Shown in pieces: positions 1 to 64,000 of a DNA stretch of 64,000 nucleotides. This DNA is from a virus. A program made the translations under genes and the position numbers. Location of the stretch: the UHGV virus genome UHGV-0332176. One strand, 5' to 3'. Position 1 is the first letter of the stretch, and the number at the start of each line of letters is the position of its first letter. The notes below the pieces were generated by a model, which did no database searches, was not told where the DNA came from, and saw only the letters and a list, made by a program, of their open reading frames with translations.

Positions 1-152
1 AATTTTTGTAATTCTTCTGTTGAATAATTAATATTTAATAACGCTAATTCTTTTTCAAATCCATCTGGCATTTCATATTCAATTTGTGCTATTTCACGTG
101 CTTGACCAGATAATAATAAACCTTTAAAAGTATAATTAAATGGTATTTTCAT
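1..152 (-). CDS. N-terminal part of a structural gene (possible tail tube protein); continues beyond window start
   Basis: The minus-strand ATG at ~150-152 is preceded by an AAGGAG RBS (revcomp of 158-163). It translates MKIPFNYTFKGLLLSGQAREIAQIEYEMPDGF. It sits immediately downstream of the sheath gene, as T4 gene 19 follows gene 18. No direct sequence similarity was recognised. Confidence 0.3.
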   Translation of the reverse strand, partial: MKIPFNYTFKGLLLSGQAREIAQIEYEMPDGFEKELALLNINYSTEELQK

Positions 153-198
153 AAAAACTCCTTAATAACTTTATACTCATATTTTTTATATGGTAATA

Positions 199-206
199 TA
201 TTTATA
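199..206 (-). promoter_or_regulatory. T4-type late promoter motif TATAAATA (on minus strand)
   Basis: TATTTATA on the plus strand is TATAAATA on the minus strand, ~45 nt upstream of the putative tube gene ATG. Confidence 0.3.
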
Positions 207-220
207 TCTTAAAAATCAAT

Positions 221-260
221 AAAAAAAATAAGCCATCAAATTTGATGGCTTATTTTTATT
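221..260. terminator. Bidirectional intrinsic terminator after sheath gene
   Basis: A perfect inverted repeat AATAAGCCATCAAA/TTTGATGGCTTATT is flanked by an A-run upstream and a T-run downstream. Confidence 0.55.
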
Positions 261-272
261 TAATTTCCATTA

Positions 273-3200
273 TTATGAGTTAGAAGATAATGTTCCTGTT
301 CTAACAATTCTAATTGGAATATAAATTTGTTCAACACCTTGAACAATTTCAATAGCTACTTCAGCCCATAATTCTTTACGACCAATTCTTTCAGTAGTAT
401 TAACTGAATTATCAGTAACTAATGTATAGTCATATAATTCATCTCTTGATACATAATCATTTAAGATTGCTCTTAATGCTTTATCAAAATCACGTCTTAA
501 TGCTTCTGTATTTGGTTGGAAGAAGAATGGTAAGCAAGCTGCATCCATTTCACGTTTTAATCTTAAAATTGTTAAGATTGCGTGTTCATCAGATAATGAT
601 GAAGTGTAATTATTTTCTGTATTTTCACCCCAGAATAATAATCCAGTATTACGTTGTGGCATAATTGGATTCATAGATTGAGCAGTAATAATTTCACCCA
701 AACTTTCTCTGATAGTTACTGGTGCATATTCATTTTCATCAGTAATATAACCAACAGATGCTAAATTTTTAACTTGACCATATTGTGTTCCTGCTGCAAA
801 CATACCTCTTGGTAATACCAATAAATTCTTCATTTTTGCAACAGATGAAGGAACAGCAATATCATCTCCATCAACATTTGAAGTTAATCCCATTGGTGGA
901 TATTGACGTGTTATATAAGCACTTCTAATAACACGACCATCTTCACCGTGTGAAGCTGCATTATTTTGATTTGAACCCCAAGCAATAATATCATTTGCTT
1001 TTGGTGCTAATCTTGCTGGTGTATCAGAAATGATATAAAACATTTCTTTTTTATCAGTATTTAATGCAATTAATTCATCATCTAATTCTGGATAACCTGG
1101 ACAAGTTGCATAGAAGAAATCATAATCTTGTGAGCGAATTGCATCATTAGAATTAATTGCTTCTGCTAATGCTCTTATAACCATTGCTCTTTGTGCTTTT
1201 CTACCAAATAATCCTGAACCATCTGTTGCATTACCTGAAATTGTTTGCCAACGAGTTGTTTTAGAATTTGTTGAAGAACCTGGTGTTGGGAATGCTTTTG
1301 AATTACCAACTGTGAAAGTGCTTCCTAATTCTTTAACAGCATTTTGATATTCATTTGTCATTTCTTTAACATTATTTGTTGAATATAATGTATTAAATAA
1401 TAACATACCAGCTGCATAAGTTTGTGGATTTGGACAATTAGGGTCAACATAATCTGAAATTAATAAATCAGCTTGTTTAGTTGAAAATGGAACGTGTGTT
1501 GAATCAGAATATGCTGGACCAGCGTTTTCACGAGCATCAGCAAATACAATACCTAAAGGAGTTGTTTGGTCAGTATTATCAACTAATTCCCATTCTCCTT
1601 CATAATATCTATAAATTGTTGGATAATTATTTGCTGCTGAATCAATCCATAAATCATTTTCTTGTAAAGCTGAACCATCTGAATGTTGAGTTGGTTGTTC
1701 AGATGTTACAAAAATATCTGCACATTCGTACATATTTTTATAACCTTTCCATTCATCACCATCATTTACCATAATATCAACATTTAATGCATCATTAAAC
1801 CATAATGTTCCATTTGTTGCAATCTCGGTTGGTTCATAAGAACTTGCAATATAAGTTGGTTCAGTCCATTTACCTAATTCACCTGAAGCAATACCAACAG
1901 TTTCTAAAATATTACCACCTTCAACATCTTGAAAATCAATAGTATTACCTGTTGAAGATACTAATCTTAAATAACCTTCAGTTGTTACATCAGCAACAAT
2001 TGTTGGAATTTTAGCATTATTAATTGCTTTTGCTAAATATTCAACTGTTGTTCCATATGCTCTAACAGTATATGTTTTAACTTCTGTTCCAATAAGTGTT
2101 CTAATTGTAATTGCTTGACCAGAAGTAATTGTTGGATTTGAAACTGTACCAACAACTTTTAATCCCAATGAACCATATTGAGCTAATTTAGTTTCAGCTA
2201 AATTTTCAGTATCATATTTAACAATAATTGAACTTGCATTTAATGAAGGTCCTAATACTCTTTCAGCTTCAATATAAGAACCATACATAGGCATTTTAAT
2301 TGTTGTCCAAGAATCAGTTGTTGAATTATATTGTTTCATAATATAATTAGCACCATTATTAGGTTCAGTAGTTTTAACCCAAATTGAACCTTGAACAGAA
2401 CCATTTGGAACTTGTGAATGTGTTTTATGAACTAAAGAAACAGCATTTACAACAGCTTCATCACCATTCATTGTAAAACCTAATGTTTCTAATGCTTTTC
2501 TTGAATCTTGTGAAAGAGTTAATAATGTTGCAGTATTTTTAATAACTAATGCATTATTTTCATTAACAGCAACAATATTTTCAATTGATGCATTATTAAT
2601 ATCTTTTACAGCATCATCAATTTTAGTTGTAGATGATACACCCGATAATGTTACTTCTGAACCATTAATAGTAATTTTAGCACCTGTATCATATGTACCA
2701 TTTACTTTACCTTTTGCACTTGATGGAAATTGAGCAATCCATTCATTAGAACCTAATTCATACCATTCACTTGCAATATTTTCATAAGCAACTTGTTTAT
2801 TACCTTTTGTTACAACAGCAATATCATTGTTAACACCATATGTTCCTAATGGTTTACCATCTTCACCAATTTCATCTGCTGATGGAAGTAATACATTTTC
2901 AATTCTATCCCAAGCTAAAGCTGGTCTTGTATTACCATTAGCTCTAAATAAACCATAAGAAGTTTCAGCTGTATCAAACCATAAAGTTTGATTTGGTACT
3001 TTACTTGTTGGTTCAGCTTGTGTAGCTTGTAATTGTTTTAAATCAATATCTGCTCTTAATGCATAAGCTATTGAAGAATTTCCTAAAGCATCATATAAAG
3101 CATACAAACCGACTTCATTTAATTCATCACCTTGTTGAACAGTTCCATCAATTGTTGTAAATGTTGGAACACCAAATGTATCAGTAACATCTTTTTGTGA

Positions 3201-3383
3201 AGTCATAACAAGTAATTCATTAGCAACTGATTTTGAAGTACCTGGTGCAATTTCACCTGTTTCTTCGTCAATAATTTTATCTTGTTCTGTCGCAAAGATA
3301 TAAAGAGGAATTATCGGAGAAACACCAGTTCCATATGATGATTCATCAATTATATCAATGTGAGTTTTTGCTAATTCTGACAT
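273..3383 (-). CDS. Tail sheath protein (unusually large, 1036 aa)
   Basis: The N-terminus (KDVTDTFGVPT) and C-terminal region (PGYPELDDEL...; ILTILRLKREM...RDFDKALRAILNDY...IPIRIV) resemble T4 gp18 sheath conserved N- and C-domains. It lies directly downstream of the terminase, as in T4. Confidence 0.7.
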   Translation of the reverse strand: MSELAKTHIDIIDESSYGTGVSPIIPLYIFATEQDKIIDEETGEIAPGTSKSVANELLVMTSQKDVTDTFGVPTFTTIDGTVQQGDELNEVGLYALYDALGNSSIAYALRADIDLKQLQATQAEPTSKVPNQTLWFDTAETSYGLFRANGNTRPALAWDRIENVLLPSADEIGEDGKPLGTYGVNNDIAVVTKGNKQVAYENIASEWYELGSNEWIAQFPSSAKGKVNGTYDTGAKITINGSEVTLSGVSSTTKIDDAVKDINNASIENIVAVNENNALVIKNTATLLTLSQDSRKALETLGFTMNGDEAVVNAVSLVHKTHSQVPNGSVQGSIWVKTTEPNNGANYIMKQYNSTTDSWTTIKMPMYGSYIEAERVLGPSLNASSIIVKYDTENLAETKLAQYGSLGLKVVGTVSNPTITSGQAITIRTLIGTEVKTYTVRAYGTTVEYLAKAINNAKIPTIVADVTTEGYLRLVSSTGNTIDFQDVEGGNILETVGIASGELGKWTEPTYIASSYEPTEIATNGTLWFNDALNVDIMVNDGDEWKGYKNMYECADIFVTSEQPTQHSDGSALQENDLWIDSAANNYPTIYRYYEGEWELVDNTDQTTPLGIVFADARENAGPAYSDSTHVPFSTKQADLLISDYVDPNCPNPQTYAAGMLLFNTLYSTNNVKEMTNEYQNAVKELGSTFTVGNSKAFPTPGSSTNSKTTRWQTISGNATDGSGLFGRKAQRAMVIRALAEAINSNDAIRSQDYDFFYATCPGYPELDDELIALNTDKKEMFYIISDTPARLAPKANDIIAWGSNQNNAASHGEDGRVIRSAYITRQYPPMGLTSNVDGDDIAVPSSVAKMKNLLVLPRGMFAAGTQYGQVKNLASVGYITDENEYAPVTIRESLGEIITAQSMNPIMPQRNTGLLFWGENTENNYTSSLSDEHAILTILRLKREMDAACLPFFFQPNTEALRRDFDKALRAILNDYVSRDELYDYTLVTDNSVNTTERIGRKELWAEVAIEIVQGVEQIYIPIRIVRTGTLSSNS

Positions 3384-3510
3384 ATTTTACTCCTATTAAA
3401 TTAAATTATTTTTATAATAAAAATAACTGATAAAAACTTTCAAAAAGTCTTTACATATATTTATGAATTAGGATAAAAATTGAGGGGTAAACAATTTATT
3501 AATTTAGGAG

Positions 3511-3539
3511 TTTGAAGTTATTTATTAAATAACTTCAAA
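3511..3539. promoter_or_regulatory. 29-nt perfect palindrome (14-bp arms) abutting RBS of small gene
   Basis: TTTGAAGTTATTTA-T-TAAATAACTTCAAA is followed by AAAGGGG and the ATG. The same architecture, with compensatory arm changes, occurs at 10498-10526. Confidence 0.5.
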
Positions 3540-3548
3540 GGGGTTAAG

Positions 3549-3926
3549 ATGGCTGATATAAGTAAAATAGATATGAAAAGAATCAATGGATTACTTGATA
3601 AATTAGAAGAAGTAACCAATAAAATTAATTCAATGAAATATGTTATTGAATCTGGTTCTAATGATAATGGTTGGTATCGTAAATGGAGTGATGGATTTAT
3701 TGAACAATGGGGTTTTCGCACTTCAAATACAACAAACCAAACAATTAATCTTCCAACTTCTTTTTCAAATACATCATATTATGTTAATTTTATTCAATAT
3801 CGTCCATTACAATCTTCTGCTGGTTGGGATTATCATTATGTCATCAGAACATCTGTTACAAAATCATCTTTCCAAATTAATGTTGCTGATACTGATGGAA
3901 TAAATTGGTATGCTTGTGGTTATTAA
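3549..3926 (+). CDS. Small protein, paralogue A of MADISKIDM...WYACGY family (N-terminal coiled-coil-like segment + beta-rich C-terminal domain)
   Basis: A 125-aa ORF with a strong RBS AAAGGGG. Its first ~57 nt and last ~25 nt are near-identical to the gene at 10536-10880, and it shares motifs NNWYR.WSDG.IEQ.G and WYACGY. Confidence 0.6.
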   Translation: MADISKIDMKRINGLLDKLEEVTNKINSMKYVIESGSNDNGWYRKWSDGFIEQWGFRTSNTTNQTINLPTSFSNTSYYVNFIQYRPLQSSAGWDYHYVIRTSVTKSSFQINVADTDGINWYACGY

Positions 3927-4999
3927 TAAAATTCATATAACATCTCTAATGAAACATTGCGAATATAACCCTTTTCATCCATAATTGCAACAGTATTTTC
4001 TCCACCAAGACAGTTATATTCTCTTTCAAATCTTTCAACACCAACTTTTTTAATTTCAGCTTTTGCCCAATTTTCATCTTTTAATGGACAAGCATCCCAT
4101 TTAACTAATTGACTTTGAAATCCATTATTTCCATAAGATTTTTTTTCAACAATATTAACATTTATATTTTCATTTCTTAACATATTAGCATAATCTTCTG
4201 CTTCTTCTTTTGTATGAAATAAATGAAAATCTCTATATAATTCTCCATTAATTTCTATTATATAATCATTAGGTATATCTATACCATAATCATCAATTTT
4301 ATTAATTGCCCCTGACCATAATCTATAAAATAAATCTGTTTCTGAAATAGGTGTTGAAGTAATAAATAATTTACCTTTTGTTGCAGATAATGTTGGTGAT
4401 AAAGCACCATAAAATTCTTCTTGTTTTTCTAATGCTTTATCCCCTGAATCTTGAACACCAATAAATGCAAATTCATCACAATAAACAATTGCAGGAGAAA
4501 TACCACGAGGAGCTTTAATAGTTGATGGGCGTACGTGAATTTCTGAACCATTATCAAATACCATTTTTGATTTATTATCTTCTATTAAACCTCTTTTAAG
4601 AAAATCTGGGCAATTTTCATAAACACCTTTTATTTTACCAAGATTTTCAGATGCTGCACGTAAATCTTGTGCAGTTACTAATATAATTGCGTGAGGATGA
4701 GTCATTGCGTACCATAATAAATAAATTGCTGTTGTAATCGTTTTACCATTCTGTCTGGAAAATAAAGATATAAGAGAATGATAGTTATGCATATTAAACA
4801 TCATTTCACGCTGATAATCAAATGGTATATATTGTTCCAAACCATTTCTATTAACCCAACAACAATGTTCTGCAAAAAATAATGCTCCATTTATAGGGTC
4901 ATAAACTTTTTTATAAATCATTTTTTGAGTATCTGTTAATTTTTTAAAAGATTTGGTTTTTTTAATAACACCAGTACCTTGTGGTAAAATAATTTTCAT
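3923..4999 (-). CDS. Terminase large subunit, ATPase domain only (T4 gp17-like)
   Basis: DYQREMM...SRQNGKT (Walker A) and VYCDEFAF (Walker B) match, and TSTPIS...FYRLW aligns with T4 gp17 residues ~130-360. The ORF ends where the gp17 nuclease domain would begin. Confidence 0.85.
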   Translation of the reverse strand: MKIILPQGTGVIKKTKSFKKLTDTQKMIYKKVYDPINGALFFAEHCCWVNRNGLEQYIPFDYQREMMFNMHNYHSLISLFSRQNGKTITTAIYLLWYAMTHPHAIILVTAQDLRAASENLGKIKGVYENCPDFLKRGLIEDNKSKMVFDNGSEIHVRPSTIKAPRGISPAIVYCDEFAFIGVQDSGDKALEKQEEFYGALSPTLSATKGKLFITSTPISETDLFYRLWSGAINKIDDYGIDIPNDYIIEINGELYRDFHLFHTKEEAEDYANMLRNENINVNIVEKKSYGNNGFQSQLVKWDACPLKDENWAKAEIKKVGVERFEREYNCLGGENTVAIMDEKGYIRNVSLEMLYEFY

Positions 5000-5017
5000 A
5001 TATTCTCCTTATAAAAT

Positions 5018-5025
5018 TATTTATA
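5018..5025 (-). promoter_or_regulatory. T4-type late promoter TATAAATA (minus strand) upstream of terminase
   Basis: TATTTATA on the plus strand lies ~19 nt upstream of the terminase ATG. An AAGGAG RBS sits between them, and a second copy occurs at ~5033-5040. Confidence 0.4.
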
Positions 5026-5102
5026 ATTAGCATATTTATAAAATATCTTGTTTTAAGTTTTATAATAAATATTCTTATAAAACATAGCATATAAGGTCAA
5101 TT

Positions 5103-6812
5103 ATGAAATATACATCACTTAAAAACGATATTGTGAATATTTTACATAGTTCTGATTATGACCTGATTTTAAAATTTTATGATGAAGATGGTCGTAATAC
5201 TCTTGATACCGAGAAATCTGAATGGTGTTATATAAGTAACTATAACATTATGGTTAAATTTATGAATGATGAAAACTCTGTTATACAATTATGGAAAGAT
5301 AAAAATACATTAGATGAAAATATGAAACATATTATTCAAAGAATTAGAGAATTATCAGGATTAAATGGAGTTCAAGTACAAATACGTATTTACGATGATT
5401 TAAATCAAAGAAAAATTTATAATTTAATTAAACGTGATATTATAAAACAAAAAGAAAGTGAAGAAATGGATGAATCAGTAACTAATAATAATCATATAAT
5501 AGTTGAAACCTTATACAATATTGTTAATACCGCCCGAGAAACCAAAAGACCATCTGATTTTTATATTTCAGAAACTATGCAATTAGAAAATACTCGTAAA
5601 ATTTTTTCTGAAATTATTAAAGAAATCTCTTGTTTAAATTCTTTTAAAAATATTAATATTACAGAAAAATTTAGTCCACTAATGTCATTAGATAATCTTG
5701 ATGATATTAAACAATTTACTGAATCATTAAATATTGATTCAAACATTTTATTAGAAAATATTAACAATATTAAAAATATTACATCTTTTGTTAAAAAAGA
5801 ATATTTAAATAATGGTGATTTTATTGTTTCAAAACCAAGAACATTGTTTGTTTTAGAAAATGTTAAAGTTTATACAGCTAAAGAAAAAAATAATAGAGAA
5901 AATTTAATTAATGCATATAATCAATTACTATCATTAACTAAAAACGCAACAAAAGGTACAGATATTATTCGTGAAATTAAAAATAATAATATCTGTGAAA
6001 CTTTTAATGTAACACGAAAAGAATTGATTGATTTATGGTTATCCAGAACTAATAATATGAAAATTGAAGCTAAAAAAGCATATGTTGTTGAAAATTATAA
6101 AGGAGAAAAAGTAATTTTCAATGAAGCAATGAGAAATGGAATTAAAGCATTAGCTCAATATATTAATAATGGTGGTTTAAGAGATGATAATATTTGTAAA
6201 AATATTATGTTAGAAACTGTTAAATATAATCAAATTGCTGACTTTATTAAAACTTATCAAGATAATTATAAAATTAGAAAATTTTTACCAAAATTTAAAA
6301 ACATTTTTACTGAAAATGCAAATAAATTAAATTCTGCATATTTTAATTTTAATAAAGAACTTTTTGAATCAGTTGATGAAGAAATTGATTATTCAGTTCA
6401 ATATAAAAAACTTTGTAATGAAATGGGTGTAGACCATCCTGCTATTAAATATCTTGCAATTGAAAATGCAAAAAAAGATGCTGAATATTGTTCAGTTTTA
6501 ATGGAACAAACATTAACTGATGAACAAATTCTTACTGAAGGTTTAAAACCATATATTCAAAATCCATTTACTTTATATAATGTTGTAAAAATTATTATGG
6601 ATGAACAAATATTATTAAATAAAACATTAAACGAAAGTATTAATGACAAAAATATTAAAACTATTGCATCGGATTTATATAATAAAATTTGTTTTGAAGA
6701 TAATATTGTTTTAATGCCAATTGCATCTTCTTTATTTAACATAATGCATACTAAAAATTTAAATGAAAATAAAATTACATATTTAAATACATTGATTAAA
6801 TATATAAAATAA
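5103..6812 (+). CDS. Hypothetical protein (569 aa, Asn/Lys/Ile-rich)
   Basis: A long uninterrupted ORF with no recognisable motifs. Confidence 0.5.
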   Translation: MKYTSLKNDIVNILHSSDYDLILKFYDEDGRNTLDTEKSEWCYISNYNIMVKFMNDENSVIQLWKDKNTLDENMKHIIQRIRELSGLNGVQVQIRIYDDLNQRKIYNLIKRDIIKQKESEEMDESVTNNNHIIVETLYNIVNTARETKRPSDFYISETMQLENTRKIFSEIIKEISCLNSFKNINITEKFSPLMSLDNLDDIKQFTESLNIDSNILLENINNIKNITSFVKKEYLNNGDFIVSKPRTLFVLENVKVYTAKEKNNRENLINAYNQLLSLTKNATKGTDIIREIKNNNICETFNVTRKELIDLWLSRTNNMKIEAKKAYVVENYKGEKVIFNEAMRNGIKALAQYINNGGLRDDNICKNIMLETVKYNQIADFIKTYQDNYKIRKFLPKFKNIFTENANKLNSAYFNFNKELFESVDEEIDYSVQYKKLCNEMGVDHPAIKYLAIENAKKDAEYCSVLMEQTLTDEQILTEGLKPYIQNPFTLYNVVKIIMDEQILLNKTLNESINDKNIKTIASDLYNKICFEDNIVLMPIASSLFNIMHTKNLNENKITYLNTLIKYIK

Positions 6813-6843
6813 GATAAAATTAAAAAATATAATAAAAATGCAC

Positions 6844-8373
6844 CTATACAGGTGCATTTAATTTTTGAACGACTTCTTTTGCAAATGTTTTTAATAGTTT
6901 CAATACATAAGTATCTTCACCATTTTTCTTTTCCTTAATTTCTTCTCTTTCTTCCTCTGTTAAAGGTCTAAAAGGATTATCATTTTTAGACAAAGAAGCA
7001 TCAATTTGAAGTTGTCTATTTAACATATTAAATCCTGTTAAATTTGTAATAGCTTTATGACCACCTGACATTGTTTTAATAACATCAATTAAAGATACTC
7101 GTTGATTATTCATAAATCTAATCATTCTCATTGATTGTTCAGCACGAGCAGGATTCATATTTTCACACCAATATTTTGACATTCTTAAACTCATTGAACG
7201 ACTTATTTTATTTTCAGGGTCAACATCAAATTCTGTTCTACAATTTTTAAAAATACTTTCAAAATCTAAAATATTAAAACCAATACAATATTTTTCTTTA
7301 ACATCTTCAATATTTCTTTCAAATTCTGATTTTAATGCCAATAATGAAACTGATTTATTATTCAGCCATTGAGTTTTTGAAAATTGATTTAAAAACATAT
7401 CGTGTAAAACAATTTTTCCTAAATCAACATTATCATTAACAGTAAGATTCCACGGATTACGAGATACTTGCATCATACCAATTTCATCCCAAATCATAAT
7501 AAAATATTTTGCTTGTGGAAAAATTCTAAAAGCTGTATAACGTTCATATGAACCAATTCTTTTCATATAACCACCACCAACTTGTACAATACAATCACCA
7601 ATTAAAATTGATTGCCCATTTTTCAATGTATTAATGTCTTCACAATTTAAACTTACTTTACTTTTATTTTTTTGGTCTTCAAAATATTTTTCAACATTTT
7701 CATTAATTTCAGTTGGTAATTTATATATTCTATAATCTTCACTATGATTATCAATAGTCCATTTTAATAACTGATTATAAATTGATTCTAATGATGGTTT
7801 ACAATTCATAACTAAATTAGTTAACCACGCATTTCTATTTTTATATGTAAGTAATAATTTATTACAAGCTAATGCCATTTCTAAATGACGCTTAAAATTA
7901 TCTTTATTTTTATCACATTTAAAAACTGCATTACCAACTTCTTTTGGATTAATATTATATTCAACAAAACTTGCTGAATCAATCATATCAATTGCTTTCT
8001 CATCATCACTTGAAAAAATACCATTTCCAATAATTGAAGAAATTGTTGATGCATTAGATTTAGAATGTCTAAAATGAACAGATGCATCATTATAAACTAT
8101 CTGACTTTGATGATGGTCGGTATGTATTTGAATAAATGGTTTTCCGTGTGAAAAATCAACCATTACTCCCATATTTCCTTCTTCAGGAGCAGAAATATTA
8201 TATTCATCACTTCCATAATTTAATTTATGGGCAGCAACAACTTTAATTCCATAACTATTAAGATATTCTTTCATAGCTAATGCACTTGTTACACCATCTA
8301 AATCAATATGAAAATAAATTTCTGCTTGCTTATATTTTTTAGCTAATTTTTTAATATTTCTAATACCAGACAT
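6844..8373 (-). CDS. DHH-family phosphoesterase (RecJ/NrnA-like)
   Basis: HIDLDG (DxD), VMVDFSHG, IHTDHHQ (DHH) and VGGGY (GGGH-like) appear in the canonical order. The tool ORF begins with TTG at 8415; the ATG at 8371-8373 with a purine-rich RBS is the likelier start. Confidence 0.55.
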   Translation of the reverse strand: MSGIRNIKKLAKKYKQAEIYFHIDLDGVTSALAMKEYLNSYGIKVVAAHKLNYGSDEYNISAPEEGNMGVMVDFSHGKPFIQIHTDHHQSQIVYNDASVHFRHSKSNASTISSIIGNGIFSSDDEKAIDMIDSASFVEYNINPKEVGNAVFKCDKNKDNFKRHLEMALACNKLLLTYKNRNAWLTNLVMNCKPSLESIYNQLLKWTIDNHSEDYRIYKLPTEINENVEKYFEDQKNKSKVSLNCEDINTLKNGQSILIGDCIVQVGGGYMKRIGSYERYTAFRIFPQAKYFIMIWDEIGMMQVSRNPWNLTVNDNVDLGKIVLHDMFLNQFSKTQWLNNKSVSLLALKSEFERNIEDVKEKYCIGFNILDFESIFKNCRTEFDVDPENKISRSMSLRMSKYWCENMNPARAEQSMRMIRFMNNQRVSLIDVIKTMSGGHKAITNLTGFNMLNRQLQIDASLSKNDNPFRPLTEEEREEIKEKKNGEDTYVLKLLKTFAKEVVQKLNAPV

Positions 8374-8440
8374 TTTACTTCTTTCATTAAAATTAATATT
8401 ATCATTAAAATACAATATCTTTTAAATTTGTCAAGTATTT

Positions 8441-8452
8441 TATTTATAAATA
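8441..8452. promoter_or_regulatory. Back-to-back TATTTATA/TATAAATA motifs (divergent late promoters)
   Basis: TATTTATAAATA contains TATAAATA on both strands. It lies ~25 nt upstream of the 8477 gene (+), and the DHH gene is upstream on the minus strand. The motif CTTGACAAAT also occurs on the minus strand at ~8425-8436. Confidence 0.35.
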
Positions 8453-8476
8453 TTTAATATAATTAAAGGGGCATTA

Positions 8477-9838
8477 ATGAATATTTTATTAGAGCAATTA
8501 TTAATGAGTGAATTTACATTTGGTTTTGAATTAGAAGCCTATGTTGACCCATATAAAATTCCATTAAAAAATAATGAAAAATGGGAAAATATTAAACATT
8601 TTCCAACAAATAAAGTAATAACTTATATTGATAAACCATCCCTATTTAAAAATTTAGAATATTTTTTTAAAAATAATTTTTTTGGAATTAATAGTAATTT
8701 AACAGTTGAAGAAGATAATTCATTAAAATATAATGGATTTGAAATGCAATCTCCTGTTTTTAATTTAACTCCATTAAATATTTCACAATGTATAAAATTT
8801 TTATCTTCATTAAATAAAAATGAATATAAAATTTATACTGATAATAGTTGTGGTTTTCATACTCATTTTGCTTTTCCCGAAATAACTCCTGAAGATATAT
8901 ATTGGATTGAATGTCATTTGGCATTAGATAATCAAATGAAAGAAATTTTATCTTCAATTACAACAGAAGATAATGTAACTATTAATTTTATCACCGAAAA
9001 ATATTCTTCAGATGAATATTTAGATGATTTAAAAAATGCTATATTAAATGATAATTTTGAAGAAATTGCATATATTATGTCAGAAGAAAAAATGAGATTG
9101 TTAAGAAATCATCCTCAAGGAACTATTGAATGGAGAGGTCCAAGAAATTTTCTAAATAAACAAAATGTTAATGACATTAAAACATTTTTTATGAAAATAT
9201 ATACTTTTGCAAAATGGATTTCTGAAATATTAGATAAAAAAGAAATTAATGGCTATGATAAACAAACATTTTTAAATTTAATTAATGAATTTCATCCTCA
9301 ATACAAAAAAACATTTAAAAAATCATCAAAAATTGAAAAAATTATTGATAAAATCATTAATAAACCATCTTCTTTATTATATGCAAATTTTTCTTTACAC
9401 GATACTATTGATATTATTGATAAACTTTTTAAAAAATTAGGAGCAGAAAAATTTAATTCATTTATTATGAATTTTGCAACACGTGAAATTCCATCAAAAG
9501 TTTTAACAGGAATTTTAATGGTTGACCCAACTTTTTTTCGTTATTCTATTCAACATCAATCATTGCCAATTAAAGAATTAAATATAATAAATCCATTTTA
9601 TATTGCAGATATTTTTGAACAAAATAAAAAATATATTTCATTAAACGACATAAAAGATATTATTGAAAATGGAGAATTAACATATTTAACGATTTTTCCA
9701 ATTCTTTCAGAAATTTCAAAAAAACTCCATAAAAATATTTTTACTAAAAAAATATTATCAGCAATTTCACTAAAATATAATGTACCATATAATGAAGTTG
9801 TTCAAGATGCACAAGAATTTATTATTGAATTTCATTAA
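8477..9838 (+). CDS. Hypothetical protein (453 aa); N-terminal FGFELEAYV resembles the start of phage amidoligase-type enzymes
   Basis: ORF with an AAAGGGG RBS. The motif resemblance is weak. Confidence 0.45.
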   Translation: MNILLEQLLMSEFTFGFELEAYVDPYKIPLKNNEKWENIKHFPTNKVITYIDKPSLFKNLEYFFKNNFFGINSNLTVEEDNSLKYNGFEMQSPVFNLTPLNISQCIKFLSSLNKNEYKIYTDNSCGFHTHFAFPEITPEDIYWIECHLALDNQMKEILSSITTEDNVTINFITEKYSSDEYLDDLKNAILNDNFEEIAYIMSEEKMRLLRNHPQGTIEWRGPRNFLNKQNVNDIKTFFMKIYTFAKWISEILDKKEINGYDKQTFLNLINEFHPQYKKTFKKSSKIEKIIDKIINKPSSLLYANFSLHDTIDIIDKLFKKLGAEKFNSFIMNFATREIPSKVLTGILMVDPTFFRYSIQHQSLPIKELNIINPFYIADIFEQNKKYISLNDIKDIIENGELTYLTIFPILSEISKKLHKNIFTKKILSAISLKYNVPYNEVVQDAQEFIIEFH

Positions 9839-9869
9839 TAAAAAGAGGGATAAAAATCCCTCTTTTTTA
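9839..9869. terminator. Bidirectional terminator between convergent genes
   Basis: The inverted repeat AAGAGGGA-TAAAAA-TCCCTCTT is followed by a T-run. Confidence 0.6.
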
Positions 9870-10442
9870 AACTATTTGAATTCTTAATAAGTAATCAAAT
9901 ACCAATGTAATATTTGAAGTTTTAGATATTGGATAATGGCAAATATGAGTTATTAAATCACCTTTGCTTGTTCTCAATCCCACTTCAGAAAATGTATATT
10001 CCGAAATAATTTGTGAATCATTATTTAAAACATTTTGTTCAGTTGGCTCACCTTTTTCTAATGTACAATGAACTAAAATATCCGAAAATACATTACCAGT
10101 AACGTGAGATACTGTCATATAATTACGAGTTTTCTCTAAATTATCAGTTATAGAATGTTGGTCAACAACTTTATAATATGTTTCATTATATAAAGAAGCT
10201 GTACGACCAATTGTTTGTGGTGTACTATATAAAAATTCATTTGATGCATTTACACGAACACCACCATTACCAAATACTAATTGAGTAATATAACCACCAT
10301 TATTTGATAATGAATTAGCTAATGCAATTGAAAAATTTTCAGGGTGAATATCATTATGAACATCTAATAAAACTTTTCCTGTTTCTTCTTCGTGAATTCT
10401 TAAATGACCTTTAATTTTTGGTTGACCATAATCTTTAAACAT
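9867..10442 (-). CDS. Hypothetical protein (191 aa), possibly structural
   Basis: ORF with no motifs recognised. Confidence 0.5.
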   Translation of the reverse strand: MFKDYGQPKIKGHLRIHEEETGKVLLDVHNDIHPENFSIALANSLSNNGGYITQLVFGNGGVRVNASNEFLYSTPQTIGRTASLYNETYYKVVDQHSITDNLEKTRNYMTVSHVTGNVFSDILVHCTLEKGEPTEQNVLNNDSQIISEYTFSEVGLRTSKGDLITHICHYPISKTSNITLVFDYLLRIQIV

Positions 10443-10497
10443 AAATTATCCTTTATTACATATACAAATATTTATTATTAAAAGATTATAAAAAATA

Positions 10498-10526
10498 ATT
10501 TGTGGATATTTATTAAATATCCACAA
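10498..10526. promoter_or_regulatory. 29-nt perfect palindrome abutting RBS of paralogue B
   Basis: In TTTGTGGATATTTA-T-TAAATATCCACAAA the central TATTTATTAAATA is identical to the element at 3511-3539, while the arms differ with compensatory changes. Confidence 0.5.
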
Positions 10527-10535
10527 AGGGGATAA

Positions 10536-10880
10536 ATGATGGCTGATATAAGTAAAATAGATATGGAAAGAATCAATGGATTAATTGATAAATTAAATTC
10601 AATGAAATATGTTATTGAAACTTTATCAGAAGAAAATAATTGGTATAGAATTTGGTCAGATGGTTGGATTGAACAAGGTGGTTATATGCCAGCAGGAATT
10701 TCTGATACAATAACATTTATAAAACCGTTTACAAATACTGAATATTTTTCTGTTTTTACACCATATAAAAATATGGGGTCACACATTGTATATATAAAAT
10801 CCAAATATAATGATAGAATTTCAATATATAATGGAGATAGTAAAGAAAATCCAATTTCTTGGTATGCTTGTGGATATTAA
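10536..10880 (+). CDS. Small protein, paralogue B of MADISKIDM...WYACGY family
   Basis: A 114-aa ORF whose 5' and 3' ends are near-identical at nucleotide level to 3549-3926. The middle is diverged (~45% aa identity). Confidence 0.6.
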   Translation: MMADISKIDMERINGLIDKLNSMKYVIETLSEENNWYRIWSDGWIEQGGYMPAGISDTITFIKPFTNTEYFSVFTPYKNMGSHIVYIKSKYNDRISIYNGDSKENPISWYACGY

Positions 10881-10909
10881 AAAAGAGAGGATTAATCCTC
10901 TCTTTTTTA
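10880..10909. terminator. Bidirectional terminator overlapping nrdD stop codon
   Basis: The inverted repeat AAGAGAGGAT-TA-ATCCTCTCTT is followed by TTTTT. Confidence 0.6.
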
Positions 10910-13045
10910 ACCGTGTAATGAATCATCAATAAATGTTCTACGTTGAAATTCCCAATTTCTTCTTGTTGGATTCCACGAATCAACGGGAACAAAGAAACCA
11001 ACAACACGAGTAAAATATTGCATATGTTCATTATGACCACATTTTGAACAACTTGCAACTTTATGGTCATAAACAGCACCGCATTTTGGACATTTTGAAT
11101 ATACTGAATTTAATACAAAATGTTCACAACCACATTTAATAGCATATAAAATAATTTTTCTATTTTGTGCAGATGTTGTTTTAGAACCCAATTGAGCGTG
11201 AACAATACCGCCACCTGTTAATAATTGATTATATTTGCCATCAGCTTCTAATTTTTCCCAAATAGTTGCATCTTCCCATAATGGAACAAATTGATTAGCA
11301 TATAATGGAGCATCAATAATATTTTCATTGAAAATTAAGTTATCAACAGTTGCTAATCTAACAGCATAAGATTCACCAGGAATTTGTTCAATATTAGAAA
11401 ATAAACCTAATTCTTTTGCATATTCAGCAGAATGTTTATTTAAATATACTAAATAATCATTCATAACATCTTGACCTTCAGTAATTTCATCTGCAAATTT
11501 AGTTTCAAGAATTTTCTTTGCTTCAACAACACCCAAAATACCAAATGTTGAAAATAATCTATCCATACGAATCCAGCCACGAGTAATAAATGGTTCAAGA
11601 CCTTTTTCTTCCATTTTACCAATTAATACTTTATGAGCTTTTAAAACTTTTGCTGCTCCACGAATTCTTTTATCAAGAATATGATAAAAATCCTCTAATG
11701 AATTTGCTTCATAAGCAATACGAGCAAAATTAATAGTTACAACACGGTGAGAACCCATTGAAACAGTTGAACCACCAAATGAATTTACAGAAGAACCCAT
11801 ATCAAGTAATTCAGCATCATTAATTAAACGACAACAAGATGCAACTTTTGTCCCCTTTGAAGTAAAAATATTAAATCTTGTAATATCTCGTTGACATACA
11901 AAATCAAAGAATTTTTCATCTAAAACATTACCTTCATCATCTTTTGATATATTCATAGTTGTAACAGGAAAACGATAAGGAATACCATTATTTAATGGGT
12001 CACCTTTTTCGTGAAATTTAGCATATATTTCTTGTAATTCACTAATATAATTAATGACAAATTCTTTCCATTCATCAGCAGACATCTTATCTTCTAAACC
12101 ATTATCAATAGCAATATCTTTTTTATTTGCAAAATACCATCCATAATTATCTTGACCTATTAAACCAGCTAATTTAACTCTATCAAATAAAGAAATATTA
12201 GTGAATGGAGATTCTACACCATTTCTTGATAAATGGTTTACTGAATGAACAAATGTTTGAAAACAATTTTCAATATATTTTCTCATTTTTGGGTCATTTT
12301 TAACAACTTCAAATGGAACACGTTGTTTATAAATTAAAATATGAGCAATATCAAGGAAAAATGTTCCAACAGCAATAGCACCTGCTAAATGTGAAGACAT
12401 TTGATGAACTGTTTCATCTAATGCTGAAATATAAGAATCAACTCTATGAACTGGTGCAGATGGTAATTGACCAAATTTACGACCTTCAAGAACTAATTTA
12501 GAAGCATCTAATGCCCAGCAGTAAGGAATTAAAATATTTGTAGAATCTGATAAACCTAATGAAAAATCATATAAATCACCTGATAATACTTTTGCTTCAG
12601 CTTGACCATATAAATCTTTCATAACACCATAAAGCATATGATAACCAATTAATTTACGGTTAGAAGCTGTAATTTCATTATTTACACCAGCAATTGTTTT
12701 TTCATTTTTATTAGAATTATCGTCAATAGATACATCATTAACACGAGAATCTAAAATTTTAGCAAAATTTGCCAAGGTATCAAAATTAGTTGCATCTAAT
12801 CCGTGAATTTTTAAAATTTTTGAAGTTAATTCTTTTAATTCACCATTTGAAAAACCATATTTCTTTTTCAATGCTGATGCTAATGTTTTTTTAATATTTT
12901 TAATAGTTCTTGTAGTTTCAGCATTAATTAAAATATCATCAGAAACTTTATCTAATTCTTTCTTAAAATCTTCATCTTCATAATAAGAATCAACAATTGT
13001 TGGACTCTTAACATTTAATATTTTTTTAACTGCCAATTCAGACAT
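10907..13045 (-). CDS. nrdD: Anaerobic ribonucleoside-triphosphate reductase (class III RNR)
   Basis: The C-terminal Zn ribbon CPKCG...CSKCG is followed by the glycyl-radical motif RVVGFF. The internal GGSTVSMGSHRVVTINFARIA aligns with T4 NrdD LGVVTLNLPRIA. Confidence 0.9.
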   Translation of the reverse strand: MSELAVKKILNVKSPTIVDSYYEDEDFKKELDKVSDDILINAETTRTIKNIKKTLASALKKKYGFSNGELKELTSKILKIHGLDATNFDTLANFAKILDSRVNDVSIDDNSNKNEKTIAGVNNEITASNRKLIGYHMLYGVMKDLYGQAEAKVLSGDLYDFSLGLSDSTNILIPYCWALDASKLVLEGRKFGQLPSAPVHRVDSYISALDETVHQMSSHLAGAIAVGTFFLDIAHILIYKQRVPFEVVKNDPKMRKYIENCFQTFVHSVNHLSRNGVESPFTNISLFDRVKLAGLIGQDNYGWYFANKKDIAIDNGLEDKMSADEWKEFVINYISELQEIYAKFHEKGDPLNNGIPYRFPVTTMNISKDDEGNVLDEKFFDFVCQRDITRFNIFTSKGTKVASCCRLINDAELLDMGSSVNSFGGSTVSMGSHRVVTINFARIAYEANSLEDFYHILDKRIRGAAKVLKAHKVLIGKMEEKGLEPFITRGWIRMDRLFSTFGILGVVEAKKILETKFADEITEGQDVMNDYLVYLNKHSAEYAKELGLFSNIEQIPGESYAVRLATVDNLIFNENIIDAPLYANQFVPLWEDATIWEKLEADGKYNQLLTGGGIVHAQLGSKTTSAQNRKIILYAIKCGCEHFVLNSVYSKCPKCGAVYDHKVASCSKCGHNEHMQYFTRVVGFFVPVDSWNPTRRNWEFQRRTFIDDSLHG

Positions 13046-13079
13046 TTAATTCTCCTTAATCTTATCTCATAAAAATATA

Positions 13080-13592
13080 TTATTTAAAATAGTATAAACC
13101 ATTTTCACTCAAACAACAATAATTTGAGTCAAAAAGTTTTTGATTAGTTGAAGCAAATTTCATATAATCATCAGTTTTTTCAGAAATTTGTGAAATTTTT
13201 TCATCATATAAACCACATTTTAAAAATGTAAATCCTGTAATATTTAATAATTTTACATATTCAACATCGTGTCCTGTATAAACACAAACTTCAAATGGTG
13301 ATTTTTCCAAAAATTCTTTTGTAAATTGATAATTAAAGCACGATAAAGGGTCGCCACCAGATAGTACAACTTTATTTGTATGATGTCTTTTTGATAAAAT
13401 TAATAATTCATTAATTAATTCATCAACTGTATATTCTTTTGTTTCTTCCTTAAAATCTGGATTTTTAAAACCTGGATTTTGACATTTCGGGCATCCGTTA
13501 TCACAACCCATCATTACAACAACTAAACTACAATTTTCTGTATCAGGATAATCAAGCCAAGTTGAAGTAATTGGTTGTAAAATTCGTGTCAT
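13080..13592 (-). CDS. nrdG: Anaerobic RNR activating enzyme (radical SAM)
   Basis: Carries CDNGCPKCQN (CxxxCxxC). It is ~170 aa and lies immediately downstream of nrdD. Confidence 0.85.
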   Translation of the reverse strand: MTRILQPITSTWLDYPDTENCSLVVVMMGCDNGCPKCQNPGFKNPDFKEETKEYTVDELINELLILSKRHHTNKVVLSGGDPLSCFNYQFTKEFLEKSPFEVCVYTGHDVEYVKLLNITGFTFLKCGLYDEKISQISEKTDDYMKFASTNQKLFDSNYCCLSENGLYYFK

Positions 13593-13710
13593 TTTTATTC
13601 TCCCTATCGTGAAATGTAATTATATTTATTATTGTTATGTATTTTTCTATTTACATTATTTTTACAAAAAATATAGTAAAATCAATGAGTTATTGTTTTG
13701 TCAATTTTTG

Positions 13711-14121
13711 TTATATAAAATTTTTTATACTGTCAATTAAAACTTGCGAAGTTATAACTTCCTTCAATCTTGGGTGTAATGGTTTGGGTGGATAGTCAAT
13801 ATCAACCCACGCATAACCATCATTTTCGTGATTTAATTTTGGTATAAATTCATTATCTGTTAATAATAAAAATGAATGATATTGAAATTTTTTATCCATT
13901 GATGTAAAACAATTAAAAGCAACCCATTTATTGATTTTTGGTAAAAAACCAATTTCTTCTTCAATTTCTCTTTCTAAACCTTCTAATAATAATTCATCGT
14001 GATGAACTTTACCACCAACTAACCCCCAACGAGAAGGATAAGAACTTATTGAACTTCTTAATAAAAACAAATATCTATTTGTATTAACAGATTTAATTAA
14101 TGCTCCTGCCGATTTTATCAT
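13711..14121 (-). CDS. NUDIX hydrolase
   Basis: A perfect Nudix box: GGKVHHDELLLEGLEREIEEEIGF (Gx5Ex7REUxEExGU). Confidence 0.8.
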   Translation of the reverse strand: MIKSAGALIKSVNTNRYLFLLRSSISSYPSRWGLVGGKVHHDELLLEGLEREIEEEIGFLPKINKWVAFNCFTSMDKKFQYHSFLLLTDNEFIPKLNHENDGYAWVDIDYPPKPLHPRLKEVITSQVLIDSIKNFI

Positions 14122-14207
14122 TTTGACCTCATATTTTTCTTAATATTAACTCAAAATTAAATAGATTTTCAATAATAAATATCTATATTATATAAAGGTT
14201 AAAAAAT

Positions 14208-14981
14208 ATGATTACAGATAATACAAAAGCACGAGAAAAATTAGCTAACGATGTTTTAATTCGTCTTGGTGATACGATGATTGATGTTGAATTATCTCCT
14301 CAACAAATTCAAAAATGTATTGATTTAGCATTTGCTAAACTTAAACAACAAGGAGATGCGTTTGTTGAAGAATCATTAGTATTATTAACATTAAAGAAAA
14401 ATCAAAAAGAATATATTTTACCAGATGAAATTATTGAAATACAACAAATTTATCGTAGAAATTATGGAAGAACATATGGTTCAACTGGTGGTCAAAATAT
14501 AGACCCATTTCAAATGGCGTGGACAAATGTTTATATGGCTGGTGCAATTAATGGTGTAAGAACTGGTGGTTTAGTAACTTATGAATTACATAATGATTAT
14601 TTAAAAACAGCTGGTAAAATGTTTGGTATGTATATGAATTATACATTCAATGAAAATACTCATAAATTAATTTTAGCTGAAAATCCACGTGCCGATGATG
14701 AAGTTATTTTATTACATTCATATGTTGATAAGCCAGAATATGAATTAATTCAAGATAGATATGCAGGTTTATGGATAGAAAATTGGACATTAGCTGAAGC
14801 TAAAGAAATTCTTGGAACAATTCGTAATCGTTTTGGTAATTTACCAGGTCCAAATGGTACTGTTGTTCAAGATGGAGCTGAATTAAAACAAGAAGCTAAA
14901 ACAATGAAAGAAGAATTAACTAAAGATTTAATGAATTTTGTACCAGGTGGTGATATTCCACTTATGCCATTTTTAGGTTAG
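14208..14981 (+). CDS. Hypothetical protein (257 aa)
   Basis: ORF with no motifs. Confidence 0.5.
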   Translation: MITDNTKAREKLANDVLIRLGDTMIDVELSPQQIQKCIDLAFAKLKQQGDAFVEESLVLLTLKKNQKEYILPDEIIEIQQIYRRNYGRTYGSTGGQNIDPFQMAWTNVYMAGAINGVRTGGLVTYELHNDYLKTAGKMFGMYMNYTFNENTHKLILAENPRADDEVILLHSYVDKPEYELIQDRYAGLWIENWTLAEAKEILGTIRNRFGNLPGPNGTVVQDGAELKQEAKTMKEELTKDLMNFVPGGDIPLMPFLG

Positions 14982-14989
14982 GATTAAAA

Positions 14990-16693
14990 ATGAAATATAA
15001 TCATATATTAAATAAAACAATTAACAAATATAACAATGTATTATTTAAAAATGCTATCCTTTTTGAAGGAATTGAAGATTTAAAACGATATTTTCCAAAA
15101 TTAAATGATGAAACATTACATAAATTAGTTGCATTAGACCCAACATATAAAGGCGGAGACCAATTAGGAAAATATGGAAAATGGATTATTAAACTTTTTT
15201 ATAATACACTTAAAAATGATGAAAATAAAAAACAATATCAAGAATTATTAAAACAATATCCAGATGGAATTAATCCTAAAACAGGTCAAAAATTTCAAGA
15301 ACCCGTTAAATTACCATCTATTCAAAAAGAAGATTTATATAAATTAACCAATTCATTAAAACAATATGATATTTACAAAAAAGAAATTGGTAAACCTCTT
15401 GATGCTTTCAAAACATTGCCTGAATTAGATTCTGTATTATCTAATATCAAAAATCAAGGCATACCAACAAATGATTTAGCTTTAAAAAGATATAATATTT
15501 TTAAAAAAGGTGAAAGTAAAGGTTTAAAGAAAATTTATGAAGACAATAAATGGATAATTGGTATACCGACTACAAAAGAATCATCTTGTTTATTTGGAGA
15601 TGATACTTCTTGGTGTACAACTTCTCAAGGACAATATTATGACCATTATACTAAACAAGGTCCTTTATACATTAATTTAAATAAGGAAGATGGTAAATTA
15701 TATCAATTTCATTTTGAAACAGATTCATTTATGAACGAACACGATAATTCAATAGATATGGAAAATTTTTCAGAAGAAAATCCTCAACTTGTTGAATTTT
15801 ATAAAACATATTTAAATAAAAAGAATCAAGAAGAAACTCCAGAAGTTAAAACTAAACAAATAATTGAAGATAAAACAAAATTAAAAAATTATTTTGAAGA
15901 TGTTGAAATAACAAATGTTGATGACAATTATGTATATGGTAAAATGCGTGTAACAGATATTCCAAATAACGGAAATTCATACCTAGAATATTATGTATAT
16001 CAAGAACCAAGTTATAGAAATGATGATGCACTTTCTTTAGAAACTATTTCAAATATATTAGAAGATGGTGGTATTGATAATTGGTATGATGAAACAAATA
16101 TTAATGATTTAGAATATAATATCAGAGATATAAACTTTGATGAAAAAATGAAATCCTATAATATTAATTGGGATACAATTAAAGATATATACATAAATGA
16201 ATATACTGATGATTTACCAGAAAATATAACCAATAAAATATATGAATTATTTAATGATGTGGAACTTAATCCAGTTGATATATATCGTGACGCAACAAAA
16301 ATTGGAACTGATGATGAATATTATAAACTTGTAACTAATGGATTAATTGATAATTTACCATTAGATAATGAACAACCTTTTGACGGTCAAAATTTAAATA
16401 TTAAATTTCCAATAAAAGATATTACTGATTCTTTTAAAATTAGAGAAGAAGAATTTAATGAAGAAAAAAATGATTATCCTTGGTATAAACAATATAGTTT
16501 TGAATCAGATTATTATGGCGACCAATTAAATTATTGGTTATATAAATGGCGACAAATACATTACAATGAACCAGAATTTACTATTACAGAACCTCATTAT
16601 GGTGTAATGGGTTTTGACGATGAATTTTGGAAAAATGGTATGAAACATTTTATGGAAGAATTAATTACAATTTTAAATTCAAATAAAAAATAA
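14990..16693 (+). CDS. Hypothetical protein (567 aa)
   Basis: ORF separated by 8 nt from the upstream gene. Confidence 0.5.
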   Translation: MKYNHILNKTINKYNNVLFKNAILFEGIEDLKRYFPKLNDETLHKLVALDPTYKGGDQLGKYGKWIIKLFYNTLKNDENKKQYQELLKQYPDGINPKTGQKFQEPVKLPSIQKEDLYKLTNSLKQYDIYKKEIGKPLDAFKTLPELDSVLSNIKNQGIPTNDLALKRYNIFKKGESKGLKKIYEDNKWIIGIPTTKESSCLFGDDTSWCTTSQGQYYDHYTKQGPLYINLNKEDGKLYQFHFETDSFMNEHDNSIDMENFSEENPQLVEFYKTYLNKKNQEETPEVKTKQIIEDKTKLKNYFEDVEITNVDDNYVYGKMRVTDIPNNGNSYLEYYVYQEPSYRNDDALSLETISNILEDGGIDNWYDETNINDLEYNIRDINFDEKMKSYNINWDTIKDIYINEYTDDLPENITNKIYELFNDVELNPVDIYRDATKIGTDDEYYKLVTNGLIDNLPLDNEQPFDGQNLNIKFPIKDITDSFKIREEEFNEEKNDYPWYKQYSFESDYYGDQLNYWLYKWRQIHYNEPEFTITEPHYGVMGFDDEFWKNGMKHFMEELITILNSNKK

Positions 16694-16760
16694 ATATTGT
16701 CATAATCATTCAATTTAATATATGATTGAAATAAAATTTTTATGTGGGAATTTATAATTT

Positions 16761-18662
16761 ATGAAAAATGTATATTTAAATGATAAATATTTTGTGAGCC
16801 TTGATGATTTTAATAAGGATTTGATTGCCCACAAGTCAAATTTTTTTAAAGATTGTCAAGGCTTTTCTTTTATGTCTTTTTTAAAAACTATCTCATACAA
16901 TTTAGATTTCAATTCTAAAAATTATCGTTGGGGAAAACGTTATTTTAATCAAGAAAATAAAGATTTTTGTTGGGTTACTTCCAATGAACAAAAAAAAATA
17001 ATTAAATCTTTATGGGATAAAAATTCTCACAATTATATTCAACAAGAAGTTAATGCAATATTCACATCAGAAATTGTTAATAGTCATTTTATGTCTTGTT
17101 TCAAACCTCAACGAAAAATTAATTTCTATTATAAATTGTCATCATCTGAACAAAAAGAACTTCATAATCATATAGCTTCATTAAAAAATATGTATATGGT
17201 TAATGATAAGACTTATGGTTCTTCACAACAAATTGGTACAGATATTCTTCTAATTGATATTGATAATTATGAAGAAAGACACGCATTAGAAACCTTATCT
17301 TTATTTTTAGATTTTTTAAATATAAAAGTCAAGGATTTAATTTTTATTGAACAAAATGCATTTACAGGCGGTATTCATACAGCATTAAGATTACCACATA
17401 AAATTACTAATATAGAATTTTATCCATTATTAATGAAAGAACTTCAAAAAAATGATATTCGCATTGAATGTAATTTTATTAATACAATTTTAAGATTTCC
17501 ATTATCATTTGAATATGTTGCAATTCAAAAAAATGAAAATATTTTAAATTATGATGAATTCATTCCTGAAACATTATGGGAAAAAACATTTTCAGATTAT
17601 TTAAATAATCTAAATGATAACATTTGTAATTCAGATTATTTAAATAATTTAATAATTTCAACTCATCAACATCAAAAATCATTTGATATATGGGAAAATT
17701 ATTGGAATACTAAAAAAACATTATTTAAAAAGAAATCTAATGCCACTTTTACTAAACAAAATATATATAAATTAGAAAATGGTAAAAGATATGAATCAAT
17801 GTCTAAAATAATTCCATATTGTAAAATGCAGGGAATGGATTTAGATACCATTGTTGATACAATTTTTGAAAATAATGTTAACTCAAAAGATTTAGCTAAA
17901 TGGTCAAAAGATAAATTAAAAAATAATATTAAAAAATTTTATGAAAAATGTCCTGAACAATCTTTTTCAATCATTAAGTCATATAATAATTCATTTATAT
18001 CTAATCTTGCTAAATTACCACAAGTAACTCAAGACTTTTTAAATAATGAAACTTTTAACAAATGGTTTACAAATCGTTTTGTTAAATATTATATGGAAGA
18101 ACGAAATAAACATAATAATTCTTTTAATTCATTTTCAAATGAAAAATTAGAAATTTTAAATAAACAAATACCTTATTTTCTAAAAGAAATAATTGGTAAA
18201 ATGTTTTATGAAATTAATTCAAATAAAGAATATATTAATAAGAGTTTTAATTCAGTTTTAGGTTTTCAAATATCTGATACTTATTTAAAAGCATTACAAG
18301 AGCAATCTATTAAAGAACTTAACTTATCAGGAAGTTTAGCTAAAACATCTCTACAATATCTTAAAAAAGCTCTTATTAAAGCATTATCATTAGAAGAAAT
18401 TAAATATAAAAATAGAACAAGAAATTGGATGTTAGGTTCTTGTAAAGCATTTAAAATTAAAACTATCAATGATTTATATCAATTATTAAATCATTTATTT
18501 AGAGCTTGTTTTAATAATATATATAATAAAGAATTTTTATCCACTAATTATGAATTAAATAATTTACTTATTTTATTTATATCACTCGTTGAAAACTATG
18601 ACATTGTGCAGTATGATGAGGTAAATTATATTTTAGATGCTATTCCAAAAATGCAAACTTGA
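16761..18662 (+). CDS. Hypothetical protein (633 aa); possible archaeo-eukaryotic primase-polymerase-like N-terminal region
   Basis: LLIDIDN (hhhDhD) is followed ~35 aa later by TGGIHTALR (sGxxH-like), which resembles prim-pol motifs I/II. No Walker A was found. Confidence 0.35.
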   Translation: MKNVYLNDKYFVSLDDFNKDLIAHKSNFFKDCQGFSFMSFLKTISYNLDFNSKNYRWGKRYFNQENKDFCWVTSNEQKKIIKSLWDKNSHNYIQQEVNAIFTSEIVNSHFMSCFKPQRKINFYYKLSSSEQKELHNHIASLKNMYMVNDKTYGSSQQIGTDILLIDIDNYEERHALETLSLFLDFLNIKVKDLIFIEQNAFTGGIHTALRLPHKITNIEFYPLLMKELQKNDIRIECNFINTILRFPLSFEYVAIQKNENILNYDEFIPETLWEKTFSDYLNNLNDNICNSDYLNNLIISTHQHQKSFDIWENYWNTKKTLFKKKSNATFTKQNIYKLENGKRYESMSKIIPYCKMQGMDLDTIVDTIFENNVNSKDLAKWSKDKLKNNIKKFYEKCPEQSFSIIKSYNNSFISNLAKLPQVTQDFLNNETFNKWFTNRFVKYYMEERNKHNNSFNSFSNEKLEILNKQIPYFLKEIIGKMFYEINSNKEYINKSFNSVLGFQISDTYLKALQEQSIKELNLSGSLAKTSLQYLKKALIKALSLEEIKYKNRTRNWMLGSCKAFKIKTINDLYQLLNHLFRACFNNIYNKEFLSTNYELNNLLILFISLVENYDIVQYDEVNYILDAIPKMQT

Positions 18663-18770
18663 AAGATAATTAATTTTTTATAAAAAAAGCATTTACATTT
18701 AGAAAAATAATTATAAACTATAATATAAAATAATATTATAGATATTTAATTTTGTGTAAGGAGTGAAATT

Positions 18771-19061
18771 ATGCTTAGTGCATTGCTGACTGTTTTATCT
18801 TTTTTTGTAATTTATTTGCTTATAGGAGTAATTGTTTTTGGATTTTTGTATGTTTATAGTGATACTGGTTCAGAATGGGATATTACTAATATAGATTGTG
18901 ATGAACAAATTTTGGTTTGGATATTATGGGTAGTATTTCTTATTATTTTTTTGTTTCAAAGAATTGGTAAACAATATATTAGATTATTAAAAAACATACG
19001 TAATGATGTATTAAAAAATAATAAAAATACATTGACAAATAAAAATAATGATATAAAATAA
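18771..19061 (+). CDS. Small membrane protein (2 TM), tandem paralogue 1
   Basis: An AAGGAG RBS is present. Hydrophobic helices and the motif YLLIGxVxFGxLYVYxD are shared with the next gene. Confidence 0.55.
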   Translation: MLSALLTVLSFFVIYLLIGVIVFGFLYVYSDTGSEWDITNIDCDEQILVWILWVVFLIIFLFQRIGKQYIRLLKNIRNDVLKNNKNTLTNKNNDIK

Positions 19062-19087
19062 TAGTAAATTAATCGCAATACTCGGTA

Positions 19088-19375
19088 TTGTTAAGTTTAA
19101 CATTTATTAAAAAGGAAAAGAAAATGATTACTGGTTCAACTGTTTTTAGTTATTTTTTGGTTTATCTGTTGATTGGTTTTGTTTTTTTGGGTATTTTGTA
19201 TGTTTATGGAGATAAGTTTGGGATGGATGAACTTTTCCATCAAGATTTAGAAAGAAATTTTTTTCTTTTTTGTATTTTATGGATATGTATATTTTTTGGT
19301 GTTAGTTATTATTTAATTAATAATTTTTTACTTTTTATATTAAAAAAATTGCGTGCATTAAGATTTAAAAATTGA
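19088..19375 (+). CDS. Small membrane protein (2 TM), tandem paralogue 2
   Basis: Shares the YLLIGFVFLGILYVYGD motif and a similar topology. Confidence 0.55.
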   Translation: MLSLTFIKKEKKMITGSTVFSYFLVYLLIGFVFLGILYVYGDKFGMDELFHQDLERNFFLFCILWICIFFGVSYYLINNFLLFILKKLRALRFKN

Positions 19376-19396
19376 AAAACCAAATAAGTTTATGTT

Positions 19397-19430
19397 AAAC
19401 TCCTTATAAGATTTTTTATAAGGAGTTTTT
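19397..19430 (+). terminator. Intrinsic terminator; 3' arm doubles as RBS of next gene
   Basis: The repeat AAACTCCTTATAA...TTATAAGGAGTTT is followed by TTTTT, immediately before the ATG at 19431. Confidence 0.5.
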
Positions 19431-19913
19431 ATGTCATTAAATAAAGAAATTTTAACAACTATTTTAAAAGAAAATGTTTGTGATGTTACATTTACTAAAA
19501 AAGATGGAACTGAAAGAGTAATGAAATCAACATTAATGGAAGAATATGTAAAGCCATTAATTTCAAATGAAACAACAGAAAAGAAAGAGCGTAAAGAAAA
19601 TCCAAATCAAGTTTGTGTAGTTGATTTAGAAAAAAATGCTTGGAGAAGTTTTAATGCAGATACTGTTAAAGGGATTCGTTTGACAGAAATTGTTAAAGAA
19701 AATATTAAACCTGTTGAAACAGTTAAAGATGAGGTTGTTAAGCCATTAAGTGATGAAATTAAAAGTGATATGGAATTTATTACTGAAAAATTAGATGCTG
19801 TTGGTTTAAAAATGAAAGATTTAAAAAGTGATATTTATATGTATTCAAACGGACATAATAAAACATATGATAGGGATGGAAATTTAGTATCTTTTGAGGA
19901 AGGTAATGTTTAG
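19431..19913 (+). CDS. Hypothetical protein (160 aa)
   Basis: ORF with no motifs recognised. Confidence 0.5.
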   Translation: MSLNKEILTTILKENVCDVTFTKKDGTERVMKSTLMEEYVKPLISNETTEKKERKENPNQVCVVDLEKNAWRSFNADTVKGIRLTEIVKENIKPVETVKDEVVKPLSDEIKSDMEFITEKLDAVGLKMKDLKSDIYMYSNGHNKTYDRDGNLVSFEEGNV

Positions 19914-20106
19914 AATAAAACTTAATAAAAAAGATGCTGATAAAATTCAGGAATCTTTAAAATGTATTGATGATGAATATTTTTTAGAAGTTAATAAAAA
20001 GAATGTTATTGTGAACGATATGTATCATTTAAATGATAACATTAATATTATAATTAAAGGGTATGATGGTATTCACGATTATTATTATGGGAAAATCAAA
20101 GAATGA
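19894..20106 (+). CDS. Hypothetical small protein (70 aa)
   Basis: A short ORF overlapping its neighbours by a few nt, the pattern expected of translational coupling. Confidence 0.35.
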   Translation: MRKVMFRIKLNKKDADKIQESLKCIDDEYFLEVNKKNVIVNDMYHLNDNINIIIKGYDGIHDYYYGKIKE

Positions 20107-20408
20107 AATTAAAAGATATGAAATTATCACAAATTCGTAAGTTATCTGAATGTTATTGGGTTCAGCATCCAATGCAGTTATATGGAACAAAAGAAACAAA
20201 TAATGCAAAGTATAATAATGCTGCTATATTTCAATTAAATAATGAAAATATATTATATGGAATGAAACATTTTATGTTATATGATGAAGACCATATATTT
20301 ACGACAATAGATGAAGCAATTAATTATTGTAAAGAATATGGTTGGAATTATAGCATTACAAAAAATTATAATTATAAAGGGGATATTGATAATGGTAAAA
20401 ATAATTGA
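20103..20408 (+). CDS. Hypothetical small protein (101 aa)
   Basis: ORF that overlaps the thyX start. Confidence 0.4.
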   Translation: MKLKDMKLSQIRKLSECYWVQHPMQLYGTKETNNAKYNNAAIFQLNNENILYGMKHFMLYDEDHIFTTIDEAINYCKEYGWNYSITKNYNYKGDIDNGKNN

Positions 20409-21108
20409 ACCACACGTTGAAGTTATTTCAGAAATTGATGGTGATAAAATTTTAAAGCAAATTGAAAGATGTGCAAGAAATTGTTATAAATCGGAAGGTA
20501 ATATTTCAGAAGATACAACATCTGCGGTGAAAATGATTAGTAAATTGATTGAATTAAATCATACGGCTATGATTGAATTTGCTGATATTATAGTTAATTT
20601 AATTTGCGATATTGGTGTTTATAAGGATTTAACAAGACATAGACATTGTAGCTTTGCTATTGAGAGCACTAGATATTGTAATTATTCTAAAGGGAAATTC
20701 GGTAATGAAATTTCGGTAATAAAACCTTGTAATATGGATGAAAATTCAGGAATTTATCATACTTGGCTTAAATCTATGACAGATATGGAAAAAGCATATA
20801 TGCAAATGGCAGAATTAGGAGCATTACCAGACCAATTAAGAATGGTTTTACCACATAGTTGTGCTGCATCAGTTATGATGAAAGCAAATATTAGAGAATG
20901 GCGACATATTTTTCAGCTTCGTTGTGCAAAACAAGCTCATCCATCTGTTCGTCAAATTATGTTATTAACTTTAAATGAATTTCATAATAAAATTCCTGTA
21001 TTATTTGATGATTTATTTTCGGAATATAAACAAGATATTATAGATACATATTCTAAATTAGAAACTAATTCTGAAACAGGTATTTTATATTCAAATTCAA
21101 ATTTATAA
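20392..21108 (+). CDS. thyX: Flavin-dependent thymidylate synthase
   Basis: Carries the ThyX signature TRHRHCSFAIESTRY (RHRxxSxxxxSxRY). The start was moved to the ATG at 20392, which follows an AAGGGG RBS. Confidence 0.85.
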   Translation: MVKIIEPHVEVISEIDGDKILKQIERCARNCYKSEGNISEDTTSAVKMISKLIELNHTAMIEFADIIVNLICDIGVYKDLTRHRHCSFAIESTRYCNYSKGKFGNEISVIKPCNMDENSGIYHTWLKSMTDMEKAYMQMAELGALPDQLRMVLPHSCAASVMMKANIREWRHIFQLRCAKQAHPSVRQIMLLTLNEFHNKIPVLFDDLFSEYKQDIIDTYSKLETNSETGILYSNSNL

Positions 21109-21114
21109 AACTTC

Positions 21115-21145
21115 TTGACAAATTATGAAACCTGTGTTATAAATA
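21115..21145 (+). promoter_or_regulatory. sigma70-like promoter (TTGACA-17-TATAAA) for rSAM operon; the -10 also reads TATAAATA
   Basis: CTTGACAAAT is at 21112-21123, and the -10 TATAAATA is at ~21138-21145 inside a hairpin loop. Confidence 0.5.
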
Positions 21146-21163
21146 TTCACAGGTTATTTTTTT
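21129..21163 (+). terminator. Terminator after thyX overlapping downstream promoter
   Basis: AACCTGTG-11 nt-CACAGGTT is followed by ATTTTTTT. Confidence 0.5.
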
Positions 21164-21173
21164 AGGATAAATT

Positions 21174-22517
21174 ATGAAATTTAATGAATATTTTAAGTTA
21201 AAAGATATAACAATTAATGTTACAAATTCTTGTAATTTAAATTGTGCTTATTGTTTTGAGCATAATAAAAATGGTTTAAAAATGTCAACTAATATGGTTG
21301 AGAAAATTATTGATAAAAGTTATGAAAATTATGTTTTAAATAATGAAACAAAATTTCCTTTTGTTGTTAATTTTTTTGGTGGAGAACCATTTTTAGCATT
21401 TGATGTAATGGAACACGCAATGAAATATGCCAATAATAAAAAATATAATATTTCATTTGGTGTAACAACAAATTTAACGATGCTTACAGACCATATGATT
21501 GATATTATTGAAGAATATGAATTGGGATTATTAGTGTCAGTTGATGGTATTAAAAAAATACACGATAGAAATCGTTGTAATTCTTATGACATTGTTATAT
21601 CTAATCTTAAAAAATTAATAGATAGAGGTTTAAAACATCTTATTGAAATTAGAATGACTGTTATGCCTGCTGATTTAAAAGATTTATTAAGTGGTATTCA
21701 AGAATTATATAATTTAGGAATTGATAATATTGCTCCTGTTCCTGTTACCGATACAAAATGGGAAGATTATGATTATATGAATTTAAGAGATGAAATGATT
21801 AAAATTTGGGAATGGGCATTTTTAATTTATAATGATGAAAACAATAAAAGAAATCTATCTATTAAATGTATAGATGATTATTTAGAAATGGTGTTATGCC
21901 CTGATATTTTATTACCTGAACAACGTAAAGTTTGTACAGCAGGAACATTTTCATCTTGTTCTTTTGGAGTTGATGGTGATATACTTCCTTGTCATCAACG
22001 TCATACAATTTCTGACCATTATGATGAATTAGTTATGGGTAATATTAATGATGATGAAATTAAAGAAATTAATTTTAATAATCAAACAATTGCTAACGAA
22101 AATAAAAATTGTGATGTATGTAATGCAAGAGCAATTTGTAAAGGGGGATGTCCATCTGAAAATTTAACATTGAATAAAGATGGAAATATTATGAATGATG
22201 TTCAATGTAATGTTTTAGAATATATGGTTGATGTTGCACAGCAATATCAATGGTGGCTTTTAAATGATATGTTACCTAATATTCGTTCTCGTAAATTAAA
22301 TATTTTAAGTCAAAATTTAAAATTATTAGGAATGTTATTAGATATTATTAAAAATGAAAGAAGTATTCAAGATAATGAAATTCAATTATTAAAATTTTAT
22401 GAAAAGTTATCTGATATTGAAGGAATACTTTTGCCTAATTTTAGAGATGCAATAAATTTTATAATTTATGGTATGGTAAATATTATTGATGAACAAATTA
22501 AAAATGAAGGTAAATGA
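21174..22517 (+). CDS. Radical SAM / SPASM-domain enzyme (maturase-like), paralogue 1
   Basis: The N-terminus has TNSCNLNCAYCFE (CxxxCxxC), and the C-terminal auxiliary-cluster region has CDVCNARAICKGGCPSE (SPASM-like). Confidence 0.8.
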   Translation: MKFNEYFKLKDITINVTNSCNLNCAYCFEHNKNGLKMSTNMVEKIIDKSYENYVLNNETKFPFVVNFFGGEPFLAFDVMEHAMKYANNKKYNISFGVTTNLTMLTDHMIDIIEEYELGLLVSVDGIKKIHDRNRCNSYDIVISNLKKLIDRGLKHLIEIRMTVMPADLKDLLSGIQELYNLGIDNIAPVPVTDTKWEDYDYMNLRDEMIKIWEWAFLIYNDENNKRNLSIKCIDDYLEMVLCPDILLPEQRKVCTAGTFSSCSFGVDGDILPCHQRHTISDHYDELVMGNINDDEIKEINFNNQTIANENKNCDVCNARAICKGGCPSENLTLNKDGNIMNDVQCNVLEYMVDVAQQYQWWLLNDMLPNIRSRKLNILSQNLKLLGMLLDIIKNERSIQDNEIQLLKFYEKLSDIEGILLPNFRDAINFIIYGMVNIIDEQIKNEGK

Positions 22518-23335
22518 TGGCTGATAGTAATATTGTTAATCGTCAAATATATCAAGATATTAGAGATACTTTTAAACAACGAGCAATGAATTGGAACGGT
22601 GTTTGGAAAGTTTGGAATAATCAATCTCCTGATTGGGGCGGACGTTGGGTTGGTGGTTGGAAAGGACCAGCAATTAAGATGCACGATACTATTCCTGAAT
22701 CAGAAAGGGATAGAATTCAAAAAGAATATACTGGTTTATCAGGTGAAGTTAATCAAGTTATTGTTGAAGAATCATCTAAAATTCATACATTAGGTAATGA
22801 AAATAATATTCGTAGAGCGGTTATTAGTTTAAATAATGTGACAGATGCAAATATCGGTGTTTATTTAGGAAGTCAAAAATTACCAAAAATTGAGATTAAC
22901 ACAATTGGAACAGCTGGAAATTTTAATCCTGATGTAAATATTGCTAATACATCTGATGATTATACTGTAAACAAATATAATACTTCATATGTTAGAGATA
23001 TACCAGCTAATAAAGTTGTTAATACAACAACAGGTCAAGAAATACCATTAAATTCTGTTATTACAAAAGATATTAATCAAAAAACTCAAATGGCAGGAAC
23101 ATCTGACCCAACTCAATCATCGCAAGCTGAAGGTATTGTTAAAAAATCAGATTATGAATTGATTAGAACAGTTTTAGAAAGAATCAAAGATTGTTTAATT
23201 CAAAAAAATTCTTGGTTTACTTATAATGGTATTTGTAGTCGTAGTTGTCAAATAAATTGCCAAAATAGATGTCAAGTTTCTTGTCAGGCTTGTAATACTA
23301 AACAATGTCACGACCAAAATTGTGGTACTTCATAG
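22514..23335 (+). CDS. Protein with cysteine-repeat C-terminal tail (candidate substrate of adjacent rSAM/SPASM enzymes)
   Basis: The start overlaps the upstream stop (ATGATGG). The C-terminus is CSRSCQINCQNRCQVSCQACNTKQCHDQNCGTS (8 Cys in 30 aa, CxxxC x4), and the body is Asn/Thr/Ser-rich. Confidence 0.6.
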   Translation: MMADSNIVNRQIYQDIRDTFKQRAMNWNGVWKVWNNQSPDWGGRWVGGWKGPAIKMHDTIPESERDRIQKEYTGLSGEVNQVIVEESSKIHTLGNENNIRRAVISLNNVTDANIGVYLGSQKLPKIEINTIGTAGNFNPDVNIANTSDDYTVNKYNTSYVRDIPANKVVNTTTGQEIPLNSVITKDINQKTQMAGTSDPTQSSQAEGIVKKSDYELIRTVLERIKDCLIQKNSWFTYNGICSRSCQINCQNRCQVSCQACNTKQCHDQNCGTS

Positions 23336-23347
23336 GATAAAAATTAA

Positions 23348-24550
23348 ATGGAAATGTATGAAAAAATCAAGAAATTGACTGTAAAGACTTTTTCTGGTTG
23401 TAATCTTAATTGTCAATATTGTCATCAATTAAATGATGATAAACATAAACCATTATCATTTACAAAATATGATGAATTATCACAATTTTTATTAACTATT
23501 CCGTTAGATGATAAAGTTATTGTTTCAATTGTTGGGGGAGAAGTATCTTTAAGACCAGATTTAATAGAAAATTTATATAAAAAATCTTTATTAAAAGTAT
23601 CAAGACAAAAAGATGTTCAATTTGAATGTGGAACAGTTACTAATGGAACAAATATTGATTATATTTTAGATTTATGTGATAGAGATATATTTAAGCCAAA
23701 ACATTGTGCATTTTCTTGGGATGGTTTGTATTCTGCTTCCTTATCTCGTAAATGTAATGGGTTATTTAATGATGAATTTTTTCAAAATGTTGTTAAAAAA
23801 ATTGGTAAGAGTAAACATAGAGATGATTTTACGATTGTTCACGCTATAACTCCAGAAACATTAGATTACTTATATGATAGTTTTAAATTTTGTATAGATA
23901 ATGGAGCAATTAATTTTGGTTATTATTTAATTCACGAAGGAAATTATAGTGATATAAACCTTCAAGAAAAATTTAAAAATCAAATTTATAAAATATATAA
24001 TTTGTATGTTGAAGAAGCAAATAAAGGAAATTATATTAATTTATTTAATTGGTTAAATATTACTTTAAGAAGACGTATTAATGAAGCCTTTTTTACGTGT
24101 GCCAAATTAGGTATAAATTATTATATTGACCCTGATGGTGATATATATCCGTGCATATATTTTGGTGACCATAGAGCATATAAATTTGGTAATATAAAAA
24201 CAGGAATTGATAAAAATATTCAAGATAAATTTATTGAAGATTATTATCATTATCCGCAATGTGAATTTAAAACTTGTAAATGTTACCAATGTAATGAATG
24301 TCCTGCATCTAATTATGTTCATAATGGAAATATGAATATGCGATTTAAAAATGGATGTGCATTATATCAAATTGAAAATCAAATTTATGATGAATTATCT
24401 AAAAAAATTATAAGACAAGATATTTATACATCTGAAGATAGAAATAGACATATATTTGATTTAAATAAATTTGTTGATTGCGAATTAGATATAACACAAA
24501 ATAGTTATCAATCTCCAAATTTAGAATTTGTTAGAAAATGGAGAAAATAA
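23348..24550 (+). CDS. Radical SAM / SPASM-domain enzyme, paralogue 2
   Basis: Has FSGCNLNCQYCHQ at the N-terminus, and a C-terminal Cys cluster CEFKTCKCYQCNECPAS. Confidence 0.8.
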   Translation: MEMYEKIKKLTVKTFSGCNLNCQYCHQLNDDKHKPLSFTKYDELSQFLLTIPLDDKVIVSIVGGEVSLRPDLIENLYKKSLLKVSRQKDVQFECGTVTNGTNIDYILDLCDRDIFKPKHCAFSWDGLYSASLSRKCNGLFNDEFFQNVVKKIGKSKHRDDFTIVHAITPETLDYLYDSFKFCIDNGAINFGYYLIHEGNYSDINLQEKFKNQIYKIYNLYVEEANKGNYINLFNWLNITLRRRINEAFFTCAKLGINYYIDPDGDIYPCIYFGDHRAYKFGNIKTGIDKNIQDKFIEDYYHYPQCEFKTCKCYQCNECPASNYVHNGNMNMRFKNGCALYQIENQIYDELSKKIIRQDIYTSEDRNRHIFDLNKFVDCELDITQNSYQSPNLEFVRKWRK

Positions 24551-25710
24551 TGGGAAATATTAAATTACCACCAATAATTACGCACGCTTATATTATGGTT
24601 ACTGAACAATGTAATTTACGTTGTCAATATTGTTATATTAAAAATAGGGATATTAAAAACGAATTTCCGTTTGAATGGATGGAAAAAGTTAAAAAAATGT
24701 TTACTTGTTACAATAAACCAAGAATAATATTTTTTGGTGGAGAACCATTATTAAAAGTTGAGTTAATTAAACAAATTGTTAATGAATATAAAAATGATTT
24801 TCAATTTCAAGTTGTAACAAATGGAACGATTAATTTTCATAAATTTATGGATGAAGTTTATGAACCAAATAAAACAAATTTTGATGTACAAATATCGTGG
24901 GATGGTAATGTTGATACTCGGAAAACGTATAATGGAAATATAACTAATTTAACTGTTTATGATAATATTATATCAGAATTAAATAAAGGAAGAATTTTAG
25001 TTGGAAGATGTGTTTTAAATGAAGAATCAGTAAAAAATTTTTATAATACATACCAAACATTTAAAAAATTAAATAAAGAATATAAATTTGGTGCAGATTT
25101 TACGATTGCTCATCAGCCATTATTTCAAGAAACATTTTTTAGTGATTTAATAAATGAGCTTCAAAAAATATATCAAGATATACAAATAGATTTAAAAAAT
25201 AATCAACATTTATATATTCCCAATCTTTTATTAAAAACAATTACAAATATTTTAGAAAATGAACCTGTTATTTCTTGTGATGTTGGGTCATATGTTGTTT
25301 TAAAACCAAATGGTGATGTTTATCCGTGTACAATTTTATCACAACAAGATGAAAGATTTAAATTAGGTAATATTAATGAAACTGTTGATACAGAATTAAT
25401 TAATGATTTACGATATAAATCATCTTGTAAAAAAGAATGTCCATTTAAAGCCATTTGTGATGGTGGTTGCAGATATGAAAGAATTATTAATTATCCACAA
25501 ACTTGGTGTACTGATATATGTTCACATACTTGTAAAATTTATGAGGGAATTTATAATGAAACAATAAATTTTTTAAATATGTTATCAAAAGAAGAAACAA
25601 CGAAGTTATATGAAATATTAACACAATATAATATTTGGAGTATAAATTACCGAAATAATAATCATAATAGAATAGATAATCAAGATAGATTAACAAATAT
25701 AAAGATATAA
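24538..25710 (+). CDS. Radical SAM / SPASM-domain enzyme, paralogue 3
   Basis: Has TEQCNLRCQYCYI and a C-terminal CKKECPFKAICDGGCRYE. It overlaps the previous gene by 13 nt. Confidence 0.8.
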   Translation: MEKIMGNIKLPPIITHAYIMVTEQCNLRCQYCYIKNRDIKNEFPFEWMEKVKKMFTCYNKPRIIFFGGEPLLKVELIKQIVNEYKNDFQFQVVTNGTINFHKFMDEVYEPNKTNFDVQISWDGNVDTRKTYNGNITNLTVYDNIISELNKGRILVGRCVLNEESVKNFYNTYQTFKKLNKEYKFGADFTIAHQPLFQETFFSDLINELQKIYQDIQIDLKNNQHLYIPNLLLKTITNILENEPVISCDVGSYVVLKPNGDVYPCTILSQQDERFKLGNINETVDTELINDLRYKSSCKKECPFKAICDGGCRYERIINYPQTWCTDICSHTCKIYEGIYNETINFLNMLSKEETTKLYEILTQYNIWSINYRNNNHNRIDNQDRLTNIKI

Positions 25711-25736
25711 ATATTTGTATTATAAAGGAAGTAAAA

Positions 25737-26882
25737 ATGTTATTATTTATGCCTGAAAGAATTTATGAATATTTTAAAAATGATGAAATTTTAAATGAAA
25801 AACTTGAAAAAGTTAGATTATTATTATTAAATCCAGAACATCATTATGATTTAAAAGATTTATTAAAAATGAATAATGAAATGTTTACAGATGTTCATCA
25901 ATATTTGCTTGAAAAAGTGCCAGAAGATTTGAAAGAAGAAATGAAAATTTGTTCTGACAATCATAAAGGTGGGTCAGACAAATATATGATTAATTTTGAT
26001 AATTATGATGATGAAACAAAAATATTTTTATTGTATATTTACAATAATGGGGATATGAGTCCAAATGATGCATTATATGATAGATATAATAAAATTGAAC
26101 AAATTTATGAAAAAAATGAAATGCAAAATTTTTCGCCATTTATTCATACAATTTATTATTTTGTTAAATTATTTTTGCATTGGGTTAATAATGAAAATAT
26201 AAAATATGTTAATGAAAATGGATTTTTCCCTTATGAAAATATTAAAAAATTTTTAAGTTTTGAAGAAGATTTATATAATAAAATATTACTAAAATGTAAT
26301 ACTGAACAATTTTTTCATATTTTATTTCATAAACGTATACAAATGATGTTTATGTTTATGCTTTTTATTGGTCAATTTAGTGATAATTTTGATAAAGTCG
26401 TTGATGATATAGTTAGACGTGTTTATAATAATAGATTTAAATATGATAATTTTAATTATTTAAAAATTGCTATTAATCATATTTTTTTTCAAACATATTT
26501 TGATAAAGGGAATTTTATTAAAGCTAAAAAATATTTAATGTATAATATTTCAATTATTAATTATGGATTTTCACATAAATTTGAAATGGTAAAAGCATTA
26601 AATCATTTTAATAAAATTTTTAATAGAGAATTTTGTAATTATTTGTTTTTCTTATATACAATGATACGAGTTTATATTCCAAAATTACAAAAAGAATTTA
26701 ATATTTTAAATTGTCCTGATGCAACAGAATTTGAAAAACGATTATTATTTGGAAAATTTAATGATGATGAAAAAAATTTAGGTATAGATACAAATCCAAA
26801 TGAATGGTTATCTTTTAAATGGTGTCAGAATAATAAAGTATCATTTGATTATTTTAATCAAATAGTTGACAAGATAAATTAA
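25737..26882 (+). CDS. Hypothetical protein (381 aa), last gene of rSAM operon
   Basis: ORF that is followed by a strong terminator. Confidence 0.5.
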   Translation: MLLFMPERIYEYFKNDEILNEKLEKVRLLLLNPEHHYDLKDLLKMNNEMFTDVHQYLLEKVPEDLKEEMKICSDNHKGGSDKYMINFDNYDDETKIFLLYIYNNGDMSPNDALYDRYNKIEQIYEKNEMQNFSPFIHTIYYFVKLFLHWVNNENIKYVNENGFFPYENIKKFLSFEEDLYNKILLKCNTEQFFHILFHKRIQMMFMFMLFIGQFSDNFDKVVDDIVRRVYNNRFKYDNFNYLKIAINHIFFQTYFDKGNFIKAKKYLMYNISIINYGFSHKFEMVKALNHFNKIFNREFCNYLFFLYTMIRVYIPKLQKEFNILNCPDATEFEKRLLFGKFNDDEKNLGIDTNPNEWLSFKWCQNNKVSFDYFNQIVDKIN

Positions 26883-26889
26883 ATATGCT

Positions 26890-26923
26890 AAAATCTCCAT
26901 AATTATAATTATGGAGATTTTTT
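26890..26923 (+). terminator. Intrinsic terminator
   Basis: Perfect palindrome AAATCTCCATAATTAT/AATTATGGAGATTT followed by TTTT. Confidence 0.6.
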
Positions 26924-28858
26924 ATGAAGACTTTAATTGATATTTTAAGAATTTGTTCAGATTATTATACAAATACAGGTGATTATTATATTTTTGATGA
27001 TGACGATAAATTGGTCTTACAAGAATATGGTATTGAAGCTGATATTTCAACAGATGATGTATATGACAGTTTATATGATATTGGAAAAAAATTTTATCCT
27101 AATGATATTTTCTTTTTATCTGTTGGTTCAGAAGTTAGAGGTGATAAAGTTAAATTGCCTATACCTTTAGGTTCAATGACAGAATGTAAAGAAGATGAGT
27201 TATTAAAATGGATTTCTCCAAATGAAGAATATATGGTGTCTGCAAAATTAGATGGTTGTTCTTGCTTGTGTTGCTATGAAAATGGGCAATTAAAAATTGC
27301 TTATTCTCGTGGGGATGGGGAAAATGGACAAGATATTACTCGTATTGTTAATACTTTTGAAAATTCAATTCTTTCTTTAAGAATTCCTGATAATGTTATG
27401 ATACGTGGAGAAGTTATTGTTTCTAAAAATAATATTCCTTTGATGATTGATGAATTATTTAAAGAAACTCATTATCGTTATAAAAATGGACGGAATACAG
27501 TTGCTGGTCAATTGAATTCTAAAACTTGTGCAAAAGCATTTTCTAAATATGCTCATTTTGTAGCTTATAAAATTATGGATTTTAATGGTTCTGAAGAAGA
27601 AATGTTTCAAAAACTTGAAAATTATGGTTTAGAAACGGCTCAACATTCATTAGTTAATGGTAAATTTGTAACTGAAGAAAGTGCTAAATTAGGTGTACAA
27701 TCTGTTAGAGACGATTATGAATATGAGTGTGATGGAATTATTTTTACTGTAAATAAAAAATCTGAAAATTATAATGGTTATGAAACAAGTACATATAATC
27801 CTAAAGAATCCAGAAAATTTAAAGTTGGTGCAGTTGTTAATTCTGCTGAAACTGAAGTTGAATATGTTGAATGGAATGTTTCTAAAAATGCAATTTTAAA
27901 TCCAAGAGTTAAAATTAAACCTGTAGATATTAATGGAGTGACTATTGATTGGGTAACAGGTCATAATTATAAACTTATTGTTAATAATAAAATTGGTCAA
28001 GGAGCAAAAGTTGTTATTACAAGACGTGGTGATGTTATACCATATATTGAAAAAGTAATTTCTCCGTGTTTACAAGATAAAATTGGTATACCAACTATTG
28101 ACCGCTCATTTTGGGATGTTGATGAAAATGGAGTTTTTGCATTTTATTATGAAGGTTCAGATGAAAAATTAGATAATATTGTTGCTTTACAACGTTTAGT
28201 TTATTTTTGTAATAAATTAGGTGTTAAATATGCAGGGGAAGGTAATTTAACAAGAATTATGACATTTACTGAATTAAATACAATGACACCATTTAATCTT
28301 ATATCTTTACCTGTTTCTGTTTTTACTCAAACAATTGGAATTAATGGAGTAAAATTATATTCTTCATTACACGATTGTTTAAAACAAGCAACTATTCAAC
28401 AATTAATGGATGCTACTGGGGCTTTTGGAGATGGTATAGGTGAATTAAAACTTAATAAAATTGTTGATGTTTATGGTGAATTGGTATTTGAAAAAGAAAA
28501 AATTTTACAAGTTGAAGGATGGTCTGATATTTCTGCTGACCAATATTGTTCACGTTATGCAATCTTTTTAAATTATGTAGATAAGTTTAGAAAAGCAAAT
28601 GTTGATTTAAAGTATTCGGCAGTTGTTAGAGAAACAGATGATTTACATAATATTGTAGTTTGCTTTACAGGAATTAGAGATAAAGAAATGGAGAGAAATA
28701 TTATGTCCAGAGGTGGAAAAGTTGTTTCATCTGTAACAAAAATTTGTAATTTATTAATTACTAAAGAAGAAAATAGTACATCATCAAAGGCACAAAAAGC
28801 CAGAGAGAAAGGAATTGAAGTTATATCATATGAAGAAGCTGTAAAAAGATTTAAATAA
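26924..28858 (+). CDS. ligA: NAD-dependent DNA ligase (LigA-type) with C-terminal BRCT domain
   Basis: The adenylation motif SAKLDGCS...YENGQL...YSRGDGENGQDIT matches the LigA consensus KxDG...YxNGxL...TRGDGxxGEDIT. The C-terminal ~80 aa are BRCT-like. Confidence 0.8.
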   Translation: MKTLIDILRICSDYYTNTGDYYIFDDDDKLVLQEYGIEADISTDDVYDSLYDIGKKFYPNDIFFLSVGSEVRGDKVKLPIPLGSMTECKEDELLKWISPNEEYMVSAKLDGCSCLCCYENGQLKIAYSRGDGENGQDITRIVNTFENSILSLRIPDNVMIRGEVIVSKNNIPLMIDELFKETHYRYKNGRNTVAGQLNSKTCAKAFSKYAHFVAYKIMDFNGSEEEMFQKLENYGLETAQHSLVNGKFVTEESAKLGVQSVRDDYEYECDGIIFTVNKKSENYNGYETSTYNPKESRKFKVGAVVNSAETEVEYVEWNVSKNAILNPRVKIKPVDINGVTIDWVTGHNYKLIVNNKIGQGAKVVITRRGDVIPYIEKVISPCLQDKIGIPTIDRSFWDVDENGVFAFYYEGSDEKLDNIVALQRLVYFCNKLGVKYAGEGNLTRIMTFTELNTMTPFNLISLPVSVFTQTIGINGVKLYSSLHDCLKQATIQQLMDATGAFGDGIGELKLNKIVDVYGELVFEKEKILQVEGWSDISADQYCSRYAIFLNYVDKFRKANVDLKYSAVVRETDDLHNIVVCFTGIRDKEMERNIMSRGGKVVSSVTKICNLLITKEENSTSSKAQKAREKGIEVISYEEAVKRFK

Positions 28859-28863
28859 TCTCT

Positions 28864-28869
28864 TGACAA
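28864..28869 (+). promoter_or_regulatory. TTGACA -35 element within CTTGACAAAT motif
   Basis: Follows the pattern of the other early-promoter motifs; the -10 is weak. Confidence 0.3.
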
Positions 28870-28890
28870 ATAAATTTTATATGTTAAATT

Positions 28891-28927
28891 AAACTCATCA
28901 ATTGATTTTTTGATGAGTTTAATTTTT
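28891..28927 (+). terminator. Intrinsic terminator after ligase
   Basis: AAACTCATCAA-8 nt-TTGATGAGTTT is followed by AATTTTT. Confidence 0.55.
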
Positions 28928-28938
28928 GGAGAAAGAAA

Positions 28939-29418
28939 ATGAGTCAAGCATTTGAAAATTTGATTACGAAAATTGATAATCGTTATTCTTCTTTTGTTGA
29001 ATTTGAAGAATTTGATTATAATGAAAAATTGGTTGAAGAAGTTTATTTTATGTTATATTGGTTAGATAATCACGGTATTGATTTGTCTAAATATGAATCC
29101 AATAATCTTGAAGATAGTGATGGACGTTTTCTTGGTATTGAATATTCAACAGAAATGGATGATGGAAATTGGTTGTATATTGAAGTATTGTTTGATGAAG
29201 AAAATCCTAAGTTGGATGAACCTATTTTACGTTTGTTTTATATGAATAATGATGAAGATTATGATTATTCAATACTTGAACTTGAATGTGATAAAAGTAA
29301 TCGCTTGAAAATAGCAGAATATCTTCAAAAAATTGAAAAATTGATGAATGTAAAAGATAAAGATGGTGTAATTGCCTATATGAAAGAGCTTGGTGCGAAA
29401 TGTCCAGAAGAAGATTAA
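28939..29418 (+). CDS. Hypothetical acidic protein (159 aa)
   Basis: ORF with a GGAGAAAG RBS. Confidence 0.5.
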   Translation: MSQAFENLITKIDNRYSSFVEFEEFDYNEKLVEEVYFMLYWLDNHGIDLSKYESNNLEDSDGRFLGIEYSTEMDDGNWLYIEVLFDEENPKLDEPILRLFYMNNDEDYDYSILELECDKSNRLKIAEYLQKIEKLMNVKDKDGVIAYMKELGAKCPEED

Positions 29419-29990
29419 AAGCTAAAATTTCATTTTTTGATATTGATGAAACAATTTTTCATACCCACGCTTTAATTAATGTTGTTAAAGATGGTGAAAT
29501 TGTTAAAAAGTTAACAAATAAAGAATTTAATACTTATAAATTACAAGATGGTGAAGAATTTGATTTTTCGGAATTTAGAGATTCATTAGTATTTTATAAT
29601 ACTTCTAAACCTATTAATAATGTTATTAAATTGGTTAAACGATATATTGATAATATTAAAGGAAATGATAGAGTTATCTTTTTAACGGCTCGTGAAGATT
29701 TTAAAGATAAAGAAAAATTTCTTGATACATTTAGAAAATATGGAATTAATATTGACCATCCTAATGTTTATGTAGAAAGAAGTGGTAATTTAAAATTTAT
29801 TGAAAAAGTTCATCAGCGAAAAAATTTTATTGTTAGAAAATATCTTAAAACAAAATTATATTCTGATGTTAAAATGTATGATGATAGTCATAATAATTTA
29901 TATAATTTTATGATGTTACAAAAATCATTTCCTGATTGTAATTTTAATGCTGTGCAAGTTATTGGTAATGGAAAATTAAAAAAGATTTAA
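29400..29990 (+). CDS. HAD-superfamily phosphatase-like protein
   Basis: Has FFDIDETIF (DxDxT motif I), VIFLTAR (motif II) and a K...DDSHNN (motif III/IV-like). Confidence 0.5.
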   Translation: MSRRRLKAKISFFDIDETIFHTHALINVVKDGEIVKKLTNKEFNTYKLQDGEEFDFSEFRDSLVFYNTSKPINNVIKLVKRYIDNIKGNDRVIFLTAREDFKDKEKFLDTFRKYGINIDHPNVYVERSGNLKFIEKVHQRKNFIVRKYLKTKLYSDVKMYDDSHNNLYNFMMLQKSFPDCNFNAVQVIGNGKLKKI

Positions 29991-30003
29991 CATTATATTC
30001 GTA

Positions 30004-30089
30004 AAATGTTTGCATTTTTAATACTATATTTGGTAAATGTTTGCATTTTTATGCTTTTTTAGAATTAAAAATGTCAAATGTTTGCAGGT
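30004..30089. promoter_or_regulatory. Three direct copies of a dyad-symmetric site AAATG-TTTG-CATTT (operator-like array)
   Basis: AAATGTTTGCATTTTTA occurs at ~30004-30020 and ~30035-30051. A partial copy AAATGTTTGCAGG is at ~30077-30089. Confidence 0.45.
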
Positions 30090-30140
30090 AATAATACTTT
30101 TTAATTTATTTTAATTAAATATTCTTTAATTTTTTATTTT

Positions 30141-30190
30141 GTTCTGGTGCTATTTTTAAAAAATAGCACCATAAATATTTTTAGAACAAA
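30141..30190. promoter_or_regulatory. Nested perfect palindrome GGTGCTATTTTT/AAAAATAGCACC flanked by TTTTGTTCT...AGAACAAAA
   Basis: A 12-bp inverted repeat with no loop, plus an outer 9-bp inverted repeat. It lies 30 nt upstream of the 30217 gene. Confidence 0.45.
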
Positions 30191-30216
30191 AAATAAGTTT
30201 ATTCAAGGAGAAAAAA

Positions 30217-30870
30217 ATGAGTGGTGTTATTGACCCAAATACAGGTAAACCTTTAAGACATTATGCACAAGATTTAGTTACAAGAGCAAGATATATTATT
30301 ATTTCATTACAAAATGATACAGACCCTGATACTTGTTCCGTTGTTGATATTGATGCATTAGATGCCGATACAAGAGCAGAATTGGTTAATTTAGTGAATA
30401 GTGATGAATGTCAACATCAGCCAGAAATTTGGAAAGTTTTAGATAAAAAATATTTTATGAATTATCCAAAACAAACAATGTTAAAAGTTTTAAGAGGTTT
30501 AAAACAAATTCGTATTGTTAAATCTGCTCAAGTTGCAATTCAATGTCCAGATGATGTTGTAAGAACACCAAAAGATATTATTGAAGGTTTAAATGTTTAT
30601 TATGCAACAAAATCAAATCAAAATAGATTTGGAATGAATCCTTATGCTGATTCTTCTTTACCTTCTTTTGTTACAGCTAAACAAGAAGCTCCTGTTTCTT
30701 CAGCAGTTGTAGAAACTCCTGTTCCTACCCCTGTTGTTGATGCAGTAGAAGTTAAAGAAATTAAAGAAATTAAAGAAGAAATGAGTCAAATGAAAGAAAC
30801 AGTTAATACTTTAACAAATTCTATTGCTGATTTAGTAAAAGCATTATCTGAATCTAAAAAAGGAAAATAA
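30217..30870 (+). CDS. Hypothetical protein (217 aa) with Pro/Val-rich linker and C-terminal coiled coil
   Basis: ORF with a GGAGAAAAA RBS. Confidence 0.5.
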   Translation: MSGVIDPNTGKPLRHYAQDLVTRARYIIISLQNDTDPDTCSVVDIDALDADTRAELVNLVNSDECQHQPEIWKVLDKKYFMNYPKQTMLKVLRGLKQIRIVKSAQVAIQCPDDVVRTPKDIIEGLNVYYATKSNQNRFGMNPYADSSLPSFVTAKQEAPVSSAVVETPVPTPVVDAVEVKEIKEIKEEMSQMKETVNTLTNSIADLVKALSESKKGK

Positions 30871-31160
30871 TGATTTCAGATACGTGTTGGAAGAATATAT
30901 TAAGTGATGTTTTCTCTATTTTTCTGCCGTCTTCTGAATTTGTAAGTGAAATTGAAGTTTGTTGGAAAGATGACATAAAAAAAGTTTTTACAAGTTCTGG
31001 CGAATTATTAGCTTATTTGTACGTTTTTCAAGATAAGGTTGATTATGACATATATGATATTAAAGAATTTCATTGTCATTTGAAAAATGAAAAAGAATTT
31101 AAAAAAGATGTAGAATATTTAATTCAACAAATTTCAGATAAAATAAAAAAGGGAGAATAA
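30870..31160 (+). CDS. Hypothetical protein (96 aa)
   Basis: ORF with an ATGA overlap to the previous gene. Confidence 0.45.
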   Translation: MISDTCWKNILSDVFSIFLPSSEFVSEIEVCWKDDIKKVFTSSGELLAYLYVFQDKVDYDIYDIKEFHCHLKNEKEFKKDVEYLIQQISDKIKKGE

Positions 31161-31178
31161 ATTCTCCCTTTATTTTTT
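31147..31178. terminator. Bidirectional terminator between convergent genes
   Basis: AAGGGAGAAT-AA-ATTCTCCCTT lies between A- and T-runs. Confidence 0.6.
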
Positions 31179-31665
31179 ATTCTTCAACATCCTCAACAAA
31201 TAAAATAGCCGATGCAGTAATATTCATATTAATACCATTTGTATTTCCAACAATTCCTGCTGGACAAAACATACAAAGATATTGTGATGGAGTTAATGTA
31301 ATATTTTTTTCAATATAAAAAGAAGAACCAGGAACGATTCTAATATCGTGAGCAATATAAGTTTGAATATTACTATTTGAACCATCTTTAATATATAAAT
31401 CTATTGATTTAAAATTTTTAGGTTCATATCGTGGATAAGTATGAGTATTTTCATCATATTCTTCAATTCTTGGGTCAAAAACATTACAAATATATAATGA
31501 ATGGACTTGAACTGTTGAACCTTCTTCTCTTAAAACTTCACCCATACTACTTGAACCAGATAAAACATTAGTAGTATTTTGACCTGCTAAAGCAGATGGA
31601 ATAATAATTTTTTCAGTACCAACTTGTTTTGAAACAGATAAAAAATTTTTAAATATTTCAGCCAT
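31177..31665 (-). CDS. Hypothetical protein (162 aa)
   Basis: ORF with no motifs recognised. Confidence 0.5.
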   Translation of the reverse strand: MAEIFKNFLSVSKQVGTEKIIIPSALAGQNTTNVLSGSSSMGEVLREEGSTVQVHSLYICNVFDPRIEEYDENTHTYPRYEPKNFKSIDLYIKDGSNSNIQTYIAHDIRIVPGSSFYIEKNITLTPSQYLCMFCPAGIVGNTNGINMNITASAILFVEDVEE

Positions 31666-31756
31666 TAGAAATCCTTAATTTTTAATTATAATAATATTTA
31701 TTGAAAAGCAAATGAATGATGTAGTAGAATAAATAACAAAGTTTAATGAGGATATT

Positions 31757-33238
31757 ATGGTAAAATTATTAATAACTTATAAAGATTATATTCATTGTAC
31801 AGTTCACGGATTATTATCAGCTGACTTATCTGCTTGTGTTAAAGAATTTAAGGTTTTTATCCCTTCAGCACGATTTCAAGCATCTTATAAATTAGGTCGT
31901 TGGGATGGTTATAAACAATATTTTACGGTTACTGGTCAAACTTATGTAAATTTATTACCTCGTATTTTTGAAATTATTGATTTATCAAAATATGAAATTG
32001 AATATGTATATCCTGATGATATTATAAAAGACCCTGATTTAGGAGATGATGTTGATTCAAACTATTTTTCTTATTTAAATTGGTATGATGGTCATTATAA
32101 AGAAGGAGAACCAATTATTTTAGAAGAACATCAAGTTAGAGTTATTAATACTTGTTTAAAAAATCATCGTTGCATTATTGATGCTGCAACTGGTTCAGGA
32201 AAAACACTTATTTCAGCAGTATTAGCTAAAAAAGTATTACCTTTTGGAAAAACAATATTAATTGTTCCATCTAAAGATTTAGCATTTCAATCTGCTAATG
32301 AATTTAAACAATGGGGGTTAGATGCTGGTATTGTTGGTTGTGGTATAAGAGATTTTGGACACGATGTAACTGTTTGTACTTGGCAAACAATTAATTCAAT
32401 GGAGCGTTCAAAAAAAGAGAAACCATTAACTATGGAAGAATTACAACAATTAAAAGATGGGGTTATCTCATTAATTTTTGATGAATGCCATCAATGTAAA
32501 TCATATCATATTCAACAAGTATGTGATTCAACTTTTAAAAATGTTCCAATTAAATGGGGTTTGACAGGTACAGTTCCAAAGGAGAAATCTGATTATTATT
32601 GTTTATATACTTCATTAGGCGGTGTCGGAGCAGTTGTTGAAGCAAAGGAATTACAGGATAAAGGATTTTTAGCTAATTGTAATATTAATTGCATTCGTTT
32701 AGAAGATAATACATTAAGTTCAGATTTTACAACTGAAATTAAATATTTAGAATCTAATGATGAAAGAACAACATTTATTGCACAATTATTACATTCAATT
32801 GTACAATCATCAGGAAATACATTAGTTTTATTAAGTCATATTAATTATGGTGAAAAATTAACAGAAAAATTAATAAATTTAGGTACAAATGCTATTTTTC
32901 TAAATGGAGAAGTTAAATCAACAAAACGTTTTGAAGAATATGAAAAAATTAAAACTGAAAATAATAAATGTATCGTTGCAATTGATAAGATTGCTTCAAC
33001 AGGTTTAAGCATTTCACGTTTATTTAATTTAGTTTTTATTGATTATGGAAAAGCATTTACTAAAACTATTCAATCGGTTGGTCGTGGACTACGATTAGCG
33101 AAAGATAAAGATTTTGTTGAAATTTATGATATATCTTCAACAACTAAATATTCTAAAAAGCATTTTAATGAAAGAATTCATTATTATGATGAAAAAAAAT
33201 ATCCATTTAGAATTTTGAATATTGACAAATGGAAATAA
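31757..33238 (+). CDS. SF2 DEAH-type DNA helicase (UvsW-like)
   Basis: Has Walker A AATGSGKTL, motif II FDECHQ, and motif VI QSVGRGLR. Confidence 0.7.
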   Translation: MVKLLITYKDYIHCTVHGLLSADLSACVKEFKVFIPSARFQASYKLGRWDGYKQYFTVTGQTYVNLLPRIFEIIDLSKYEIEYVYPDDIIKDPDLGDDVDSNYFSYLNWYDGHYKEGEPIILEEHQVRVINTCLKNHRCIIDAATGSGKTLISAVLAKKVLPFGKTILIVPSKDLAFQSANEFKQWGLDAGIVGCGIRDFGHDVTVCTWQTINSMERSKKEKPLTMEELQQLKDGVISLIFDECHQCKSYHIQQVCDSTFKNVPIKWGLTGTVPKEKSDYYCLYTSLGGVGAVVEAKELQDKGFLANCNINCIRLEDNTLSSDFTTEIKYLESNDERTTFIAQLLHSIVQSSGNTLVLLSHINYGEKLTEKLINLGTNAIFLNGEVKSTKRFEEYEKIKTENNKCIVAIDKIASTGLSISRLFNLVFIDYGKAFTKTIQSVGRGLRLAKDKDFVEIYDISSTTKYSKKHFNERIHYYDEKKYPFRILNIDKWK

Positions 33239-33271
33239 TTTTTCGTATAATTTTATAAAAAAGGAAATAGA

Positions 33272-33832
33272 GTGGAAATATTATTACCAGAAAATAAGCC
33301 ATTTAATTTGAATCAACCAAAAAATAAATTAATAGATTCAAAAATGTGTGTATTTGATTATTCTGATAAAGATGATAAAGATTTTTTATTTAAAAAAATC
33401 ACAACATTTTTTTCATATGGTTATCATATGGTTGAATTACAAATTGGTGAAAAATATAAATTAGAAGTGCCTTTAAATTGGAGAATAATGGTTATTAATG
33501 ACCACGATTTAATGTGTCAACTTATATCAATAGATGAATTATTGCATTTTGAGCATCAAACAGTTATTTTTAATCCTTTTTATGTTGGTATTCCAAAAAT
33601 TGTTGACATTAAAATAAATTCTGTTAATATAAATAAAGTTCAATGTTTTGTTCCAAAATTACCAAAGAAAAATTTATTAGTTGTACCATTAGGAACTAAA
33701 CAAGATTGGAATAATAAAATCATTAATAAATCAACTGGTGAAATATCTTATTATCCTGATTGTATAATGATGTGTGATGATATAGATACATCAAAATGTG
33801 AATTAGATTTATATGATGATATAATTGTTTAA
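33272..33832 (+). CDS. Hypothetical protein (186 aa)
   Basis: ORF with no motifs recognised. Confidence 0.5.
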   Translation: MEILLPENKPFNLNQPKNKLIDSKMCVFDYSDKDDKDFLFKKITTFFSYGYHMVELQIGEKYKLEVPLNWRIMVINDHDLMCQLISIDELLHFEHQTVIFNPFYVGIPKIVDIKINSVNINKVQCFVPKLPKKNLLVVPLGTKQDWNNKIINKSTGEISYYPDCIMMCDDIDTSKCELDLYDDIIV

Positions 33833-33857
33833 TTTTTATTTTTGTGGGAGAAAATAT

Positions 33858-34355
33858 ATGTCAGTATGTGCGGTAAGAAAAACAGCCGATGCAATTACAG
33901 TAAGTTGTGATACACAATTAACTTGTGATACAACAATTTCATCTCAATTTTTAGAATCTACTAAAATGTTTGAAAAACACGGTATTATTGTTGCTGGTGC
34001 TGGACCAATTAGAGAAATAAATCTTTTAAAAATTTTTTTAGAAAAGAATTTAATTGGTGAGCCATCAGAAGAAAATATTTTGATGTTTATGTTTGATTTT
34101 TCTCAATTTAAACAACAAATGGGTTTACCAGTTGAAATAGAATGTCAATTTATTTTTGTTATTGGAGATAAAATTTTTAGTGTTATTCAAGGAGAAGTAT
34201 TAGAAATTCCCGAATATTACGCAATTGGAAGTGGACAAGATTTTGCTCAAGCAGCATTATTTTTAGGTCATTCAACAGAAGAATCAGTTAAAGTTGCTTG
34301 TAATTTAAATGTTTATTGTCACGAACCTATCAAAACGATTGTAAGGCAACTTTAA
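33858..34355 (+). CDS. HslV/proteasome-beta-like Ntn-hydrolase peptidase
   Basis: VAGAGPIREINLL and AIGSGQDFAQAALFLG, plus the C-terminal NLNVYCHEPIKTIV, align with HslV blocks (IAGFAGGTADAF, AIGSGGPYAQAAA, ICIYTN). The start was set to the ATG after a GGGAGAAAA RBS. Confidence 0.45.
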   Translation: MSVCAVRKTADAITVSCDTQLTCDTTISSQFLESTKMFEKHGIIVAGAGPIREINLLKIFLEKNLIGEPSEENILMFMFDFSQFKQQMGLPVEIECQFIFVIGDKIFSVIQGEVLEIPEYYAIGSGQDFAQAALFLGHSTEESVKVACNLNVYCHEPIKTIVRQL

Positions 34356-34362
34356 AAATTAA

Positions 34363-34398
34363 AATCCTTTCAATAAATATCCATTGAAAGGATTTTTT
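34363..34398 (+). terminator. Intrinsic terminator
   Basis: AATCCTTTCAAT-8 nt-ATTGAAAGGATT is followed by TTTTT. The tool TTG start at 34384 lies inside this hairpin. Confidence 0.55.
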
Positions 34399-34950
34399 AT
34401 GGATATTATAGATTCTCGTAGAGTATTTGATGATGACTATGCTAAAATGCGTTATACATTATATATAAAGAAAATTAATACATTATTAGAAAATCATCAA
34501 AAGCCCCATAATAAAAAATATAAACAAGGATTTTTTATTCCAAAACGCCCTTTAAAAGTTATGAATATTATGGAAACAACTGAACCTCAACCAATTGTAT
34601 GGAGAAGTGATTGGGAAAGACAATTATGTGAATGGTTAGATTCTACTGATGCTATTACTAGATGGGGTTCAGAAATTGTTCAAATATTATATCGTGACCC
34701 AACAAAAAATAAAATGTCTTTCTATACTCCTGATTTTTATGTTGAATATTTGGATGCGAATAAAGTTTTAAAAAAAACTATGATTGAAGTTAAACCATTA
34801 AAAGAAGCATCTTTAAAAAAAGCATCAAATGGATGGGATAAAATATTAGTTGCAAAAAATGCTATGAAATGGGTAGCAGCAAATGAATATTGCAAAAAAA
34901 GAGGGATAACATTTAAAGTTATGCACGAGCATAATTTAGGAATTCTTTAA
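34399..34950 (+). CDS. Hypothetical protein; possible PD-(D/E)xK-like motif (TPDFYVEY...MIEVKP)
   Basis: Start moved to the ATG at 34399 (MDIIDSRR...). Confidence 0.45.
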   Translation: MDIIDSRRVFDDDYAKMRYTLYIKKINTLLENHQKPHNKKYKQGFFIPKRPLKVMNIMETTEPQPIVWRSDWERQLCEWLDSTDAITRWGSEIVQILYRDPTKNKMSFYTPDFYVEYLDANKVLKKTMIEVKPLKEASLKKASNGWDKILVAKNAMKWVAANEYCKKRGITFKVMHEHNLGIL

Positions 34951-36447
34951 TGAAACCCAATATTTATATGCTCTTTTAGCTAATCTTTCTTTATTTTCAT
35001 TAGTTAATTCATTAAAACTACCACTATATTGGCGAATAAAATCTTCAAAGAAATCTTTAAAATTTTTCCAATCATTAATATTGAAAATATTTTTTCTAAT
35101 CCATTCATCAAAAGAATGTGTTGTTTCTTGAAAGAAAGCATTTTGTTCAATTGGACTGTTCCAATATGATTTCATTCCTGATTGAGTAAATAAATTTTGT
35201 TCTTTTGGTTTATAAGTTTCAGTTCTTCGGATTTCATCAATTAAATGAATACATTCGTGAACTAATGATGTTATTGCTAATTCACCTTGTGATTTTAAAA
35301 ATTTAATAAAATCTTTTTTAGCCCAATCTAAAATATATTTTGATAATTCAACTCTATATTCTTCATCATTATCTGCGTATGTTGATTTTAATTTTGAAAT
35401 AATTTTATTATTTTTATTAACTAAAGTTGTTATATAATCCCATAAATCTGAAGTCATTGCTGGAATAGCAATTATACCATAATAATCATCAATAGTAACA
35501 CCAAATGAAAATGTTGTTTCTTCATTCATATCAGTAAATTTTATAAGATACCCTTTATTTGAAGCACTTATAATAGGTGAAGTATTTTTGAAATCATTAG
35601 TAACATCAATAAAAAATCCATCTGAACCTGTTCTTAATTTTGTATTTTTATCAGTAATTTTTTTAATAATTATTTTAGTTAATTTATATGCTAATTGTCT
35701 ATATTCTTTGTCTTGTTCAGCACTTTCTTTAATTAAATGTTCTTCTAATGATAAACTTTTGTCATAATTTTTATTAATATAATCTCTAAGGTCAGCAATT
35801 AATCCATTGCTTCTTAATTTTTTAAATATTAAATTTTCTTCTGATAATTCTCCGCCTGAAGATAAACCATTTTTTCTCATATCATAAAGTTCATCTAAAA
35901 CTAAATTAGCTTCATTAGAATTATATTCTGATGAAAGAATATCTTGAATTTTATTAACTAATTCTTTATATTTTGGAGAATCTTTAACATCTTCAATTTT
36001 CTTAGTTATTTTTTCAGGTTTTTTTAACCATTTATCATATTTAATAGAATATTTTCCACCTGCTTCAGCTGGTTTTCCTGCATCTTCTACATATAATTCA
36101 ACAGGATGTCCATAAATTGTAATATCGTGATTATTATTAAATACCGTTTTTTTAGCATTAAAATAATCTTGTAATAAATCACTATTTATATCATAATCAT
36201 CAAATTTAACAACAATATGTAAATCAATATCAGAATCTGGATTAAAATTAAAATTTGCCATTGACCCTGTAAATTGTATGTCAGTAATATCTAAATTCAA
36301 ATCAAGATATTCAATGAAAGCTGATGCAATTTGATTAAGTTTATTATAAACTTGAGGTTTTAATTCTTCACCGTTCCAAATGTCTTTATTTAAAGTTTCA
36401 CTAAATTTAATTGTATCTTCTTGTAAATTTAAATCTTCAAGTTTCAT
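34936..36447 (-). CDS. Hypothetical protein (503 aa)
   Basis: ORF with no motifs recognised. Confidence 0.5.
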   Translation of the reverse strand: MKLEDLNLQEDTIKFSETLNKDIWNGEELKPQVYNKLNQIASAFIEYLDLNLDITDIQFTGSMANFNFNPDSDIDLHIVVKFDDYDINSDLLQDYFNAKKTVFNNNHDITIYGHPVELYVEDAGKPAEAGGKYSIKYDKWLKKPEKITKKIEDVKDSPKYKELVNKIQDILSSEYNSNEANLVLDELYDMRKNGLSSGGELSEENLIFKKLRSNGLIADLRDYINKNYDKSLSLEEHLIKESAEQDKEYRQLAYKLTKIIIKKITDKNTKLRTGSDGFFIDVTNDFKNTSPIISASNKGYLIKFTDMNEETTFSFGVTIDDYYGIIAIPAMTSDLWDYITTLVNKNNKIISKLKSTYADNDEEYRVELSKYILDWAKKDFIKFLKSQGELAITSLVHECIHLIDEIRRTETYKPKEQNLFTQSGMKSYWNSPIEQNAFFQETTHSFDEWIRKNIFNINDWKNFKDFFEDFIRQYSGSFNELTNENKERLAKRAYKYWVSLKNS

Positions 36448-36497
36448 AATTTTTCCAATATAAATATGTTATATTAATATTTATTTAAGGTATAATA

Positions 36498-37016
36498 ATG
36501 ACATCTAAAGCAAAAGTTAAAGGAAATTCTTGGGAAAGAGAATGTGCAAAAGGTTTAAGTAAAATTTTTGGATATAATTTTGAAAGATGCAAAGGTTCTG
36601 GGGCATTTGTCGGTGGGAAAAATAGTATTAGAAAAATTAAATTATCAGAAACACAATTAGTTTCATCAATGGCTGATATTATTCCGCCAACAGAAATGAA
36701 GAATATGGTCGTTGAATGTAAATTTTATAAAGATTTTCCATTTTATATGTTTTTACAAAATAAATCTATTCCTTTAATTGATTCTTGGATTGAACAACAA
36801 TTAGATGTTGTTGATGATATGAATTTTTGGTTTATTGCATTTAAAATAAATCGGGTTGGGAGTTATATAGTTATCCCTGAAAAAATATGTAATTTTATTG
36901 ATGATAGAATTGGAAATCATTCAATATATTATTATAATAATGAAAAATATATTGTTTCTGAATTTTTCCCATTTATAGAATTATATAAAAATGAAATATT
37001 AAAAAAGTCGGCTTAA
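36498..37016 (+). CDS. Hjc/RecU-like Holliday junction resolvase (PD-(D/E)xK)
   Basis: KGNSWERECAKGL...GSGAF...VVECKFYKD...FIAFKINRVGSYIVIPE aligns with archaeal Hjc blocks (KGSNAEREL..., IEVK, AVKF.NVGWRFIE). Confidence 0.5.
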   Translation: MTSKAKVKGNSWERECAKGLSKIFGYNFERCKGSGAFVGGKNSIRKIKLSETQLVSSMADIIPPTEMKNMVVECKFYKDFPFYMFLQNKSIPLIDSWIEQQLDVVDDMNFWFIAFKINRVGSYIVIPEKICNFIDDRIGNHSIYYYNNEKYIVSEFFPFIELYKNEILKKSA

Positions 37017-39070
37017 ATACCGACTTTAATTTTTCCATAATATCCATTTAAAATTACTTTGATAGATTCTTTTGAAATACTATATCCATCATAAGAACTA
37101 ATTTTTTTCTTAATTAATTCATCAGTACCTTTTATTTTATTTCCAGTAAAACGATATAATAAACTTCTGCATAAATTCATAAATGTTGGTCTATTTTTAT
37201 AGAAATTAAAATAAAAATATTCTGGTTTTTGTCCTTGTTTTAAACATTTTAACATAAAATCATATGTTGATGGGTCGCAACTAAATAATACGGTATCTGA
37301 TGATAAAATATATTTAATATCTTCTTGTACTTCACTTAATTTATTTTCATTAATATTTTGTTTTGATTCATTAAATGATATTGGATAATTATATTTGTCA
37401 CCTGTTGAAAAAACTTGATTAACATTATAGCGTTTTTTAGTATCTTTATTAATAATTTTAGTAATTCTTATCGGAGCATTATTTCGTAAACGAATTTCAT
37501 TTTCATCTTCATTAACCATTCTTAATAATATTGAATCATACCAACTAATATTTTTATCAGTTGCTTGTCCAACAAAAATATATGATGTTCCATTATAATC
37601 ACTATTATATGATTCAGCTTTATCATATTGTTTAGCCCAACAATTACCTGTTCCATATTCTTTAAGATGTTGTAATAATTCATTAATAGACAATTTTGTA
37701 TCAATTTCTCTATAAATGTTATTATCAATTAATTCATTTTTAATATTTTGTAAAATATGTTCTGCAGAATTACGATAAATGTCGTCAGTAATTTTAAATG
37801 CTAATGAATTTTGATTGTTCATATTCTTGTATATATAATTTATTGCTTGATTGTATATTTTTTCATATGTATTTTTTAAATGTATTTTGTTATTTTCCAT
37901 TTCATCAATAATAGCATCAAGATAATGGCTATAAGCAAGTTCCGTAAACAAAATGTAATTATTGATTATTTCACCAGTATCCCATCTGTTATTCCTAATA
38001 GCATTAATAACTTTATTAATGACTTGATTTTCTGAATTATCAGGAAGATTTAATTTTTTTCTGTGTTTTGCTTCTACTATAACATTTTCACCATTAAACA
38101 TTTTAATAACTGATTGTTCCATATTCATTCTTGGAAAATATGTTCTTAAAATTTTATTATTATCTAATTTTTTGGCTTGTTCAAGATACCATTTTTTCAT
38201 ATCATTATCAAAATCTTCAGGAATTAAATCATAATCTTGAAAATAAACATTATCATTAAAAGCAAATAAATGAGTTGCATTTTTTACATCATATTCATCT
38301 TCAACATACATATGTAATAATGGAGTGTCTGCTGACCAAATTGCAAATCCTGTTTTTGATAATAAAATACGATACCATTTATTTCTTTTAACAAAATCAT
38401 TAAATTCTTTTTTAGTTGGATTTAATAAAACTTCTGTATCGTCAATATAATCATAAGTTTCATATATATTATTTGAATTGGAATTCCATTCGCCATTATT
38501 ATCAATAGATTTTATTTGATTTGGTTCAAATGCAACCCATACATTATTTTCAGAAAGGTAGATACCATCAAATCCTAAATTTTTTAATATTGCAGTTGTA
38601 TCAATTGTATCATAACCTTTAACATTACGTTCTGGTCTTGACATTTGTAATCCGAAAAATAATTCATATCCTTCAAAGGTTTCAGAATTATTTCCTTCAA
38701 AAATTTTTTGTAAATCTTCATTAGAAATATATTTTTTTAATATGCTTTTTTTATATTTAACTTGATAGCCATAAAAAGGATTTTGAATAGAAAGATAGCA
38801 TTTCATTATTTTATTACCAAATGAGTTTTTCATAAATAAATCATCTTTTGATGAAAAATAAAATCCTTTTCCTTGTAAATTCATTGGATGTGATTTGGTT
38901 ATATCAAATGTATTAAAATCCGATTTTGTTCTGTGAATAACAACTAATGGATTGCCATTTTCATCTACAACCTTGCTATTATTAAACCATTTCCAAAAAT
39001 TATCATTTAATTTATTTTTAGATTTTTGTTTAACTTCTTTAATTAAATTACTATATTTTCCACGATACAT
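37013..39070 (-). CDS. Hypothetical protein (685 aa), likely tail/baseplate-associated by position
   Basis: A large ORF in the same minus-strand block as the gp25-like gene. Confidence 0.45.
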   Translation of the reverse strand: MYRGKYSNLIKEVKQKSKNKLNDNFWKWFNNSKVVDENGNPLVVIHRTKSDFNTFDITKSHPMNLQGKGFYFSSKDDLFMKNSFGNKIMKCYLSIQNPFYGYQVKYKKSILKKYISNEDLQKIFEGNNSETFEGYELFFGLQMSRPERNVKGYDTIDTTAILKNLGFDGIYLSENNVWVAFEPNQIKSIDNNGEWNSNSNNIYETYDYIDDTEVLLNPTKKEFNDFVKRNKWYRILLSKTGFAIWSADTPLLHMYVEDEYDVKNATHLFAFNDNVYFQDYDLIPEDFDNDMKKWYLEQAKKLDNNKILRTYFPRMNMEQSVIKMFNGENVIVEAKHRKKLNLPDNSENQVINKVINAIRNNRWDTGEIINNYILFTELAYSHYLDAIIDEMENNKIHLKNTYEKIYNQAINYIYKNMNNQNSLAFKITDDIYRNSAEHILQNIKNELIDNNIYREIDTKLSINELLQHLKEYGTGNCWAKQYDKAESYNSDYNGTSYIFVGQATDKNISWYDSILLRMVNEDENEIRLRNNAPIRITKIINKDTKKRYNVNQVFSTGDKYNYPISFNESKQNINENKLSEVQEDIKYILSSDTVLFSCDPSTYDFMLKCLKQGQKPEYFYFNFYKNRPTFMNLCRSLLYRFTGNKIKGTDELIKKKISSYDGYSISKESIKVILNGYYGKIKVGI

Positions 39071-39079
39071 TTAAAATCC

Positions 39080-39649
39080 TTAATAGCATAACATAATTTT
39101 TTCAACATTTCCTAAAACAGATAATGACATTCTTCTATCATATGCTTGAGTATAATTTGGTGTCCAATTTTCATAATATGCAGGGTCGTATTGTGGATTT
39201 AAATTTGATGTTGGATATGGAGCGTGAGTATAATCTACATTATCAACTTTTGAACTCATTATATATTCAGTTGATTTAGTATCAAATGGAGCAAATGGAG
39301 AACGAACCAATGGAAGATAACTTCTATCTAATTTTGCTCTTAACCAAACATATGAACCATCAACATTATAATAATCAGCTTGTCTTTTAACTAAAATAGG
39401 ATTATAATTAGAATATTCAATATAAGGAGTATTATTGGTTAAAGGAATAGTAAACCAATCTAAATCAGTTTTTGGTTCAGTTTTTAAAGACCCTTCCAAC
39501 CATATTCGTCCTGTAAAATTAGTTGTATGAATAACAATTGTATTACTTCTTTTATTTGTTTTATGCGAATTATATGCAACAGCTTTAATAGGTTTTCCAA
39601 TAAAATCTGTTTTACCGCTCATATTATCTAAAAGAACTTGTGTCTGCAT
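39080..39649 (-). CDS. Hypothetical protein (189 aa), baseplate block
   Basis: ORF with no motifs recognised. Confidence 0.45.
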   Translation of the reverse strand: MQTQVLLDNMSGKTDFIGKPIKAVAYNSHKTNKRSNTIVIHTTNFTGRIWLEGSLKTEPKTDLDWFTIPLTNNTPYIEYSNYNPILVKRQADYYNVDGSYVWLRAKLDRSYLPLVRSPFAPFDTKSTEYIMSSKVDNVDYTHAPYPTSNLNPQYDPAYYENWTPNYTQAYDRRMSLSVLGNVEKIMLCY

Positions 39650-41403
39650 TATAAATTTACTCCTGAAAGTTTTAAAACTTCTTGAATTTCATCGTCATTA
39701 TCTTCATTATCTTCATCATCCACAAATTTATTATATTCTAAAGTTGTCATAAAAATATCAATAATTTGACTTGCATCTTCTTCAGAATGGTCGCTTTCGT
39801 AATCATAAAATTCAGCATACATAGGATTAATATCTCCTTCTTCTTCACGAAATGAAATATCATTAACTAAATCCATATAAGATTTTTGACCATTATCAGC
39901 ATATTCTTCATAAAATTCTCTTACACTATGACAATCTTCAAATTCATATAAAAAAGCTCCTTTAAATTGTTCTAAATAGTGTGTATAATTATTATTATGA
40001 TATGTAGAATAATAATCATTATAATTTGGTTTAGGTGGATTCCATCCTAAATCTTTTAATTTTTCATATATATAATTTCCAATTAAATCAAATGCTGGAA
40101 GTGGGTTCAATTTTTCATAAACTTCTTTTTGCCAATATTCATTTTTAGAAGTAAACCATTTATAAACATCATAAGAACTATAATCTGCATTATTGGTTTT
40201 AAATAAAACATATAAAAATGTAGTAAAATCCATTTCCGAAGCAGAAGTATTAGAATCTTTTAAATAAAATTTATATAATGTTAATAAATCAGTATTTTCC
40301 CAACTAATTTCATTAATAAATCCTTCTGTTTGAGCAATTTTTTCCATTAATTTAGAAGTATCACTATATCCACCTTCATTATATCCAGTTGATGCAAATT
40401 CTTCAAAATCTTTAATATCTAAATATATGGTACTTTTAATTAAATCACGATAATCAATTAACATACAAATAATACCATCTTCATTATATGTTAAATTATA
40501 TTCATTTATAACATTATCTTCTTTATCATCATCCCATTCATCATCAATACTGTCATCTTCAAGAGATTCATATGAATTGGTTACGTTTTCTTGGGTTAAA
40601 AAGAAATCTAATAATTCTGGATTATCGTGAACAAATTCTCTAAATTTTACAGAATCATTTTCAGCATCTCTAAATTCTCTTGGTCTGTTACTATCACTAT
40701 CATTGGGAACAAATAATTGTAATTTCACTTTTTGATTTTCTTTATTAATAATTACATATAATTGACCATCAGCAGTATATGCATCATAATAATAACAGTT
40801 ATCTCCACCTGTACACCAAGAAGCTCCTCGTCTTAATGCTTTTGAACCTTCATATGTATGTGGTGTCCAAACTTCCCATTCATCTTCATTAAATAATAAT
40901 TCAACAGCTCCGTTCATATATAAACCAGGTTTTTTCTCACCTTGTAATTCTTTTTGGTTTCTTTTTGCATCTTTATTTTTTTGATTTGCTGTTAAATTAT
41001 TTTTGGCATCTTCTAAAGCATTTTTTAAATCTTCAATAGATTTATAACTGTTAATATCATTATTTGGTAATAAATTTTTTCTATTTTTTGCTTGAGTAAA
41101 TGCTTTAAGATATTGTTGCATTTTTTCAGGAGAAATATTTTTTAATTCTCCCAATTTATTCATTTTTAATAGCCAACGAATATAATTTTCAGGAGTTGAT
41201 GCCATTACTTCATTAGATAAATTTTGTATATTATTTAATACTGGGTCAAATGATATTAAATATTTAAATTCTTCATCAGATAAATTTGAAGCATTTTTTT
41301 GTCTTACATCTAATAATGATTCATTTAATAATGTGCTAAAATTAATATTATTAATATTAACTTTTTTCCCTTCTTTTATAATGTTAAAATAATCTAATTT
41401 CAT
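39649..41403 (-). CDS. Hypothetical protein (584 aa) with highly acidic C-terminal tail, baseplate block
   Basis: ORF that is ATGA-coupled to the upstream gp25-like gene. Confidence 0.45.
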   Translation of the reverse strand: MKLDYFNIIKEGKKVNINNINFSTLLNESLLDVRQKNASNLSDEEFKYLISFDPVLNNIQNLSNEVMASTPENYIRWLLKMNKLGELKNISPEKMQQYLKAFTQAKNRKNLLPNNDINSYKSIEDLKNALEDAKNNLTANQKNKDAKRNQKELQGEKKPGLYMNGAVELLFNEDEWEVWTPHTYEGSKALRRGASWCTGGDNCYYYDAYTADGQLYVIINKENQKVKLQLFVPNDSDSNRPREFRDAENDSVKFREFVHDNPELLDFFLTQENVTNSYESLEDDSIDDEWDDDKEDNVINEYNLTYNEDGIICMLIDYRDLIKSTIYLDIKDFEEFASTGYNEGGYSDTSKLMEKIAQTEGFINEISWENTDLLTLYKFYLKDSNTSASEMDFTTFLYVLFKTNNADYSSYDVYKWFTSKNEYWQKEVYEKLNPLPAFDLIGNYIYEKLKDLGWNPPKPNYNDYYSTYHNNNYTHYLEQFKGAFLYEFEDCHSVREFYEEYADNGQKSYMDLVNDISFREEEGDINPMYAEFYDYESDHSEEDASQIIDIFMTTLEYNKFVDDEDNEDNDDEIQEVLKLSGVNL

Positions 41404-41792
41404 TAATTTACTCCCAATGGAAAATATCCGTTTGATGGATTATTAAATTTATCTAATGTTATATCTAATTGCCATTCTTCAGGAATACCATCTAAATAAC
41501 TTATAGAACAATAGAAAACCCAACCTTTATCAATATCTACTGGTTCAATGCTTAATAATGTAAAACGGGGGTCTTCAAGAAATGTTTCAATAAGTTCATT
41601 TTGTATATCATTTCTAACTTGAATGGTTTTTGGTTGAAACAATTTATTTTTGATTGTTGTTCCAAAATTAGGGTCCCAATCACATTCACCTTTTGTTGTA
41701 TAAATTCTTAATAATAAATCGTGTTTAGCTAAATCTTTATCAATAAGAATCCCCCATTCATCATTTATTGTTGTATATCCAGTAATTGTCAT
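41403..41792 (-). CDS. Baseplate wedge protein, gp25/GpW-like
   Basis: LLLRIYTTKGECDWDPNFGTTIKNKLF aligns with T4 gp25 LLGIITTRKGSRPFDPEFGCDLSDQLF. It is ~130 aa. Confidence 0.65.
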   Translation of the reverse strand: MTITGYTTINDEWGILIDKDLAKHDLLLRIYTTKGECDWDPNFGTTIKNKLFQPKTIQVRNDIQNELIETFLEDPRFTLLSIEPVDIDKGWVFYCSISYLDGIPEEWQLDITLDKFNNPSNGYFPLGVN

Positions 41793-41830
41793 AAAAAATC
41801 CTTATATATAAAGATATTTATTGACAATTT

Positions 41831-41836
41831 TAATGT
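41831..41836 (+). promoter_or_regulatory. TTGACA -35 element in divergent intergenic region
   Basis: The region reads ATTTATTGACAATTTT; the -10 is weak. Confidence 0.25.
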
Positions 41837-41874
41837 TTAATGATAACCTTTCATATGATTAGAGGTTTAAAATT

Positions 41875-42900
41875 ATGAAATATATACTATTAACAGATAT
41901 ACATTTTGGTAATCACGGAAATAGTGATGAATTTAATCAAGAATGTAATAATTTTTTAAAATTTGTTGAAAAAACAATTGAAAATAGAGAAGATATTGAT
42001 GGAGCAATTTTTTTAGGAGATTGGTTTCATAATAGAAATTCTATTAATGTAAAAACATTAAAAGCAGGAATAGAAGGTTTATATACATTTGGTTCTATTG
42101 GTCGTGGAAATTCTTATATGATTATTGGCAATCACGATTTATATTATAAAGATAGACGTGATGTAAATAGTATTATTATTCCTGAAGGAGAAATTGGTGT
42201 TAATCTTGTAGAAGAACCAATTTATTTAGAAGAACAAAAATTTTTATTTTTACCTTGGTTAATTAATGAAGAAAAATTAGAAGATTATATTAAACAATAT
42301 AATCCTGAATATGTTTTTGGACATTTTGAAATTCCTTCTTTTTCTTTTAATAAATTAGTTAAAAAAGAAGGTGAATATAATCCTGAAAATTATAAAGGTC
42401 CAAAACGAATTTTATCAGGTCACTTTCATTTAAGGCAAGAAAAAAATAATATTACATATATTGGTAATTGTTTTTCTCACGATTTTTCTGATGTCAATGA
42501 TTGGCATAATAAAGGATTTGCTATTTTAGATACTGATAAAAATTCTTTAGAATATATAGAATGGAATGATGCTCCAAAATATTGTACATTTTCTATTAGT
42601 AAATTAAATAATATTAATTTAAGTAATAATATGTATTTAAAATTGGTGAATGATGTTCAAATGAAACAATTTGAAATTAATCAATTAAAAGAAGAATTAG
42701 AAAAGTTACCAAATATTAATGAATGTTTTATTTATCCAAATGAATTAGAATTAGCAAAAACAATTATTGATAATAAAAAATTAGAACATATTTCAGATAT
42801 TGAAACTTTAATAATTTCATTATTAAATGAATTAACAATGGAAAATATTCAAAATCAAAAATTAGTCAATATATATAAAAATTTACAAATAAATTCTTGA
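41875..42900 (+). CDS. SbcD/Mre11-like nuclease (T4 gp47 analogue)
   Basis: Has calcineurin-like phosphoesterase motifs LLTDIHFG, GDWFHN, GNHD and GHFH. Confidence 0.75.
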   Translation: MKYILLTDIHFGNHGNSDEFNQECNNFLKFVEKTIENREDIDGAIFLGDWFHNRNSINVKTLKAGIEGLYTFGSIGRGNSYMIIGNHDLYYKDRRDVNSIIIPEGEIGVNLVEEPIYLEEQKFLFLPWLINEEKLEDYIKQYNPEYVFGHFEIPSFSFNKLVKKEGEYNPENYKGPKRILSGHFHLRQEKNNITYIGNCFSHDFSDVNDWHNKGFAILDTDKNSLEYIEWNDAPKYCTFSISKLNNINLSNNMYLKLVNDVQMKQFEINQLKEELEKLPNINECFIYPNELELAKTIIDNKKLEHISDIETLIISLLNELTMENIQNQKLVNIYKNLQINS

Positions 42901-42930
42901 CAATATAAATTTAATTTTTATAATGTTAAA
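42897..42930 (+). promoter_or_regulatory. sigma70-like promoter TTGACA-16-TATAAT
   Basis: The region reads TCTTGACAATATAAATTTAATTTTTATAATG. Confidence 0.45.
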
Positions 42931-42959
42931 CGTTAATTATTATAAGGAAATTACTATTT

Positions 42960-43484
42960 ATGTATATTAATAAAAAAGACTATACAGGAGAATCTGCTCG
43001 TATGGGACAAACAGCAGAAGATTTATTTGAAAATTGGCTAAAATTAAATAATAGAAAATATAGGAAAGCAACATTATCTGAACAATTTAAACATATTGAT
43101 TTTATTGTTAATAGTGATAAATTGAAAAAAGAAATTAAAATAGATGTTAAAGCATCAAAAAAAGTTAATAGAAAAGACGAAGCTGAAAATACTAATTTTT
43201 TATGGGTTGAATTTAAAAATGTTCAAGGGAAAAATGGTTGGCTATACGGTGAAAATGATTTTATAGCTTTTCATAAAATAGATGAAAATTGTTTTTATTT
43301 AGTTGAAACAAAAGAATTGGCGAAGTTATGTGAGAAAATTTGTAACCAAGGAAATGCATTATATTCTAAAGATGCATTATATCATAGATATACCAGAAAT
43401 GGAAGAAAAGATGAATTATCAATGATATATTTTGATGATATAAAAAAATGTAATTATAGTATTATAAAATTAGGAGAAAATTAA
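42960..43484 (+). CDS. Hypothetical protein (174 aa); weak PD-(D/E)xK-like pattern (HIDFIV...IDVKASK)
   Basis: ORF with no other motifs. Confidence 0.4.
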   Translation: MYINKKDYTGESARMGQTAEDLFENWLKLNNRKYRKATLSEQFKHIDFIVNSDKLKKEIKIDVKASKKVNRKDEAENTNFLWVEFKNVQGKNGWLYGENDFIAFHKIDENCFYLVETKELAKLCEKICNQGNALYSKDALYHRYTRNGRKDELSMIYFDDIKKCNYSIIKLGEN

Positions 43485-44611
43485 TGACTCAAATCAGAGA
43501 TAGTATTGAATTAGATTTTTGTGATGTTTTATTTAGACCAAAAAGAACAACATTAAATTCAAGAAGTGAAGCAGATGTTATTCGTGAATATAAATTTAAA
43601 TATTATCCAAAAACAATTAAATCTTGTGGTATTATGGCAGCTAATATGGCTACAACAGGAACATTTGATATGAATGATGTTCTTCAAAAATATAAAGCAA
43701 TTACTTGTTTACATAAGCATTATACAGAATATGAAATAAAAAATTATATGACCATAAACAATATGGATGATTATTCTGACCATAATTCATTTACATTTAT
43801 TTCAACAGGTTTGAAAGATGATAAAGAACAGTTGTTTAGATTATTACAAACTGGGTCGCAGATTGATAAGATTTGTATTGATATTGCTAATGGTTATATT
43901 CCAAATTTAATTAATTTTGTTAAAGAAGTTAGAGAAAAATTTCCAAAATCATTGATTATGGTTGGTAATGTTGTTACAGGTGATATGACTCAAGATTTAA
44001 TTCTTAATGGAGCAGATATTGTAAAAGTTGGAATTGGACCTGGTTCTGTATGTACTACTCGTAAATTAACTGGAGTTGGAAGACCTCAATTGTCAGCAAT
44101 TTTAGAATGTGCAGATGCTGCTCACGGTGTTGGTGGTTTAGTCTGTGCAGATGGTGGGTGTACTTGTGCAGGTGATGTTGCAAAAGCATTTGGAGCAGGA
44201 GCAGATTTTGTTATGCTTGGTGGTATGTTTGCTGGTACAGATGAATCTGCTGGTGAAATTATAGAAAAAATGTATAGAACTAATGAATATAAATATCATT
44301 ATTTAACTGATAATTCTATTGAATCCGATAAACCAATTTTTGAGGTTAAGAAATTTAAACAGTTTTATGGAATGTCTTCACAACTTGCCCAAGAAAAGCA
44401 TTTTGGTGGTATGGCAAATTACAGAGCATCAGAAGGTAAAGTTGTTGAAATTCCTTATAAAGGTTCTGTTGAGAATGTCATTCAAGAAATACTTGGTGGA
44501 ATTCGCTCTACAATGTCATATATTGGAGCTAAAAGATTAAAAGATATTCCTAAATGTACAACTTTTTATAGAGTTAATAGACAATTAAATGAAGTTTTTG
44601 GAAAAAGTTAA
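43484..44611 (+). CDS. guaC: GMP reductase (IMPDH/GuaC family) with ~40-aa insertion
   Basis: Aligns nearly end-to-end with E. coli GuaC: [68 protein letters not shown] and GGIRS. An extra segment at ~aa 255-295 is not in E. coli GuaC. Confidence 0.8.
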
Positions 44612-44850
44612 TGAAAATACCGCAAATATCAAATGAATTATATAATACATTAAATCCACAAAATAAAGAAAAACTTTATATTGTAGAAAATCCATCTGAA
44701 TATTCTTTATGGTCATCAACAATAACATATAAAAAAGGTGATAAAGTAAATTATCAAGGTAAAGTTTATATTTGTAAAAATGATGATGTCAATGGTATAT
44801 TTGATATAAAAGATTGGAAAATAGCACCAACATTAAAATTAATTGTATGA
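44611..44850 (+). CDS. Hypothetical small protein (79 aa)
   Basis: ORF with an ATGA overlap. Confidence 0.4.
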   Translation: MKIPQISNELYNTLNPQNKEKLYIVENPSEYSLWSSTITYKKGDKVNYQGKVYICKNDDVNGIFDIKDWKIAPTLKLIV

Positions 44851-44858
44851 GGTTAATA

Positions 44859-46973
44859 ATGGAATTAAATTTTAAAGAAATTAGAATTAGAAACTTTTTA
44901 TCATTTGGAAATGTTGAAGAAATTATTCCATTAAATAAGTGTTTATATCAAGTTATTATTGGTATGAATAAAGATAAGTCTAATTCATCATTAGATAGAA
45001 ATGGTGTTGGTAAATCAACAATTTTTGAAGCCATTCATTATGCTTTGTTTGGAAAATCTATTGGAAATAAAATTACATTAGGTAATTTAATTAATAACAT
45101 TAATAAAAAAAATATGGTTGTAACTCTTGTTTTTGAAAAAAATGGAGTTGAATATACTATTAAAAGAGGACGTTCACCTAATATTTTAATGTTTATGAAA
45201 AATGATGAAGAAATAAATGTTAATGAAGCACAAGGAGATTCCAGAGAAACACAAGTTGAAATTGAAAAAATTTTAGGAATGAATGAAGATGTATATAATC
45301 AAATTGTATGCTTATCTTGCAAAGTTCCAATTTTTAATGACCAAACAACAGCAAACCAAAAGAATATTATTGAACATATTTTAGGTATTAATATCATATC
45401 TGAAAAAATAGATGCATTAAAAGCACTTATTAAAGAAACTAAAAATGAATTTAATAATAAACAATTTGAGTATAATACTATTAAAACTCAAAATGATAAT
45501 TTAATGCAAACAATTAATAATCAAATTGCTGATATGAATACAGCTAAAGAAAAATGGGAAAATGAAATTAAACAACAAATTAATAATGTTGAAAATGTAA
45601 TTTCCCAAATGAAATTGATTGATATTGATACTGAAATTAAAAACTTTCAGTTGCTTGAAAATTATTTAACACAAGAGGGGGTGAATCAACAAAATCAGCA
45701 ACTGAAAGATTCTTTAAATAAACAAATACAAGAAAAAGATATTTTTATTAAAAATTATCAGATTCGTATTGTTGAATTATTGAAATATAATTTTATAGTT
45801 GAACGTCAAAATATTTTTTATAATGAGCAACTTAATAAAGAAAGAATTGCTTATGATATTGAAGAAAATAAATATAAAACTATTAAAAATTTTAAAGAAC
45901 AAAATCTTGATACTAATTTTAAACGTATTGCTAATGAAATTGAAAAAAAAGAAATTGAATTAGCAAATATTAAAGAAAATGTTTGTCCGACTTGTGGTCA
46001 ACCAATGGGAGTTGAAGAAGTTAATAAATTAAAAGAAAGTAAAAAAGAGGAGATTGTTCAACTTCAAAAAGAATTACATAGAATTGATATGGATATTTTA
46101 GAAGCAAACCATACTATTTCTTTATTTGTTCCAAAAGTATTTGAATTTAAACCAGTATCATTTAATGATATGAGTTCATTACTTGAAAAAGAAAATGAGT
46201 TAAATCAATTAAAATTACAATTAGAAAATATTGTTAAAGAAAAAAATGATTTAATTGAACAGGAAAATAAAATTGTTATTGTTGATTTAGGTATTAAACC
46301 ACAGACACATTATTCTAATATTCAAGAAGCATTACAACATCAAGCAACGTTAGAATCATTAGGAATTACTTTAAATAGTTTACAAAAACAATTATTAACA
46401 AATCCTTTTGAACAACAAGAAAAATCTATTGAAGAACTTAAAAAGAATATTCAAGTATTAGATGACGCACCAATTAAACAAATTCAAGATGATTTAAATC
46501 ATCAAGAAGTTTTATTAAAATTGTTAAATAGCCCATCATCTTTTATTAGAACAACAATATTAGAAAAATCATTAGAATTTTTAAATTCTAAAATTATGCA
46601 ATATTTAGCACAATTAGGTTCTTTACATATTGTATCATTTAATAGTGATATGTCATTAACAATTGAATATATGGGTATTCAATATGGTTATGTTTCAACA
46701 GGAGAAATGGGACGTATTACATTAGCATTAACATTAGCATTTAGAGATGTTTGGGAAACATTAAATAATTGTAAAATTAATTTATTTGCAATGGATGAGG
46801 TAATAGACCGTATTGGTTTAGATACTGCTGGAGTTGAAATGACAGTTCAAGCATTGCAAACAAAGGAAGATAAAAATGTTATGTTAGTTACACATAATGA
46901 TACATTAATTAATCAAGCACCACATTTAATGACACTTGTTAAAGAAAATGGGTTTACGGAAATATTAAAATGA
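44859..46973 (+). CDS. SbcC/Rad50-like ATPase (T4 gp46 analogue)
   Basis: Has Walker A DRNGVGKST, a long coiled coil, a CPTCGQP zinc-hook and a C-terminal LFAMDEV D-loop. The start was set at the ATG after a GAGG RBS. Confidence 0.75.
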   Translation: MELNFKEIRIRNFLSFGNVEEIIPLNKCLYQVIIGMNKDKSNSSLDRNGVGKSTIFEAIHYALFGKSIGNKITLGNLINNINKKNMVVTLVFEKNGVEYTIKRGRSPNILMFMKNDEEINVNEAQGDSRETQVEIEKILGMNEDVYNQIVCLSCKVPIFNDQTTANQKNIIEHILGINIISEKIDALKALIKETKNEFNNKQFEYNTIKTQNDNLMQTINNQIADMNTAKEKWENEIKQQINNVENVISQMKLIDIDTEIKNFQLLENYLTQEGVNQQNQQLKDSLNKQIQEKDIFIKNYQIRIVELLKYNFIVERQNIFYNEQLNKERIAYDIEENKYKTIKNFKEQNLDTNFKRIANEIEKKEIELANIKENVCPTCGQPMGVEEVNKLKESKKEEIVQLQKELHRIDMDILEANHTISLFVPKVFEFKPVSFNDMSSLLEKENELNQLKLQLENIVKEKNDLIEQENKIVIVDLGIKPQTHYSNIQEALQHQATLESLGITLNSLQKQLLTNPFEQQEKSIEELKKNIQVLDDAPIKQIQDDLNHQEVLLKLLNSPSSFIRTTILEKSLEFLNSKIMQYLAQLGSLHIVSFNSDMSLTIEYMGIQYGYVSTGEMGRITLALTLAFRDVWETLNNCKINLFAMDEVIDRIGLDTAGVEMTVQALQTKEDKNVMLVTHNDTLINQAPHLMTLVKENGFTEILK

Positions 46974-47713
46974 ATCAATTTGAATTATTAAATGATAATT
47001 GTTTACCAATATTAGATAAATTTATATCTGAAAATCGTAAGGTGGATTGTATTATTACTTCTCCACCTTATAATATGAATCTTAGAGTTATGAAAGGGAA
47101 ATATGTTTCTCGCTGTAATAATAAAAATCATAAAATAGAATTTTCAACAAAATATGAAAATTATAATGATGACCTTTCTATGGAATATTATTTTAATTTT
47201 CAAAAAGAATTTATTGAAAAAGCATTAAAAGTTTCCGATTTAATGTTTTATAATATACAAATGCTAACAGGTAATAAAATAGCTTTATTTAAATTAATGG
47301 GTTATTTTGCAGATAAAATTAAAGAAATTATTATTTGGGATAAAGGTTATGGTCAGCCTGCTATGCAAGTTGGTATGTTAAACAGCCAATTTGAATTTAT
47401 TATTGTATTTGATAATAATAAACCATACAATAGAGCATTTGATTGTGCTAATTTTGCCAGAGGAACTGAAACAAATATTTGGGAAATTAAGCGTGAGAGA
47501 AATAAATTCATTAAAGCTGGGTTTCCAACAGCATTAATTGAAAAAATTTTAGTAAATTTTACAAATGAAAATGATATTATTCTTGACCCTTTTATGGGAA
47601 GTGGAACTTGTGGTATTGTTTGTAAAGAAATGAATAGGAATTTTATTGGAATTGAATTAGATAAAAATATGTTTAAAATTGCAAAAGAGAGAATTGAAAA
47701 TATAAATAAATGA
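46970..47713 (+). CDS. DNA methyltransferase, beta-class amino-MTase (N6-adenine or N4-cytosine)
   Basis: SPPY (motif IV) comes before the C-terminal LDPFMGSGT (motif I). Confidence 0.75.
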   Translation: MNQFELLNDNCLPILDKFISENRKVDCIITSPPYNMNLRVMKGKYVSRCNNKNHKIEFSTKYENYNDDLSMEYYFNFQKEFIEKALKVSDLMFYNIQMLTGNKIALFKLMGYFADKIKEIIIWDKGYGQPAMQVGMLNSQFEFIIVFDNNKPYNRAFDCANFARGTETNIWEIKRERNKFIKAGFPTALIEKILVNFTNENDIILDPFMGSGTCGIVCKEMNRNFIGIELDKNMFKIAKERIENINK

Positions 47714-47729
47714 AATAATAGGATTTAAT

Positions 47730-48359
47730 ATGAAAGTATCAACTTTTTATATGGCAGATATTTCTGAATATGATAATTTTATTGAAAAATTATATAATGA
47801 TATTCAGAAAAAATTTGTTGGAAAAGGTATAAATTCTATTTTAATTAGTCGTTTTATTTCTTATTTAAGAAAAGAATTTTCAATTTATGCATCTTTTAAA
47901 TTAAATAAAAAAACAAATATTATAATTATAATTCCTCGCATATCTACAAATCTTATTGAAAAAACAATTCATAATAATATTGAACAAATTAAAATTCGTG
48001 TTGAATATAATAAATTAAAAGAAATTTTAAGTGGTCAATGTGAAAATTTAGAAGATTATATTAATGAATTAGTTGAACAATTTAAAGAATATGTTATTGA
48101 TAAACCATCATTAAATTTTTCAAAATATCTTTATTTACAAATTGATAATTTAGTTGATATTTGTTATAATGAATTAATTAGTATATATCAATCAAAAATA
48201 ATTTATGAAAATTTAATGAAAAATAAAGGATGGATAATTTTATCCAGAAAGTCATCAATTTTTAATGATTATTATAATTTATTTCAGCAAAATAAAATTG
48301 AAAATAAAAATATTTTTCATAATTTTTTGTATAAATTAGCATTAAAATTAAAGGATTAA
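47730..48359 (+). CDS. Hypothetical protein (209 aa) inside methyltransferase island
   Basis: ORF with no motifs recognised. Confidence 0.45.
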   Translation: MKVSTFYMADISEYDNFIEKLYNDIQKKFVGKGINSILISRFISYLRKEFSIYASFKLNKKTNIIIIIPRISTNLIEKTIHNNIEQIKIRVEYNKLKEILSGQCENLEDYINELVEQFKEYVIDKPSLNFSKYLYLQIDNLVDICYNELISIYQSKIIYENLMKNKGWIILSRKSSIFNDYYNLFQQNKIENKNIFHNFLYKLALKLKD

Positions 48360-48361
48360 TA

Positions 48362-49255
48362 ATGAAAGTGTTGTCATTATTTGACGGCATTGGAACAGGA
48401 AGATTATCATTAGAACGAGCAGGAATAAATGTTGACAAATATTATGCTTCAGAAATTGATAAAAATGCTATAACAATTGCTAAAACAAATTATTCTGATA
48501 TTATTGAATTAGGTTCTGTATTAAATTGGAGAAATTGGGATATTGAATGGAATACCATAGATTTATTAATAGGTGGTTCTCCGTGTACGTCATTTTCTTC
48601 AGCAGGTAAACAACAAGGATTTAATGGAGAATCTAAATTATTTTTTGAATATAGAGATATTTTAAATTATTTAAAATCTATTAATCCTAATATTAAATTT
48701 CTTTTAGAAAATGTTATAATGAAAAAAGAATGGGAAGAAGTCATAACTAACGAAGTTGGTGTGAAACCTATTTTAATTGATAGTTCTTTATTATCTGCTC
48801 AACAAAGAAAAAGAAATTATTGGTTTAATTGGAAAATAGAATATCCTGAAGATAAACATATTGAGTTAAAAGATATTTTAGATAATAAAGACTTTTGTTA
48901 TAAAGCAACAATAGTGGGAAGAAGAATTAATAATAATGGACACAGAGAAGATTATAATAAAGAAATTCCTATCGTTCAATGTTTAGAAGTACGTAAAGCA
49001 AATAGTAATAAAAGTAATTGTTTAACAACTGTTGAAAAAGATAACGTTTTAAGTAATTTATCTTATGGAAGATATGTTGATGCTTTTGGAAAATATAGAA
49101 AAAATTGGACTTATTACTCTTTAAAAGAATATTGTAGATTACAAACTTTACCTGAAAATTATTGTGATTCTGTTCCTGAACATTTGGCTAAAAAAGCCAT
49201 TGGTAATGGTTGGACAGCAGATGTAATAACGCATATATTTAAAGGATTACAATGA
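48362..49255 (+). CDS. DNA (cytosine-5)-methyltransferase
   Basis: Has LFDGIGTG (motif I), GGSPCTSFSSAGK (motif IV), LLENV (motif VI) and a C-terminal AIGNGW. Confidence 0.8.
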   Translation: MKVLSLFDGIGTGRLSLERAGINVDKYYASEIDKNAITIAKTNYSDIIELGSVLNWRNWDIEWNTIDLLIGGSPCTSFSSAGKQQGFNGESKLFFEYRDILNYLKSINPNIKFLLENVIMKKEWEEVITNEVGVKPILIDSSLLSAQQRKRNYWFNWKIEYPEDKHIELKDILDNKDFCYKATIVGRRINNNGHREDYNKEIPIVQCLEVRKANSNKSNCLTTVEKDNVLSNLSYGRYVDAFGKYRKNWTYYSLKEYCRLQTLPENYCDSVPEHLAKKAIGNGWTADVITHIFKGLQ

Positions 49256-49346
49256 CATTTATTTTAAGTTTATTACTTGTTTGCTCATTTATGATGTTTT
49301 GTATATATAAAACAATAAATGATGATGATAAATGGGGATTTTGATA

Positions 49347-50150
49347 ATGGTGAAAATTATTAATGATAAGTATTATACTCCTAAAGATTTGGCAAAAAGA
49401 TTAATAGATACAACTATTAAAGTATTAGTTTATAATGGAGTGAATGATATTGAAGATATTATTGAACCATCAGCAGGAAATGGTGCATTTAGTTCACAAA
49501 TAAAATGTACAGCATATGACATTGAACCAGAATTTAAAGATATTATTAAAGCTGATTTTTTAAAAGAAAATATTGAATATAAAAAGAATAGATTATGTAT
49601 TGGAAATCCGCCTTTTGGAAATTCAAATTCATTATCTGTAAAATTTTATAAAAAATGTTGTGAAATTGGTGATTATATTGCTTTTATTCAACCTATATCG
49701 CAGTTAAATAATAATTTACAAATGTATGAATTTGATTTAATATATTCAGAAGATTTAGGGATAATTCAATATTCAGATAGAAAATTACATTGTTGTTTTA
49801 ATATATATAAACGTCCTAAAAATGGAATTTTAAATGAAAAACCTGATTATACATTAAAAGATATTACTATTAAAGAATATCGCCGTAATGGTTCATATAA
49901 AAAACCTGAAGGATATGATTATGCAATATGTAATTGGGGTAATGGTTCATTGGGAAAAGTTCCTGAATATGTTGGACAATATGCACAAGAAGCATATTTT
50001 TATTGTCATAAATCAGAATTTACAGAACAAATGAAACAATTATTAGAATTTAATACTATTAGGGAATATGTTAATTCTATTTCGGCTAAAAGAATTTCAG
50101 TAATGAGATTGTATAAGTATTTAAAAGATAATATTAAAGGTATAGAATGA
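49347..50150 (+). CDS. N6-adenine DNA methyltransferase (gamma-class, TaqI-like)
   Basis: IEPSAGNGAF (motif I) precedes IGNPPFG (motif IV). The start was moved to the ATG at 49347. Confidence 0.6.
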   Translation: MVKIINDKYYTPKDLAKRLIDTTIKVLVYNGVNDIEDIIEPSAGNGAFSSQIKCTAYDIEPEFKDIIKADFLKENIEYKKNRLCIGNPPFGNSNSLSVKFYKKCCEIGDYIAFIQPISQLNNNLQMYEFDLIYSEDLGIIQYSDRKLHCCFNIYKRPKNGILNEKPDYTLKDITIKEYRRNGSYKKPEGYDYAICNWGNGSLGKVPEYVGQYAQEAYFYCHKSEFTEQMKQLLEFNTIREYVNSISAKRISVMRLYKYLKDNIKGIE

Positions 50151-51007
50151 GTGATTATATAAAATGTCCATTAAGATATACTGGTAACAAATATAAATTG
50201 TTATCACAAATTTTACCACTATTTCCAAAAAATATTAATACTTTTGTTGATTTATTTGCTGGAAGTTATACTGTTGGAATAAATGTTAATGCAAATAATT
50301 ATGTTTGTAATGATATGATAACATATCTTATAGAGTTTTTTGATTTCTTAAAAAATAATGATTTAAACAAAATTTTAGAAACAATAGATAATATTATTGG
50401 AACGTATCAATTATCTAAAACTAATTTAGAAGGTTACAATGCGTTAAGAGAAGTTTATAATCAGACAAAATATCCATTAATTTTGTTTATATTAACTTGT
50501 TTTTCATTTAATCATCAAATAAGATTTAATAATAATCATCAATTTAATTCTTCGTTTGGAAAATATAAAAGTTGTTATAATGATTCAATTAAAAATGATT
50601 TAATAAAATTTACAAAAATTTTAAAAAATCAAAATATTCAATTTTTTAATGGAGATTATAAGGATTGTTTAAATAAACTAGAATTAAATGAAAATGATTT
50701 TGTTTATTTAGACCCACCATATTTAATTTCAACTGCTGCCTATAATGATGGAAACAGAGGATTTAAAATGTGGACGGAAAATGATGAAAAAGAATTGTTG
50801 AATTATTTAGATGAATTAAATAATAAAAATGTTAAATGGGCATTATCAAATGTTTTAGAAAATAATGGCTCTAAAAATGATATTTTATTTGATTGGAGTC
50901 AAAAATATATAGTTCATCATTTAAATTATACATATAATAATTGTAATTATCATAGAAAGAATAAAGGTTCTAATGATAGTGATGAGGTGCTAATTACAAA
51001 TTATTAA
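50147..51007 (+). CDS. dam: Dam-type N6-adenine DNA methyltransferase
   Basis: Has YTGNKYKLL, DLFAGS and YLDPPY. Confidence 0.8.
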   Translation: MSDYIKCPLRYTGNKYKLLSQILPLFPKNINTFVDLFAGSYTVGINVNANNYVCNDMITYLIEFFDFLKNNDLNKILETIDNIIGTYQLSKTNLEGYNALREVYNQTKYPLILFILTCFSFNHQIRFNNNHQFNSSFGKYKSCYNDSIKNDLIKFTKILKNQNIQFFNGDYKDCLNKLELNENDFVYLDPPYLISTAAYNDGNRGFKMWTENDEKELLNYLDELNNKNVKWALSNVLENNGSKNDILFDWSQKYIVHHLNYTYNNCNYHRKNKGSNDSDEVLITNY

Positions 51008-51018
51008 GGATATATTAT

Positions 51019-51606
51019 ATGAAAATATTAAATTTATATGCAGGTATTGGTGGTAATAGAGCATTATGGGAAAATTGTGAAGTTACGGCTGTTGAATTAG
51101 ATGAAAAAATTGCAGATGTTTATAAACATTTATATCCAAATGATAATGTTATTGTTGGAGATGCTTTGAAATATTTAGAAAGTAATTATAACAATTTTGA
51201 TTTTATATGGGCATCACCACCTTGTCAAAGTCACGGGCAATATAGACATAATGTAGGTGTTTTAGGTAAAGGTTTTGCACCAATATTACCAGATATGAGC
51301 TTATATTCAATTATTATTTTTTTAAAGACCTATTATAAGGGAAATTGGTGTGTTGAAAATGTTATTCCATATTATAAGCCACTAATTGAACCAACAGCAA
51401 TTTTACAAAGACATTTATTTTGGAGTAATAAACCGATTGCTAATAAAAAATTTGAAAAAGATGCTATTAGAACAAAAAATAAAATCAGCGATTTTGACAA
51501 TTATGAAGTGGTTGTTAATAGCAAAATTAGTAATAAAAGGCAAGTTTTACGAAATTGTGTTAAACCTGAAATAGGTTTATATATATTGTCTGAAATATTA
51601 AAATAA
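51019..51606 (+). CDS. Short C5-cytosine methyltransferase-like protein (195 aa; motifs I, IV, VI present, no room for a normal TRD)
   Basis: Has LYAGIGG, ASPPCQSHG and WCVENV. Confidence 0.5.
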   Translation: MKILNLYAGIGGNRALWENCEVTAVELDEKIADVYKHLYPNDNVIVGDALKYLESNYNNFDFIWASPPCQSHGQYRHNVGVLGKGFAPILPDMSLYSIIIFLKTYYKGNWCVENVIPYYKPLIEPTAILQRHLFWSNKPIANKKFEKDAIRTKNKISDFDNYEVVVNSKISNKRQVLRNCVKPEIGLYILSEILK

Positions 51607-51612
51607 AAAACC

Positions 51613-51640
51613 TTGACAAATTAATATATTTAATTTATAT
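51613..51640 (+). promoter_or_regulatory. CTTGACAAAT early-promoter motif
   Basis: CCTTGACAAATT is followed by an AT-rich -10 region. Confidence 0.3.
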
Positions 51641-51670
51641 TAAAATAGAAATCTTAAAAAGAGGTTATAA

Positions 51671-51910
51671 ATGAATAATGATTTATTAAAATTTATTCAA
51701 AAAAATAATATTATTCCAATGAAGTATTATTTTTTTGAAAATGATAAGTTAAAGGTTAAATATACTTTAATGAATGGTTCATATGATTCCGAGCTTATTA
51801 CAGAAAAAGCAAAAAAAGAGTTAAATATGGATTTTGAAAAATTAGCATATGAATCATATTGCTTGATGAATATTAAGTATTCACAAGAAAATGAATTTTT
51901 TATTGATTAG
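51671..51910 (+). CDS. Hypothetical small protein (79 aa)
   Basis: ORF with an AGAGG RBS. Confidence 0.4.
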   Translation: MNNDLLKFIQKNNIIPMKYYFFENDKLKVKYTLMNGSYDSELITEKAKKELNMDFEKLAYESYCLMNIKYSQENEFFID

Positions 51911-51923
51911 GAGAAAATAAAAT

Positions 51924-52598
51924 ATGAAAAAAAATAAAAATATGAATACGAATGTGAATGATATGTTTGAAGTATTAGCAACATTAATTCCTGATTTAGT
52001 TGATACTATTATGGATGATACAAACGAAGATATTAATAAAGAAAATAAGAATAGAAAATGTAATTATAAATGTCATTGTTCTTGTTGTGATGATGATATT
52101 TCATTACAGGATTTACTTGGTGATTTACCATCATTAGATGAATTACTTGATGATAGTAATGATGAGGATATTGTTGCAAAAATTTCTCCTGAAACTAATC
52201 AGCGAATTAAAGAAAATGAAACTAAAATTAAAAATAAAACTAAAAAATTTTTAGTTGATTCTCCTGTTAAAGTAACTCAACAAGAAAATAGAAATTTATC
52301 TGAAAATAAAATTCTTATTACAGCTAATGATTTAAGAAATAAACAAGAAAAGTCTGCTAGATTATTTAAAATTAAAAATGCAGTTATTTCTATTGTAAAT
52401 GATAAACTTATGGCAAATTCTAATGATGCTGAAAAAACAGAAATATCAATAGTTTTTAATAATATTGTTTTTCCTGTTTTAAAGAATTTAAGTATTGATG
52501 AAATTAAAGATATTGTAGAATATGTAAGAATTGAATTGTTAAAAAATGGATTTGTTGTAGAATATACGACATCTTTATGTCTTACAATTAAATGGTAA
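51924..52598 (+). CDS. Hypothetical acidic protein with Cys cluster CNYKCHCSCCDDD
   Basis: ORF with a GGAGAAAA RBS. Confidence 0.45.
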   Translation: MKKNKNMNTNVNDMFEVLATLIPDLVDTIMDDTNEDINKENKNRKCNYKCHCSCCDDDISLQDLLGDLPSLDELLDDSNDEDIVAKISPETNQRIKENETKIKNKTKKFLVDSPVKVTQQENRNLSENKILITANDLRNKQEKSARLFKIKNAVISIVNDKLMANSNDAEKTEISIVFNNIVFPVLKNLSIDEIKDIVEYVRIELLKNGFVVEYTTSLCLTIKW

Positions 52599-52654
52599 TT
52601 ATAGGAGTTTTATACTCCTATAATTTAATATAAAAATAATTTTGGAGAAACTTA

Positions 52655-53428
52655 ATGGATGATAAAAATTTTATGGTAGAATCAGATACACAACCAATAG
52701 ATAAACCAGTTATTATAACGGCTATTGAAAAAGAAGATGTCCAAACCTTTTTATATAATTATTTTTTTGTTAATGATATTCCAGAAGGAATTTCATATGA
52801 TATTAGTAAAGATTCATTAATTAATGAATTATATATTGATAGAGATAAAATTGTTAGATGCTATCGGAATAATAAAACTTTTAATATTGAAAATCATTAT
52901 GAAAAAACAAAATTTGGAGAAATTGTTTCATATATAACTAAAAATAATTTAATTATTGGAAATATTAAATGCGAATGCCATCAAATTTTTGATTTGGTAG
53001 ATTTTATTTCGTCTTTACCTCAATATAGTTTAGCTTATGAAATTAATAAGTTTAATATAACTCCTAAATATAAAATTGGTGATTCAATAAGTTATATAGA
53101 AATGCCTTTTGATTCTTATTTAAATACAAAAGGAAGAATTATGTTTGAAACATTAACGGGTTTAAGTTATGAGGATAAAGAAAAATATATTAAAAATTTC
53201 ATTAAATCCAATGCCTTGGAACAAAATTCTATAATTACAGGAGTTAAATTATTTGTGGATAAAATCTGTGATTTTTCAACAAAATATGTTTTTGCATATT
53301 ATGTTGATAGAAATTGTAATTTTGTTTATGAAGAATATATTTGGTTAAATGATGATGAAATTGGTCATAAAAAAGCATTAGAAAAATGTATTGATAAAAT
53401 ATTTAATAATTTTTCAAATAATTCTTGA
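52655..53428 (+). CDS. Hypothetical protein (257 aa)
   Basis: ORF with a GGAGAAA RBS. Confidence 0.5.
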   Translation: MDDKNFMVESDTQPIDKPVIITAIEKEDVQTFLYNYFFVNDIPEGISYDISKDSLINELYIDRDKIVRCYRNNKTFNIENHYEKTKFGEIVSYITKNNLIIGNIKCECHQIFDLVDFISSLPQYSLAYEINKFNITPKYKIGDSISYIEMPFDSYLNTKGRIMFETLTGLSYEDKEKYIKNFIKSNALEQNSIITGVKLFVDKICDFSTKYVFAYYVDRNCNFVYEEYIWLNDDEIGHKKALEKCIDKIFNNFSNNS

Positions 53429-53481
53429 CAAATTTAAAAAGTGCTTTATATTAAAAACGTATAAAGCACTTTAATTTTTTT
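53425..53481 (+). terminator. Terminator hairpin overlapping TTGACA promoter element
   Basis: TTGACA is at 53425-53430. The hairpin is AAAGTGCTTTATA-9 nt-TATAAAGCACTTT, followed by AATTTTTTT. Confidence 0.55.
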
Positions 53482-53495
53482 AGAAAGGGATATTG

Positions 53496-54173
53496 ATGCT
53501 TGAAATTGCTCAATTGATTACCAAGGAAAAAGGGCGTGAATTAATTAAATCAATGCCATTATGGAAAATGGAATATTTGTCAAGAATTTCTATTAATTCA
53601 TTAAAAATGATAGATGAAATTCATAATCATTATGTTACAATTATGAATAATAGTATGAAAATCAATGTTTCCACACATACCGCATTATTGTCGTTATTTA
53701 ATGATATGTGTCCTTGTTGTGGTAAAGTTTTTACTCATTATGCTTTAATTAATTCATATAAATGTATAGATAAAAATGGTAAAAAAGTTTATCAATTAAT
53801 ACCGTGTAATCCAGATACTAATGGAGATTTTGTTTTTTACAATAAAGACCATATAATTCCTCAATCGTGTAATGGAGTTAATAAAATGATAAATTTACAA
53901 TTTATGTGTAAAAATTGTAATTCTAAAAAAAGTGCAATTATAACAGATGAAGAATTAAAATATGGTTATTATAGAAAAGGTATTTTTCATAATATTAAAA
54001 ATAATGATATTTTAAATATTAATGATATGAAAATTAAAATTTCTTCTGTTGAACAAGTTAAAGGTGGTTTATTTTATTTAATGAGTGATAATGTTAATAC
54101 TTATTTTGATTGTAATGGAAAAAGTATTGATGGTAGATTTAAAATTAAAGGAGTAAATTATGGAGAATATTAA
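53496..54173 (+). CDS. HNH endonuclease (possible homing endonuclease)
   Basis: Has CPCCGK...DHIIPQSCNGVN...NLQFMCKNCNSKK (HNH with Zn-binding Cys pairs). The tool start is TTG; the ATG is at 53496. Confidence 0.65.
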   Translation: MLEIAQLITKEKGRELIKSMPLWKMEYLSRISINSLKMIDEIHNHYVTIMNNSMKINVSTHTALLSLFNDMCPCCGKVFTHYALINSYKCIDKNGKKVYQLIPCNPDTNGDFVFYNKDHIIPQSCNGVNKMINLQFMCKNCNSKKSAIITDEELKYGYYRKGIFHNIKNNDILNINDMKIKISSVEQVKGGLFYLMSDNVNTYFDCNGKSIDGRFKIKGVNYGEY

Positions 54174-54450
54174 AATTAAATTTAAAAATTCAGGAATTAT
54201 TTTAATTGCTCCAACATATATTGATGATAATGGTATAAAGCGTTTTAAAGAAAGTTTTAAACCATACCCTTGGATTGATAAAGATAGAAATGAACAACGA
54301 CTAAGATGGTTACAAAATGAAATTTCCGATGAAGAATTAGTAATATTTGATATAGTATCAGGTGTTTCAGTAGAATTTTTAGAAGAATGTTTTTCGTGGG
54401 AAGGTAATTTAGATATAATTGAAATTATTGAAGATAATAAAGGAGAATAA
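54160..54450 (+). CDS. Hypothetical small protein (96 aa)
   Basis: ORF that overlaps the HNH gene end. Confidence 0.4.
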   Translation: MENIKIKFKNSGIILIAPTYIDDNGIKRFKESFKPYPWIDKDRNEQRLRWLQNEISDEELVIFDIVSGVSVEFLEECFSWEGNLDIIEIIEDNKGE

Positions 54451-54452
54451 AA

Positions 54453-55688
54453 ATGGCTAATTTTGAATGTAAAGTGGTTAAAATTGAAAAGAAGGCAAAT
54501 CATCCAAATGCTGATAGATTAACAATTTATAATATCGGCGGATATAATTGTATTTCTAATAAATTACCAGATGGTTCTGACCGTTATAATGTTGGTGATT
54601 TAGTCGTTTATATTCCTGAAAACGCTTTACTTCCTGAATGGTTGTTGAAGAAAATGGATTTTTGGAATGAAGAAAAGAACTGTGGAATGCTTGCAGGCAA
54701 AGAAGGGAATAGAGTAAAACCTTTGAAACTTCGTGGTATTTTTTCAGAAGGTATTTTGTATCCTGTTAAAGAATTGGAAATGGGAAATGATGCAGAAGAT
54801 AATTATTATCATACTATAAACATTATTGAAGGTGAACCTTATGGTACTGGTGATGAATATGTTGAGGAAAATTCTTATATGCCATATTTAGAAGTATATA
54901 AGGATGACAATGTTGCTGAATTTCTTGGTATTACAAAATATGAACCTCCTATTCCTGCAAAAATGGGTGGAGAAATTTTTAATGGTGGAACTGAAATTGT
55001 TGTTCCTTATGATGTTGAACCAATCCAAAAGTTTATGGATGCTTTTATTGAAGGTGAAATGTTTGAAGCAACTGAAAAAATTCACGGAACTCAAACTCGT
55101 TTTATTTTTACTAAAGGTGTTGTAAATGATGAAACTTTTGGTGAGAATAAGGATATTTATATTGCTTCAAAAGGACAGGGTGATAAAGGATTATTTTTTA
55201 AGAATAATTTGTCTAATGCTAATTCATATTATGTCCGTGCATTTAAGTTAAATGATATTGAAAATAAGGTTGTTAATTCTGAACTTTATAAAAATTCTGA
55301 TATGTTAACTTTATTTGGTGAAACTTATGGTATGCAGGATTTAAAATATGGTTTGGAAAATGGACATATTGGGTATCGTTTATTTGATGTTTATGTTGGA
55401 AAACCTCGTTATGGTAGATTTTTAAATTATGAAGAATGCAAAGCATTTGCTTCAGAACTTGGAATTGAACGTGTACCATCTTTATATGTTGGAGAATATT
55501 CATATGAAAAAGTTAAAGAATTAACTGATGGTAAAACAACTCTTGGTAAAAATAAAAACCAAATTCGTGAAGGTGTAGTTATTCGTCCATTAAATGAACG
55601 TTATATAAGTGAGCTTGGTAGAGTATTTTTAAAATCTGTTTCAGAAGCATATAAACTTCGTAAAGGCGAAACAACAGAATATAATTAA
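54453..55688 (+). CDS. RNA ligase, Rnl2-family nucleotidyltransferase with N-terminal OB-fold/tRNA-binding-like extension
   Basis: The KIHGTQ lysine-adenylation motif matches T4 Rnl2 KIHGTN. The N-terminal ~100 aa (KKANHPNADRL...) resemble Trbp111/EMAP-type tRNA-binding OB domains. Confidence 0.55.
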   Translation: MANFECKVVKIEKKANHPNADRLTIYNIGGYNCISNKLPDGSDRYNVGDLVVYIPENALLPEWLLKKMDFWNEEKNCGMLAGKEGNRVKPLKLRGIFSEGILYPVKELEMGNDAEDNYYHTINIIEGEPYGTGDEYVEENSYMPYLEVYKDDNVAEFLGITKYEPPIPAKMGGEIFNGGTEIVVPYDVEPIQKFMDAFIEGEMFEATEKIHGTQTRFIFTKGVVNDETFGENKDIYIASKGQGDKGLFFKNNLSNANSYYVRAFKLNDIENKVVNSELYKNSDMLTLFGETYGMQDLKYGLENGHIGYRLFDVYVGKPRYGRFLNYEECKAFASELGIERVPSLYVGEYSYEKVKELTDGKTTLGKNKNQIREGVVIRPLNERYISELGRVFLKSVSEAYKLRKGETTEYN

Positions 55689-55697
55689 GGTGTAAAA

Positions 55698-56369
55698 ATG
55701 TTATTACCATTAAAAAAAGAATATGTTCCAAATTTTGATGAGTGGATTAAATTCAGTCCAACTTTTGAAGATATTAAAGAAATTGAAGAAATTATAAATG
55801 CCGAGCAACCCCAAAAAGAAAAAATTTGGGGTTGTCAGGATATTGAATTTTGTGGAATGCATTTTATATTGATTAGTCAAACAATTAATGATAATAATAT
55901 ATTATATACTTATATGGATGAAAGTAATCATTTAATTTTAAATGCTACGCAAAATGATTTAATATCAGTAGAAGAAAAAGATGTATTTTGTAATAGTTAT
56001 ACAACTTATTCGCAAAATATATATAAAAATGATTTATATTATAGAGGTAAAAAAGTATTTGAAGAACATCCAAATAAATGGAAACATAAAAATGCTTTAA
56101 CCGAGAATGAAGAAAATTTAATAAAATTAGTTGATTCATTGCTTGATGAAGACTTTATAGTTATTTTTGAAAAAATATCAGAATATAGAATTAAAATATA
56201 TCAATCTGGAATCATTGAAGATATTAAATTTCCTTTTAAAAAAGTATCTAAATTTAAAGATAATAAGAGAAATCAATTTTTCAAGAAAATTAAAGATAAT
56301 TATAATATGTTTCCATATTTTAAAAAATATTGTGATAAAGTATTTTTTTATCTTGACAATGAAAATTAA
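55698..56369 (+). CDS. Hypothetical protein (223 aa)
   Basis: ORF with no motifs recognised. Confidence 0.45.
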   Translation: MLLPLKKEYVPNFDEWIKFSPTFEDIKEIEEIINAEQPQKEKIWGCQDIEFCGMHFILISQTINDNNILYTYMDESNHLILNATQNDLISVEEKDVFCNSYTTYSQNIYKNDLYYRGKKVFEEHPNKWKHKNALTENEENLIKLVDSLLDEDFIVIFEKISEYRIKIYQSGIIEDIKFPFKKVSKFKDNKRNQFFKKIKDNYNMFPYFKKYCDKVFFYLDNEN

Positions 56370-56399
56370 TAATTTATAATAAAAACGGAATATTAATTT

Positions 56400-57110
56400 A
56401 TGGAGATTATAAAAATGAATTTATTTAAAAAATTAACAAATAGTTTATTAAATCTATTTAACACAATTGTTTCAATTCTAACTTTTGGTTTTATTAAATT
56501 AAATAAATCTATTAGAAAAGAATTTAATGTTGAACTATTAAAAGCACAATTATCTGATTTTGAATTAAAAAGAAAAGAAAATTATGATAAGTTAGTTAAT
56601 GAGGTTCAGGAAGCAGCAGTTATTGAAAAGAAATTACAAACTTTGAATAATGAAAAAAATAATCTTTTGAAACAATTAGATGATGCTAAAAATAAAGATG
56701 ATAAAATTTTATTTACAAAATTAGCAACAAAACTTAAAGTTAAAAATGAAATTATCAAAAGCAGAGAAGATGCTTTATGCACAAGAAAAACAACTATTTC
56801 TGATATTGAAAAAACTAATGATAATCTTGAATTGGAAATTGAAAAAACTAAAGGGAAGATTGAAATTTTTGAAGCTAAAAAAGAAAATGTTGAAGTTAGA
56901 AAAGAAAGCAATAACATTAAAAGTACATTATATTTGCCCAATGGAACTGATTCATCCTTAAATATTAATGAAATTAACGAAATGTATGATGATGAGATTG
57001 TTCGTGAAAATGCTAAATCAGAGTTTTTAGAACAATTTGCTCCAACTATTTCTAATGAATCTTTTACTTCTATTGAAGAAATGGAAAAATTTTTAGAAGA
57101 AAACAAATAA
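56400..57110 (+). CDS. Hypothetical coiled-coil protein with N-terminal TM segment
   Basis: ORF with a GGAG RBS. The heptad-rich middle has a KEKNE-type composition. Confidence 0.5.
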   Translation: MEIIKMNLFKKLTNSLLNLFNTIVSILTFGFIKLNKSIRKEFNVELLKAQLSDFELKRKENYDKLVNEVQEAAVIEKKLQTLNNEKNNLLKQLDDAKNKDDKILFTKLATKLKVKNEIIKSREDALCTRKTTISDIEKTNDNLELEIEKTKGKIEIFEAKKENVEVRKESNNIKSTLYLPNGTDSSLNINEINEMYDDEIVRENAKSEFLEQFAPTISNESFTSIEEMEKFLEENK

Positions 57111-57113
57111 TAA

Positions 57114-57141
57114 TTTTAGGGGAGTTTAAACTCCCCTAAAT
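57114..57141. terminator. Perfect palindrome TTTAGGGGAGTTTAAACTCCCCTAAA (hairpin/possible terminator)
   Basis: A 26-nt palindrome that is GC-rich for this genome. It lacks a clean T-run. Confidence 0.4.
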
Positions 57142-57155
57142 ATAAGGAATACAAA

Positions 57156-57572
57156 ATGTTACATAGAGAATTAATTTCCAAATTAGTTAAAAATTTAACA
57201 AAATCTTCTTTTAATGAAAAATATCTATATGAAAAATTAATTCAATATAAACTCGCCTGTGCAAAAAATAATTTTGATTTTAATGTAGATTTAACGAAAT
57301 ATTTTAATTCATATGAATTAAAAGAAATTTTTGATAATTATAAATTCAATCAAAATACATTTGAATTTAATAAGTGGTTTTCTAAAATTTTTAATATATC
57401 TATTGAAGAAAAAGAAAAACATAAATGGCAATCATATTTTATCATTACATTAATAATTTTGTTTTTTACTATTTTTATCGGATGTATGTTTTTATTTTCT
57501 GAATGGATTATAATTTTTATAGGAATATTTACAACTTTCTTTTTTATGATAATGGAGTGGCTAAATGAATGA
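57156..57572 (+). CDS. Hypothetical protein with C-terminal double TM
   Basis: ORF whose C-terminal 45 aa are hydrophobic. Confidence 0.45.
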   Translation: MLHRELISKLVKNLTKSSFNEKYLYEKLIQYKLACAKNNFDFNVDLTKYFNSYELKEIFDNYKFNQNTFEFNKWFSKIFNISIEEKEKHKWQSYFIITLIILFFTIFIGCMFLFSEWIIIFIGIFTTFFFMIMEWLNE

Positions 57573-57936
57573 ATATGATTTTATAAAGAAATTAGAAGAA
57601 ATATCTTCAAAAAAAATAACAGAAGATAATAGTAATTTAAAAGATGTTTTAACTAATATTATTACTATATTAAAAGAACATTCAGAATATATGAATAATA
57701 TTAATTCAGCTTTAAAATGTTGTGATTTAATTGGGATTGATGATAAATTATATAAAGTAATTAGATATTTGTTAGATTATTTAATAACGCCTGAAGCAAA
57801 TGAATTAGTTGATTGGTGGCTTTATGAAGATGTTAATCACGTGTTATATTCATCGGAAACAAATGAAATTACTGATGATTTAAATAAAATTGAAGATTTA
57901 GTAGATTATATCTTAAAAAATTATCCAGTAAAATAA
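57565..57936 (+). CDS. Hypothetical protein (123 aa)
   Basis: ORF that overlaps the previous gene by 8 nt. Confidence 0.45.
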   Translation: MNEYDFIKKLEEISSKKITEDNSNLKDVLTNIITILKEHSEYMNNINSALKCCDLIGIDDKLYKVIRYLLDYLITPEANELVDWWLYEDVNHVLYSSETNEITDDLNKIEDLVDYILKNYPVK

Positions 57937-57944
57937 AAAATCTA

Positions 57945-57996
57945 TTGACAATTAATTTCTCTATGTTATATTTACAGCATAGAGAAATTATTTTTA
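57945..57996 (+). terminator. Terminator hairpin overlapping TTGACA-16-TATATT promoter
   Basis: TTGACA is at 57945-57950. The hairpin is TTCTCTATG-11 nt-CATAGAGAA, followed by ATTATTTTTA. Confidence 0.5.
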
Positions 57997-58013
57997 TATG
58001 AAAAGGATAAAAA

Positions 58014-58268
58014 ATGAAAGAGTTATTAAGAAAACTTAAAGAAATTGGTATTTATATTAAGAATGGAGCAGTATTTTCCATTAATCAGATTAAAAAACAA
58101 GATGAACCAACAAAATGGGCGATGGTAGGTGTTGATATTTATGTTTGGTTGATTATATGTGGGTTTTTTATGGAGTTTGTTAAATTTGTTTTTTGTGGTT
58201 TTGTTATTTATTTTTTGATTTATTATGCACTTAAATTAGGCGAAACACATTTTAAAAAGAAGGAATAA
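58014..58268 (+). CDS. Small membrane protein (84 aa)
   Basis: ORF with a hydrophobic core WAMVGVDIYVWLIICGFFMEF...FLIYYAL. Confidence 0.45.
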   Translation: MKELLRKLKEIGIYIKNGAVFSINQIKKQDEPTKWAMVGVDIYVWLIICGFFMEFVKFVFCGFVIYFLIYYALKLGETHFKKKE

Positions 58269-58272
58269 AATA

Positions 58273-58569
58273 ATGGTGAATTCTTGGGAAGATTTTGTTA
58301 AACTTCTTGAAGATAATTGCGACAAATTTAATTTTACAATTACAAAATTTTGGTTAGATAAAGAACAAGGTTGGTATGAAGAATATATTGAAGTTTTTAA
58401 ATTAGGTTGTTGTCGTTTGTTTATTAATAATGAAAATAAAGAAGTTTGTGTTGTTGAACATATGGGTGATAGGATTACATCTTATGAATTACAAATAGCT
58501 TTTAATTGTGACTATAAAAGATATATTCAAATAATTAATGCTATTTTTGATATTGATTTGAAAGGTTAG
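58273..58569 (+). CDS. Hypothetical protein (98 aa)
   Basis: ORF with no motifs recognised. Confidence 0.4.
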   Translation: MVNSWEDFVKLLEDNCDKFNFTITKFWLDKEQGWYEEYIEVFKLGCCRLFINNENKEVCVVEHMGDRITSYELQIAFNCDYKRYIQIINAIFDIDLKG

Positions 58570-58573
58570 TAAA

Positions 58574-58873
58574 ATGAAAGCAATTCGTTGTTATTTAATT
58601 GATAATGATTTAACTGAATTATGTGAATCACAATCAAAAAACTGGTTTGTTAGATATTGGGTGTACAACGGATATGCTTATAGTTGGACTAAATGGCAAT
58701 CAATGGGACAACTTAAAAATATTAAAAAATATTTGTGTATTTGGGAGAATCTAAATGGTAATGAAATTAAACAAAGAAAAATAGAATTAGAATTTTCTAA
58801 TAGAGAAAAGTTTTCTATTATGTTAAAAGATAAACAATTAGTTAAAAATTTTAGGTGTAGATTGCCTTTTTAA
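58574..58873 (+). CDS. Hypothetical protein (99 aa)
   Basis: ORF with no motifs recognised. Confidence 0.4.
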   Translation: MKAIRCYLIDNDLTELCESQSKNWFVRYWVYNGYAYSWTKWQSMGQLKNIKKYLCIWENLNGNEIKQRKIELEFSNREKFSIMLKDKQLVKNFRCRLPF

Positions 58874-58890
58874 TAAAAGGGAGAAATAAA

Positions 58891-59592
58891 ATGTTACTTG
58901 TTGATAATTTTGATAAAGTTAAAAATGTTGTTCAATGGAAGCCTGAACAAACATATTATAAATTTGTTGCTTTAATAAGAGCAAAAGATTATAAAGATGG
59001 AGAAAGACCTGTTTTGCTTGATAAAGAAAAGCAAGAATGTTTTGTTCGTCAATGGCTTGTTGATAGTGAAGAATATTTTGACCGTGTTAAAGAAGATATG
59101 AAAACAGTTGTTGAAATGTTTAGGTGTCGTTTATATATGACATTAGATAGAAAATCAACAATGAAAACTTTAATAGCTGCTCGTGATGTTGTAAATCGTC
59201 AATTAGATTCTTATCTTGGAGTTAAAGAACCACAAGTTTCAGTTAAAATGTTTAATAAACTTGTTCCATCGGTAACTCAATTAGCTGAATCTTCTGACCG
59301 AGATGGTCGTAGATGGATGTTTGATGTTGATACAAAAGATGTTAATGTTTTAAATGTTGTTAAAAAATTATGCGGAACAGATTATCTTGAATCTTTTGAA
59401 ACGAAAAATGGTTATCACGTTGTTGCAGATAAAAAATTTGATGCTAATGGAAGATTATTTTGCTTAAAAAATAATGGAAAATTAGCAAAATTTAATGATT
59501 CTTTATTTAATGAAAATGAAAAAAAATTGTTAAGAGAATCAGAAGTTGAAGTTAAAGCTAATTCATTAGTTCTTGTTGCTATGGGGGCATAA
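58891..59592 (+). CDS. Hypothetical protein (233 aa)
   Basis: ORF with a GGGAGAAA RBS. Confidence 0.5.
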   Translation: MLLVDNFDKVKNVVQWKPEQTYYKFVALIRAKDYKDGERPVLLDKEKQECFVRQWLVDSEEYFDRVKEDMKTVVEMFRCRLYMTLDRKSTMKTLIAARDVVNRQLDSYLGVKEPQVSVKMFNKLVPSVTQLAESSDRDGRRWMFDVDTKDVNVLNVVKKLCGTDYLESFETKNGYHVVADKKFDANGRLFCLKNNGKLAKFNDSLFNENEKKLLRESEVEVKANSLVLVAMGA

Positions 59593-59963
59593 TGATAAAA
59601 CTTGGTAAAAAATTTCAAAAAATGATACCATTATATGAAATGTTTGCTAAAGAATTTGCAAGTGATAACATTGATTTTAGTGATAAAGCAAAGGAAGATA
59701 TGTATCGTTATGAAACATATGGAGAAGGTTTTGTTGATGAAAGAAATGGTTATTTTTTAGGAAAGAAAATTCTTAATTTACAAGTAACATCTTGGAAAGA
59801 AGATATGAGAAATGGGCTATTATATTTTTTTGAATTATATGAAGATAAGAAATATCCTCATTGGTGGCTTAATTCTGTATTAAAGGGAAGTATACAGGAG
59901 TTTTGGTTAAATAAAAATCCCAATACTCCTGTTTATAGATATATTGATGGATTTTTAAAATGA
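59592..59963 (+). CDS. Hypothetical protein (123 aa)
   Basis: ORF with an ATGA overlap. Confidence 0.45.
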   Translation: MIKLGKKFQKMIPLYEMFAKEFASDNIDFSDKAKEDMYRYETYGEGFVDERNGYFLGKKILNLQVTSWKEDMRNGLLYFFELYEDKKYPHWWLNSVLKGSIQEFWLNKNPNTPVYRYIDGFLK

Positions 59964-60289
59964 ATTTTGATAATGAACTTATTAAATTATATAAAATTAA
60001 ATTTGATATATCTATTTGGAAGAAAGAAAAATTAGTATGGTTAAATAATTTTATTATTCCTAAAAATTTACAGCATATGCACATTGGAACAAAAATAATG
60101 GAGCAATTCTGTCAATGGTTAGACATTAATCAATATGATAGTAAATTATTAGTATCTACTTGTTATGGAACACCTGAAGATATTTTAATTGCTTTTTATC
60201 AAAAATTTGGTTATATTATTGAAAAAAGTAAAACAAAAAATTTATATATGATACGGAGATATGTTAATGCCAATAGAAAATTTGTATAG
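59960..60289 (+). CDS. Hypothetical protein, weak GNAT acetyltransferase-like C-terminus (AFYQKFGY)
   Basis: ORF; the motif resemblance is weak. Confidence 0.35.
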   Translation: MNFDNELIKLYKIKFDISIWKKEKLVWLNNFIIPKNLQHMHIGTKIMEQFCQWLDINQYDSKLLVSTCYGTPEDILIAFYQKFGYIIEKSKTKNLYMIRRYVNANRKFV

Positions 60290-60683
60290 TTTTAAATCAG
60301 TTGTTAAATTTAGATTTTATGATAAAAAAGAAAATAAATTGTTATATCCTGAAAATACTTCAACAGGAAATGATATATTTTATAATGTTGATGGAGAACG
60401 TAAAACAATTGGTTTTTTATTTTTATTTCCAGAGAGATTTGAACCAAATCAATTAGTATATATTGATGGAAATGTAAATGTTTATGAAAATGATATTATA
60501 CGTTATATTGATGAAGATGGTGAAGATACTGATTTTGAAACAATAGTTAGAGAATTTGGTGAAGTTGAATTAATAGATGGTTATGTTGATTTTGATTTAA
60601 CTTTTATTAAATATATTAATGAAATGGGGTTAGGTTTTTTTGTTGCAGGAAATGTTTATGAGGTTAAAGATGAATTATGTTGA
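60261..60683 (+). CDS. Hypothetical protein (140 aa)
   Basis: ORF with no motifs recognised. Confidence 0.45.
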   Translation: MLMPIENLYSFKSVVKFRFYDKKENKLLYPENTSTGNDIFYNVDGERKTIGFLFLFPERFEPNQLVYIDGNVNVYENDIIRYIDEDGEDTDFETIVREFGEVELIDGYVDFDLTFIKYINEMGLGFFVAGNVYEVKDELC

Positions 60684-61029
60684 TATGATTTATGCTATTG
60701 ATAAAAGAGCTAAAGAATTTATAAAATCTATGGAGTATTCTAATTGGGAATATCAACATACAACTATTTTAAATAATATGATTATAATTACTATTGGAAA
60801 ATCATTTTGTTCTGAATGGTGCGAAGAAACATTTGAAATTTTACCAGAAGAATTTAATTCTGAAAATGGTATTCAAATGTATATTGATAGATTAAAACAA
60901 GAAGAAATTGAAAAACAAAAAGAATTAGAAAAATCTAAAAAAGCTATTGAAGAACGAAATAAACAATTAAGATATGAAATGTATCTTCAATATAAAAAAG
61001 AATTTGAAAATGAGGAAAATAATGAGTGA
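60670..61029 (+). CDS. Hypothetical protein (~119 aa)
   Basis: Start set at the ATG after a GAGG RBS. Confidence 0.4.
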   Translation: MNYVDMIYAIDKRAKEFIKSMEYSNWEYQHTTILNNMIIITIGKSFCSEWCEETFEILPEEFNSENGIQMYIDRLKQEEIEKQKELEKSKKAIEERNKQLRYEMYLQYKKEFENEENNE

Positions 61030-61405
61030 TTATAAAAGACATTATATGTGGAATAATTCAGATTGGAAAGAATTTTTAGATTATCAAAATGAAAGATGCC
61101 CTTATGCAGGTGATTTTTCACGAGTAGTTAGAAAAAATTTTGACCCTTTATGGGGAACAGGAATTTCAGAAGAAGATGAAGAAAATTTACCAGAATTTAC
61201 TGTACAGATTAGTGGTACAAAGACAATTGATTGTACAGGATATATTACAGTTAAAGCATTAAATGAAGAAATGGCTTCGGATATGGTTAAACAACAAAAA
61301 ATTAATTTTGATGATATTGATTGGTGTGATGATAATGGAACTGAATATTATAATGATATTGATGTAGTTAGTGTAGCAAGAACTTTATATAATGGAGATT
61401 TTTAA
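61022..61405 (+). CDS. Hypothetical protein (~127 aa)
   Basis: Start set at the ATG after a GAGGAAAA RBS. Confidence 0.4.
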   Translation: MSDYKRHYMWNNSDWKEFLDYQNERCPYAGDFSRVVRKNFDPLWGTGISEEDEENLPEFTVQISGTKTIDCTGYITVKALNEEMASDMVKQQKINFDDIDWCDDNGTEYYNDIDVVSVARTLYNGDF

Positions 61406-61728
61406 TGAGTTATGAAATTGTCATTGGACAAACTAAATTATTTGGAGATAATCCTATTTTTAAAGAATTTAATCCATCAGTGGATATTACTGTTGATTTT
61501 AGAAATAGGGATATTTATGAATTTTTTATGCATAAAGTTTTTGCAGATTATAGACGGCAAGTTATGTCTAATATTATTAATCTTCAAACTAATCATCATA
61601 TTTTATTGAAGTTATTAGATAAGCATCCTGAATTAAATGATGAAGTTATTGATATTATTAATAAAATAGATAAAGAAGAATTAAGTGATGAATTTTTTAA
61701 TAAAATTTTGCCCAAACCTGAAATTTAA
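61405..61728 (+). CDS. Hypothetical protein (107 aa)
   Basis: ORF with an ATGA overlap. Confidence 0.45.
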   Translation: MSYEIVIGQTKLFGDNPIFKEFNPSVDITVDFRNRDIYEFFMHKVFADYRRQVMSNIINLQTNHHILLKLLDKHPELNDEVIDIINKIDKEELSDEFFNKILPKPEI

Positions 61729-61736
61729 TTATTTTT

Positions 61737-61770
61737 AAAGATGCAATAATATTATTGCATCTTTTTTTTC
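61737..61770 (+). terminator. Intrinsic terminator
   Basis: The 28-nt perfect palindrome AAAGATGCAATAAT/ATTATTGCATCTTT is followed by TTTTTTT. The tool TTG start at 61755 lies inside it. Confidence 0.6.
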
Positions 61771-61781
61771 TTTGTTTCATA

Positions 61782-62318
61782 ATGGATATACTTATTATGG
61801 AAAAGGAAAAGAGAATGGATAAAGATAAGTTAGTAGAAAAATATAACTGGGATAATAAGTTTAGTACACGATTTAAACTTACAAATGGGCAGATGTTAAA
61901 GTATATTCCAGATAATATTTTTATGGTTGAATTGCCTGATTTAAAGGTGGAAAATTATGCAGATATGGGAAATGAAGATAATGTTGTATCTGATAAAATG
62001 TTAATATTAACATTACGAAGCACTAAAGATGGTTATGTTGAAAAAGAATTATATGATATATTAATGCATACTTCTTTTGATTTTGAATTATCATTATCAA
62101 ATCCAAATAAATGTCATTCAATTTATAAAGGTTGTTCAGTTGAAAAAGTTAAATTTTCACCTTTATTAAATAGACCAAATAAAGCAAACCCATTTAATTT
62201 AATTGTATATATTACTGTTGAACAAATTAATTATTATGCTTCTGATGATGTATTATCTTTTGGAACATTATCAAATCAATCTATTGGTAATGACAACGAA
62301 GGAGTTAATAATGGTTAG
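61782..62318 (+). CDS. Hypothetical protein
   Basis: The start is uncertain. ATGs at 61782, 61797 and 61812 are all possible, and 61812 has the best RBS. Confidence 0.4.
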   Translation: MDILIMEKEKRMDKDKLVEKYNWDNKFSTRFKLTNGQMLKYIPDNIFMVELPDLKVENYADMGNEDNVVSDKMLILTLRSTKDGYVEKELYDILMHTSFDFELSLSNPNKCHSIYKGCSVEKVKFSPLLNRPNKANPFNLIVYITVEQINYYASDDVLSFGTLSNQSIGNDNEGVNNG

Positions 62319-62823
62319 TAAATATAAAATTTTAATAAATGATGAAAAAGATACAATTTTAATCCAATTAGAAGACAAAGAATTTGAAAAAGTCATTGCT
62401 AAAGTTGGTAATATAGGTTTTAATTCTAATAAAGAATTAGAATTTGATATGGAATTACCAAAAGGTATGGAAAGTTATTATGAAAGTGAATCATTTTGTA
62501 ATAAAATTCAAGAAGTTGTTGGGGATATTGTTTTAAAATCTGTTAATTATGAATGGTCAGCTGCTGAAAAAGCTGTATTATTAGATTTGGAATCAAAAGT
62601 AAGACAGGCTTTTAAACCATATAACTTAGAACCAGAAGAAAATTCTTCTTTCATTGAAATGTTTGGAAAAAAAGGTTATGTTATTTCCGAAGATGATGAT
62701 GACCGTTTAACAGCTATTAAAATTAAAAATAATAAAACTTATTATTTTGATATGCCTGAACAATTGGCATTTTTAAAGAAAGAATTAACAGGAACGGGTC
62801 TTATTTTACTTGGAGAAAAATAA
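62311..62823 (+). CDS. Hypothetical protein (~170 aa)
   Basis: Start set at the ATG after a GAAGGAG RBS. Confidence 0.45.
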   Translation: MVSKYKILINDEKDTILIQLEDKEFEKVIAKVGNIGFNSNKELEFDMELPKGMESYYESESFCNKIQEVVGDIVLKSVNYEWSAAEKAVLLDLESKVRQAFKPYNLEPEENSSFIEMFGKKGYVISEDDDDRLTAIKIKNNKTYYFDMPEQLAFLKKELTGTGLILLGEK

Positions 62824-62824
62824 A

Positions 62825-62905
62825 ATGGTAGAATATATTTTAATTATTTTATTATTTCTATTTGTTATTGGTTTAGTTTTAGAACGTTGTTTAATTACAT
62901 TTTAA
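62825..62905 (+). CDS. Possible 26-aa hydrophobic micro-protein MVEYILIILLFLFVIGLVLERCLITF
   Basis: The ATG overlaps the upstream stop (TAAAATGG). The peptide is a single TM-like helix that ends just before a terminator hairpin. Confidence 0.25.
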   Translation: MVEYILIILLFLFVIGLVLERCLITF

Positions 62906-62915
62906 TTTCTGTTAA

Positions 62916-62950
62916 ATAAAGCATAATATTTTGATATATTATGCTTTATT
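62916..62950 (+). terminator. Hairpin/terminator
   Basis: The repeat AATAAAGCATAATA-7 nt-TATTATGCTTTATT. Confidence 0.45.
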
Positions 62951-63000
62951 ACTATAAAAATAATATAATAAATACTTTTATATTGATAAAAGGAAAATAA

Positions 63001-63510
63001 ATGAATCTATTTTTATTACAGCAATATCAATTTATTAATGATATATATAAAAATGAAAATTATTTAGATGTCTTAATGAATATTGATGATTTTTTTGATA
63101 TTCTTAATGTGTATGCTTTTCCAAATTGGTTTGATGCTGAAATAGTTGAAGTAAATTTTTTAAGACATTTTACAAATATTATTTTAAAAACACCACGAGA
63201 TAAAAAACCTCATACAAAAGGAAGTGTTTTATTATCTAAGTATGATTGTTTAGTAAAATATAAACCATCTTATGAATATTTGCCAAAAGAATATAAAACA
63301 GAAAAAGATATTAAATATAATACTCGTACAGGAAAATATGAACCAATAATGGAAAAAAAGGATATTTGGTTAGTTGACATATTAATTCCAAATAAACATA
63401 TTATTAATGATAACATTTACGATTTAGATGCAATTCAAAAGAAATTAGATGATGAAAATGAAACAAATGATAATGTTGAATCAGTTGTATCAAATGGTGA
63501 TGAAATTTAA
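63001..63510 (+). CDS. Hypothetical protein (169 aa)
   Basis: ORF with a GGAAAA RBS. Confidence 0.5.
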   Translation: MNLFLLQQYQFINDIYKNENYLDVLMNIDDFFDILNVYAFPNWFDAEIVEVNFLRHFTNIILKTPRDKKPHTKGSVLLSKYDCLVKYKPSYEYLPKEYKTEKDIKYNTRTGKYEPIMEKKDIWLVDILIPNKHIINDNIYDLDAIQKKLDDENETNDNVESVVSNGDEI

Positions 63511-63519
63511 GGATATAAA

Positions 63520-64000
63520 ATGAAATTATATGAAGATTTGAGAGAAAATGATTTAGCTAATTTAATATCTTCTTATATAAGTATAGATGAATATACTTCT
63601 AAAATTGATGAAGATAATATTACTGTTGCTTTATTTGTAAATGAATTAGATGCAGCAGAAGAATTGGAAGATTTTATTGAAAAATATTATTATATTGAAA
63701 TTCGTGATATTGAAATTTCTGATTCATTAACTGATGATAACAAATATATTATTTTCGTTGAAGTTGAAAGGAATGATAATTTTCCCAAAATGATTTTAGA
63801 TATGATTGATACTATTAATTTTGTCGCAGATAATAAAGGATGGAATTTTTCAACATATCAAATGAATGAACCAGTTGAATTATCTGAAGAAAATATTAAA
63901 AAATATGTTAGATTGAATAAATTAAGAGATACGGCTAATATTGATACAGATGAAACAACAGTTGAAGAAAATTATAAACCTTTTTTAATTAATGACAATG
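63520..64000 (+). CDS. Hypothetical protein, 5' part (runs past window end)
   Basis: The ATG at 63520 follows an AAGGAT RBS. The frame stays open to the end of the window. Confidence 0.4.
   Translation, partial: MKLYEDLRENDLANLISSYISIDEYTSKIDEDNITVALFVNELDAAEELEDFIEKYYYIEIRDIEISDSLTDDNKYIIFVEVERNDNFPKMILDMIDTINFVADNKGWNFSTYQMNEPVELSEENIKKYVRLNKLRDTANIDTDETTVEENYKPFLINDN

Follow-up and report, generated by a model that had tools for sequence, protein, structure and literature searches.

A family of exchangeable tail-fibre tip genes in a human-gut jumbo phage and the perfect palindrome, a candidate promoter or operator, that precedes them

Analysis of a 64 kb window (the whole stretch of DNA studied here, taken from the ~288 kb, 25% GC genome of a prevalent uncultured human-gut jumbo myophage) identified two small paralogous genes, A and B, that are assigned on profile and model evidence as free-standing Gp53-like_C tail-fibre tips on a short coiled coil, each preceded by a perfect 29-nt palindrome. 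The best explanation overall, held here with middling confidence, is that the genes belong to an exchangeable fibre-tip family and that the palindrome would serve as a cis-regulatory site on the DNA; we infer from the sequence that it would most likely control a regulon of fibre genes, as their promoter or operator. The phage is very prevalent in the human gut, the exact protein A being listed in 320 blocks of human-gut assemblies and the sheath in 339, and a cultured relative is absent from the phage collection searched: megablast of 3000-11500 against cultured phages gave zero matches and tblastn with protein A against the collection gave three weak matches only. A contig from a Bacillota MAG (L241) gives a weak hint of the host. 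The features on which the argument draws are listed below by position.

3457-3464, minus strand: T4-like late promoter motif ATAAATAT, assigned to the divergent tail-sheath gene and not to gene A
3511-3539, no strand: palindrome A, TTTG-AAGT-TATTTA-T-TAAATA-ACTT-CAAA, 13-bp centre at 3519-3531, central T at 3525
3540-3548, plus strand: Shine-Dalgarno region of gene A, GGGG at 3540-3543 and a 5-nt spacer, outside the predicted stem
3549-3926, plus strand: gene A, 125 aa, putative free-standing tail-fibre tip with an N-terminal coiled coil and a Gp53-like_C beta domain
3549-3711, plus strand: 5' module, MADISKIDM.RINGLLDKL..NSMKYVIE..WYRKWSDGFIEQWG, presumed anchor and coiled coil, 5' homology arm
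3606-3626, plus strand: heptad missing from copy B, from the alignment
3712-3902, plus strand: variable core and presumed receptor-binding surface, exchanged en bloc between genomes otherwise 99.7-99.9% identical
3903-3926, plus strand: 3' end, N-W-Y-A-C-G-Y-stop, 3' breakpoint of the core exchange
10468-10475, minus strand: late promoter motif ATAAATAT, 26 nt ahead of the ATG of the divergent 191-aa gene (9867-10442), to which it is assigned
10499-10527, no strand: palindrome B, TTTG-TGGA-TATTTA-T-TAAATA-TCCA-CAAA, central T at 10513
10528-10538, plus strand: Shine-Dalgarno region of gene B, GGGG at 10528-10531 and spacer, in-frame ATGs at 10536 and 10539
10539-10880, plus strand: gene B, 113 aa (114 aa from 10536), paralogue of gene A, one heptad shorter
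10877-10910, no strand: terminator-like perfect 34-bp palindrome with A-run and T-run flanks

Small fibre-tip proteins and exchange of their cores

Comparison of the two proteins indicates 46% amino acid identity (E 2e-31). Protein A matches the full length (1-84) of the Pfam profile PF21882, Gp53-like_C, with 38.6 bits and E 1.5e-9 (cut-off 24.9), and although protein B alone reaches only 20.0 bits, below the cut-off, its homology to A is clear. PHROG evidence also favours the fibre-tip identity. A phmmer search placed protein A on the AP22 gp53 fibre (PDB 4mtm) with E 6e-6 over residues 12-125, and the AlphaFold model, with a pLDDT of 85 and consisting of one helix and eight strands, gave as best Foldseek matches the C-termini of the R1/R2 pyocin fibres (E 5e-5) and again 4mtm (E 8e-5, TM 0.54), in agreement with the original prediction of fibre-tip-like proteins. 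Here the Gp53-like_C domain is preceded by only about 35 aa of coiled coil and does not stand at the end of a long fibre. The 71 homologues, of 102-183 aa, have a near-invariant N-terminus and variable cores; the length of the N-terminal coiled-coil module varies in heptad steps, and the domain that follows it is Gp53-like_C or, in some paralogues, Collar. One relative (L086) carries a 260-aa version of the tip protein.

By homology, these small proteins would attach to the virion and bind receptors. They are far shorter than usual fibres, and this raises the possibility that they are not virion tips at all, and are instead decoys, or assembly, superinfection-exclusion or anti-defence factors that reuse a fibre-tip fold. 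However, this is highly improbable for several reasons: the proteins are homologous to the distal, receptor-binding domains of fibres, the remaining genes with a palindrome in front all belong to receptor-binding or baseplate types (Collar, Gp10_C or BppL_N), and the late-type control region and sheath-adjacent position suit structural genes. PADLOC gave a 12-bit noise match only, and no sign was found of the anti-defence role that had been proposed. The prediction that both genes stand beside structural genes holds for gene A, which lies next to the sheath gene and whose stop codon overlaps that of the convergent TerL-N gene, but fails for gene B on its downstream side, where the neighbour is NrdD. 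The perfect 34-bp palindrome between these two looks like a bidirectional intrinsic terminator common to gene B and the convergent nrdD. The 191-aa neighbour of gene B was considered as the missing nuclease half of the terminase and was rejected, having no Pfam or PDB match; the true C-terminal half of TerL was located beyond the left end of the window.

Alignment of copies A and B by segment gives the following nucleotide identities.

Upstream of the palindrome: 48%
Palindrome: 23/29
Coding nt 1-57: 55/57
After nt 57: 21-nt indel, equal to one heptad
NSMKYVIE segment: 24/24
Next 63 nt: 65%
Core: 48%
Last 24 nt: 21/24
Downstream: 45%

Near-identical 5' coding ends and a diverged middle, both predicted from the two copies, are thus confirmed. 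At the 5' end the identity goes beyond that of the protein, with identical codons at 22/22 identical residues where 15.3 would be expected from codon usage (P about 1.5e-4); moreover, the first 19 codons contain no synonymous difference between A and B, against five between B and its positional orthologue L030, and the same within-genome pattern is found for L023 and L027 in contig 152025. The codon pattern is that of 5' ends homogenised within a genome by gene conversion. The 3' ends, which had been predicted to be near-identical as well, do agree at 21/24 nt, but this identity is not above expectation because 4/6 identical codons compare with 4.2 expected from codon bias, and is no more than protein conservation and codon bias would give.

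Cassette exchange, the process that these ends had suggested, is real: near-identical genomes differ at the gene A slot only in the core. In the slot between the sheath and TerL-N, the flanks of the window and of contig L233 are identical at 997/1000 and 999/1000 positions, and the identity continues through the palindrome and the N-terminus to about 3712, falls to roughly 40% over 3712-3902 and returns at AATTGGTATGCTTGTGGTTATTAA, as expected of a core swapped as a block. No second copy of either core is present in the window, so that there is no DGR-like template repeat, and a scan of neighbouring genes, within 64 kb of the ~288 kb genome, revealed neither a reverse transcriptase nor an invertase. 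On this coverage, fibre switching of the DGR or Gin/Cin type was considered and rejected, the paralogues being direct, dispersed and complete genes.

Exchange has two homology arms, one in the conserved 5' module and one in the 3' end that encodes WYACGY, and ectopic recombination between paralogues both homogenises the 5' ends within a genome and replaces the core as a block. The common N-terminus may dock interchangeable tips at one virion site, and core swapping would then alter host or receptor range. Receptor-binding proteins determine phage host range, and a kit of miniature tips with one anchor module provides a testable model of specificity change in gut jumbo phages, as well as a natural engineering scaffold composed of a conserved anchor and a swappable core of ~65 residues.

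The palindrome and its covariation

Palindromes A (TTTGAAGTTATTTATTAAATAACTTCAAA) and B (TTTGTGGATATTTATTAAATATCCACAAA) are each perfect over 29 nt, with 14-nt arms and one central base, and lie directly 5' of GGGG and then the ATG (3549; 10539 or 10536). Across the 64 kb window the 13-mer centre has exactly two occurrences, those in palindromes A and B, and the arms differ at three positions each (AAGT/ACTT versus TGGA/TCCA) with every change compensated, which corroborates the original description of two perfect palindromes abutting the ribosome-binding site (RBS). At the gene A slot, arms and centre are unchanged in 18/18 other contigs.

The search of related genomes that had been advised did yield further copies. 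There are ~12 fibre-tip units per related genome, Collar-type tips included, and the palindrome precedes every one; it was found ahead of every family member examined and nowhere else, at 39 distinct sites in 1.35 Mb. A pattern search in which the arms were given as N returned 10 further sites in related contigs, all complementary, and two unrelated matches, both non-complementary. Fourteen arm variants are known, 11 of them tabulated, and the arms are 14 or 15 nt long, with length changes always on both sides together. Every one of the 154 base-pair cells in the table is Watson-Crick, with no G·T and no mismatch; six pairs have double changes, 25 in total, and none has a one-sided change, a score reached by 0/500 shuffles. 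In a relative whose TerL-N is only 65% identical, the centre is retained in the same slot between arms that are wholly different and G+C-richer (TTCAGCGAA); the covariation predicted from two copies extends over all of these variants. A metagenome scan for the centre and AAAGG, used as a null distribution rather than to count centre-base variants in populations, returned among the matches listed 117 random ones, with arms of 6-10 nt only, and one family member. The palindromes far exceed chance expectation. Use of the arm variant as a marker of gene type was rejected: AAGT stands ahead of both Gp53-type and Collar-type genes, and one slot carries different arms in different lineages.

The original prediction took covariation as the mark of selection on a structure or a dyad-symmetric site. 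The perfect pairing agrees with this; however, covariation alone is no proof of selection on structure, because template switching during replication homogenises inverted-repeat arms mechanically and can yield the same compensation, and it also inverts the spacer (PMC8604942, PMC8794818). Perfect arm symmetry could, on this account, be a neutral by-product of template switching. The central base is of interest in this respect. On the gene strand it is T in about 85% of slots (hand count), and at 10513 it is T in the window and A in the 99.9%-identical contig L022; furthermore, two independent pairs of 99.9%-identical genomes each contain just two differences, and in either pair the central base is one of them. 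These flips indicate that a hairpin forms in the DNA in vivo. The palindrome is a clean natural case for telling selected covariation from covariation that arises by template switching.

Possible actions of the palindrome

One action for a hairpin next to an RBS would be in the mRNA, where a 13-bp stem in the 5' UTR, directly 5' of the RBS, may stabilise the message against 5' decay, insulate the RBS or act as the operator of a repressor; the operators of T4 gene 43 and MS2, at which repressors control translation, are the comparison here. The hairpin of palindrome A has a predicted free energy of -9.6 kcal/mol in DNA form, or about -11 in RNA form, and the folds predicted for the 5' UTRs are stable, with -11.9 kcal/mol (z = -2.4) and -13.6 kcal/mol (z = -3.2). 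The stem abuts the RBS in most main-clade sites, the predominance of central T suggests a strand-specific reading, and the units L039, L040 and L044 follow a co-directional gene with no terminator between, such that co-transcription is possible. Nevertheless, action as RNA is rather unlikely. First, the gene strand has no other conserved motif upstream and no conserved promoter before the left arm; in two slots a strong terminator lies upstream, stopping 5 nt short of the palindrome in L016 and running straight into the left arm in L238, so that another promoter has no room there. Second, zero G·U in 154 cells, alongside the 25 double changes, is unusual for an RNA stem. Third, the palindromes of the relatives L086 and L098 and of the paralogue L012 do not abut the RBS and lie 14-20 nt from it. 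Occlusion of the RBS, as had been proposed, is unsupported because GGGG stays unpaired in the predicted hairpin. Rfam 15 gave zero matches at gathering thresholds across the window and none at E <= 1 over 3380-3700. A terminator scan flagged palindrome B on the minus strand (13 pairs, 3 G-C, tail TTATTTTTTA) and palindrome A on neither strand; on the gene strand no U-run follows.

A promoter or operator on the DNA, the preferred reading, draws on the late promoters of this phage. The motif ATAAATA is strongly enriched ahead of starts: non-coding DNA makes up 7.7% of the window yet holds 24/44 of its copies, and 16 copies lie 10-45 nt before a start in the correct orientation. The invariant centre TATTTA-N-TAAATA would overlap this T4-like late -10 element (consensus aATAAATAt), and transcription would begin near CAAA, within the right arm or immediately beyond it, to give a short leader starting at the RBS. 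Main-clade sites give 23-28 nt from centre to ATG, and three further sites, of which one belongs to the main clade and two to relatives, give 35-39 nt; these hand-counted distances fit the 24-40 nt range of the canonical late promoters. The 8-9 variable positions of each arm may be kept symmetric for hairpin or cruciform pairing or for the fit of a symmetric dimer, and template switching during replication may help to hold this symmetry while also flipping the central base. Against this reading, the gene strand of both window copies reads TTAAATA, which shows no enrichment ahead of genes in this phage, and the canonical ATAAATA points away from the fibre gene; in contig L022, which is near-identical, the gene strand carries the canonical form. 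If transcription began ~7 nt past TAAATA, just 2-3 nt would precede the RBS, which is unusually short. No candidate regulator or gp55-like late sigma factor was found in the sequence examined (64 kb and scattered loci). The upstream TATACAAATATTTATT was also considered as the fibre-gene promoter and was rejected: this motif copy serves the divergent neighbour, because co-directional genes show the true motif ATAAATAT on the coding strand. If a structure-dependent promoter or operator is correct, it would be a new type of phage late-gene control. The element is unusual in having an invariant 13-bp centre and arms that are free in sequence yet perfectly symmetric, ahead of fibre genes only, and to our knowledge no palindromic control element of this design, with an invariant centre and free but matching arms, has been described before.

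The two motifs of the centre could also form a back-to-back bidirectional late promoter, ATAAATA on the far strand overlapping TTAAATA on the gene strand, in which only the centre and the start-site regions would be functional and the symmetry of the arms would be neutral, through template switching. Most units lie in divergent intergenic regions with the canonical ATAAATA facing the divergent neighbour in most slots, the flips of the centre base suit template switching, and both arm homogenisation and spacer inversion by that process are documented (PMC8604942). This scenario is unlikely, considering that the divergent neighbours own a canonical promoter nearer their start and that outward firing in L016, L238, L039, L040 and L044 would be antisense or run into a terminator. 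Furthermore, the association is strictly with fibre genes; the arms are held at 14-15 nt and are G+C-richer than the genome, a pattern that points to selection for stem stability.

A more elaborate form of the promoter, quite unlikely on present evidence, is a structure-dependent one (hairpin or cruciform) whose asymmetric central base is a stochastic switch. Template switching would invert the centre (T to A or A to T) and so place the canonical late -10 element aATAAATA on the strand of the fibre gene instead of the far strand. The ordinary late promoters of this phage show a strong constraint on the base that precedes TAAATA, which is A. If such a switch exists, the ~12 tip genes would be tuned up or down independently, and a clonal population would display different mixtures of tips, a form of host-range bet-hedging.

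Finally, the palindrome may be a recombination hotspot, its hairpin, extruded during replication, being cut by an SbcCD-like (T4 gp46/47-type) nuclease and the break, beside the conserved 5' module, starting gene conversion from a paralogue and thereby the exchange of cores. The phage encodes SbcD- and SbcC-like proteins (41875-42900 and 44814-46973), conversion tracts begin just after the palindrome, with 48% identity upstream against 96-100% in the first coding segments, core replacement is observed, and the centre flips point to a DNA hairpin. However, this is very unlikely: large myophages carry gp46/47 homologues for recombination in general, so that their presence is unspecific, a length of 29-31 bp is short for a palindrome that SbcCD would cleave in vivo, and a hotspot leaves unexplained both the exact conservation of the 13-bp centre in 65%-identity relatives and the fixed distance to the start codon.

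Comparison with known systems

The closest relatives of the tips by profile and fold are the C-terminus of AP22 gp53 (PF21882, 4mtm) and the R1/R2 pyocin foot (6cxb, 6ct8, 6cl6), with which they share a coiled coil followed by a beta domain, the WYR.WSDG.IEQ.G start and the W-Y-A-x-G-Y end. In those fibres the domain is the end of a long protein, whereas here it is a free-standing protein of 110-135 aa with about a dozen dispersed paralogues per genome. In organisation, the tips resemble the gp38 adhesins of the T2/T6 type, which have a conserved N-terminal attachment module and a specificity domain with variable segments between conserved motifs (PMC3157838). Both are small, with a conserved N-terminus and a variable domain, and in both the bracketing conserved motifs permit modular swapping. 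Nevertheless, there is no kinship of sequence or fold, gp38 is one gene per genome in the fibre locus while the tip family is scattered over the genome in many copies, and docking on a fibre tip is putative for the tip proteins.

As a repeated element beside variable genes, the palindrome is comparable to the PeSL cassettes of T4-like phages, in which a terminator stem-loop and an early sigma-70-type promoter flank ORFans in hyperplastic regions (PMC2839356, PMC4122927). Both are short conserved motifs repeated over the genome and tied to shuffling by homologous recombination. PeSLs are composite, whereas here there is a single perfect palindrome with a late-type centre ahead of fibre genes only; no TTGACA/TATAAT pair is present at the palindrome loci, and the breakpoints, at about 3712 and 3903, lie inside the gene and not inside the motif. 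Inverted repeats shaped by template switching show, as here, perfect arm identity, apparent compensatory changes and a spacer inversion that would correspond to the T/A flip of the centre. However, template switching is a mutational process and not a function, and it leaves unexplained the upkeep of a palindrome before every fibre gene and its fixed length.

Among promoters, one of the closest is the T4 late promoter TATAAATA, which is gp55-dependent and not palindromic. This phage uses aATAAATAt 17-33 nt before many starts, and the palindrome centre contains the motif, although its canonical reading is mostly on the strand opposite the fibre gene. The virion RNA polymerase of phage N4 uses hairpin promoters, with stems of 5-7 bp, for early genes. 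Like the palindrome, these have a conserved apex and variable stems; they act on the DNA, as the palindrome probably does, and the expected start is about 11 nt from the hairpin centre in both; the likeness is a mechanistic analogy only.

The palindromic element

The original prediction described two perfect 29-nt palindromes, and both were found in the window as described:

3511-3539, palindrome A, TTTG AAGT TATTTA T TAAATA ACTT CAAA, perfect 14-nt arms
10499-10527, palindrome B, variable block TGGA/TCCA, perfect 14-nt arms

Directly 3' of both lies GGGG and then the ATG of a small gene (gene A, 3549-3926; gene B, 10539-10880), and the 64 kb window has no third copy of the 13-nt centre. Scanning the collection with the variable arm positions set to N gave ten further sites on three related contigs, all complementary, and a second scan gave more family sites, all complementary, together with two unrelated hits that were not. 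In the search from the protein side, every family member with a readable start had a perfect palindrome just 5' of its ribosome-binding site. All 39 distinct palindrome sites, from 1.35 Mb of sequence, precede fibre-like genes. Among 14 arm variants, some have outer ends of the TTTA or TTCA type, and in three the arms are 15 nt long, the extra base having been gained in both arms together. Across 11 distinct 29-mers, pairing is Watson-Crick in 154/154 cells, with no G·U pair; six pairs carry two-sided changes (25 cells), none carries a one-sided change, and 0/500 shuffles reached the observed covariation score. Chance matches to the centre in metagenomes (at least 117, among the matches listed) have arms of only 6-10 nt. 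In L086, a 30% G+C relative whose TerL-N (the terminase ATPase half-gene) is 65% identical, the slot between sheath and TerL-N holds the palindrome TTCAGCGAA-TATTTATTAAATA-TTCGCTGAA, 23 nt upstream of a fibre gene for 260 aa whose N-terminus is unrelated. Given these arm variants, the complete pairing and the L086 palindrome, what is conserved is the centre together with perfect symmetry, and the arm sequence is free. Another 30% G+C relative (L098, contig 3300028888_000425) carries TTCATTGA-TATTTA-N-TAAATA-TCAATGAA between two divergent fibre-like genes, both beginning MA(T)DLSLIPQNRI, and for this reason the palindrome may there serve both directions.

The centre base is a mutational hotspot. 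The window and a related locus, L022, differ at two positions in 2084 nt (99.9% identity), one being T/A at 10513, and contigs 152892 and 152025 (L036/L037, 3396 nt) likewise have two differences, one being T/A at the centre. Template switching in replication at inverted repeats inverts the spacer and homogenises the arms (PMC8604942, PMC8794818); since the flips match this outcome, they suggest that in vivo the DNA of the palindrome folds into hairpins. The covariation that had been read as a sign of selection is real but does not by itself prove selection on pairing, because template switching yields the same homogenised arms. Function is argued for by the fixed arm length of 14-15 nt, by the G+C enrichment of the arms and by the retention of the palindrome before every fibre gene across deep divergence.

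Transcription signals and the role of the element

The late promoters of this phage are T4-like. Of the 44 copies of ATAAATA in the window, 24 fall within the 7.7% non-coding DNA, and 16 stand in the correct orientation 10-45 nt ahead of a start. The late motif aATAAATAt, whose orientation is fixed by genes with co-directional neighbours, lies 17-33 nt before about 20 starts window-wide, for example:

5065-5072, 8446-8453, 14175-14182, 25707-25714, 36460-36467, + strand, late motif
31694-31701, 41814-41821, - strand, late motif

Other genes, e.g. before 28939, 42960, 53493 and 56400, have TTGACAA-N17-TATAAT promoters that look sigma-70-like and early, and a T4-style early/late programme is suggested by these motifs. 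A motif that lies upstream of the fibre genes belongs to the divergent neighbour, as its late promoter.

On the fibre-gene strand the palindrome is the sole conserved element, and its right half, N-TAAATA, stands at a distance from the ATG typical of late promoters. Upstream intrinsic terminators end 5 nt before the palindrome at one related locus (L016) and merge with its left arm at another (L238); transcription must therefore start within the element. Given these terminators and the total absence of G·U pairs, a role at the DNA level is favoured over a transcribed 5' hairpin, and the RNA hairpin is considered unlikely. That the palindrome is a promoter or operator acting on DNA is a proposal we hold with evenly balanced confidence. 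Against a promoter, the T centre of both window copies and of about 85% of slots gives TTAAATA on the gene strand, a form that shows no enrichment ahead of genes, and the canonical ATAAATA points away from the fibre gene. Also weighing against it, the predicted RNA or DNA hairpins would be moderately stable (-8.5 to -13.6 kcal/mol) and would leave the GGGG unpaired; the same folds do not bear out the suggested occlusion of the ribosome-binding site. A neutral bidirectional promoter seems improbable, somewhat more so than the RNA hairpin.

About a dozen other perfect palindromes, with arms of 10-17 nt, are intergenic; most have flanking A- and T-runs and are like bidirectional terminators. The right arm of the one at 26890-26921 includes the GGAG that serves the DNA ligase gene (ATG 26924) as ribosome-binding site.

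224-257, 6836-6859, 9840-9867, 10877-10910, 19397-19428, 26890-26921, other palindromes
30145-30171, 31148-31171, 52597-52625, 57115-57140, 61737-61764, 62915-62950, other palindromes

Fibre-tip proteins and exchange of their cores

Protein A matches the full Pfam Gp53-like_C profile at 38.6 bits (cut-off 24.9); protein B, 46% identical to A, alone scores 20 bits. The PHROG matches are C-terminal ends of tail-fibre families, and among PDB sequences the AP22 gp53 fibre, 4mtm (E 6e-6), is alone in giving a meaningful match. In an AlphaFold model from a 30-sequence alignment (pLDDT 85), residues 9-28 form a helix and eight strands are present; Foldseek ranks 4mtm and the C-terminal regions of R1/R2 pyocin fibres as most similar to it. 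All of this bears out the fibre-tip reading; no defence-system match was found. The database search gave 71 homologues of 102-183 aa, nearly all starting M-x-D-[IV]-S-K-I-D-M-E-R-I-N-G-L-L-D-K-L..N-S-M-K-Y-V-I-E and finishing W-Y-A-C-G-Y, with unrelated-looking cores and a coiled coil varying in heptad steps. Contig 152025 (286.8 kb) has 12 separate units counted between 45 kb and 283 kb. A Collar domain replaces Gp53-like_C in some units, and Gp10_C and BppL_N domains occur in a relative; judged by their domains, all would be receptor-binding or baseplate-type proteins. The proteins add new, free-standing members to a fibre-tip domain family already known, and their reading as swappable tips is well supported by computation. 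In related genomes (L016-L021, 1-3400; L021:6049-6387) a fibre-tip paralogue lies directly 3' of phage-encoded Cpn10 and Cpn60 (GroES/GroEL) and a strong terminator, with a response-regulator/GerE gene nearby in one variant contig.

The proposed cassette exchange was seen directly. The sheath/TerL-N slot of other gut contigs holds a 133-aa variant (P0009), 56% identical to A. Between the window and the related locus L233 the flanks are 997/1000 and 999/1000 identical, and identity spans the palindrome, ribosome-binding site and N-terminal module up to about 3712 (...EQWG), drops to roughly 40% for 3712-3902 and returns at AATTGGTATGCTTGTGGTTATTAA; the core is swapped as a block, with breakpoints inside the conserved ends. 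As a role for the palindrome, a recombination hotspot is very unlikely. Paralogues of one genome can also be seen to exchange sequence: the first 19 codons of A and B are free of synonymous differences, B and its positional orthologue in L030 have five, and two different slots of contig 152025 (L023, L027) are 56/57 identical.

Identity between A and B by segment (nucleotide alignment)
5' flank of the palindrome: 48%
29-nt palindrome: 23/29, the six differing positions forming three compensated pairs
Coding nt 1-57: 55/57
Codons for NSMKYVIE, after a 21-nt indel of one heptad: 24/24
The 63 nt that follow: 65%
Variable core: 48%
Final 24 coding nt: 21/24
Past the gene: 45%

Of the near-identical ends first described, only the 5' one exceeds what codon usage predicts. 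Because identical residues of the N-terminal region use identical codons in 22/22 cases, with 15.3 expected from genome codon usage (P about 1.5e-4), the 5' identity reflects recent DNA exchange. The 3' nucleotide identity (identical codons 4/6, 4.2 expected from genome codon usage) does not exceed what a conserved protein sequence and codon bias together would give.

The phage, its split terminase and known systems

The window has a G+C content of 22-30%, and its 1036-aa tail sheath shares only 31-36% identity with sheaths from jumbo phages, the Rak2/121Q/GAP32 type among them; the cultured-phage collection held nothing similar to the window. Exact protein A occurs in 320 assembly blocks and the exact sheath in 339, many being human-gut cohort contigs of 284-289 kb. 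The window genes include NrdD, NrdG, SbcCD-like nucleases, ligases and methyltransferases:

10907-13592, - strand, anaerobic ribonucleotide reductase NrdD and activase
41875-42900, 44814-46973, + strand, SbcD-/SbcC-like (gp47/gp46-type) nucleases
26924-28858; 54453-55688; 46970-47713; 48362-49255, NAD-dependent DNA ligase, RNA ligase, two DNA methyltransferases
3923-4999, - strand, TerL-N, 358 aa, ATPase domain, intein part about 3926-4012
L243:9952-11082, TerL-C, 376 aa, past the window's left end

The anaerobic ribonucleotide reductase points to an anaerobic host. L241 (JAEWRE010000027.1), 2.8 kb long, carries a palindrome and fibre unit; this contig is binned in a Bacillota MAG, a weak host hint. 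The record of a 283.5 kb phage copy (L242, CASEYV010000001.1) is an 'uncultured bacterium' bin. Three radical-SAM paralogues (21174-22517, 23348-24550, 24538-25710; within 21174-25710, + strand) and, amid them, an unassigned 273-aa ORF (22514-23335) with the cysteine-rich C-terminus ...CQNRCQVSCQACNTKQCHDQNCGTS could form a peptide-modification or cofactor cluster.

The terminase large subunit comprises two genes split by an atypical split intein, and fibre gene A lies in the gap between the halves. TerL-N ends in CLGGENTVAIMDEKGYIRNVSLEMLYEFY, roughly a 29-aa N-intein; the gene order is sheath, a 210-aa gene, a 5'-3' exonuclease and then TerL-C, which begins with about 108 aa ending ILVHN|CEFLG and matches the Pfam families Intein_splicing (2e-5) and Terminase_6C (1e-5). 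The arrangement resembles the AceL-TerL, GOS-TerL and Cat-TerL split inteins (PMC11766414).

As a whole, the original observation was confirmed and its interpretation was largely right. To our knowledge no late-type palindromic element of this kind is on record, and the literature search gave no description of one. The N4 hairpin promoters offer a mechanistic analogy only. As a repeated regulatory motif the palindrome is reminiscent of PeSL cassettes (PMC2839356, PMC4122927), but it lacks their hallmarks, having neither an early promoter nor a terminator composite, and the breakpoints here lie inside the gene. The tip-gene arrangement is functionally like the T2/T6 gp38 adhesins, in which a conserved attachment module is combined with swappable specificity segments (PMC3157838).

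Follow-up and report, generated by a model that had tools for sequence, protein, structure and literature searches.

Thioether bonds are introduced by radical-SAM (rSAM)/SPASM enzymes in several described systems. The clostridial ranthipeptide precursor SCIFF is a free peptide of ~45 aa, with its leader bound by the N-terminal RRE of the maturase CteB (ScfB) and a thioether linking Cys32 to Thr37 (PMC8326336); going by the reference list of that paper, a connection of SCIFF-derived peptides with quorum sensing has been proposed. PapB generates several thioether rings on a repeat motif, and freyrasin contains six beta-thioether bridges connecting Cys to Asp (PMC8326336). QhpD is a precedent for joining Cys to Asp or Glu carbons within a protein that is kept as a functional subunit, while in NxxcA the acceptor Asn precedes the donor Cys by three residues, as N-x-x-C (PMC8326336).

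The phage locus described here was found in a stretch of DNA of 64,000 nt, referred to below as the window. It has in common with SCIFF and its maturase a CQxxCQxxC core and a substrate gene that adjoins a maturase gene. The phage motif, however, is fused to the C-terminus of proteins of 70-950 aa and contains eight Cys rather than six, with an additional CH-x-Q-x-CG end, while the single RRE-bearing maturase is replaced by three to five phage-encoded maturases without an RRE, together with a TPR-like accessory. The freyrasin repeat is C-x3-D, whereas the phage tail lacks an Asp at that distance and conserves Gln as the neighbour instead. QhpD, the second-best NCBIfam match for the first enzyme of the locus, likewise acts on a protein that is not released, but it is a single maturase and its substrate is the enzyme (gamma) subunit of quinohemoprotein amine dehydrogenase, not a phage protein. 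The NxxcB/NxxcA system (Cys-Asn beta-thioether) is likened to the tail by spacing alone, which is that of the repeated Q-x-x-C; it has one bridge, on a short streptococcal peptide, and an Asn acceptor where the phage tail has Gln. Cys-x3 periodicity is also common to the tail and the CXXX-repeat rSAM target systems (TIGR04114, TIGR04115, TIGR04117, TIGR04119); CXXX-repeat maturase models match the second enzyme, g3, weakly (55 and 41 bits, far below cutoffs).

Layout and putative transcription signals

The original prediction placed five genes between a promoter and a strong terminator. ORFs were confirmed for all five, each on the + strand of the window, and are listed here with the elements around and within them.

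21116..21145, + strand: promoter-like element TTGACA-N17-TATAAATA 5' of g1, from direct sequence reading; a presumed promoter
21129..21162, + strand: 8-bp hairpin and T7 run after ThyX (RNA fold dG -10.4 kcal/mol, z = -2.8; weak evidence)
21174..22517, + strand: g1, rSAM/SPASM enzyme of group A (c0), 447 aa (Pfam Radical_SAM 62.4 bits, SPASM 24.6 bits)
22514..23335, + strand: g2, carrier with Cys-rich C-terminal module, presumed substrate, 273 aa (14 homologues, 121 profile hits)
22781..22813, + strand: conserved N-terminal block IHTLGNENNIRR, g2 residues 90-100 (invariant alignment columns; T4-like clade only)
23144..23233, + strand: amphipathic helix and W-F/W-D-x-N-G turn before the tail, g2 residues 211-240 (conserved pattern)
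23234..23332, + strand: SCIFF-like eight-Cys tail, g2 residues 241-273 (position profile, 131 unique tails)
23348..24550, + strand: g3, rSAM/SPASM enzyme of group B (c1), 400 aa (Pfam Radical_SAM 40.3 bits, SPASM 23.9 bits)
24538..25710, + strand: g4, rSAM/SPASM enzyme of group C (c2), 390 aa (Pfam Radical_SAM 40.6 bits, SPASM 28.3 bits)
25706..25713, + strand: second TATAAATA element, 24 nt 5' of the g5 start codon
25737..26882, + strand: g5, TPR-like all-alpha conserved accessory, 381 aa (predicted structure)
26890..26923, + strand: intrinsic-terminator-like hairpin, 14-bp stem, then a U6 run (dG -15.1 kcal/mol, z = -6.1)

The g1 and g2 genes overlap by 4 nt and g3 and g4 by 13 nt, while gaps of 12 nt and 26 nt separate g2 from g3 and g4 from g5. 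Consensus scanning did not bear out the flanking signals, giving 89 promoter-like sites where 88.5 are expected by chance and failing to find a terminator where the operon ends, but direct reading shows the promoter-like element upstream of g1 and, downstream of g5, the terminator-like hairpin and U6 run, which closes the five-gene unit and was equalled in stability by 0/200 shuffles. The hairpin after ThyX overlaps the upstream element. The TATAAATA part of that element fits the T4 late-promoter consensus; the sequence is rarer than chance in the window (18 observed, 32.5 expected), with about eight copies lying 20-40 nt 5' of start codons. Elements of this T4-late type precede g1, g5 and the terminase large-subunit gene, which points to late expression.

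NrdD is encoded in the window, as had been claimed, at 10907-13045(-). Within the T4-like clade the neighbours of the cassette are DNA-metabolism genes (ThyX, ligase, NrdD) rather than the tail module, and ThyX lies next to the cassette throughout that clade but not in others. The phages that carry the cassette look lytic and T4-like.

Enzymes and accessory protein

As originally proposed, g1, g3 and g4 belong to the Radical SAM superfamily and carry a SPASM domain, all three scoring above both Pfam gathering thresholds (PF04055, 29.5 bits; PF13186, 21.5 bits). The expected CNLxCxYC occupies residues 20-27 in g1, 18-25 in g3 and 25-32 in g4, and its CxxxCxxC triad is 96-100% conserved within each orthologous group (56-77 unique orthologues per group). 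The hallmark of SPASM domains is a C-terminal seven-Cys motif that ligates two auxiliary [4Fe-4S] clusters. Beyond Cys 20/24/27, the conserved Cys of g1 form such a motif (C254, C273, C313-x2-C316-x5-C322-x3-C326, C345), while the conserved Cys number three plus seven in g3 and three plus six in g4, the six at 85% or more. Pairwise identity among the enzymes is 22-25%. The claim of three paralogues therefore stands for three rSAM/SPASM enzymes but not for recent paralogy, as on sequence comparison they are separate, ancient orthologous groups.

The top-scoring NCBIfam model for all three is PapB (NF047865; g1 192, g3 91.8 and g4 101.9 bits), with its 330 positions covered nearly end to end, although all stay far below the equivalog cutoff of 340 bits. 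Scores also fall far below the cutoffs of the models for ScfB/CteB (TIGR03974; g1 123, g3 54, g4 56 bits; cutoff 425), QhpD (TIGR03906; g1 133.6 bits; cutoff 453) and anSME (TIGR03942; g1 87, g3 29, g4 59 bits; cutoff 349), and the anSME, DynA, YhhB and GrrM models match the enzymes weakly. The nearest families, PapB, CteB/ScfB and QhpD, are thus thioether-forming, with no curated family cutoff reached. An anSME identity is disfavoured by the ranking for g1 (PapB 192 > QhpD 134 > ScfB 123 > anSME 87 bits) and by structure, as CteB (5wgg) is the nearest solved structure to g1 (E = 8e-27, CteB residues 96-444) against E = 1.5e-11 for anSME in the PDB; no sulfatase, the expected partner with a C/S-x-P-x-R motif, was seen among the annotated neighbours, for which part of the window ORFs was scanned. 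Because the alignment begins at CteB residue 96, which pairs with g1 residue 9, and the g1 rSAM motif begins at residue 20, g1 lacks an RRE, in agreement with the original prediction.

The g5 family is divergent and nearly without invariant residues. Its predicted model is confident and TPR-like, and the nearest structures are the peptide-binding receptors Rap, NprR, AimR and PlcR, a likeness that is generic at ~8% identity. Those RRNPP receptors combine TPRs with an N-terminal HTH or phosphatase effector, whereas no HTH, phosphatase or other Pfam domain was detected in g5, which shares the fold class only and was not assigned to them.

The tail module, its carriers and the cassette

The C-terminus of g2 reads CSRSCQINCQNRCQVSCQACNTKQCHDQNCGTS, the Cys-rich end that had been noted. 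Searches of Pfam, NCBIfam and PHROG gave no match to g2, and fold searches returned nothing informative. The AF2 model (mean pLDDT 60.8) has confident helices at residues 10-35, 93-113 and 211-229; neither the tail nor the central part of the protein is modelled with confidence. The IHTLGNENNIRR block is also found in a 747-aa protein (L004). Ahead of the tail, the pattern L-x2-I-x3-L…W-x-D-x-N is conserved over 30 diverse tails, making the helix and turn a candidate recognition or oligomerisation element.

The tail follows the pattern C-x3-CQ-x2-CQ-x2-CQ-x2-CQ-x-C-x4-CH-x-Q-x-CG-x2-end. Its eight Cys are invariant among 15 full-length g2 homologues. Of 131 unique tails, 107 space them identically, and across the 131 the Gln that follow Cys 2-5 are conserved at 89-98% and the His that follows Cys 7 at 100%. 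The module, ~33 residues long, is strictly C-terminal on its carriers of 70-950 aa, and a search of 1.84 billion representative proteins with its profile gave 121 hits, most of which align at the C-terminus alone. Judged from these hits, the module is portable and occurs on a wide variety of carriers. Against the tail HMM, SCIFF reaches 21.1 bits, a score matched by 0/500 shuffles, so the resemblance depends on residue order. Tail Cys 1-4 and 6 pair with five of the six SCIFF Cys, and the acceptor Thr37 falls on an invariant tail Gln. The SCIFF precursor model (TIGR03973, six Cys in 45) describes a stand-alone peptide of ~45 aa scoring at least 50 bits; g2 has 273 aa, the window tail did not match at E ≤ 10, and the highest score in the family was 8.4 bits. 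An expanded-repeat tail matches TIGR04117 (E = 0.016), while the window tail gave no hit. The system had been called undescribed, and we found no description of it or of the tail module in Pfam, NCBIfam, PHROGs, GenBank phages or the searched literature.

The adjacency of tail and rSAM genes holds among relatives. Across 90 fetched tail-bearing loci, representing 51 distinct tails, an rSAM gene adjoins the tail gene in 90/90; a same-strand g1-type rSAM lies immediately 5' of the tail gene in all but one, where the contig ends upstream of the tail gene, and one to four more rSAM/SPASM genes usually lie downstream. Together with the Cys conservation, this linkage goes far past what chance would give. 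Representative loci contain group A in 22/22 cases, group B in 19/22 and group C in 17/22, with the orthologous groups c0, c1, c2 and c7 stable between clades, and the g5 family is present in 67/91 loci. The cassette is found in large uncultured phages, with three to five rSAM enzymes and a helical-repeat helper around a Cys-tailed protein; from its recurrence in these genomes, the five-gene unit, including g5, is a widespread cassette. Some relatives have a fourth rSAM, and on one contig a shorter tail goes with fewer rSAMs.

Where domains could be recognised, the carriers are tail, fibre or carbohydrate-binding proteins. Every functionally annotated PHROG match is of the tail class, and the Pfam matches are Gly_rich_2, CBM_5_12 and F5/8-type C. 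In other clades tail-fibre-like genes lie directly upstream. No fibre domain was recognised in the g2 of the window by Pfam or PHROG, and short carriers showed no homology to neighbouring fibre genes. We put the assignment of the carriers to virion fibres at just short of an even chance. Among the products originally suggested, a virion or fibre protein is favoured by the carrier domains and the upstream fibre-like genes, while no evidence was found for a toxin or an anti-defence factor.

Proposed pathway and alternatives

The conserved cassette, with a tail resembling a cross-linked bacterial peptide, therefore probably reflects thioether stapling of fibre-type protein tips. We regard the g2 tail as the likely enzyme substrate and lean slightly towards thioethers as the bonds formed. 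Our preferred reading, held with modest confidence, is a phage cassette for post-translational protein cross-linking, in which several enzymes would introduce thioether staples into a cap at the C-terminus of virion fibre proteins. The original idea, that rSAM/SPASM enzymes modify the Cys-rich end of a complete phage protein, is in this respect largely supported by the sequence comparisons, from which we infer the modification itself. The sequence outcomes named beforehand as contradicting it did not occur: the enzymes fit rSAM/SPASM models, anSME matches them much more weakly than thioether-forming families do, and homologues of the tail protein always adjoin an rSAM gene.

In the proposed pathway the substrate would be the last ~33 residues of g2, an eight-Cys module following the amphipathic helix. 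The g1 enzyme, the invariant and translationally coupled partner, would modify the tail first, followed by g3 and g4. Cleavage of SAM at the CxxxCxxC cluster of each enzyme would give a 5'-deoxyadenosyl radical. This radical would remove hydrogen from the side chain of an acceptor residue, whose carbon would then be joined to a Cys sulfur held at a SPASM auxiliary cluster, on the model of CteB, PapB and QhpD. The likeliest acceptors are the near-invariant Gln after Cys 2-5, with a topology of either Cys(i)->Gln(i+5), compare SCIFF Cys32->Thr37, or Gln(i)<-Cys(i+3), compare NxxcA. The TPR-like solenoid of g5 probably holds the unfolded tail, or the helix before it, for enzymes that have no RRE. 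The result would be a C-terminal cap or inter-chain lock, resistant to reduction and to proteases, on virion proteins of tail-fibre or adhesin type that are synthesised late in infection.

The likeness of the tail to the SCIFF core and of the enzymes to RiPP maturases would also suit a released RiPP, with the N-terminal part of g2 as leader and the ~33-residue tail cut off as a free ranthipeptide or sactipeptide acting as bacteriocin or signal. The nearest structures to g5 sense peptides, so that g5 might be the TPR receptor, as in RRNPP or arbitrium systems, and the connection of SCIFF-derived peptides with quorum sensing, taken from the reference list of PMC8326336, would agree with this. 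RiPPs are generally defined by a short leader-core precursor and proteolytic release, and g2 is a full-length protein. Against release, no protease or exporter was conserved or seen among the cassette genes. The 'leader' would be 70-950 aa long and highly variable, with folded adhesion-type domains, and the 'core' near-invariant, the opposite of what RiPPs usually show. Given also the lack of a detected effector domain in g5 and the lytic, T4-like appearance of the phages, we consider release unlikely.

Another chemistry on the same tail, such as formylglycine formation (anSME-like), epimerisation, C-C or C-O cross-links or methylation, is suggested by scores below all equivalog cutoffs, by the weak matches to anSME, DynA, YhhB and GrrM, and by the three to five distinct enzymes, which could imply several chemistries. 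It is nevertheless improbable, as thioether-forming families and CteB consistently give the strongest matches, no sulfatase context was seen among annotated neighbours, and eight invariant Cys, each with a conserved following residue, suit donor/acceptor pairs. Those Cys and the one invariant His could instead ligate metals, making the tail a metal- or Fe-S-binding module and its carrier a redox partner or scaffold, with enzymes that act on, for example, nucleotides or DNA. However, C-x3-C repeats with an invariant Gln do not figure among known Fe-S motifs, and the carriers have adhesion or fibre domains. The neighbouring NrdD and the ThyX adjoining the cassette in the T4-like clade would fit such a role, but ThyX adjacency is missing in other clades. 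There is a precedent for an rSAM enzyme in phage DNA hypermodification; that enzyme is spore-photoproduct-lyase-like, not SPASM-type, and is partnered by 5-hmdU kinase and aGPT-Pplase genes (PMC8989533), neither of which was seen in the cassettes. We consider this explanation very improbable.

Returning to stapling of the tail, it is tentatively possible that large phages of anaerobic, host-associated habitats use multi-enzyme machinery of their own, derived from SCIFF/ScfB, to weld the portable tail module of fibre proteins or adhesins into a knot of several thioethers. If so, the knot possibly locks the chains of one fibre together, and would be a disulfide-like stabiliser that can form in a reducing cytoplasm and endure in reducing, protease-rich surroundings. 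Stapling of phage proteins by rSAM enzymes has so far not been described; if true, the carrier would be the first viral structural protein cross-linked by rSAM enzymes, and this would hint at a function for the enigmatic SCIFF motif.

Operon layout and the three radical SAM enzymes

The five open reading frames that the original prediction placed in one operon were all found, with overlaps of 4 nt between g1 and g2 and 13 nt between g3 and g4, and the predicted cysteine-rich end of g2 was read directly in its translation. The features are:

21174-22517 (+): g1, radical SAM (rSAM)/SPASM enzyme
22514-23335 (+): g2, 273-aa carrier and presumed substrate; its last ~33 residues, the tail, hold eight cysteines
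23348-24550 (+): g3, rSAM/SPASM enzyme
24538-25710 (+): g4, rSAM/SPASM enzyme
25737-26882 (+): g5, TPR-like all-alpha accessory
5' of g1: promoter-like TTGACA-N17-TATAAATA
3' of g5: 14-bp hairpin followed by U6 (dG -15.1 kcal/mol, z = -6.1)

The flanking promoter and terminator, which had also been proposed, gained nothing from a scan for σ70 promoters and terminators, which was uninformative at chance-level output in 24% GC DNA and missed both elements; direct reading does show the promoter-like element and the hairpin. TATAAATA is rarer than expected in the window (18 observed, 32.5 expected), and about 8 of the 18 copies are correctly oriented and sit 20-40 nt 5' of a start codon, among them copies ahead of g1, g5 and the terminase gene. 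This placement suggests late expression from promoters of the T4 type. The window is very AT-rich (GC ~24%) and encodes T4-like functions (tail sheath, terminase, virion structural protein, gp13-type neck adaptor, NrdD, helicase, polynucleotide kinase, ThyX and an NAD-dependent DNA ligase); no tRNAs were found in it. The ThyX frame (20311-21108, 265 aa as listed) overlaps the preceding one; its Pfam match begins at residue 49 and its orthologues are 213-260 aa long, and a true start inside the frame, near MVKIIEP, is therefore probable. Two adjacent small frames at 18771-19061 and 19088-19375 (96 and 95 aa) have in common the motif …YLLIG…F…LYVY.D and look like paralogous membrane proteins.

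All three enzymes pass the Pfam gathering scores for Radical_SAM and SPASM, and the CxxxCxxC triad is retained in each, along with 6-7 SPASM cysteines, across the 56-77 unique orthologues of its group, those of g1 following the canonical pattern (C254, C273, C313-x2-C316-x5-C322-x3-C326, C345). Identity among the three is 22-25%. In each case the NCBIfam model for PapB, a ranthipeptide maturase, scores highest (g1 192, g3 92 and g4 102 bits), followed for g1 by QhpD, a ScfB-related model and the maturase of SCIFF, the six-cysteine clostridial peptide cross-linked by ScfB/CteB; all these scores lie far under the curated cutoffs, with lower ones again for anSME. The nearest solved structure to g1 is CteB (5wgg, E = 8e-27), which carries an N-terminal leader-binding domain, or RRE (PMC8326336). 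The g1 alignment begins at CteB residue 96, and g1 therefore lacks an RRE of the CteB type. Some relatives have g1-type or g3-type genes of 744-798 aa because these contain inteins (L007 5615-8011 and 9096-11330, L010 5633-7999), as called from precomputed Pfam matches to Intein_splicing, LAGLIDADG_3 and Hint.

A C-terminal cysteine module and its gene neighbourhood

Eight cysteines and the N-terminal block IHTLGNENNIRR are invariant among the 14 homologues of g2. Searching 1.84 billion representative proteins with a profile returned 121 matches, most of them confined to the last 60-100 positions and lying at the C-terminus of proteins of 70-950 aa. The spacing C-x3-C-x3-C-x3-C-x3-C-x2-C-x4-CH-x3-CG is exact in 107 of 131 unique tails, and only 2-4 residues follow the last cysteine in 96 of those 107. 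Across the 131, glutamine follows cysteines 2, 3, 4 and 5 (97%, 98%, 89% and 98%), histidine follows cysteine 7 (100%) and glycine cysteine 8 (98%), with free variation between the conserved positions. Judged by its sequence the tail is a portable module, and it was not found in Pfam, NCBIfam or PHROGs.

Variants of the tail occur. Two family members, P0115 and P0121, have expanded CQxx repeats with 10-11 cysteines in the last 45 residues, and P0121 also gives a sub-threshold match to an HK97-fold major capsid model (E = 0.005). Two tail-bearing proteins stand in one cassette of locus L042 (2747-4312 and 5512-6123), a 521-aa protein whose degenerate tail has the last two cysteines replaced (…CQDCQYYTAHNQNSGGWV) and a 203-aa protein whose tail is intact. 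One g2 relative, 747 aa long and interrupted by glycine-rich insertions (L004 4050-6293, IMG/VR 3300028591_000257), has a tail cut to three cysteines, …CQRSCQINCQTSVQKS, with a real stop codon, and adjoins a g1-type rSAM only. It belongs to a short-tail subfamily of at least 9 protein clusters, from which this one contig was fetched. The idea that shorter tails go with fewer rSAM genes was dropped, as scans of IMG/VR and metagenomes yielded nothing beyond that 59-kb phage and a fragment.

Linkage to the enzymes is close. In the fetched tail-bearing loci (n = 90, 51 distinct tails) the tail gene is immediately preceded, on the same strand, by a g1-type rSAM gene (412-495 aa); the sole exception is a contig truncated upstream of the tail gene. 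The two genes are separated by -19 to +434 nt and mostly overlap, and usually 1-4 more rSAM/SPASM genes follow downstream. Clustering gave stable orthologous groups:

Table. rSAM gene clusters in 22 representative loci.
c0, g1-type: 22/22
c1, g3-type: 19/22
c2, g4-type: 17/22
c7, fourth rSAM type without a window member: 6/22

The most remote of the full-length g2 homologues, L005, has a cassette of g1 and g2 only, which marks these as the core pair. In IMG/VR, 113 tail loci were confirmed, many of them on contigs 130-287 kb long. T4-like phages show the order gp13 … ThyX - rSAM - tail - rSAMs - g5 - ligase, and a second kind of cassette phage encodes its own RNA polymerase beta subunit. The cassette is conserved and widespread among phages. 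Among deposited sequences g2 is closest to an unannotated protein of Myoviridae sp. ctWb16, and no description of the cassette was found in the literature searched. Mobile elements also enter these loci, an HNH homing endonuclease (cluster c8) lying between the tail gene and the downstream rSAM genes in several (for example L074 7150-8049) and an IS605-type TnpB gene on the opposite strand inside the L006 cassette (11776-12978).

GTDB genomes scanned at the DNA level for a degenerate (CQxx)4 pattern gave, among the matches listed, tandem-repeat DNA in chance frames bar one 5-kb contig. Alone among the 120 cellular matches listed, this contig (CALISH010000122.1, a Solobacterium sp. MAG) carries a true tail module, identical to a viral type (that of L038) and adjoined by a g1-type rSAM. 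Either a phage contig was mis-binned here, or the match points weakly to an oral Erysipelotrichaceae bacterium as host.

An iterative HMM for g5 converged on 99 proteins, spread over 67 of 91 loci, some cassettes having two copies. Members of the family have diverged strongly (12-19% identity between clades, almost no invariant residues), and no annotation for it was found anywhere we looked. From its predicted structure we read g5 as a putative peptide-binding scaffold, which is an assignment of fold class only and not of family membership.

Carrier proteins and the likeness to SCIFF

To describe the carriers we scanned 130 tail-family members against Pfam and PHROG. Pfam returned Gly_rich_2 (8), the ALK/LTK glycine-rich domain (2), CBM_5_12 (3) and F5/8-type C (3), and the functionally annotated PHROG matches were all tail-class: tail protein (9), tail fibre assembly (5), tail fibre protein (3) and minor tail protein (3). 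In other clades tail-fibre-like genes stand directly 5' of the cassette (L043, E = 8e-17 and 2e-8). No homology was found that would make the short carriers kin of these upstream genes. Counting against a fibre reading, the cassette in the window lies amid DNA-metabolism genes. Also against it, no domain can be recognised in the g2 of the window; the AF2 model of this protein is poor except for three helices, with the tail too poorly modelled for interpretation, and fold searches gave no matches in the PDB and a single unannotated, 90%-identical protein in BFVD. On large viral contigs, two genes for YadA-like trimeric autotransporter adhesins with stalk and membrane anchor domains lie just 3' of a cassette (L017 8316-9827 and 9882-11681).

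Genuine SCIFF sequences for comparison were taken from GenBank gut 'Bacteriophage sp.' contigs with canonical SCIFF-ScfB pairs. The precursors (L217 4492-4635 and L219 1020-1160; MT835472 and MT835702) adjoin ScfB-type maturases, on contigs that are labelled 'UNVERIFIED Bacteriophage sp.' and may be phage, prophage or bacterial contamination. They score 21.1 and 17.3 bits against the tail HMM, while shuffling the cysteine-rich core gave -0.7 ± 4.2 bits (maximum 12.0), with 0 of 500 shuffles as high as observed. SCIFF C24, C28, C32, C36 and C43 align with tail cysteines 1-4 and 6, and Thr37 falls on the conserved glutamine after cysteine 4. Thr37 is one of two acceptor positions reported for SCIFF Cys32 (PMC8326336). 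By analogy, this alignment suggests a Cys(i)->Gln(i+5) topology for the tail cross-links; the alternative would be Q-x-x-C, as in NxxcA, where Asn20 is joined to Cys23.

Models for the cassette and their meaning

The best-supported model is one in which several RRE-independent rSAM enzymes would staple a SCIFF-like C-terminal cap by thioethers onto fibre-type phage proteins, assisted by g5 as a TPR-like chaperone. Its rivals are that the tail is released as a RiPP, that it undergoes a different rSAM chemistry, or that it binds metal. Two other roles were rejected. The phage rSAM known from DNA or thymidine hypermodification is of the spore-photoproduct-lyase type, and its partner genes did not turn up in the cassettes; for anti-defence, PADLOC shows only generic rSAM-core similarity to viperins. 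The T4-like phages of Campylobacter, with their 11-12 rSAM genes (PMC2853527), do not share the system either: around the rSAM genes of phage vB_CjeM_WX1 there is no homologue of the tail or of g5 (HMM scores close to zero). Three genes 5' of an rSAM/SPASM gene in that phage, a 130-aa hypothetical protein (L213 5482-5871) ends in …KCDHESCGCKDSKGI, a faint echo of the tail's CH[DN]Q-x-CG with no significant similarity to the tail HMM.

Nearly all known rSAM/SPASM maturases make small bacterial peptides, QhpD being, to our knowledge, the one well-known case with a protein substrate. If thioether stapling is correct, this chemistry would reach into virus assembly and act on the C-termini of full-length, probably structural proteins. 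The cassette would then join the HK97 capsid chainmail as a form of covalent virion reinforcement, and would offer protein engineering a compact, genetically encodable "thioether cap". It also gives a concrete, testable handle on the abundance of radical SAM genes in large phages, noted as unexplained in Campylobacter phages (PMC2853527), and may help to explain what the enigmatic SCIFF peptides do.

Follow-up and report, generated by a model that had tools for sequence, protein, structure and literature searches.

The closest described systems to the gene studied here are enterobacterial GuaC (Salmonella and E. coli; NF003470 and TIGR01305) and the human GMP reductases GMPR1 and GMPR2 (PDB 2a7r, 2bzn, 2c6q, 2ble, and 2bwg), all of them (β/α)8 barrels without a CBS domain. 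IMP dehydrogenase (IMPDH, GuaB) has the same barrel fold and Cys-loop chemistry, together with a CBS/Bateman subdomain and a long flap. IMPDH also carries a β-hairpin "finger" at the position equivalent to the guaC hairpin described below. Among viruses, GuaC-type GMP reductases (PHROG phrog_9582) occur in large or T4-like myophages cultured on Xanthomonas (XacN1 and Xoo-sp13), Stenotrophomonas (RAS14 and CM1), and Caulobacter (Cr30), and the enzyme has been mentioned for pelagimyophages (PMC7029224).

Here, we analyzed a guaC gene found in a 64-kb stretch of viral DNA (the window). It probably codes for an intact, catalytically competent GuaC that serves a T4-like jumbo phage as an auxiliary metabolic gene, with a proposed role in rebalancing purines.

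Phage genome and distribution

The window has a GC content of 24.4%, rather than the ca. 28% given in the preliminary description, and contains genes for a tail sheath, a T4-type terminase, and a gp25-like baseplate protein, in keeping with the earlier proposal that guaC is phage encoded. As expected of an auxiliary metabolic gene, there are virus genes on both sides of guaC and a cellular metabolic homologue exists. Synteny at the locus is kept in contigs from IMG/VR and Logan, the longest reaching 289 kb, and the identical protein was found on 260 contigs (the longest of 288,741 bp) as well as in NCBI nr, where it bears the annotation guanosine 5'-monophosphate oxidoreductase. The genome carrying guaC is that of a very AT-rich T4-like jumbo phage of ca. 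289 kb infecting an anaerobic gut bacterium. A megablast search of positions 41875 to 46973 against 50,697 INPHARED phage records gave no match, indicating a phage without a close cultured or deposited relative in that collection. The window contains no tRNA genes that might serve as a clue to the host. A GMP reductase had been considered rare in phages; it is indeed uncommon, but the term overstates the case, as the gene is annotated in XacN1, Xoo-sp13, RAS14, and Cr30, and relatives are encoded on at least 596 stretches in IMG/VR.

The SbcD-SbcC locus

The gene lies between those for the two subunits of an SbcCD-like nuclease, with the following features along the locus.

41875..42900, + strand: SbcD/gp47-like nuclease subunit, 341 aa, upstream of orf174-guaC-orf79 (Pfam Metallophos, E 2.3e-7; phrog_100, "SbcD-like subunit of palindrome specific endonuclease," E 1.7e-56)
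42897..42924, + strand: sigma-70-type promoter-like site, TTGACA-16-TATAAT, overlapping the SbcD stop and preceding orf174-guaC-orf79 (consensus match only)
42960..43484, + strand: orf174, 174 aa (sub-threshold matches to the HYExAFE family, E 2.6e-4, and MjaI restriction endonuclease, E 0.007)
43484..44611, + strand: guaC, predicted GMP reductase, 375 aa, ATG start (NF003470, Pfam IMPDH domain, GMPR2 match, AlphaFold model)
44611..44850, + strand: orf79, small protein of 79 aa with a CBM_5_12-like motif (Pfam CBM_5_12, E 6.5e-7, 29.7 bits, cutoff 26.2)
44859..46973, + strand: SbcC/gp46/Rad50-like ATPase, 704 aa from the ATG at 44859, downstream (phrog_77, E 9.5e-93; Pfam AAA_23, SMC_N, and Rad50 zinc hook)

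The start of the SbcC-like gene is probably at 44859, since gene callers begin the orthologue at the corresponding ATG, which makes it 704 aa long. Both the orf174/guaC and the guaC/orf79 junctions are TAATG one-base overlaps, and the three genes are probably cotranscribed from the sigma-70-like promoter. This site is the sole 12/12 match between 41300 and 47800 (two perfect matches were observed in the whole window versus 0.21 expected), and two relatives at 82% (L174 and L176) retain its TTGACA in the same position. Promoter-like sites overall were not enriched (59 versus 61.8 in shuffles), and no intrinsic terminators were found.

In L177 and L178, whose SbcD is 57% identical, and in more than 15 distant relatives, all without GuaC, SbcC directly follows SbcD. 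Because the pair almost adjoins in these relatives, guaC can be regarded as inserted between the two genes, and the earlier proposal that guaC and two small open reading frames (ORFs) split the pair holds. The content of the gap changes among relatives: orf174 is present in L002, L169, and L172 to L176 and absent in L168 and L171, while the position of orf79 is taken by an unrelated 90-aa ORF in L002 and by a GltD-like oxidoreductase and a 73-aa ORF in L168, where the gap holds GuaC and the GltD-like gene. In L171, GuaC is found within a different phage context. Such comparisons point to guaC as variable cargo of the SbcD-SbcC gap. For orf174, there was no PHROG or PDB match, and a paralogous relationship to the PDDEXK_15 gene at 36498..37016 was rejected (BLASTP E 0.12). 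As a separate observation, GuaC recurs beside a GltD-like gene in related phages, and the hairpin-extended GuaC subfamily is widespread.

Identity and active site of the guaC product

The guaC protein scored 494.9 bits against the NCBIfam equivalog NF003470 (cutoff 397), in a single stretch covering residues 3 to 374 and profile positions 2 to 346/347. Likewise, Pfam PF00478 (IMPDH/GMPR) spans residues 10 to 365 as one stretch, and the Pfam search detected no CBS domain in the protein. Against TIGR01305, the older GMP reductase model, the score of 442.4 bits fell under the cutoff of 492.15 because the insertion described below breaks the alignment into two stretches. The best solved relatives are human GMPR2 (E 7e-121) and GMPR1. 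All IMPDH equivalogs remained below their cutoffs (TIGR01302, 191.4 versus 481.5 bits; NF005311, 143.9 versus 779; NF005493, 110.4 versus 585), and GMP reductases outscored IMPDH by 250 to 300 bits. Judged by these profiles, 43484..44611 encodes what appears to be a genuine CBS-less GuaC-type GMP reductase, not GuaB. The preliminary description had made this assignment from near full-length similarity, and the ORF does align with GMP reductases over almost all of its length.

The putative catalytic residues map as follows, both by homologue alignment.

44030..44062, + strand: active-site loop of 11 residues (aa 183 to 193), with catalytic Cys190 and Thr192
44432..44434, + strand: codon of Glu317, which corresponds to catalytic Glu289 in human GMPR2

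In the alignment, Cys190 and Thr192 match human GMPR2 residues Cys186 and Thr188; both, like Glu317, are invariant among 186 aligned homologues. Eighteen of 19 catalytic or ligand-binding positions are identical in the guaC protein, human GMPR2, and Salmonella GuaC; at the remaining one, Ser316, the guaC protein agrees with human GMPR2, whereas Salmonella GuaC has Ala. Besides Cys190, Thr192, and Glu317, the conserved residues are Asp133, Gly185, Gly187, Ser188, Arg193, Asp223-Gly-Gly, Gly246-Gly, Met297-Ser-Ser, Arg314, Ser316, and Gly318. Across 29 homologues, ca. 60% of the columns are invariant, which implies purifying selection. The product is predicted to be catalytically competent, with an intact active site. 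The loop that had been singled out as unmistakable is present with its Cys and Thr, and the Glu is conserved; neither of the two observations named beforehand as fatal to the GuaC assignment (GuaB-like best matches with a CBS subdomain, or loss of the catalytic Cys, Thr, or Glu) was made.

An AlphaFold monomer model of the guaC protein reached a pLDDT of 80.6 and a pTM of 0.84; the pLDDT was 49.3 with an alignment of 29 sequences (at least 77% identical) and 80.6 with one that consisted mostly of close homologues and had only nine sequences at 54 to 62%. The best Foldseek matches were GMPR2/GMPR1 (E 3e-41, target TM 0.91; 0.90 to 0.92 to GMPR2). Both Pfam and the model describe a single (β/α)8 barrel without a CBS/Bateman subdomain, as befits a member of the GuaC family.

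The hairpin insertion

Relative to Salmonella GuaC and human GMPR2, the guaC protein carries an insertion.

44270..44347, + strand: 26-aa insertion (aa 263 to 288) at the β-hairpin turn before the GMSS phosphate-binding motif (HMMER split, MAFFT, model)

These 26 residues stand in place of a 2-residue turn: MAFFT set them against 2 aa in both Salmonella GuaC and human GMPR2, and HMMER breaks the guaC/GMPR2 alignment at query positions 262/289. In the model, the insertion takes the form of longer strands (259 to 269 and 284 to 294, pLDDT 81 to 84) with a tip at ca. 65. The preliminary description, which had left the placement to a structure model, gave ca. 40 aa without counterpart in E. coli GuaC and considered them lineage specific. 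The model places the insertion at the β-hairpin preceding GMSS, its size is smaller than stated, and the last 11 residues of the string then quoted align with KKYKLFYGMSS of GMPR2. Nor is it specific to one lineage, since the nearest bacterial homologues, like many further bacteria and viruses, have an insert at the same site.

Inserts at this site range from 18 to 48 aa overall (gut Alphaproteobacteria, Elusimicrobiaceae, Acholeplasmataceae, and viruses), the cellular ones being 18 to 23 aa long (gut Alphaproteobacteria, Elusimicrobiaceae, Acholeplasmataceae/Mycoplasmatota, and Myxococcota and Bacillota metagenome-assembled genomes [MAGs]). The 26-aa insert is a hairpin extension common to phage guaC and its cellular relatives. 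Inserts of at least 16 aa were found in 70 of the 80 best IMG/VR matches (16 to 33 aa) versus 22 of the 80 best GTDB matches, a figure that is biased because both samples were ranked by similarity to an insert-bearing query. There were 59 distinct inserts among 120 close homologues, 25 to 48 aa long in the phage-type set; the flanks are conserved, (M/C)(Y/F)(K/R)TNE... and ...YEV. Contigs L172 and L173 are more than 99% identical over 6.7 kb, and their sole diverged stretch is a patch of ca. 300 bp (44180 to 44480) at the insert. In phages that are otherwise identical, the hairpin tip varies freely through short patches of recombination. At 89 to 93% identity outside the insert, identity within it was ca. 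0.48, equal in the phage-type and cell-type sets, and only changes in insert length were commoner in the former. This equally fast divergence fits a weakly constrained loop. We suggest that the first β-hairpin of the finger ahead of GMSS is made longer by the insert, the tip of which would be a weakly constrained surface loop. An intein or mobile-element origin was discarded, as the insert has only 26 aa, its flanks continue β-strands, and there are no splicing motifs. A diversity-generating or arms-race reading is weakened by the equal divergence in cell-type homologues.

Cellular relatives and origin of guaC

Three bacterial proteins (P0106, P0098, and P0113) are 77 to 79% identical to the phage GuaC and have chromosomal neighbors (ribosomal L17 or S10, DinB, GlgB, and Dxs). 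GTDB matches were led by Alphaproteobacteria MAGs (77 to 78%), followed by Elusimicrobiaceae (58 to 66%). By sequence similarity, the nearest cellular relatives are GuaC proteins of gut and rumen Alphaproteobacteria and then those of Elusimicrobiaceae. In a bootstrapped neighbor-joining tree (Kimura distances), the cellular Alphaproteobacteria clade received 100% support, its grouping with the phage sequences 80%, and the group including Elusimicrobiaceae 100%. The phage GuaCs branch as sister to the bacterial clade rather than from within it, and phage monophyly has a bootstrap of only 14%. The third-position GC (GC3) of guaC is 0.109 in the phage versus 0.319 in the bacterial gene (gene GC, 0.30 versus 0.38); its codon usage is phage-like, that is, ameliorated. 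Horizontal exchange between the phage lineage and the gut bacterial community, in either direction and probably with the lineage of the host, may account for the presence of the gene.

Proposed role

The preliminary description had linked guaC to other nucleotide metabolism genes, which do co-occur with it in the window.

10907..13045, - strand: NrdD
13080..13592, - strand: NrdG-like radical-SAM gene
20311..21108: ThyX

The predicted reaction is GMP + NADPH -> IMP + NH4+ + NADP+. During infection, surplus guanine nucleotides from the host RNA or nucleotide pool would be diverted to IMP, which host PurA and PurB could then turn into AMP (no purA or purB was seen within the 64-kb window). Purine supply would thereby match the demand of the genome, with an A:G ratio of ca. 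3.1:1 (3.1 in the window versus 1.93 in the bacterial locus), and the role of GuaC would be complementary to those of ThyX and the anaerobic ribonucleotide reductase NrdDG. This AT-bias rationale is plausible but inferred from base composition and the co-occurring ThyX and NrdDG. The substrate of GuaC is GMP, not dGMP, so host DNA breakdown products would not be recycled directly. If active, the enzyme would be a purine-side counterpart to the pyrimidine-side adjustments (ThyX, dCMP/dCTP deaminases) of AT-rich phages. The gene also makes gut Alphaproteobacteria a candidate host for an abundant uncultured human-gut phage of ca. 289 kb. Neither point changes current concepts. GMP reductases of phages have been annotated before, and the hairpin insertion proves to be an inherited, weakly constrained loop.

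Alternative explanations

The fold is common to IMPDH, and IMPDH models reach E 2.5e-56, so the product could be taken for a GuaB-like enzyme, or else for a decaying passenger useless to the phage. Yet the IMPDH equivalogs yield only 110 to 191 bits against cutoffs of 481 to 779, with no CBS domain, and decay is at odds with an intact frame, 19 of 19 checked functional positions conserved, a fully phage-like GC3, and retention in several diverged phage lineages and hundreds of contigs. From these comparisons, both ideas are effectively refuted. A competent GuaC might instead act mainly in counter-defense or takeover, by draining GMP, GDP, and GTP and so lowering (p)ppGpp or GTP-derived cyclic nucleotides (CBASS, etc.), rather than by feeding DNA synthesis. 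In L171, an unrelated phage contig, the gene immediately upstream of GuaC is the anti-CBASS gene Acb1 (Pfam Acb1, E 8.6e-30), and genes of the takeover type occur in the window (one for an ART-PolyVal ADP-ribosyltransferase and many for DNA methyltransferases). However, the adjacency is the sole support and comes from one relative, the window and its close relatives have DNA repair and replication neighbors, no defense-related domain is fused to GuaC, and GMP reductase lowers GMP only indirectly relative to GTP, all of which makes this role very unlikely.

The hairpin raises a different issue, namely, whether it is a functional interface (an oligomerization or regulatory element, a docking site for a GltD/NfnB-like partner, or a diversifying surface) marking a distinct, virus-favored "long-finger" GuaC subfamily. 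The frequency of inserts among viral matches, the 59 distinct versions, the patch confined to the insert in near-identical contigs, and the conserved flanks modeled as β-strands would all suit such a reading, as would the translational coupling of GuaC to a Fer4_20/Pyr_redox_2 protein in L168 and L171. Nevertheless, cell-type homologues show equally rapid divergence of the insert, the 70 of 80 carries the query bias stated above, model confidence drops at the tip, and tblastn found no GltD-like partner gene in the 64-kb window; we consider an interface improbable. Its fullest version is similarly doubtful: a virus-preferred subfamily with hairpins of 18 to 48 aa that alter oligomerization or allostery or dock a partner (in some phages, a coupled GltD/NfnB-like Fe-S flavoprotein regenerating NADPH in anaerobes), forming a portable guanine-to-adenine module for AT-rich phages, with tip recombination reflecting selection, not drift. 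Among the matched GMP reductase structures, none is of a hairpin-extended GuaC. We favor the purine-rebalancing role, with the hairpin as a weakly constrained loop; guaC is an ordinary, correctly recognized auxiliary metabolic gene of a kind already annotated.

Comparison with known GMP reductases

The GMP reductases of cultured phages are only 37 to 42% identical to the guaC protein, have 1 to 3 aa at the site of the hairpin insert, and have genes for RNA ligases and hypothetical proteins as neighbors instead of SbcCD. Because the hosts of those phages are not AT-rich, an explanation by AT bias is not obviously applicable to them. Enterobacterial GuaC and human GMPR, at 48 to 53% identity, are closer and share the CBS-less barrel, the Cys-Thr-Glu residues, a 16-residue motif, and the GMSS motif with the guaC protein, but they have a 2-residue β-turn (ER-DG-KK) where the latter has 26 aa. 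IMPDH differs from all of these in its CBS/Bateman subdomain and flap. The most similar proteins are the GuaCs of gut and rumen Alphaproteobacteria MAGs (P0106, P0098, and P0113; SIG44, SIG58, and RUG772), of 372 to 375 aa, with 77 to 79% identity overall and 84 to 85% outside the insert, which occupies the same site and has the same (x)(x)(Q/E)TN(E/Q) start as in the phage. They differ from the phage gene in their chromosomal housekeeping context, higher GC, 18- to 23-aa inserts with other tips, and a clade of their own with 100% support.

Identification of the phage GMP reductase

The gene under study, guaC (43484..44611, +), starts with ATG and encodes a 375-aa protein that includes [11 protein letters not shown]. 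It is tightly packed with two small ORFs, with TAATG at both of its junctions, the stop and start codons sharing one base. The surrounding ORFs are as follows.

41875..42900, +, 341-aa ORF upstream of guaC
42960..43484, +, 174-aa ORF (orf174) upstream of guaC
44611..44850, +, 79-aa ORF downstream of guaC
ending at 46973, +, long ORF downstream of the 79-aa ORF

A single IMPDH/GMP-reductase domain (residues 10 to 365, E value of 9e-67) and no CBS domain were found in the protein by Pfam search. The top NCBIfam family was GMP reductase NF003470 (494.9 bits versus a cutoff of 397), while the older model TIGR01305 matched in two stretches (442.4 bits) below its cutoff of 492.15, and all IMP dehydrogenase equivalogs scored only 110 to 191 bits versus cutoffs of 481 to 779. 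Among solved structures, the best matches were human GMPR2 (2a7r, E value of 7e-121; 2bzn) and GMPR1 (2ble), with IMPDH structures ranking after them (E value of about 1e-45). An alignment of 186 homologues, including Salmonella GuaC (from an annotated record) and human GMPR2, showed that Cys190, Thr192, and Glu317, equivalent to GMPR2 Cys186, Thr188, and Glu289, are invariant, as are most of 16 further ligand-binding positions; Ser188, Gly247, Arg314, and Ser316 vary in a minority of sequences. AlphaFold gave no usable model when the alignment was shallow (pLDDT of 49), but a model built from 44 sequences reached a mean pLDDT of 80.6 and a pTM of 0.84. Foldseek comparison of the latter to the PDB retrieved GMPR2 and GMPR1 first (E values of 3e-41 to 1e-38, target TM of 0.90 to 0.92), ahead of IMPDH catalytic domains (about 1e-29). 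On sequence and fold grounds, the product is GuaC. The preliminary description was thus right in this reading, as the best matches are not CBS-bearing GuaB proteins and the catalytic residues are retained; what it had wrong within a largely sound observation were the insert size (see below) and the GC content, given as ~28% and measured at 24.4% in the window.

A hairpin insertion of variable sequence

The HMMER alignment to GMPR2 breaks into query residues 3 to 262 and 289 to 374, which adjoin in GMPR2. MAFFT placed 26 residues (263 to 288, [26 protein letters not shown]) opposite the two found in Salmonella GuaC and human GMPR2. Extra residues are therefore present, as had been proposed, but they number 26 and not ~40; the string originally quoted continues into [11 protein letters not shown], a part that aligns with KKYKLFYGMSS of GMPR2 and so lies outside the insertion. 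The extra residues occupy a β-hairpin turn directly before the GMSS phosphate-binding motif and, going by IMPDH architecture, ~160 residues away from the position of the CBS pair in that enzyme. In the model, the strands on either side (259 to 269 and 284 to 294) are lengthened, with a pLDDT of 81 to 84 for the block and about 65 for the less confident tip.

The insertion had been described as lineage specific, which proved wrong, since the same site is filled in gut Alphaproteobacteria, Elusimicrobiaceae, Acholeplasmataceae, and most top IMG/VR matches. The nearest cellular homologues have 18 to 23 residues there, Elusimicrobiaceae 18 to 21, and Acholeplasmataceae, Mycoplasmatota, and Izemoplasmatales 18. 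At least 16 residues were found in 22 of the 80 best GTDB matches and 70 of the 80 best IMG/VR matches, fractions biased upward, as both samples were ranked by similarity to an insert-bearing query. None of the matching solved structures represents the hairpin-extended GuaC subfamily of which the phage protein is a member.

Among 120 close homologues there were 59 distinct inserts, with conserved flanks, (M/C)(Y/F)(K/R)TNE... and ...YE(V/I), and unalignable centers (25 to 48 aa in the phage-type set). Over 6.7 kb, two relatives, L172 and L173, are >99% identical to the window, the exception being a ~300-bp patch (about 44180 to 44480) centered on the insert; in L173, this patch is of the insert type seen in another phage lineage (L002), which indicates short-patch recombination. 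Such turnover might point to a phage-specific adaptive feature. As a control, we set the divergence of the insert against that of the rest of the protein. Where identity outside the insert was 89 to 93%, insert identity was about 0.48 in phage-type and cell-type sequences alike; the phage-type set differed only in having more frequent length changes. A surface loop under weak constraint is the simplest explanation, rather than a phage-specific adaptation.

Origin and residence time

The best cellular matches came from gut and rumen Alphaproteobacteria MAGs (77 to 79% identity overall, 84 to 85% outside the insert), where guaC has chromosomal neighborhoods (ribosomal protein L17 or S10, DinB, GlgB, AsmA, Dxs). 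Elusimicrobiaceae were next (58 to 66%), and ordinary GuaCs of ~346 aa were about 52% identical. In neighbor-joining bootstrap analysis (341 columns, insert removed, 300 replicates), the cellular Alphaproteobacteria clade received 100%, its union with the phage genes 80%, and both together with Elusimicrobiaceae 100%, while phage monophyly received only 14%; this places the phage genes as sister to the bacterial clade rather than within it. Exchange of guaC within the gut community appears clear from these relationships, although the direction of transfer is not. The gene is a long-term resident of the phage lineage, since its GC3 (0.109) is phage-like (SbcD, 0.058; SbcC, 0.095), unlike that of the bacterial gene (0.319).

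In the comparison of loci L081 to L087 with L088 to L096 and L126, the gut and rumen Alphaproteobacteria GuaC groups with Elusimicrobiaceae (100% bootstrap) rather than with L126, another alphaproteobacterial GuaC (51% identity, without the insert) that falls apart from them. This suggests that the hairpin-extended form moved between phyla among gut anaerobes.

Phage context and the SbcD-SbcC slot

Phage genes in the window include those for a tail sheath, a T4-type terminase domain, and a gp25-like baseplate protein. Alongside them are genes for helicases, several DNA methyltransferases, an RNA ligase, an NAD-dependent ligase, and nucleotide metabolism (ThyX and NrdD, the latter with an NrdG-like activase). 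Exactly this GuaC sequence was found on 260 contigs, the longest measuring 288,741 bp; nr lists it as [quoted passage not shown] and names a relative at 84% identity "GMP reductase, Myoviridae sp. ctWb16."

The guaC flanks match SbcD-like (E value of 1.7e-56) and SbcC-like (9.5e-93) PHROG families. The order SbcD-orf174-GuaC-small ORF-SbcC-methylase is retained in relatives whose SbcD is 82% identical. Two GuaC-less relatives, L177 and L178 (SbcD, 57%; gp25-like, 54%), separate SbcD from SbcC by a single ~70-aa ORF, and in >15 distant relatives, also without GuaC, SbcC starts about 350 to 600 bp past the end of the SbcD match, supporting the earlier view that guaC is wedged between the two. 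In L168, GuaC shares the gap with a 360-aa Fer4_20/Pyr_redox_2 (GltD/NfnB-like) protein and a 73-aa ORF, while in L171, a different phage, the GuaC and GltD-like pair adjoins Acb1 and baseplate genes. Another relative, L169, matches the window at about 100% identity until about 43680 (200 nt into guaC) and at about 80% beyond. Together, these arrangements mark the slot as variable and guaC as movable cargo.

In both L168 (8125-9207) and L171 (8122-9213), which are different phage backgrounds, the ~360-aa protein follows guaC through a TAATG overlap. This GltD/NfnB/PreT-like iron-sulfur flavoprotein, 70% identical between the two contigs, might serve GMP reductase as an NADPH-linked partner; a tblastn search of the window detected no copy. 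Directly upstream of guaC in L171, which is stored at NCBI within bacterial MAG assembly GCA_045577945.1, lies an Acb1 anti-CBASS gene (6412-6930, Pfam E value of 8.6e-30). SbcC of L177 (3458-3919) and L178 (7083-7544) is broken after residue 53 by about 460 bp inside the Walker A motif (…NGIGK|C… …FVSHN|S…), with the frame apparently broken in the assemblies; the boundaries look like those of a mini-intein.

Other genes in the window

The product of orf174 (42960-43484), translationally coupled to guaC, is 86 to 100% conserved in close relatives and missing in L168 and L171. It had only subthreshold nuclease family matches (HYExAFE, MjaI), and its D47…D62-x-K64 pattern resembles PD-(D/E)xK nucleases; a mobile nuclease that moves along with the cargo is one possibility. 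ThyX is directly followed (21174-25710) by three radical-SAM/SPASM paralogues (447, 400, and 390 aa), the first two separated by a 273-aa unannotated ORF. At 3923-4999 (-), the T4-type terminase large-subunit match of a 358-aa ORF spans only the N-terminal ATPase domain and the nuclease domain was not located, so the gene may be split or interrupted. The methyltransferase genes densely packed behind SbcC (46970-51606) suggest heavy anti-restriction methylation:

46970, N4/N6-type DNA methyltransferase
48362, C5 DNA methyltransferase
50147, Dam-like D12 class methyltransferase
51019, 195-aa ORF with similarity confined to the N-terminal part of a C5 methylase

Takeover- or defense-like genes are clustered at 34384-39070:

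34384, TnsA-like endonuclease domain
34936, -, nucleotidyltransferase
36498, phage PDDEXK_15 nuclease
37013..39070, -, 685-aa ART-PolyVal ADP-ribosyltransferase

Proposed role and known phage GMP reductases

The sole perfect TTGACA-16-TATAAT match in 41300-47800 sits ahead of the orf174-guaC-orf79 block (site at 42897), and its -35 element is kept in relatives at 82% identity (L174 and L176). Two perfect matches were found in the whole window versus 0.21 expected, the second (56353-56380, +) lying just ahead of an ORF that starts at 56400. GuaC acts only on ribonucleotides. The putative enzyme would convert GMP to IMP with NADPH, and host PurA and PurB would take IMP to AMP (neither purA nor purB was seen in the 64-kb window); together with ThyX and NrdDG, this might shift recycled nucleotides toward A and T. 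The phage genome needs an A:G ratio of about 3.1 versus 1.9 for the candidate host locus.

Phage GuaC had been called rare, which is an overstatement, as it has a PHROGs family (phrog_9582), at least 596 IMG/VR stretches encode relatives, and GMP reductases are already annotated in XacN1, Xoo-sp13, RAS14/CM1, and Cr30 (37 to 42% identity). One is also mentioned as group specific in deep-water pelagimyophages (PMC7029224). Searches of the open-access literature turned up neither experimental work on phage GuaC nor any account of the hairpin-extended form, and the GuaC of the window is the first of this phage lineage to be looked at closely. XacN1 and Cr30, unlike the window, are not AT-rich, and the GuaCs of these cultured phages have 1 to 3 residues at the insert site compared to the 26 found here.
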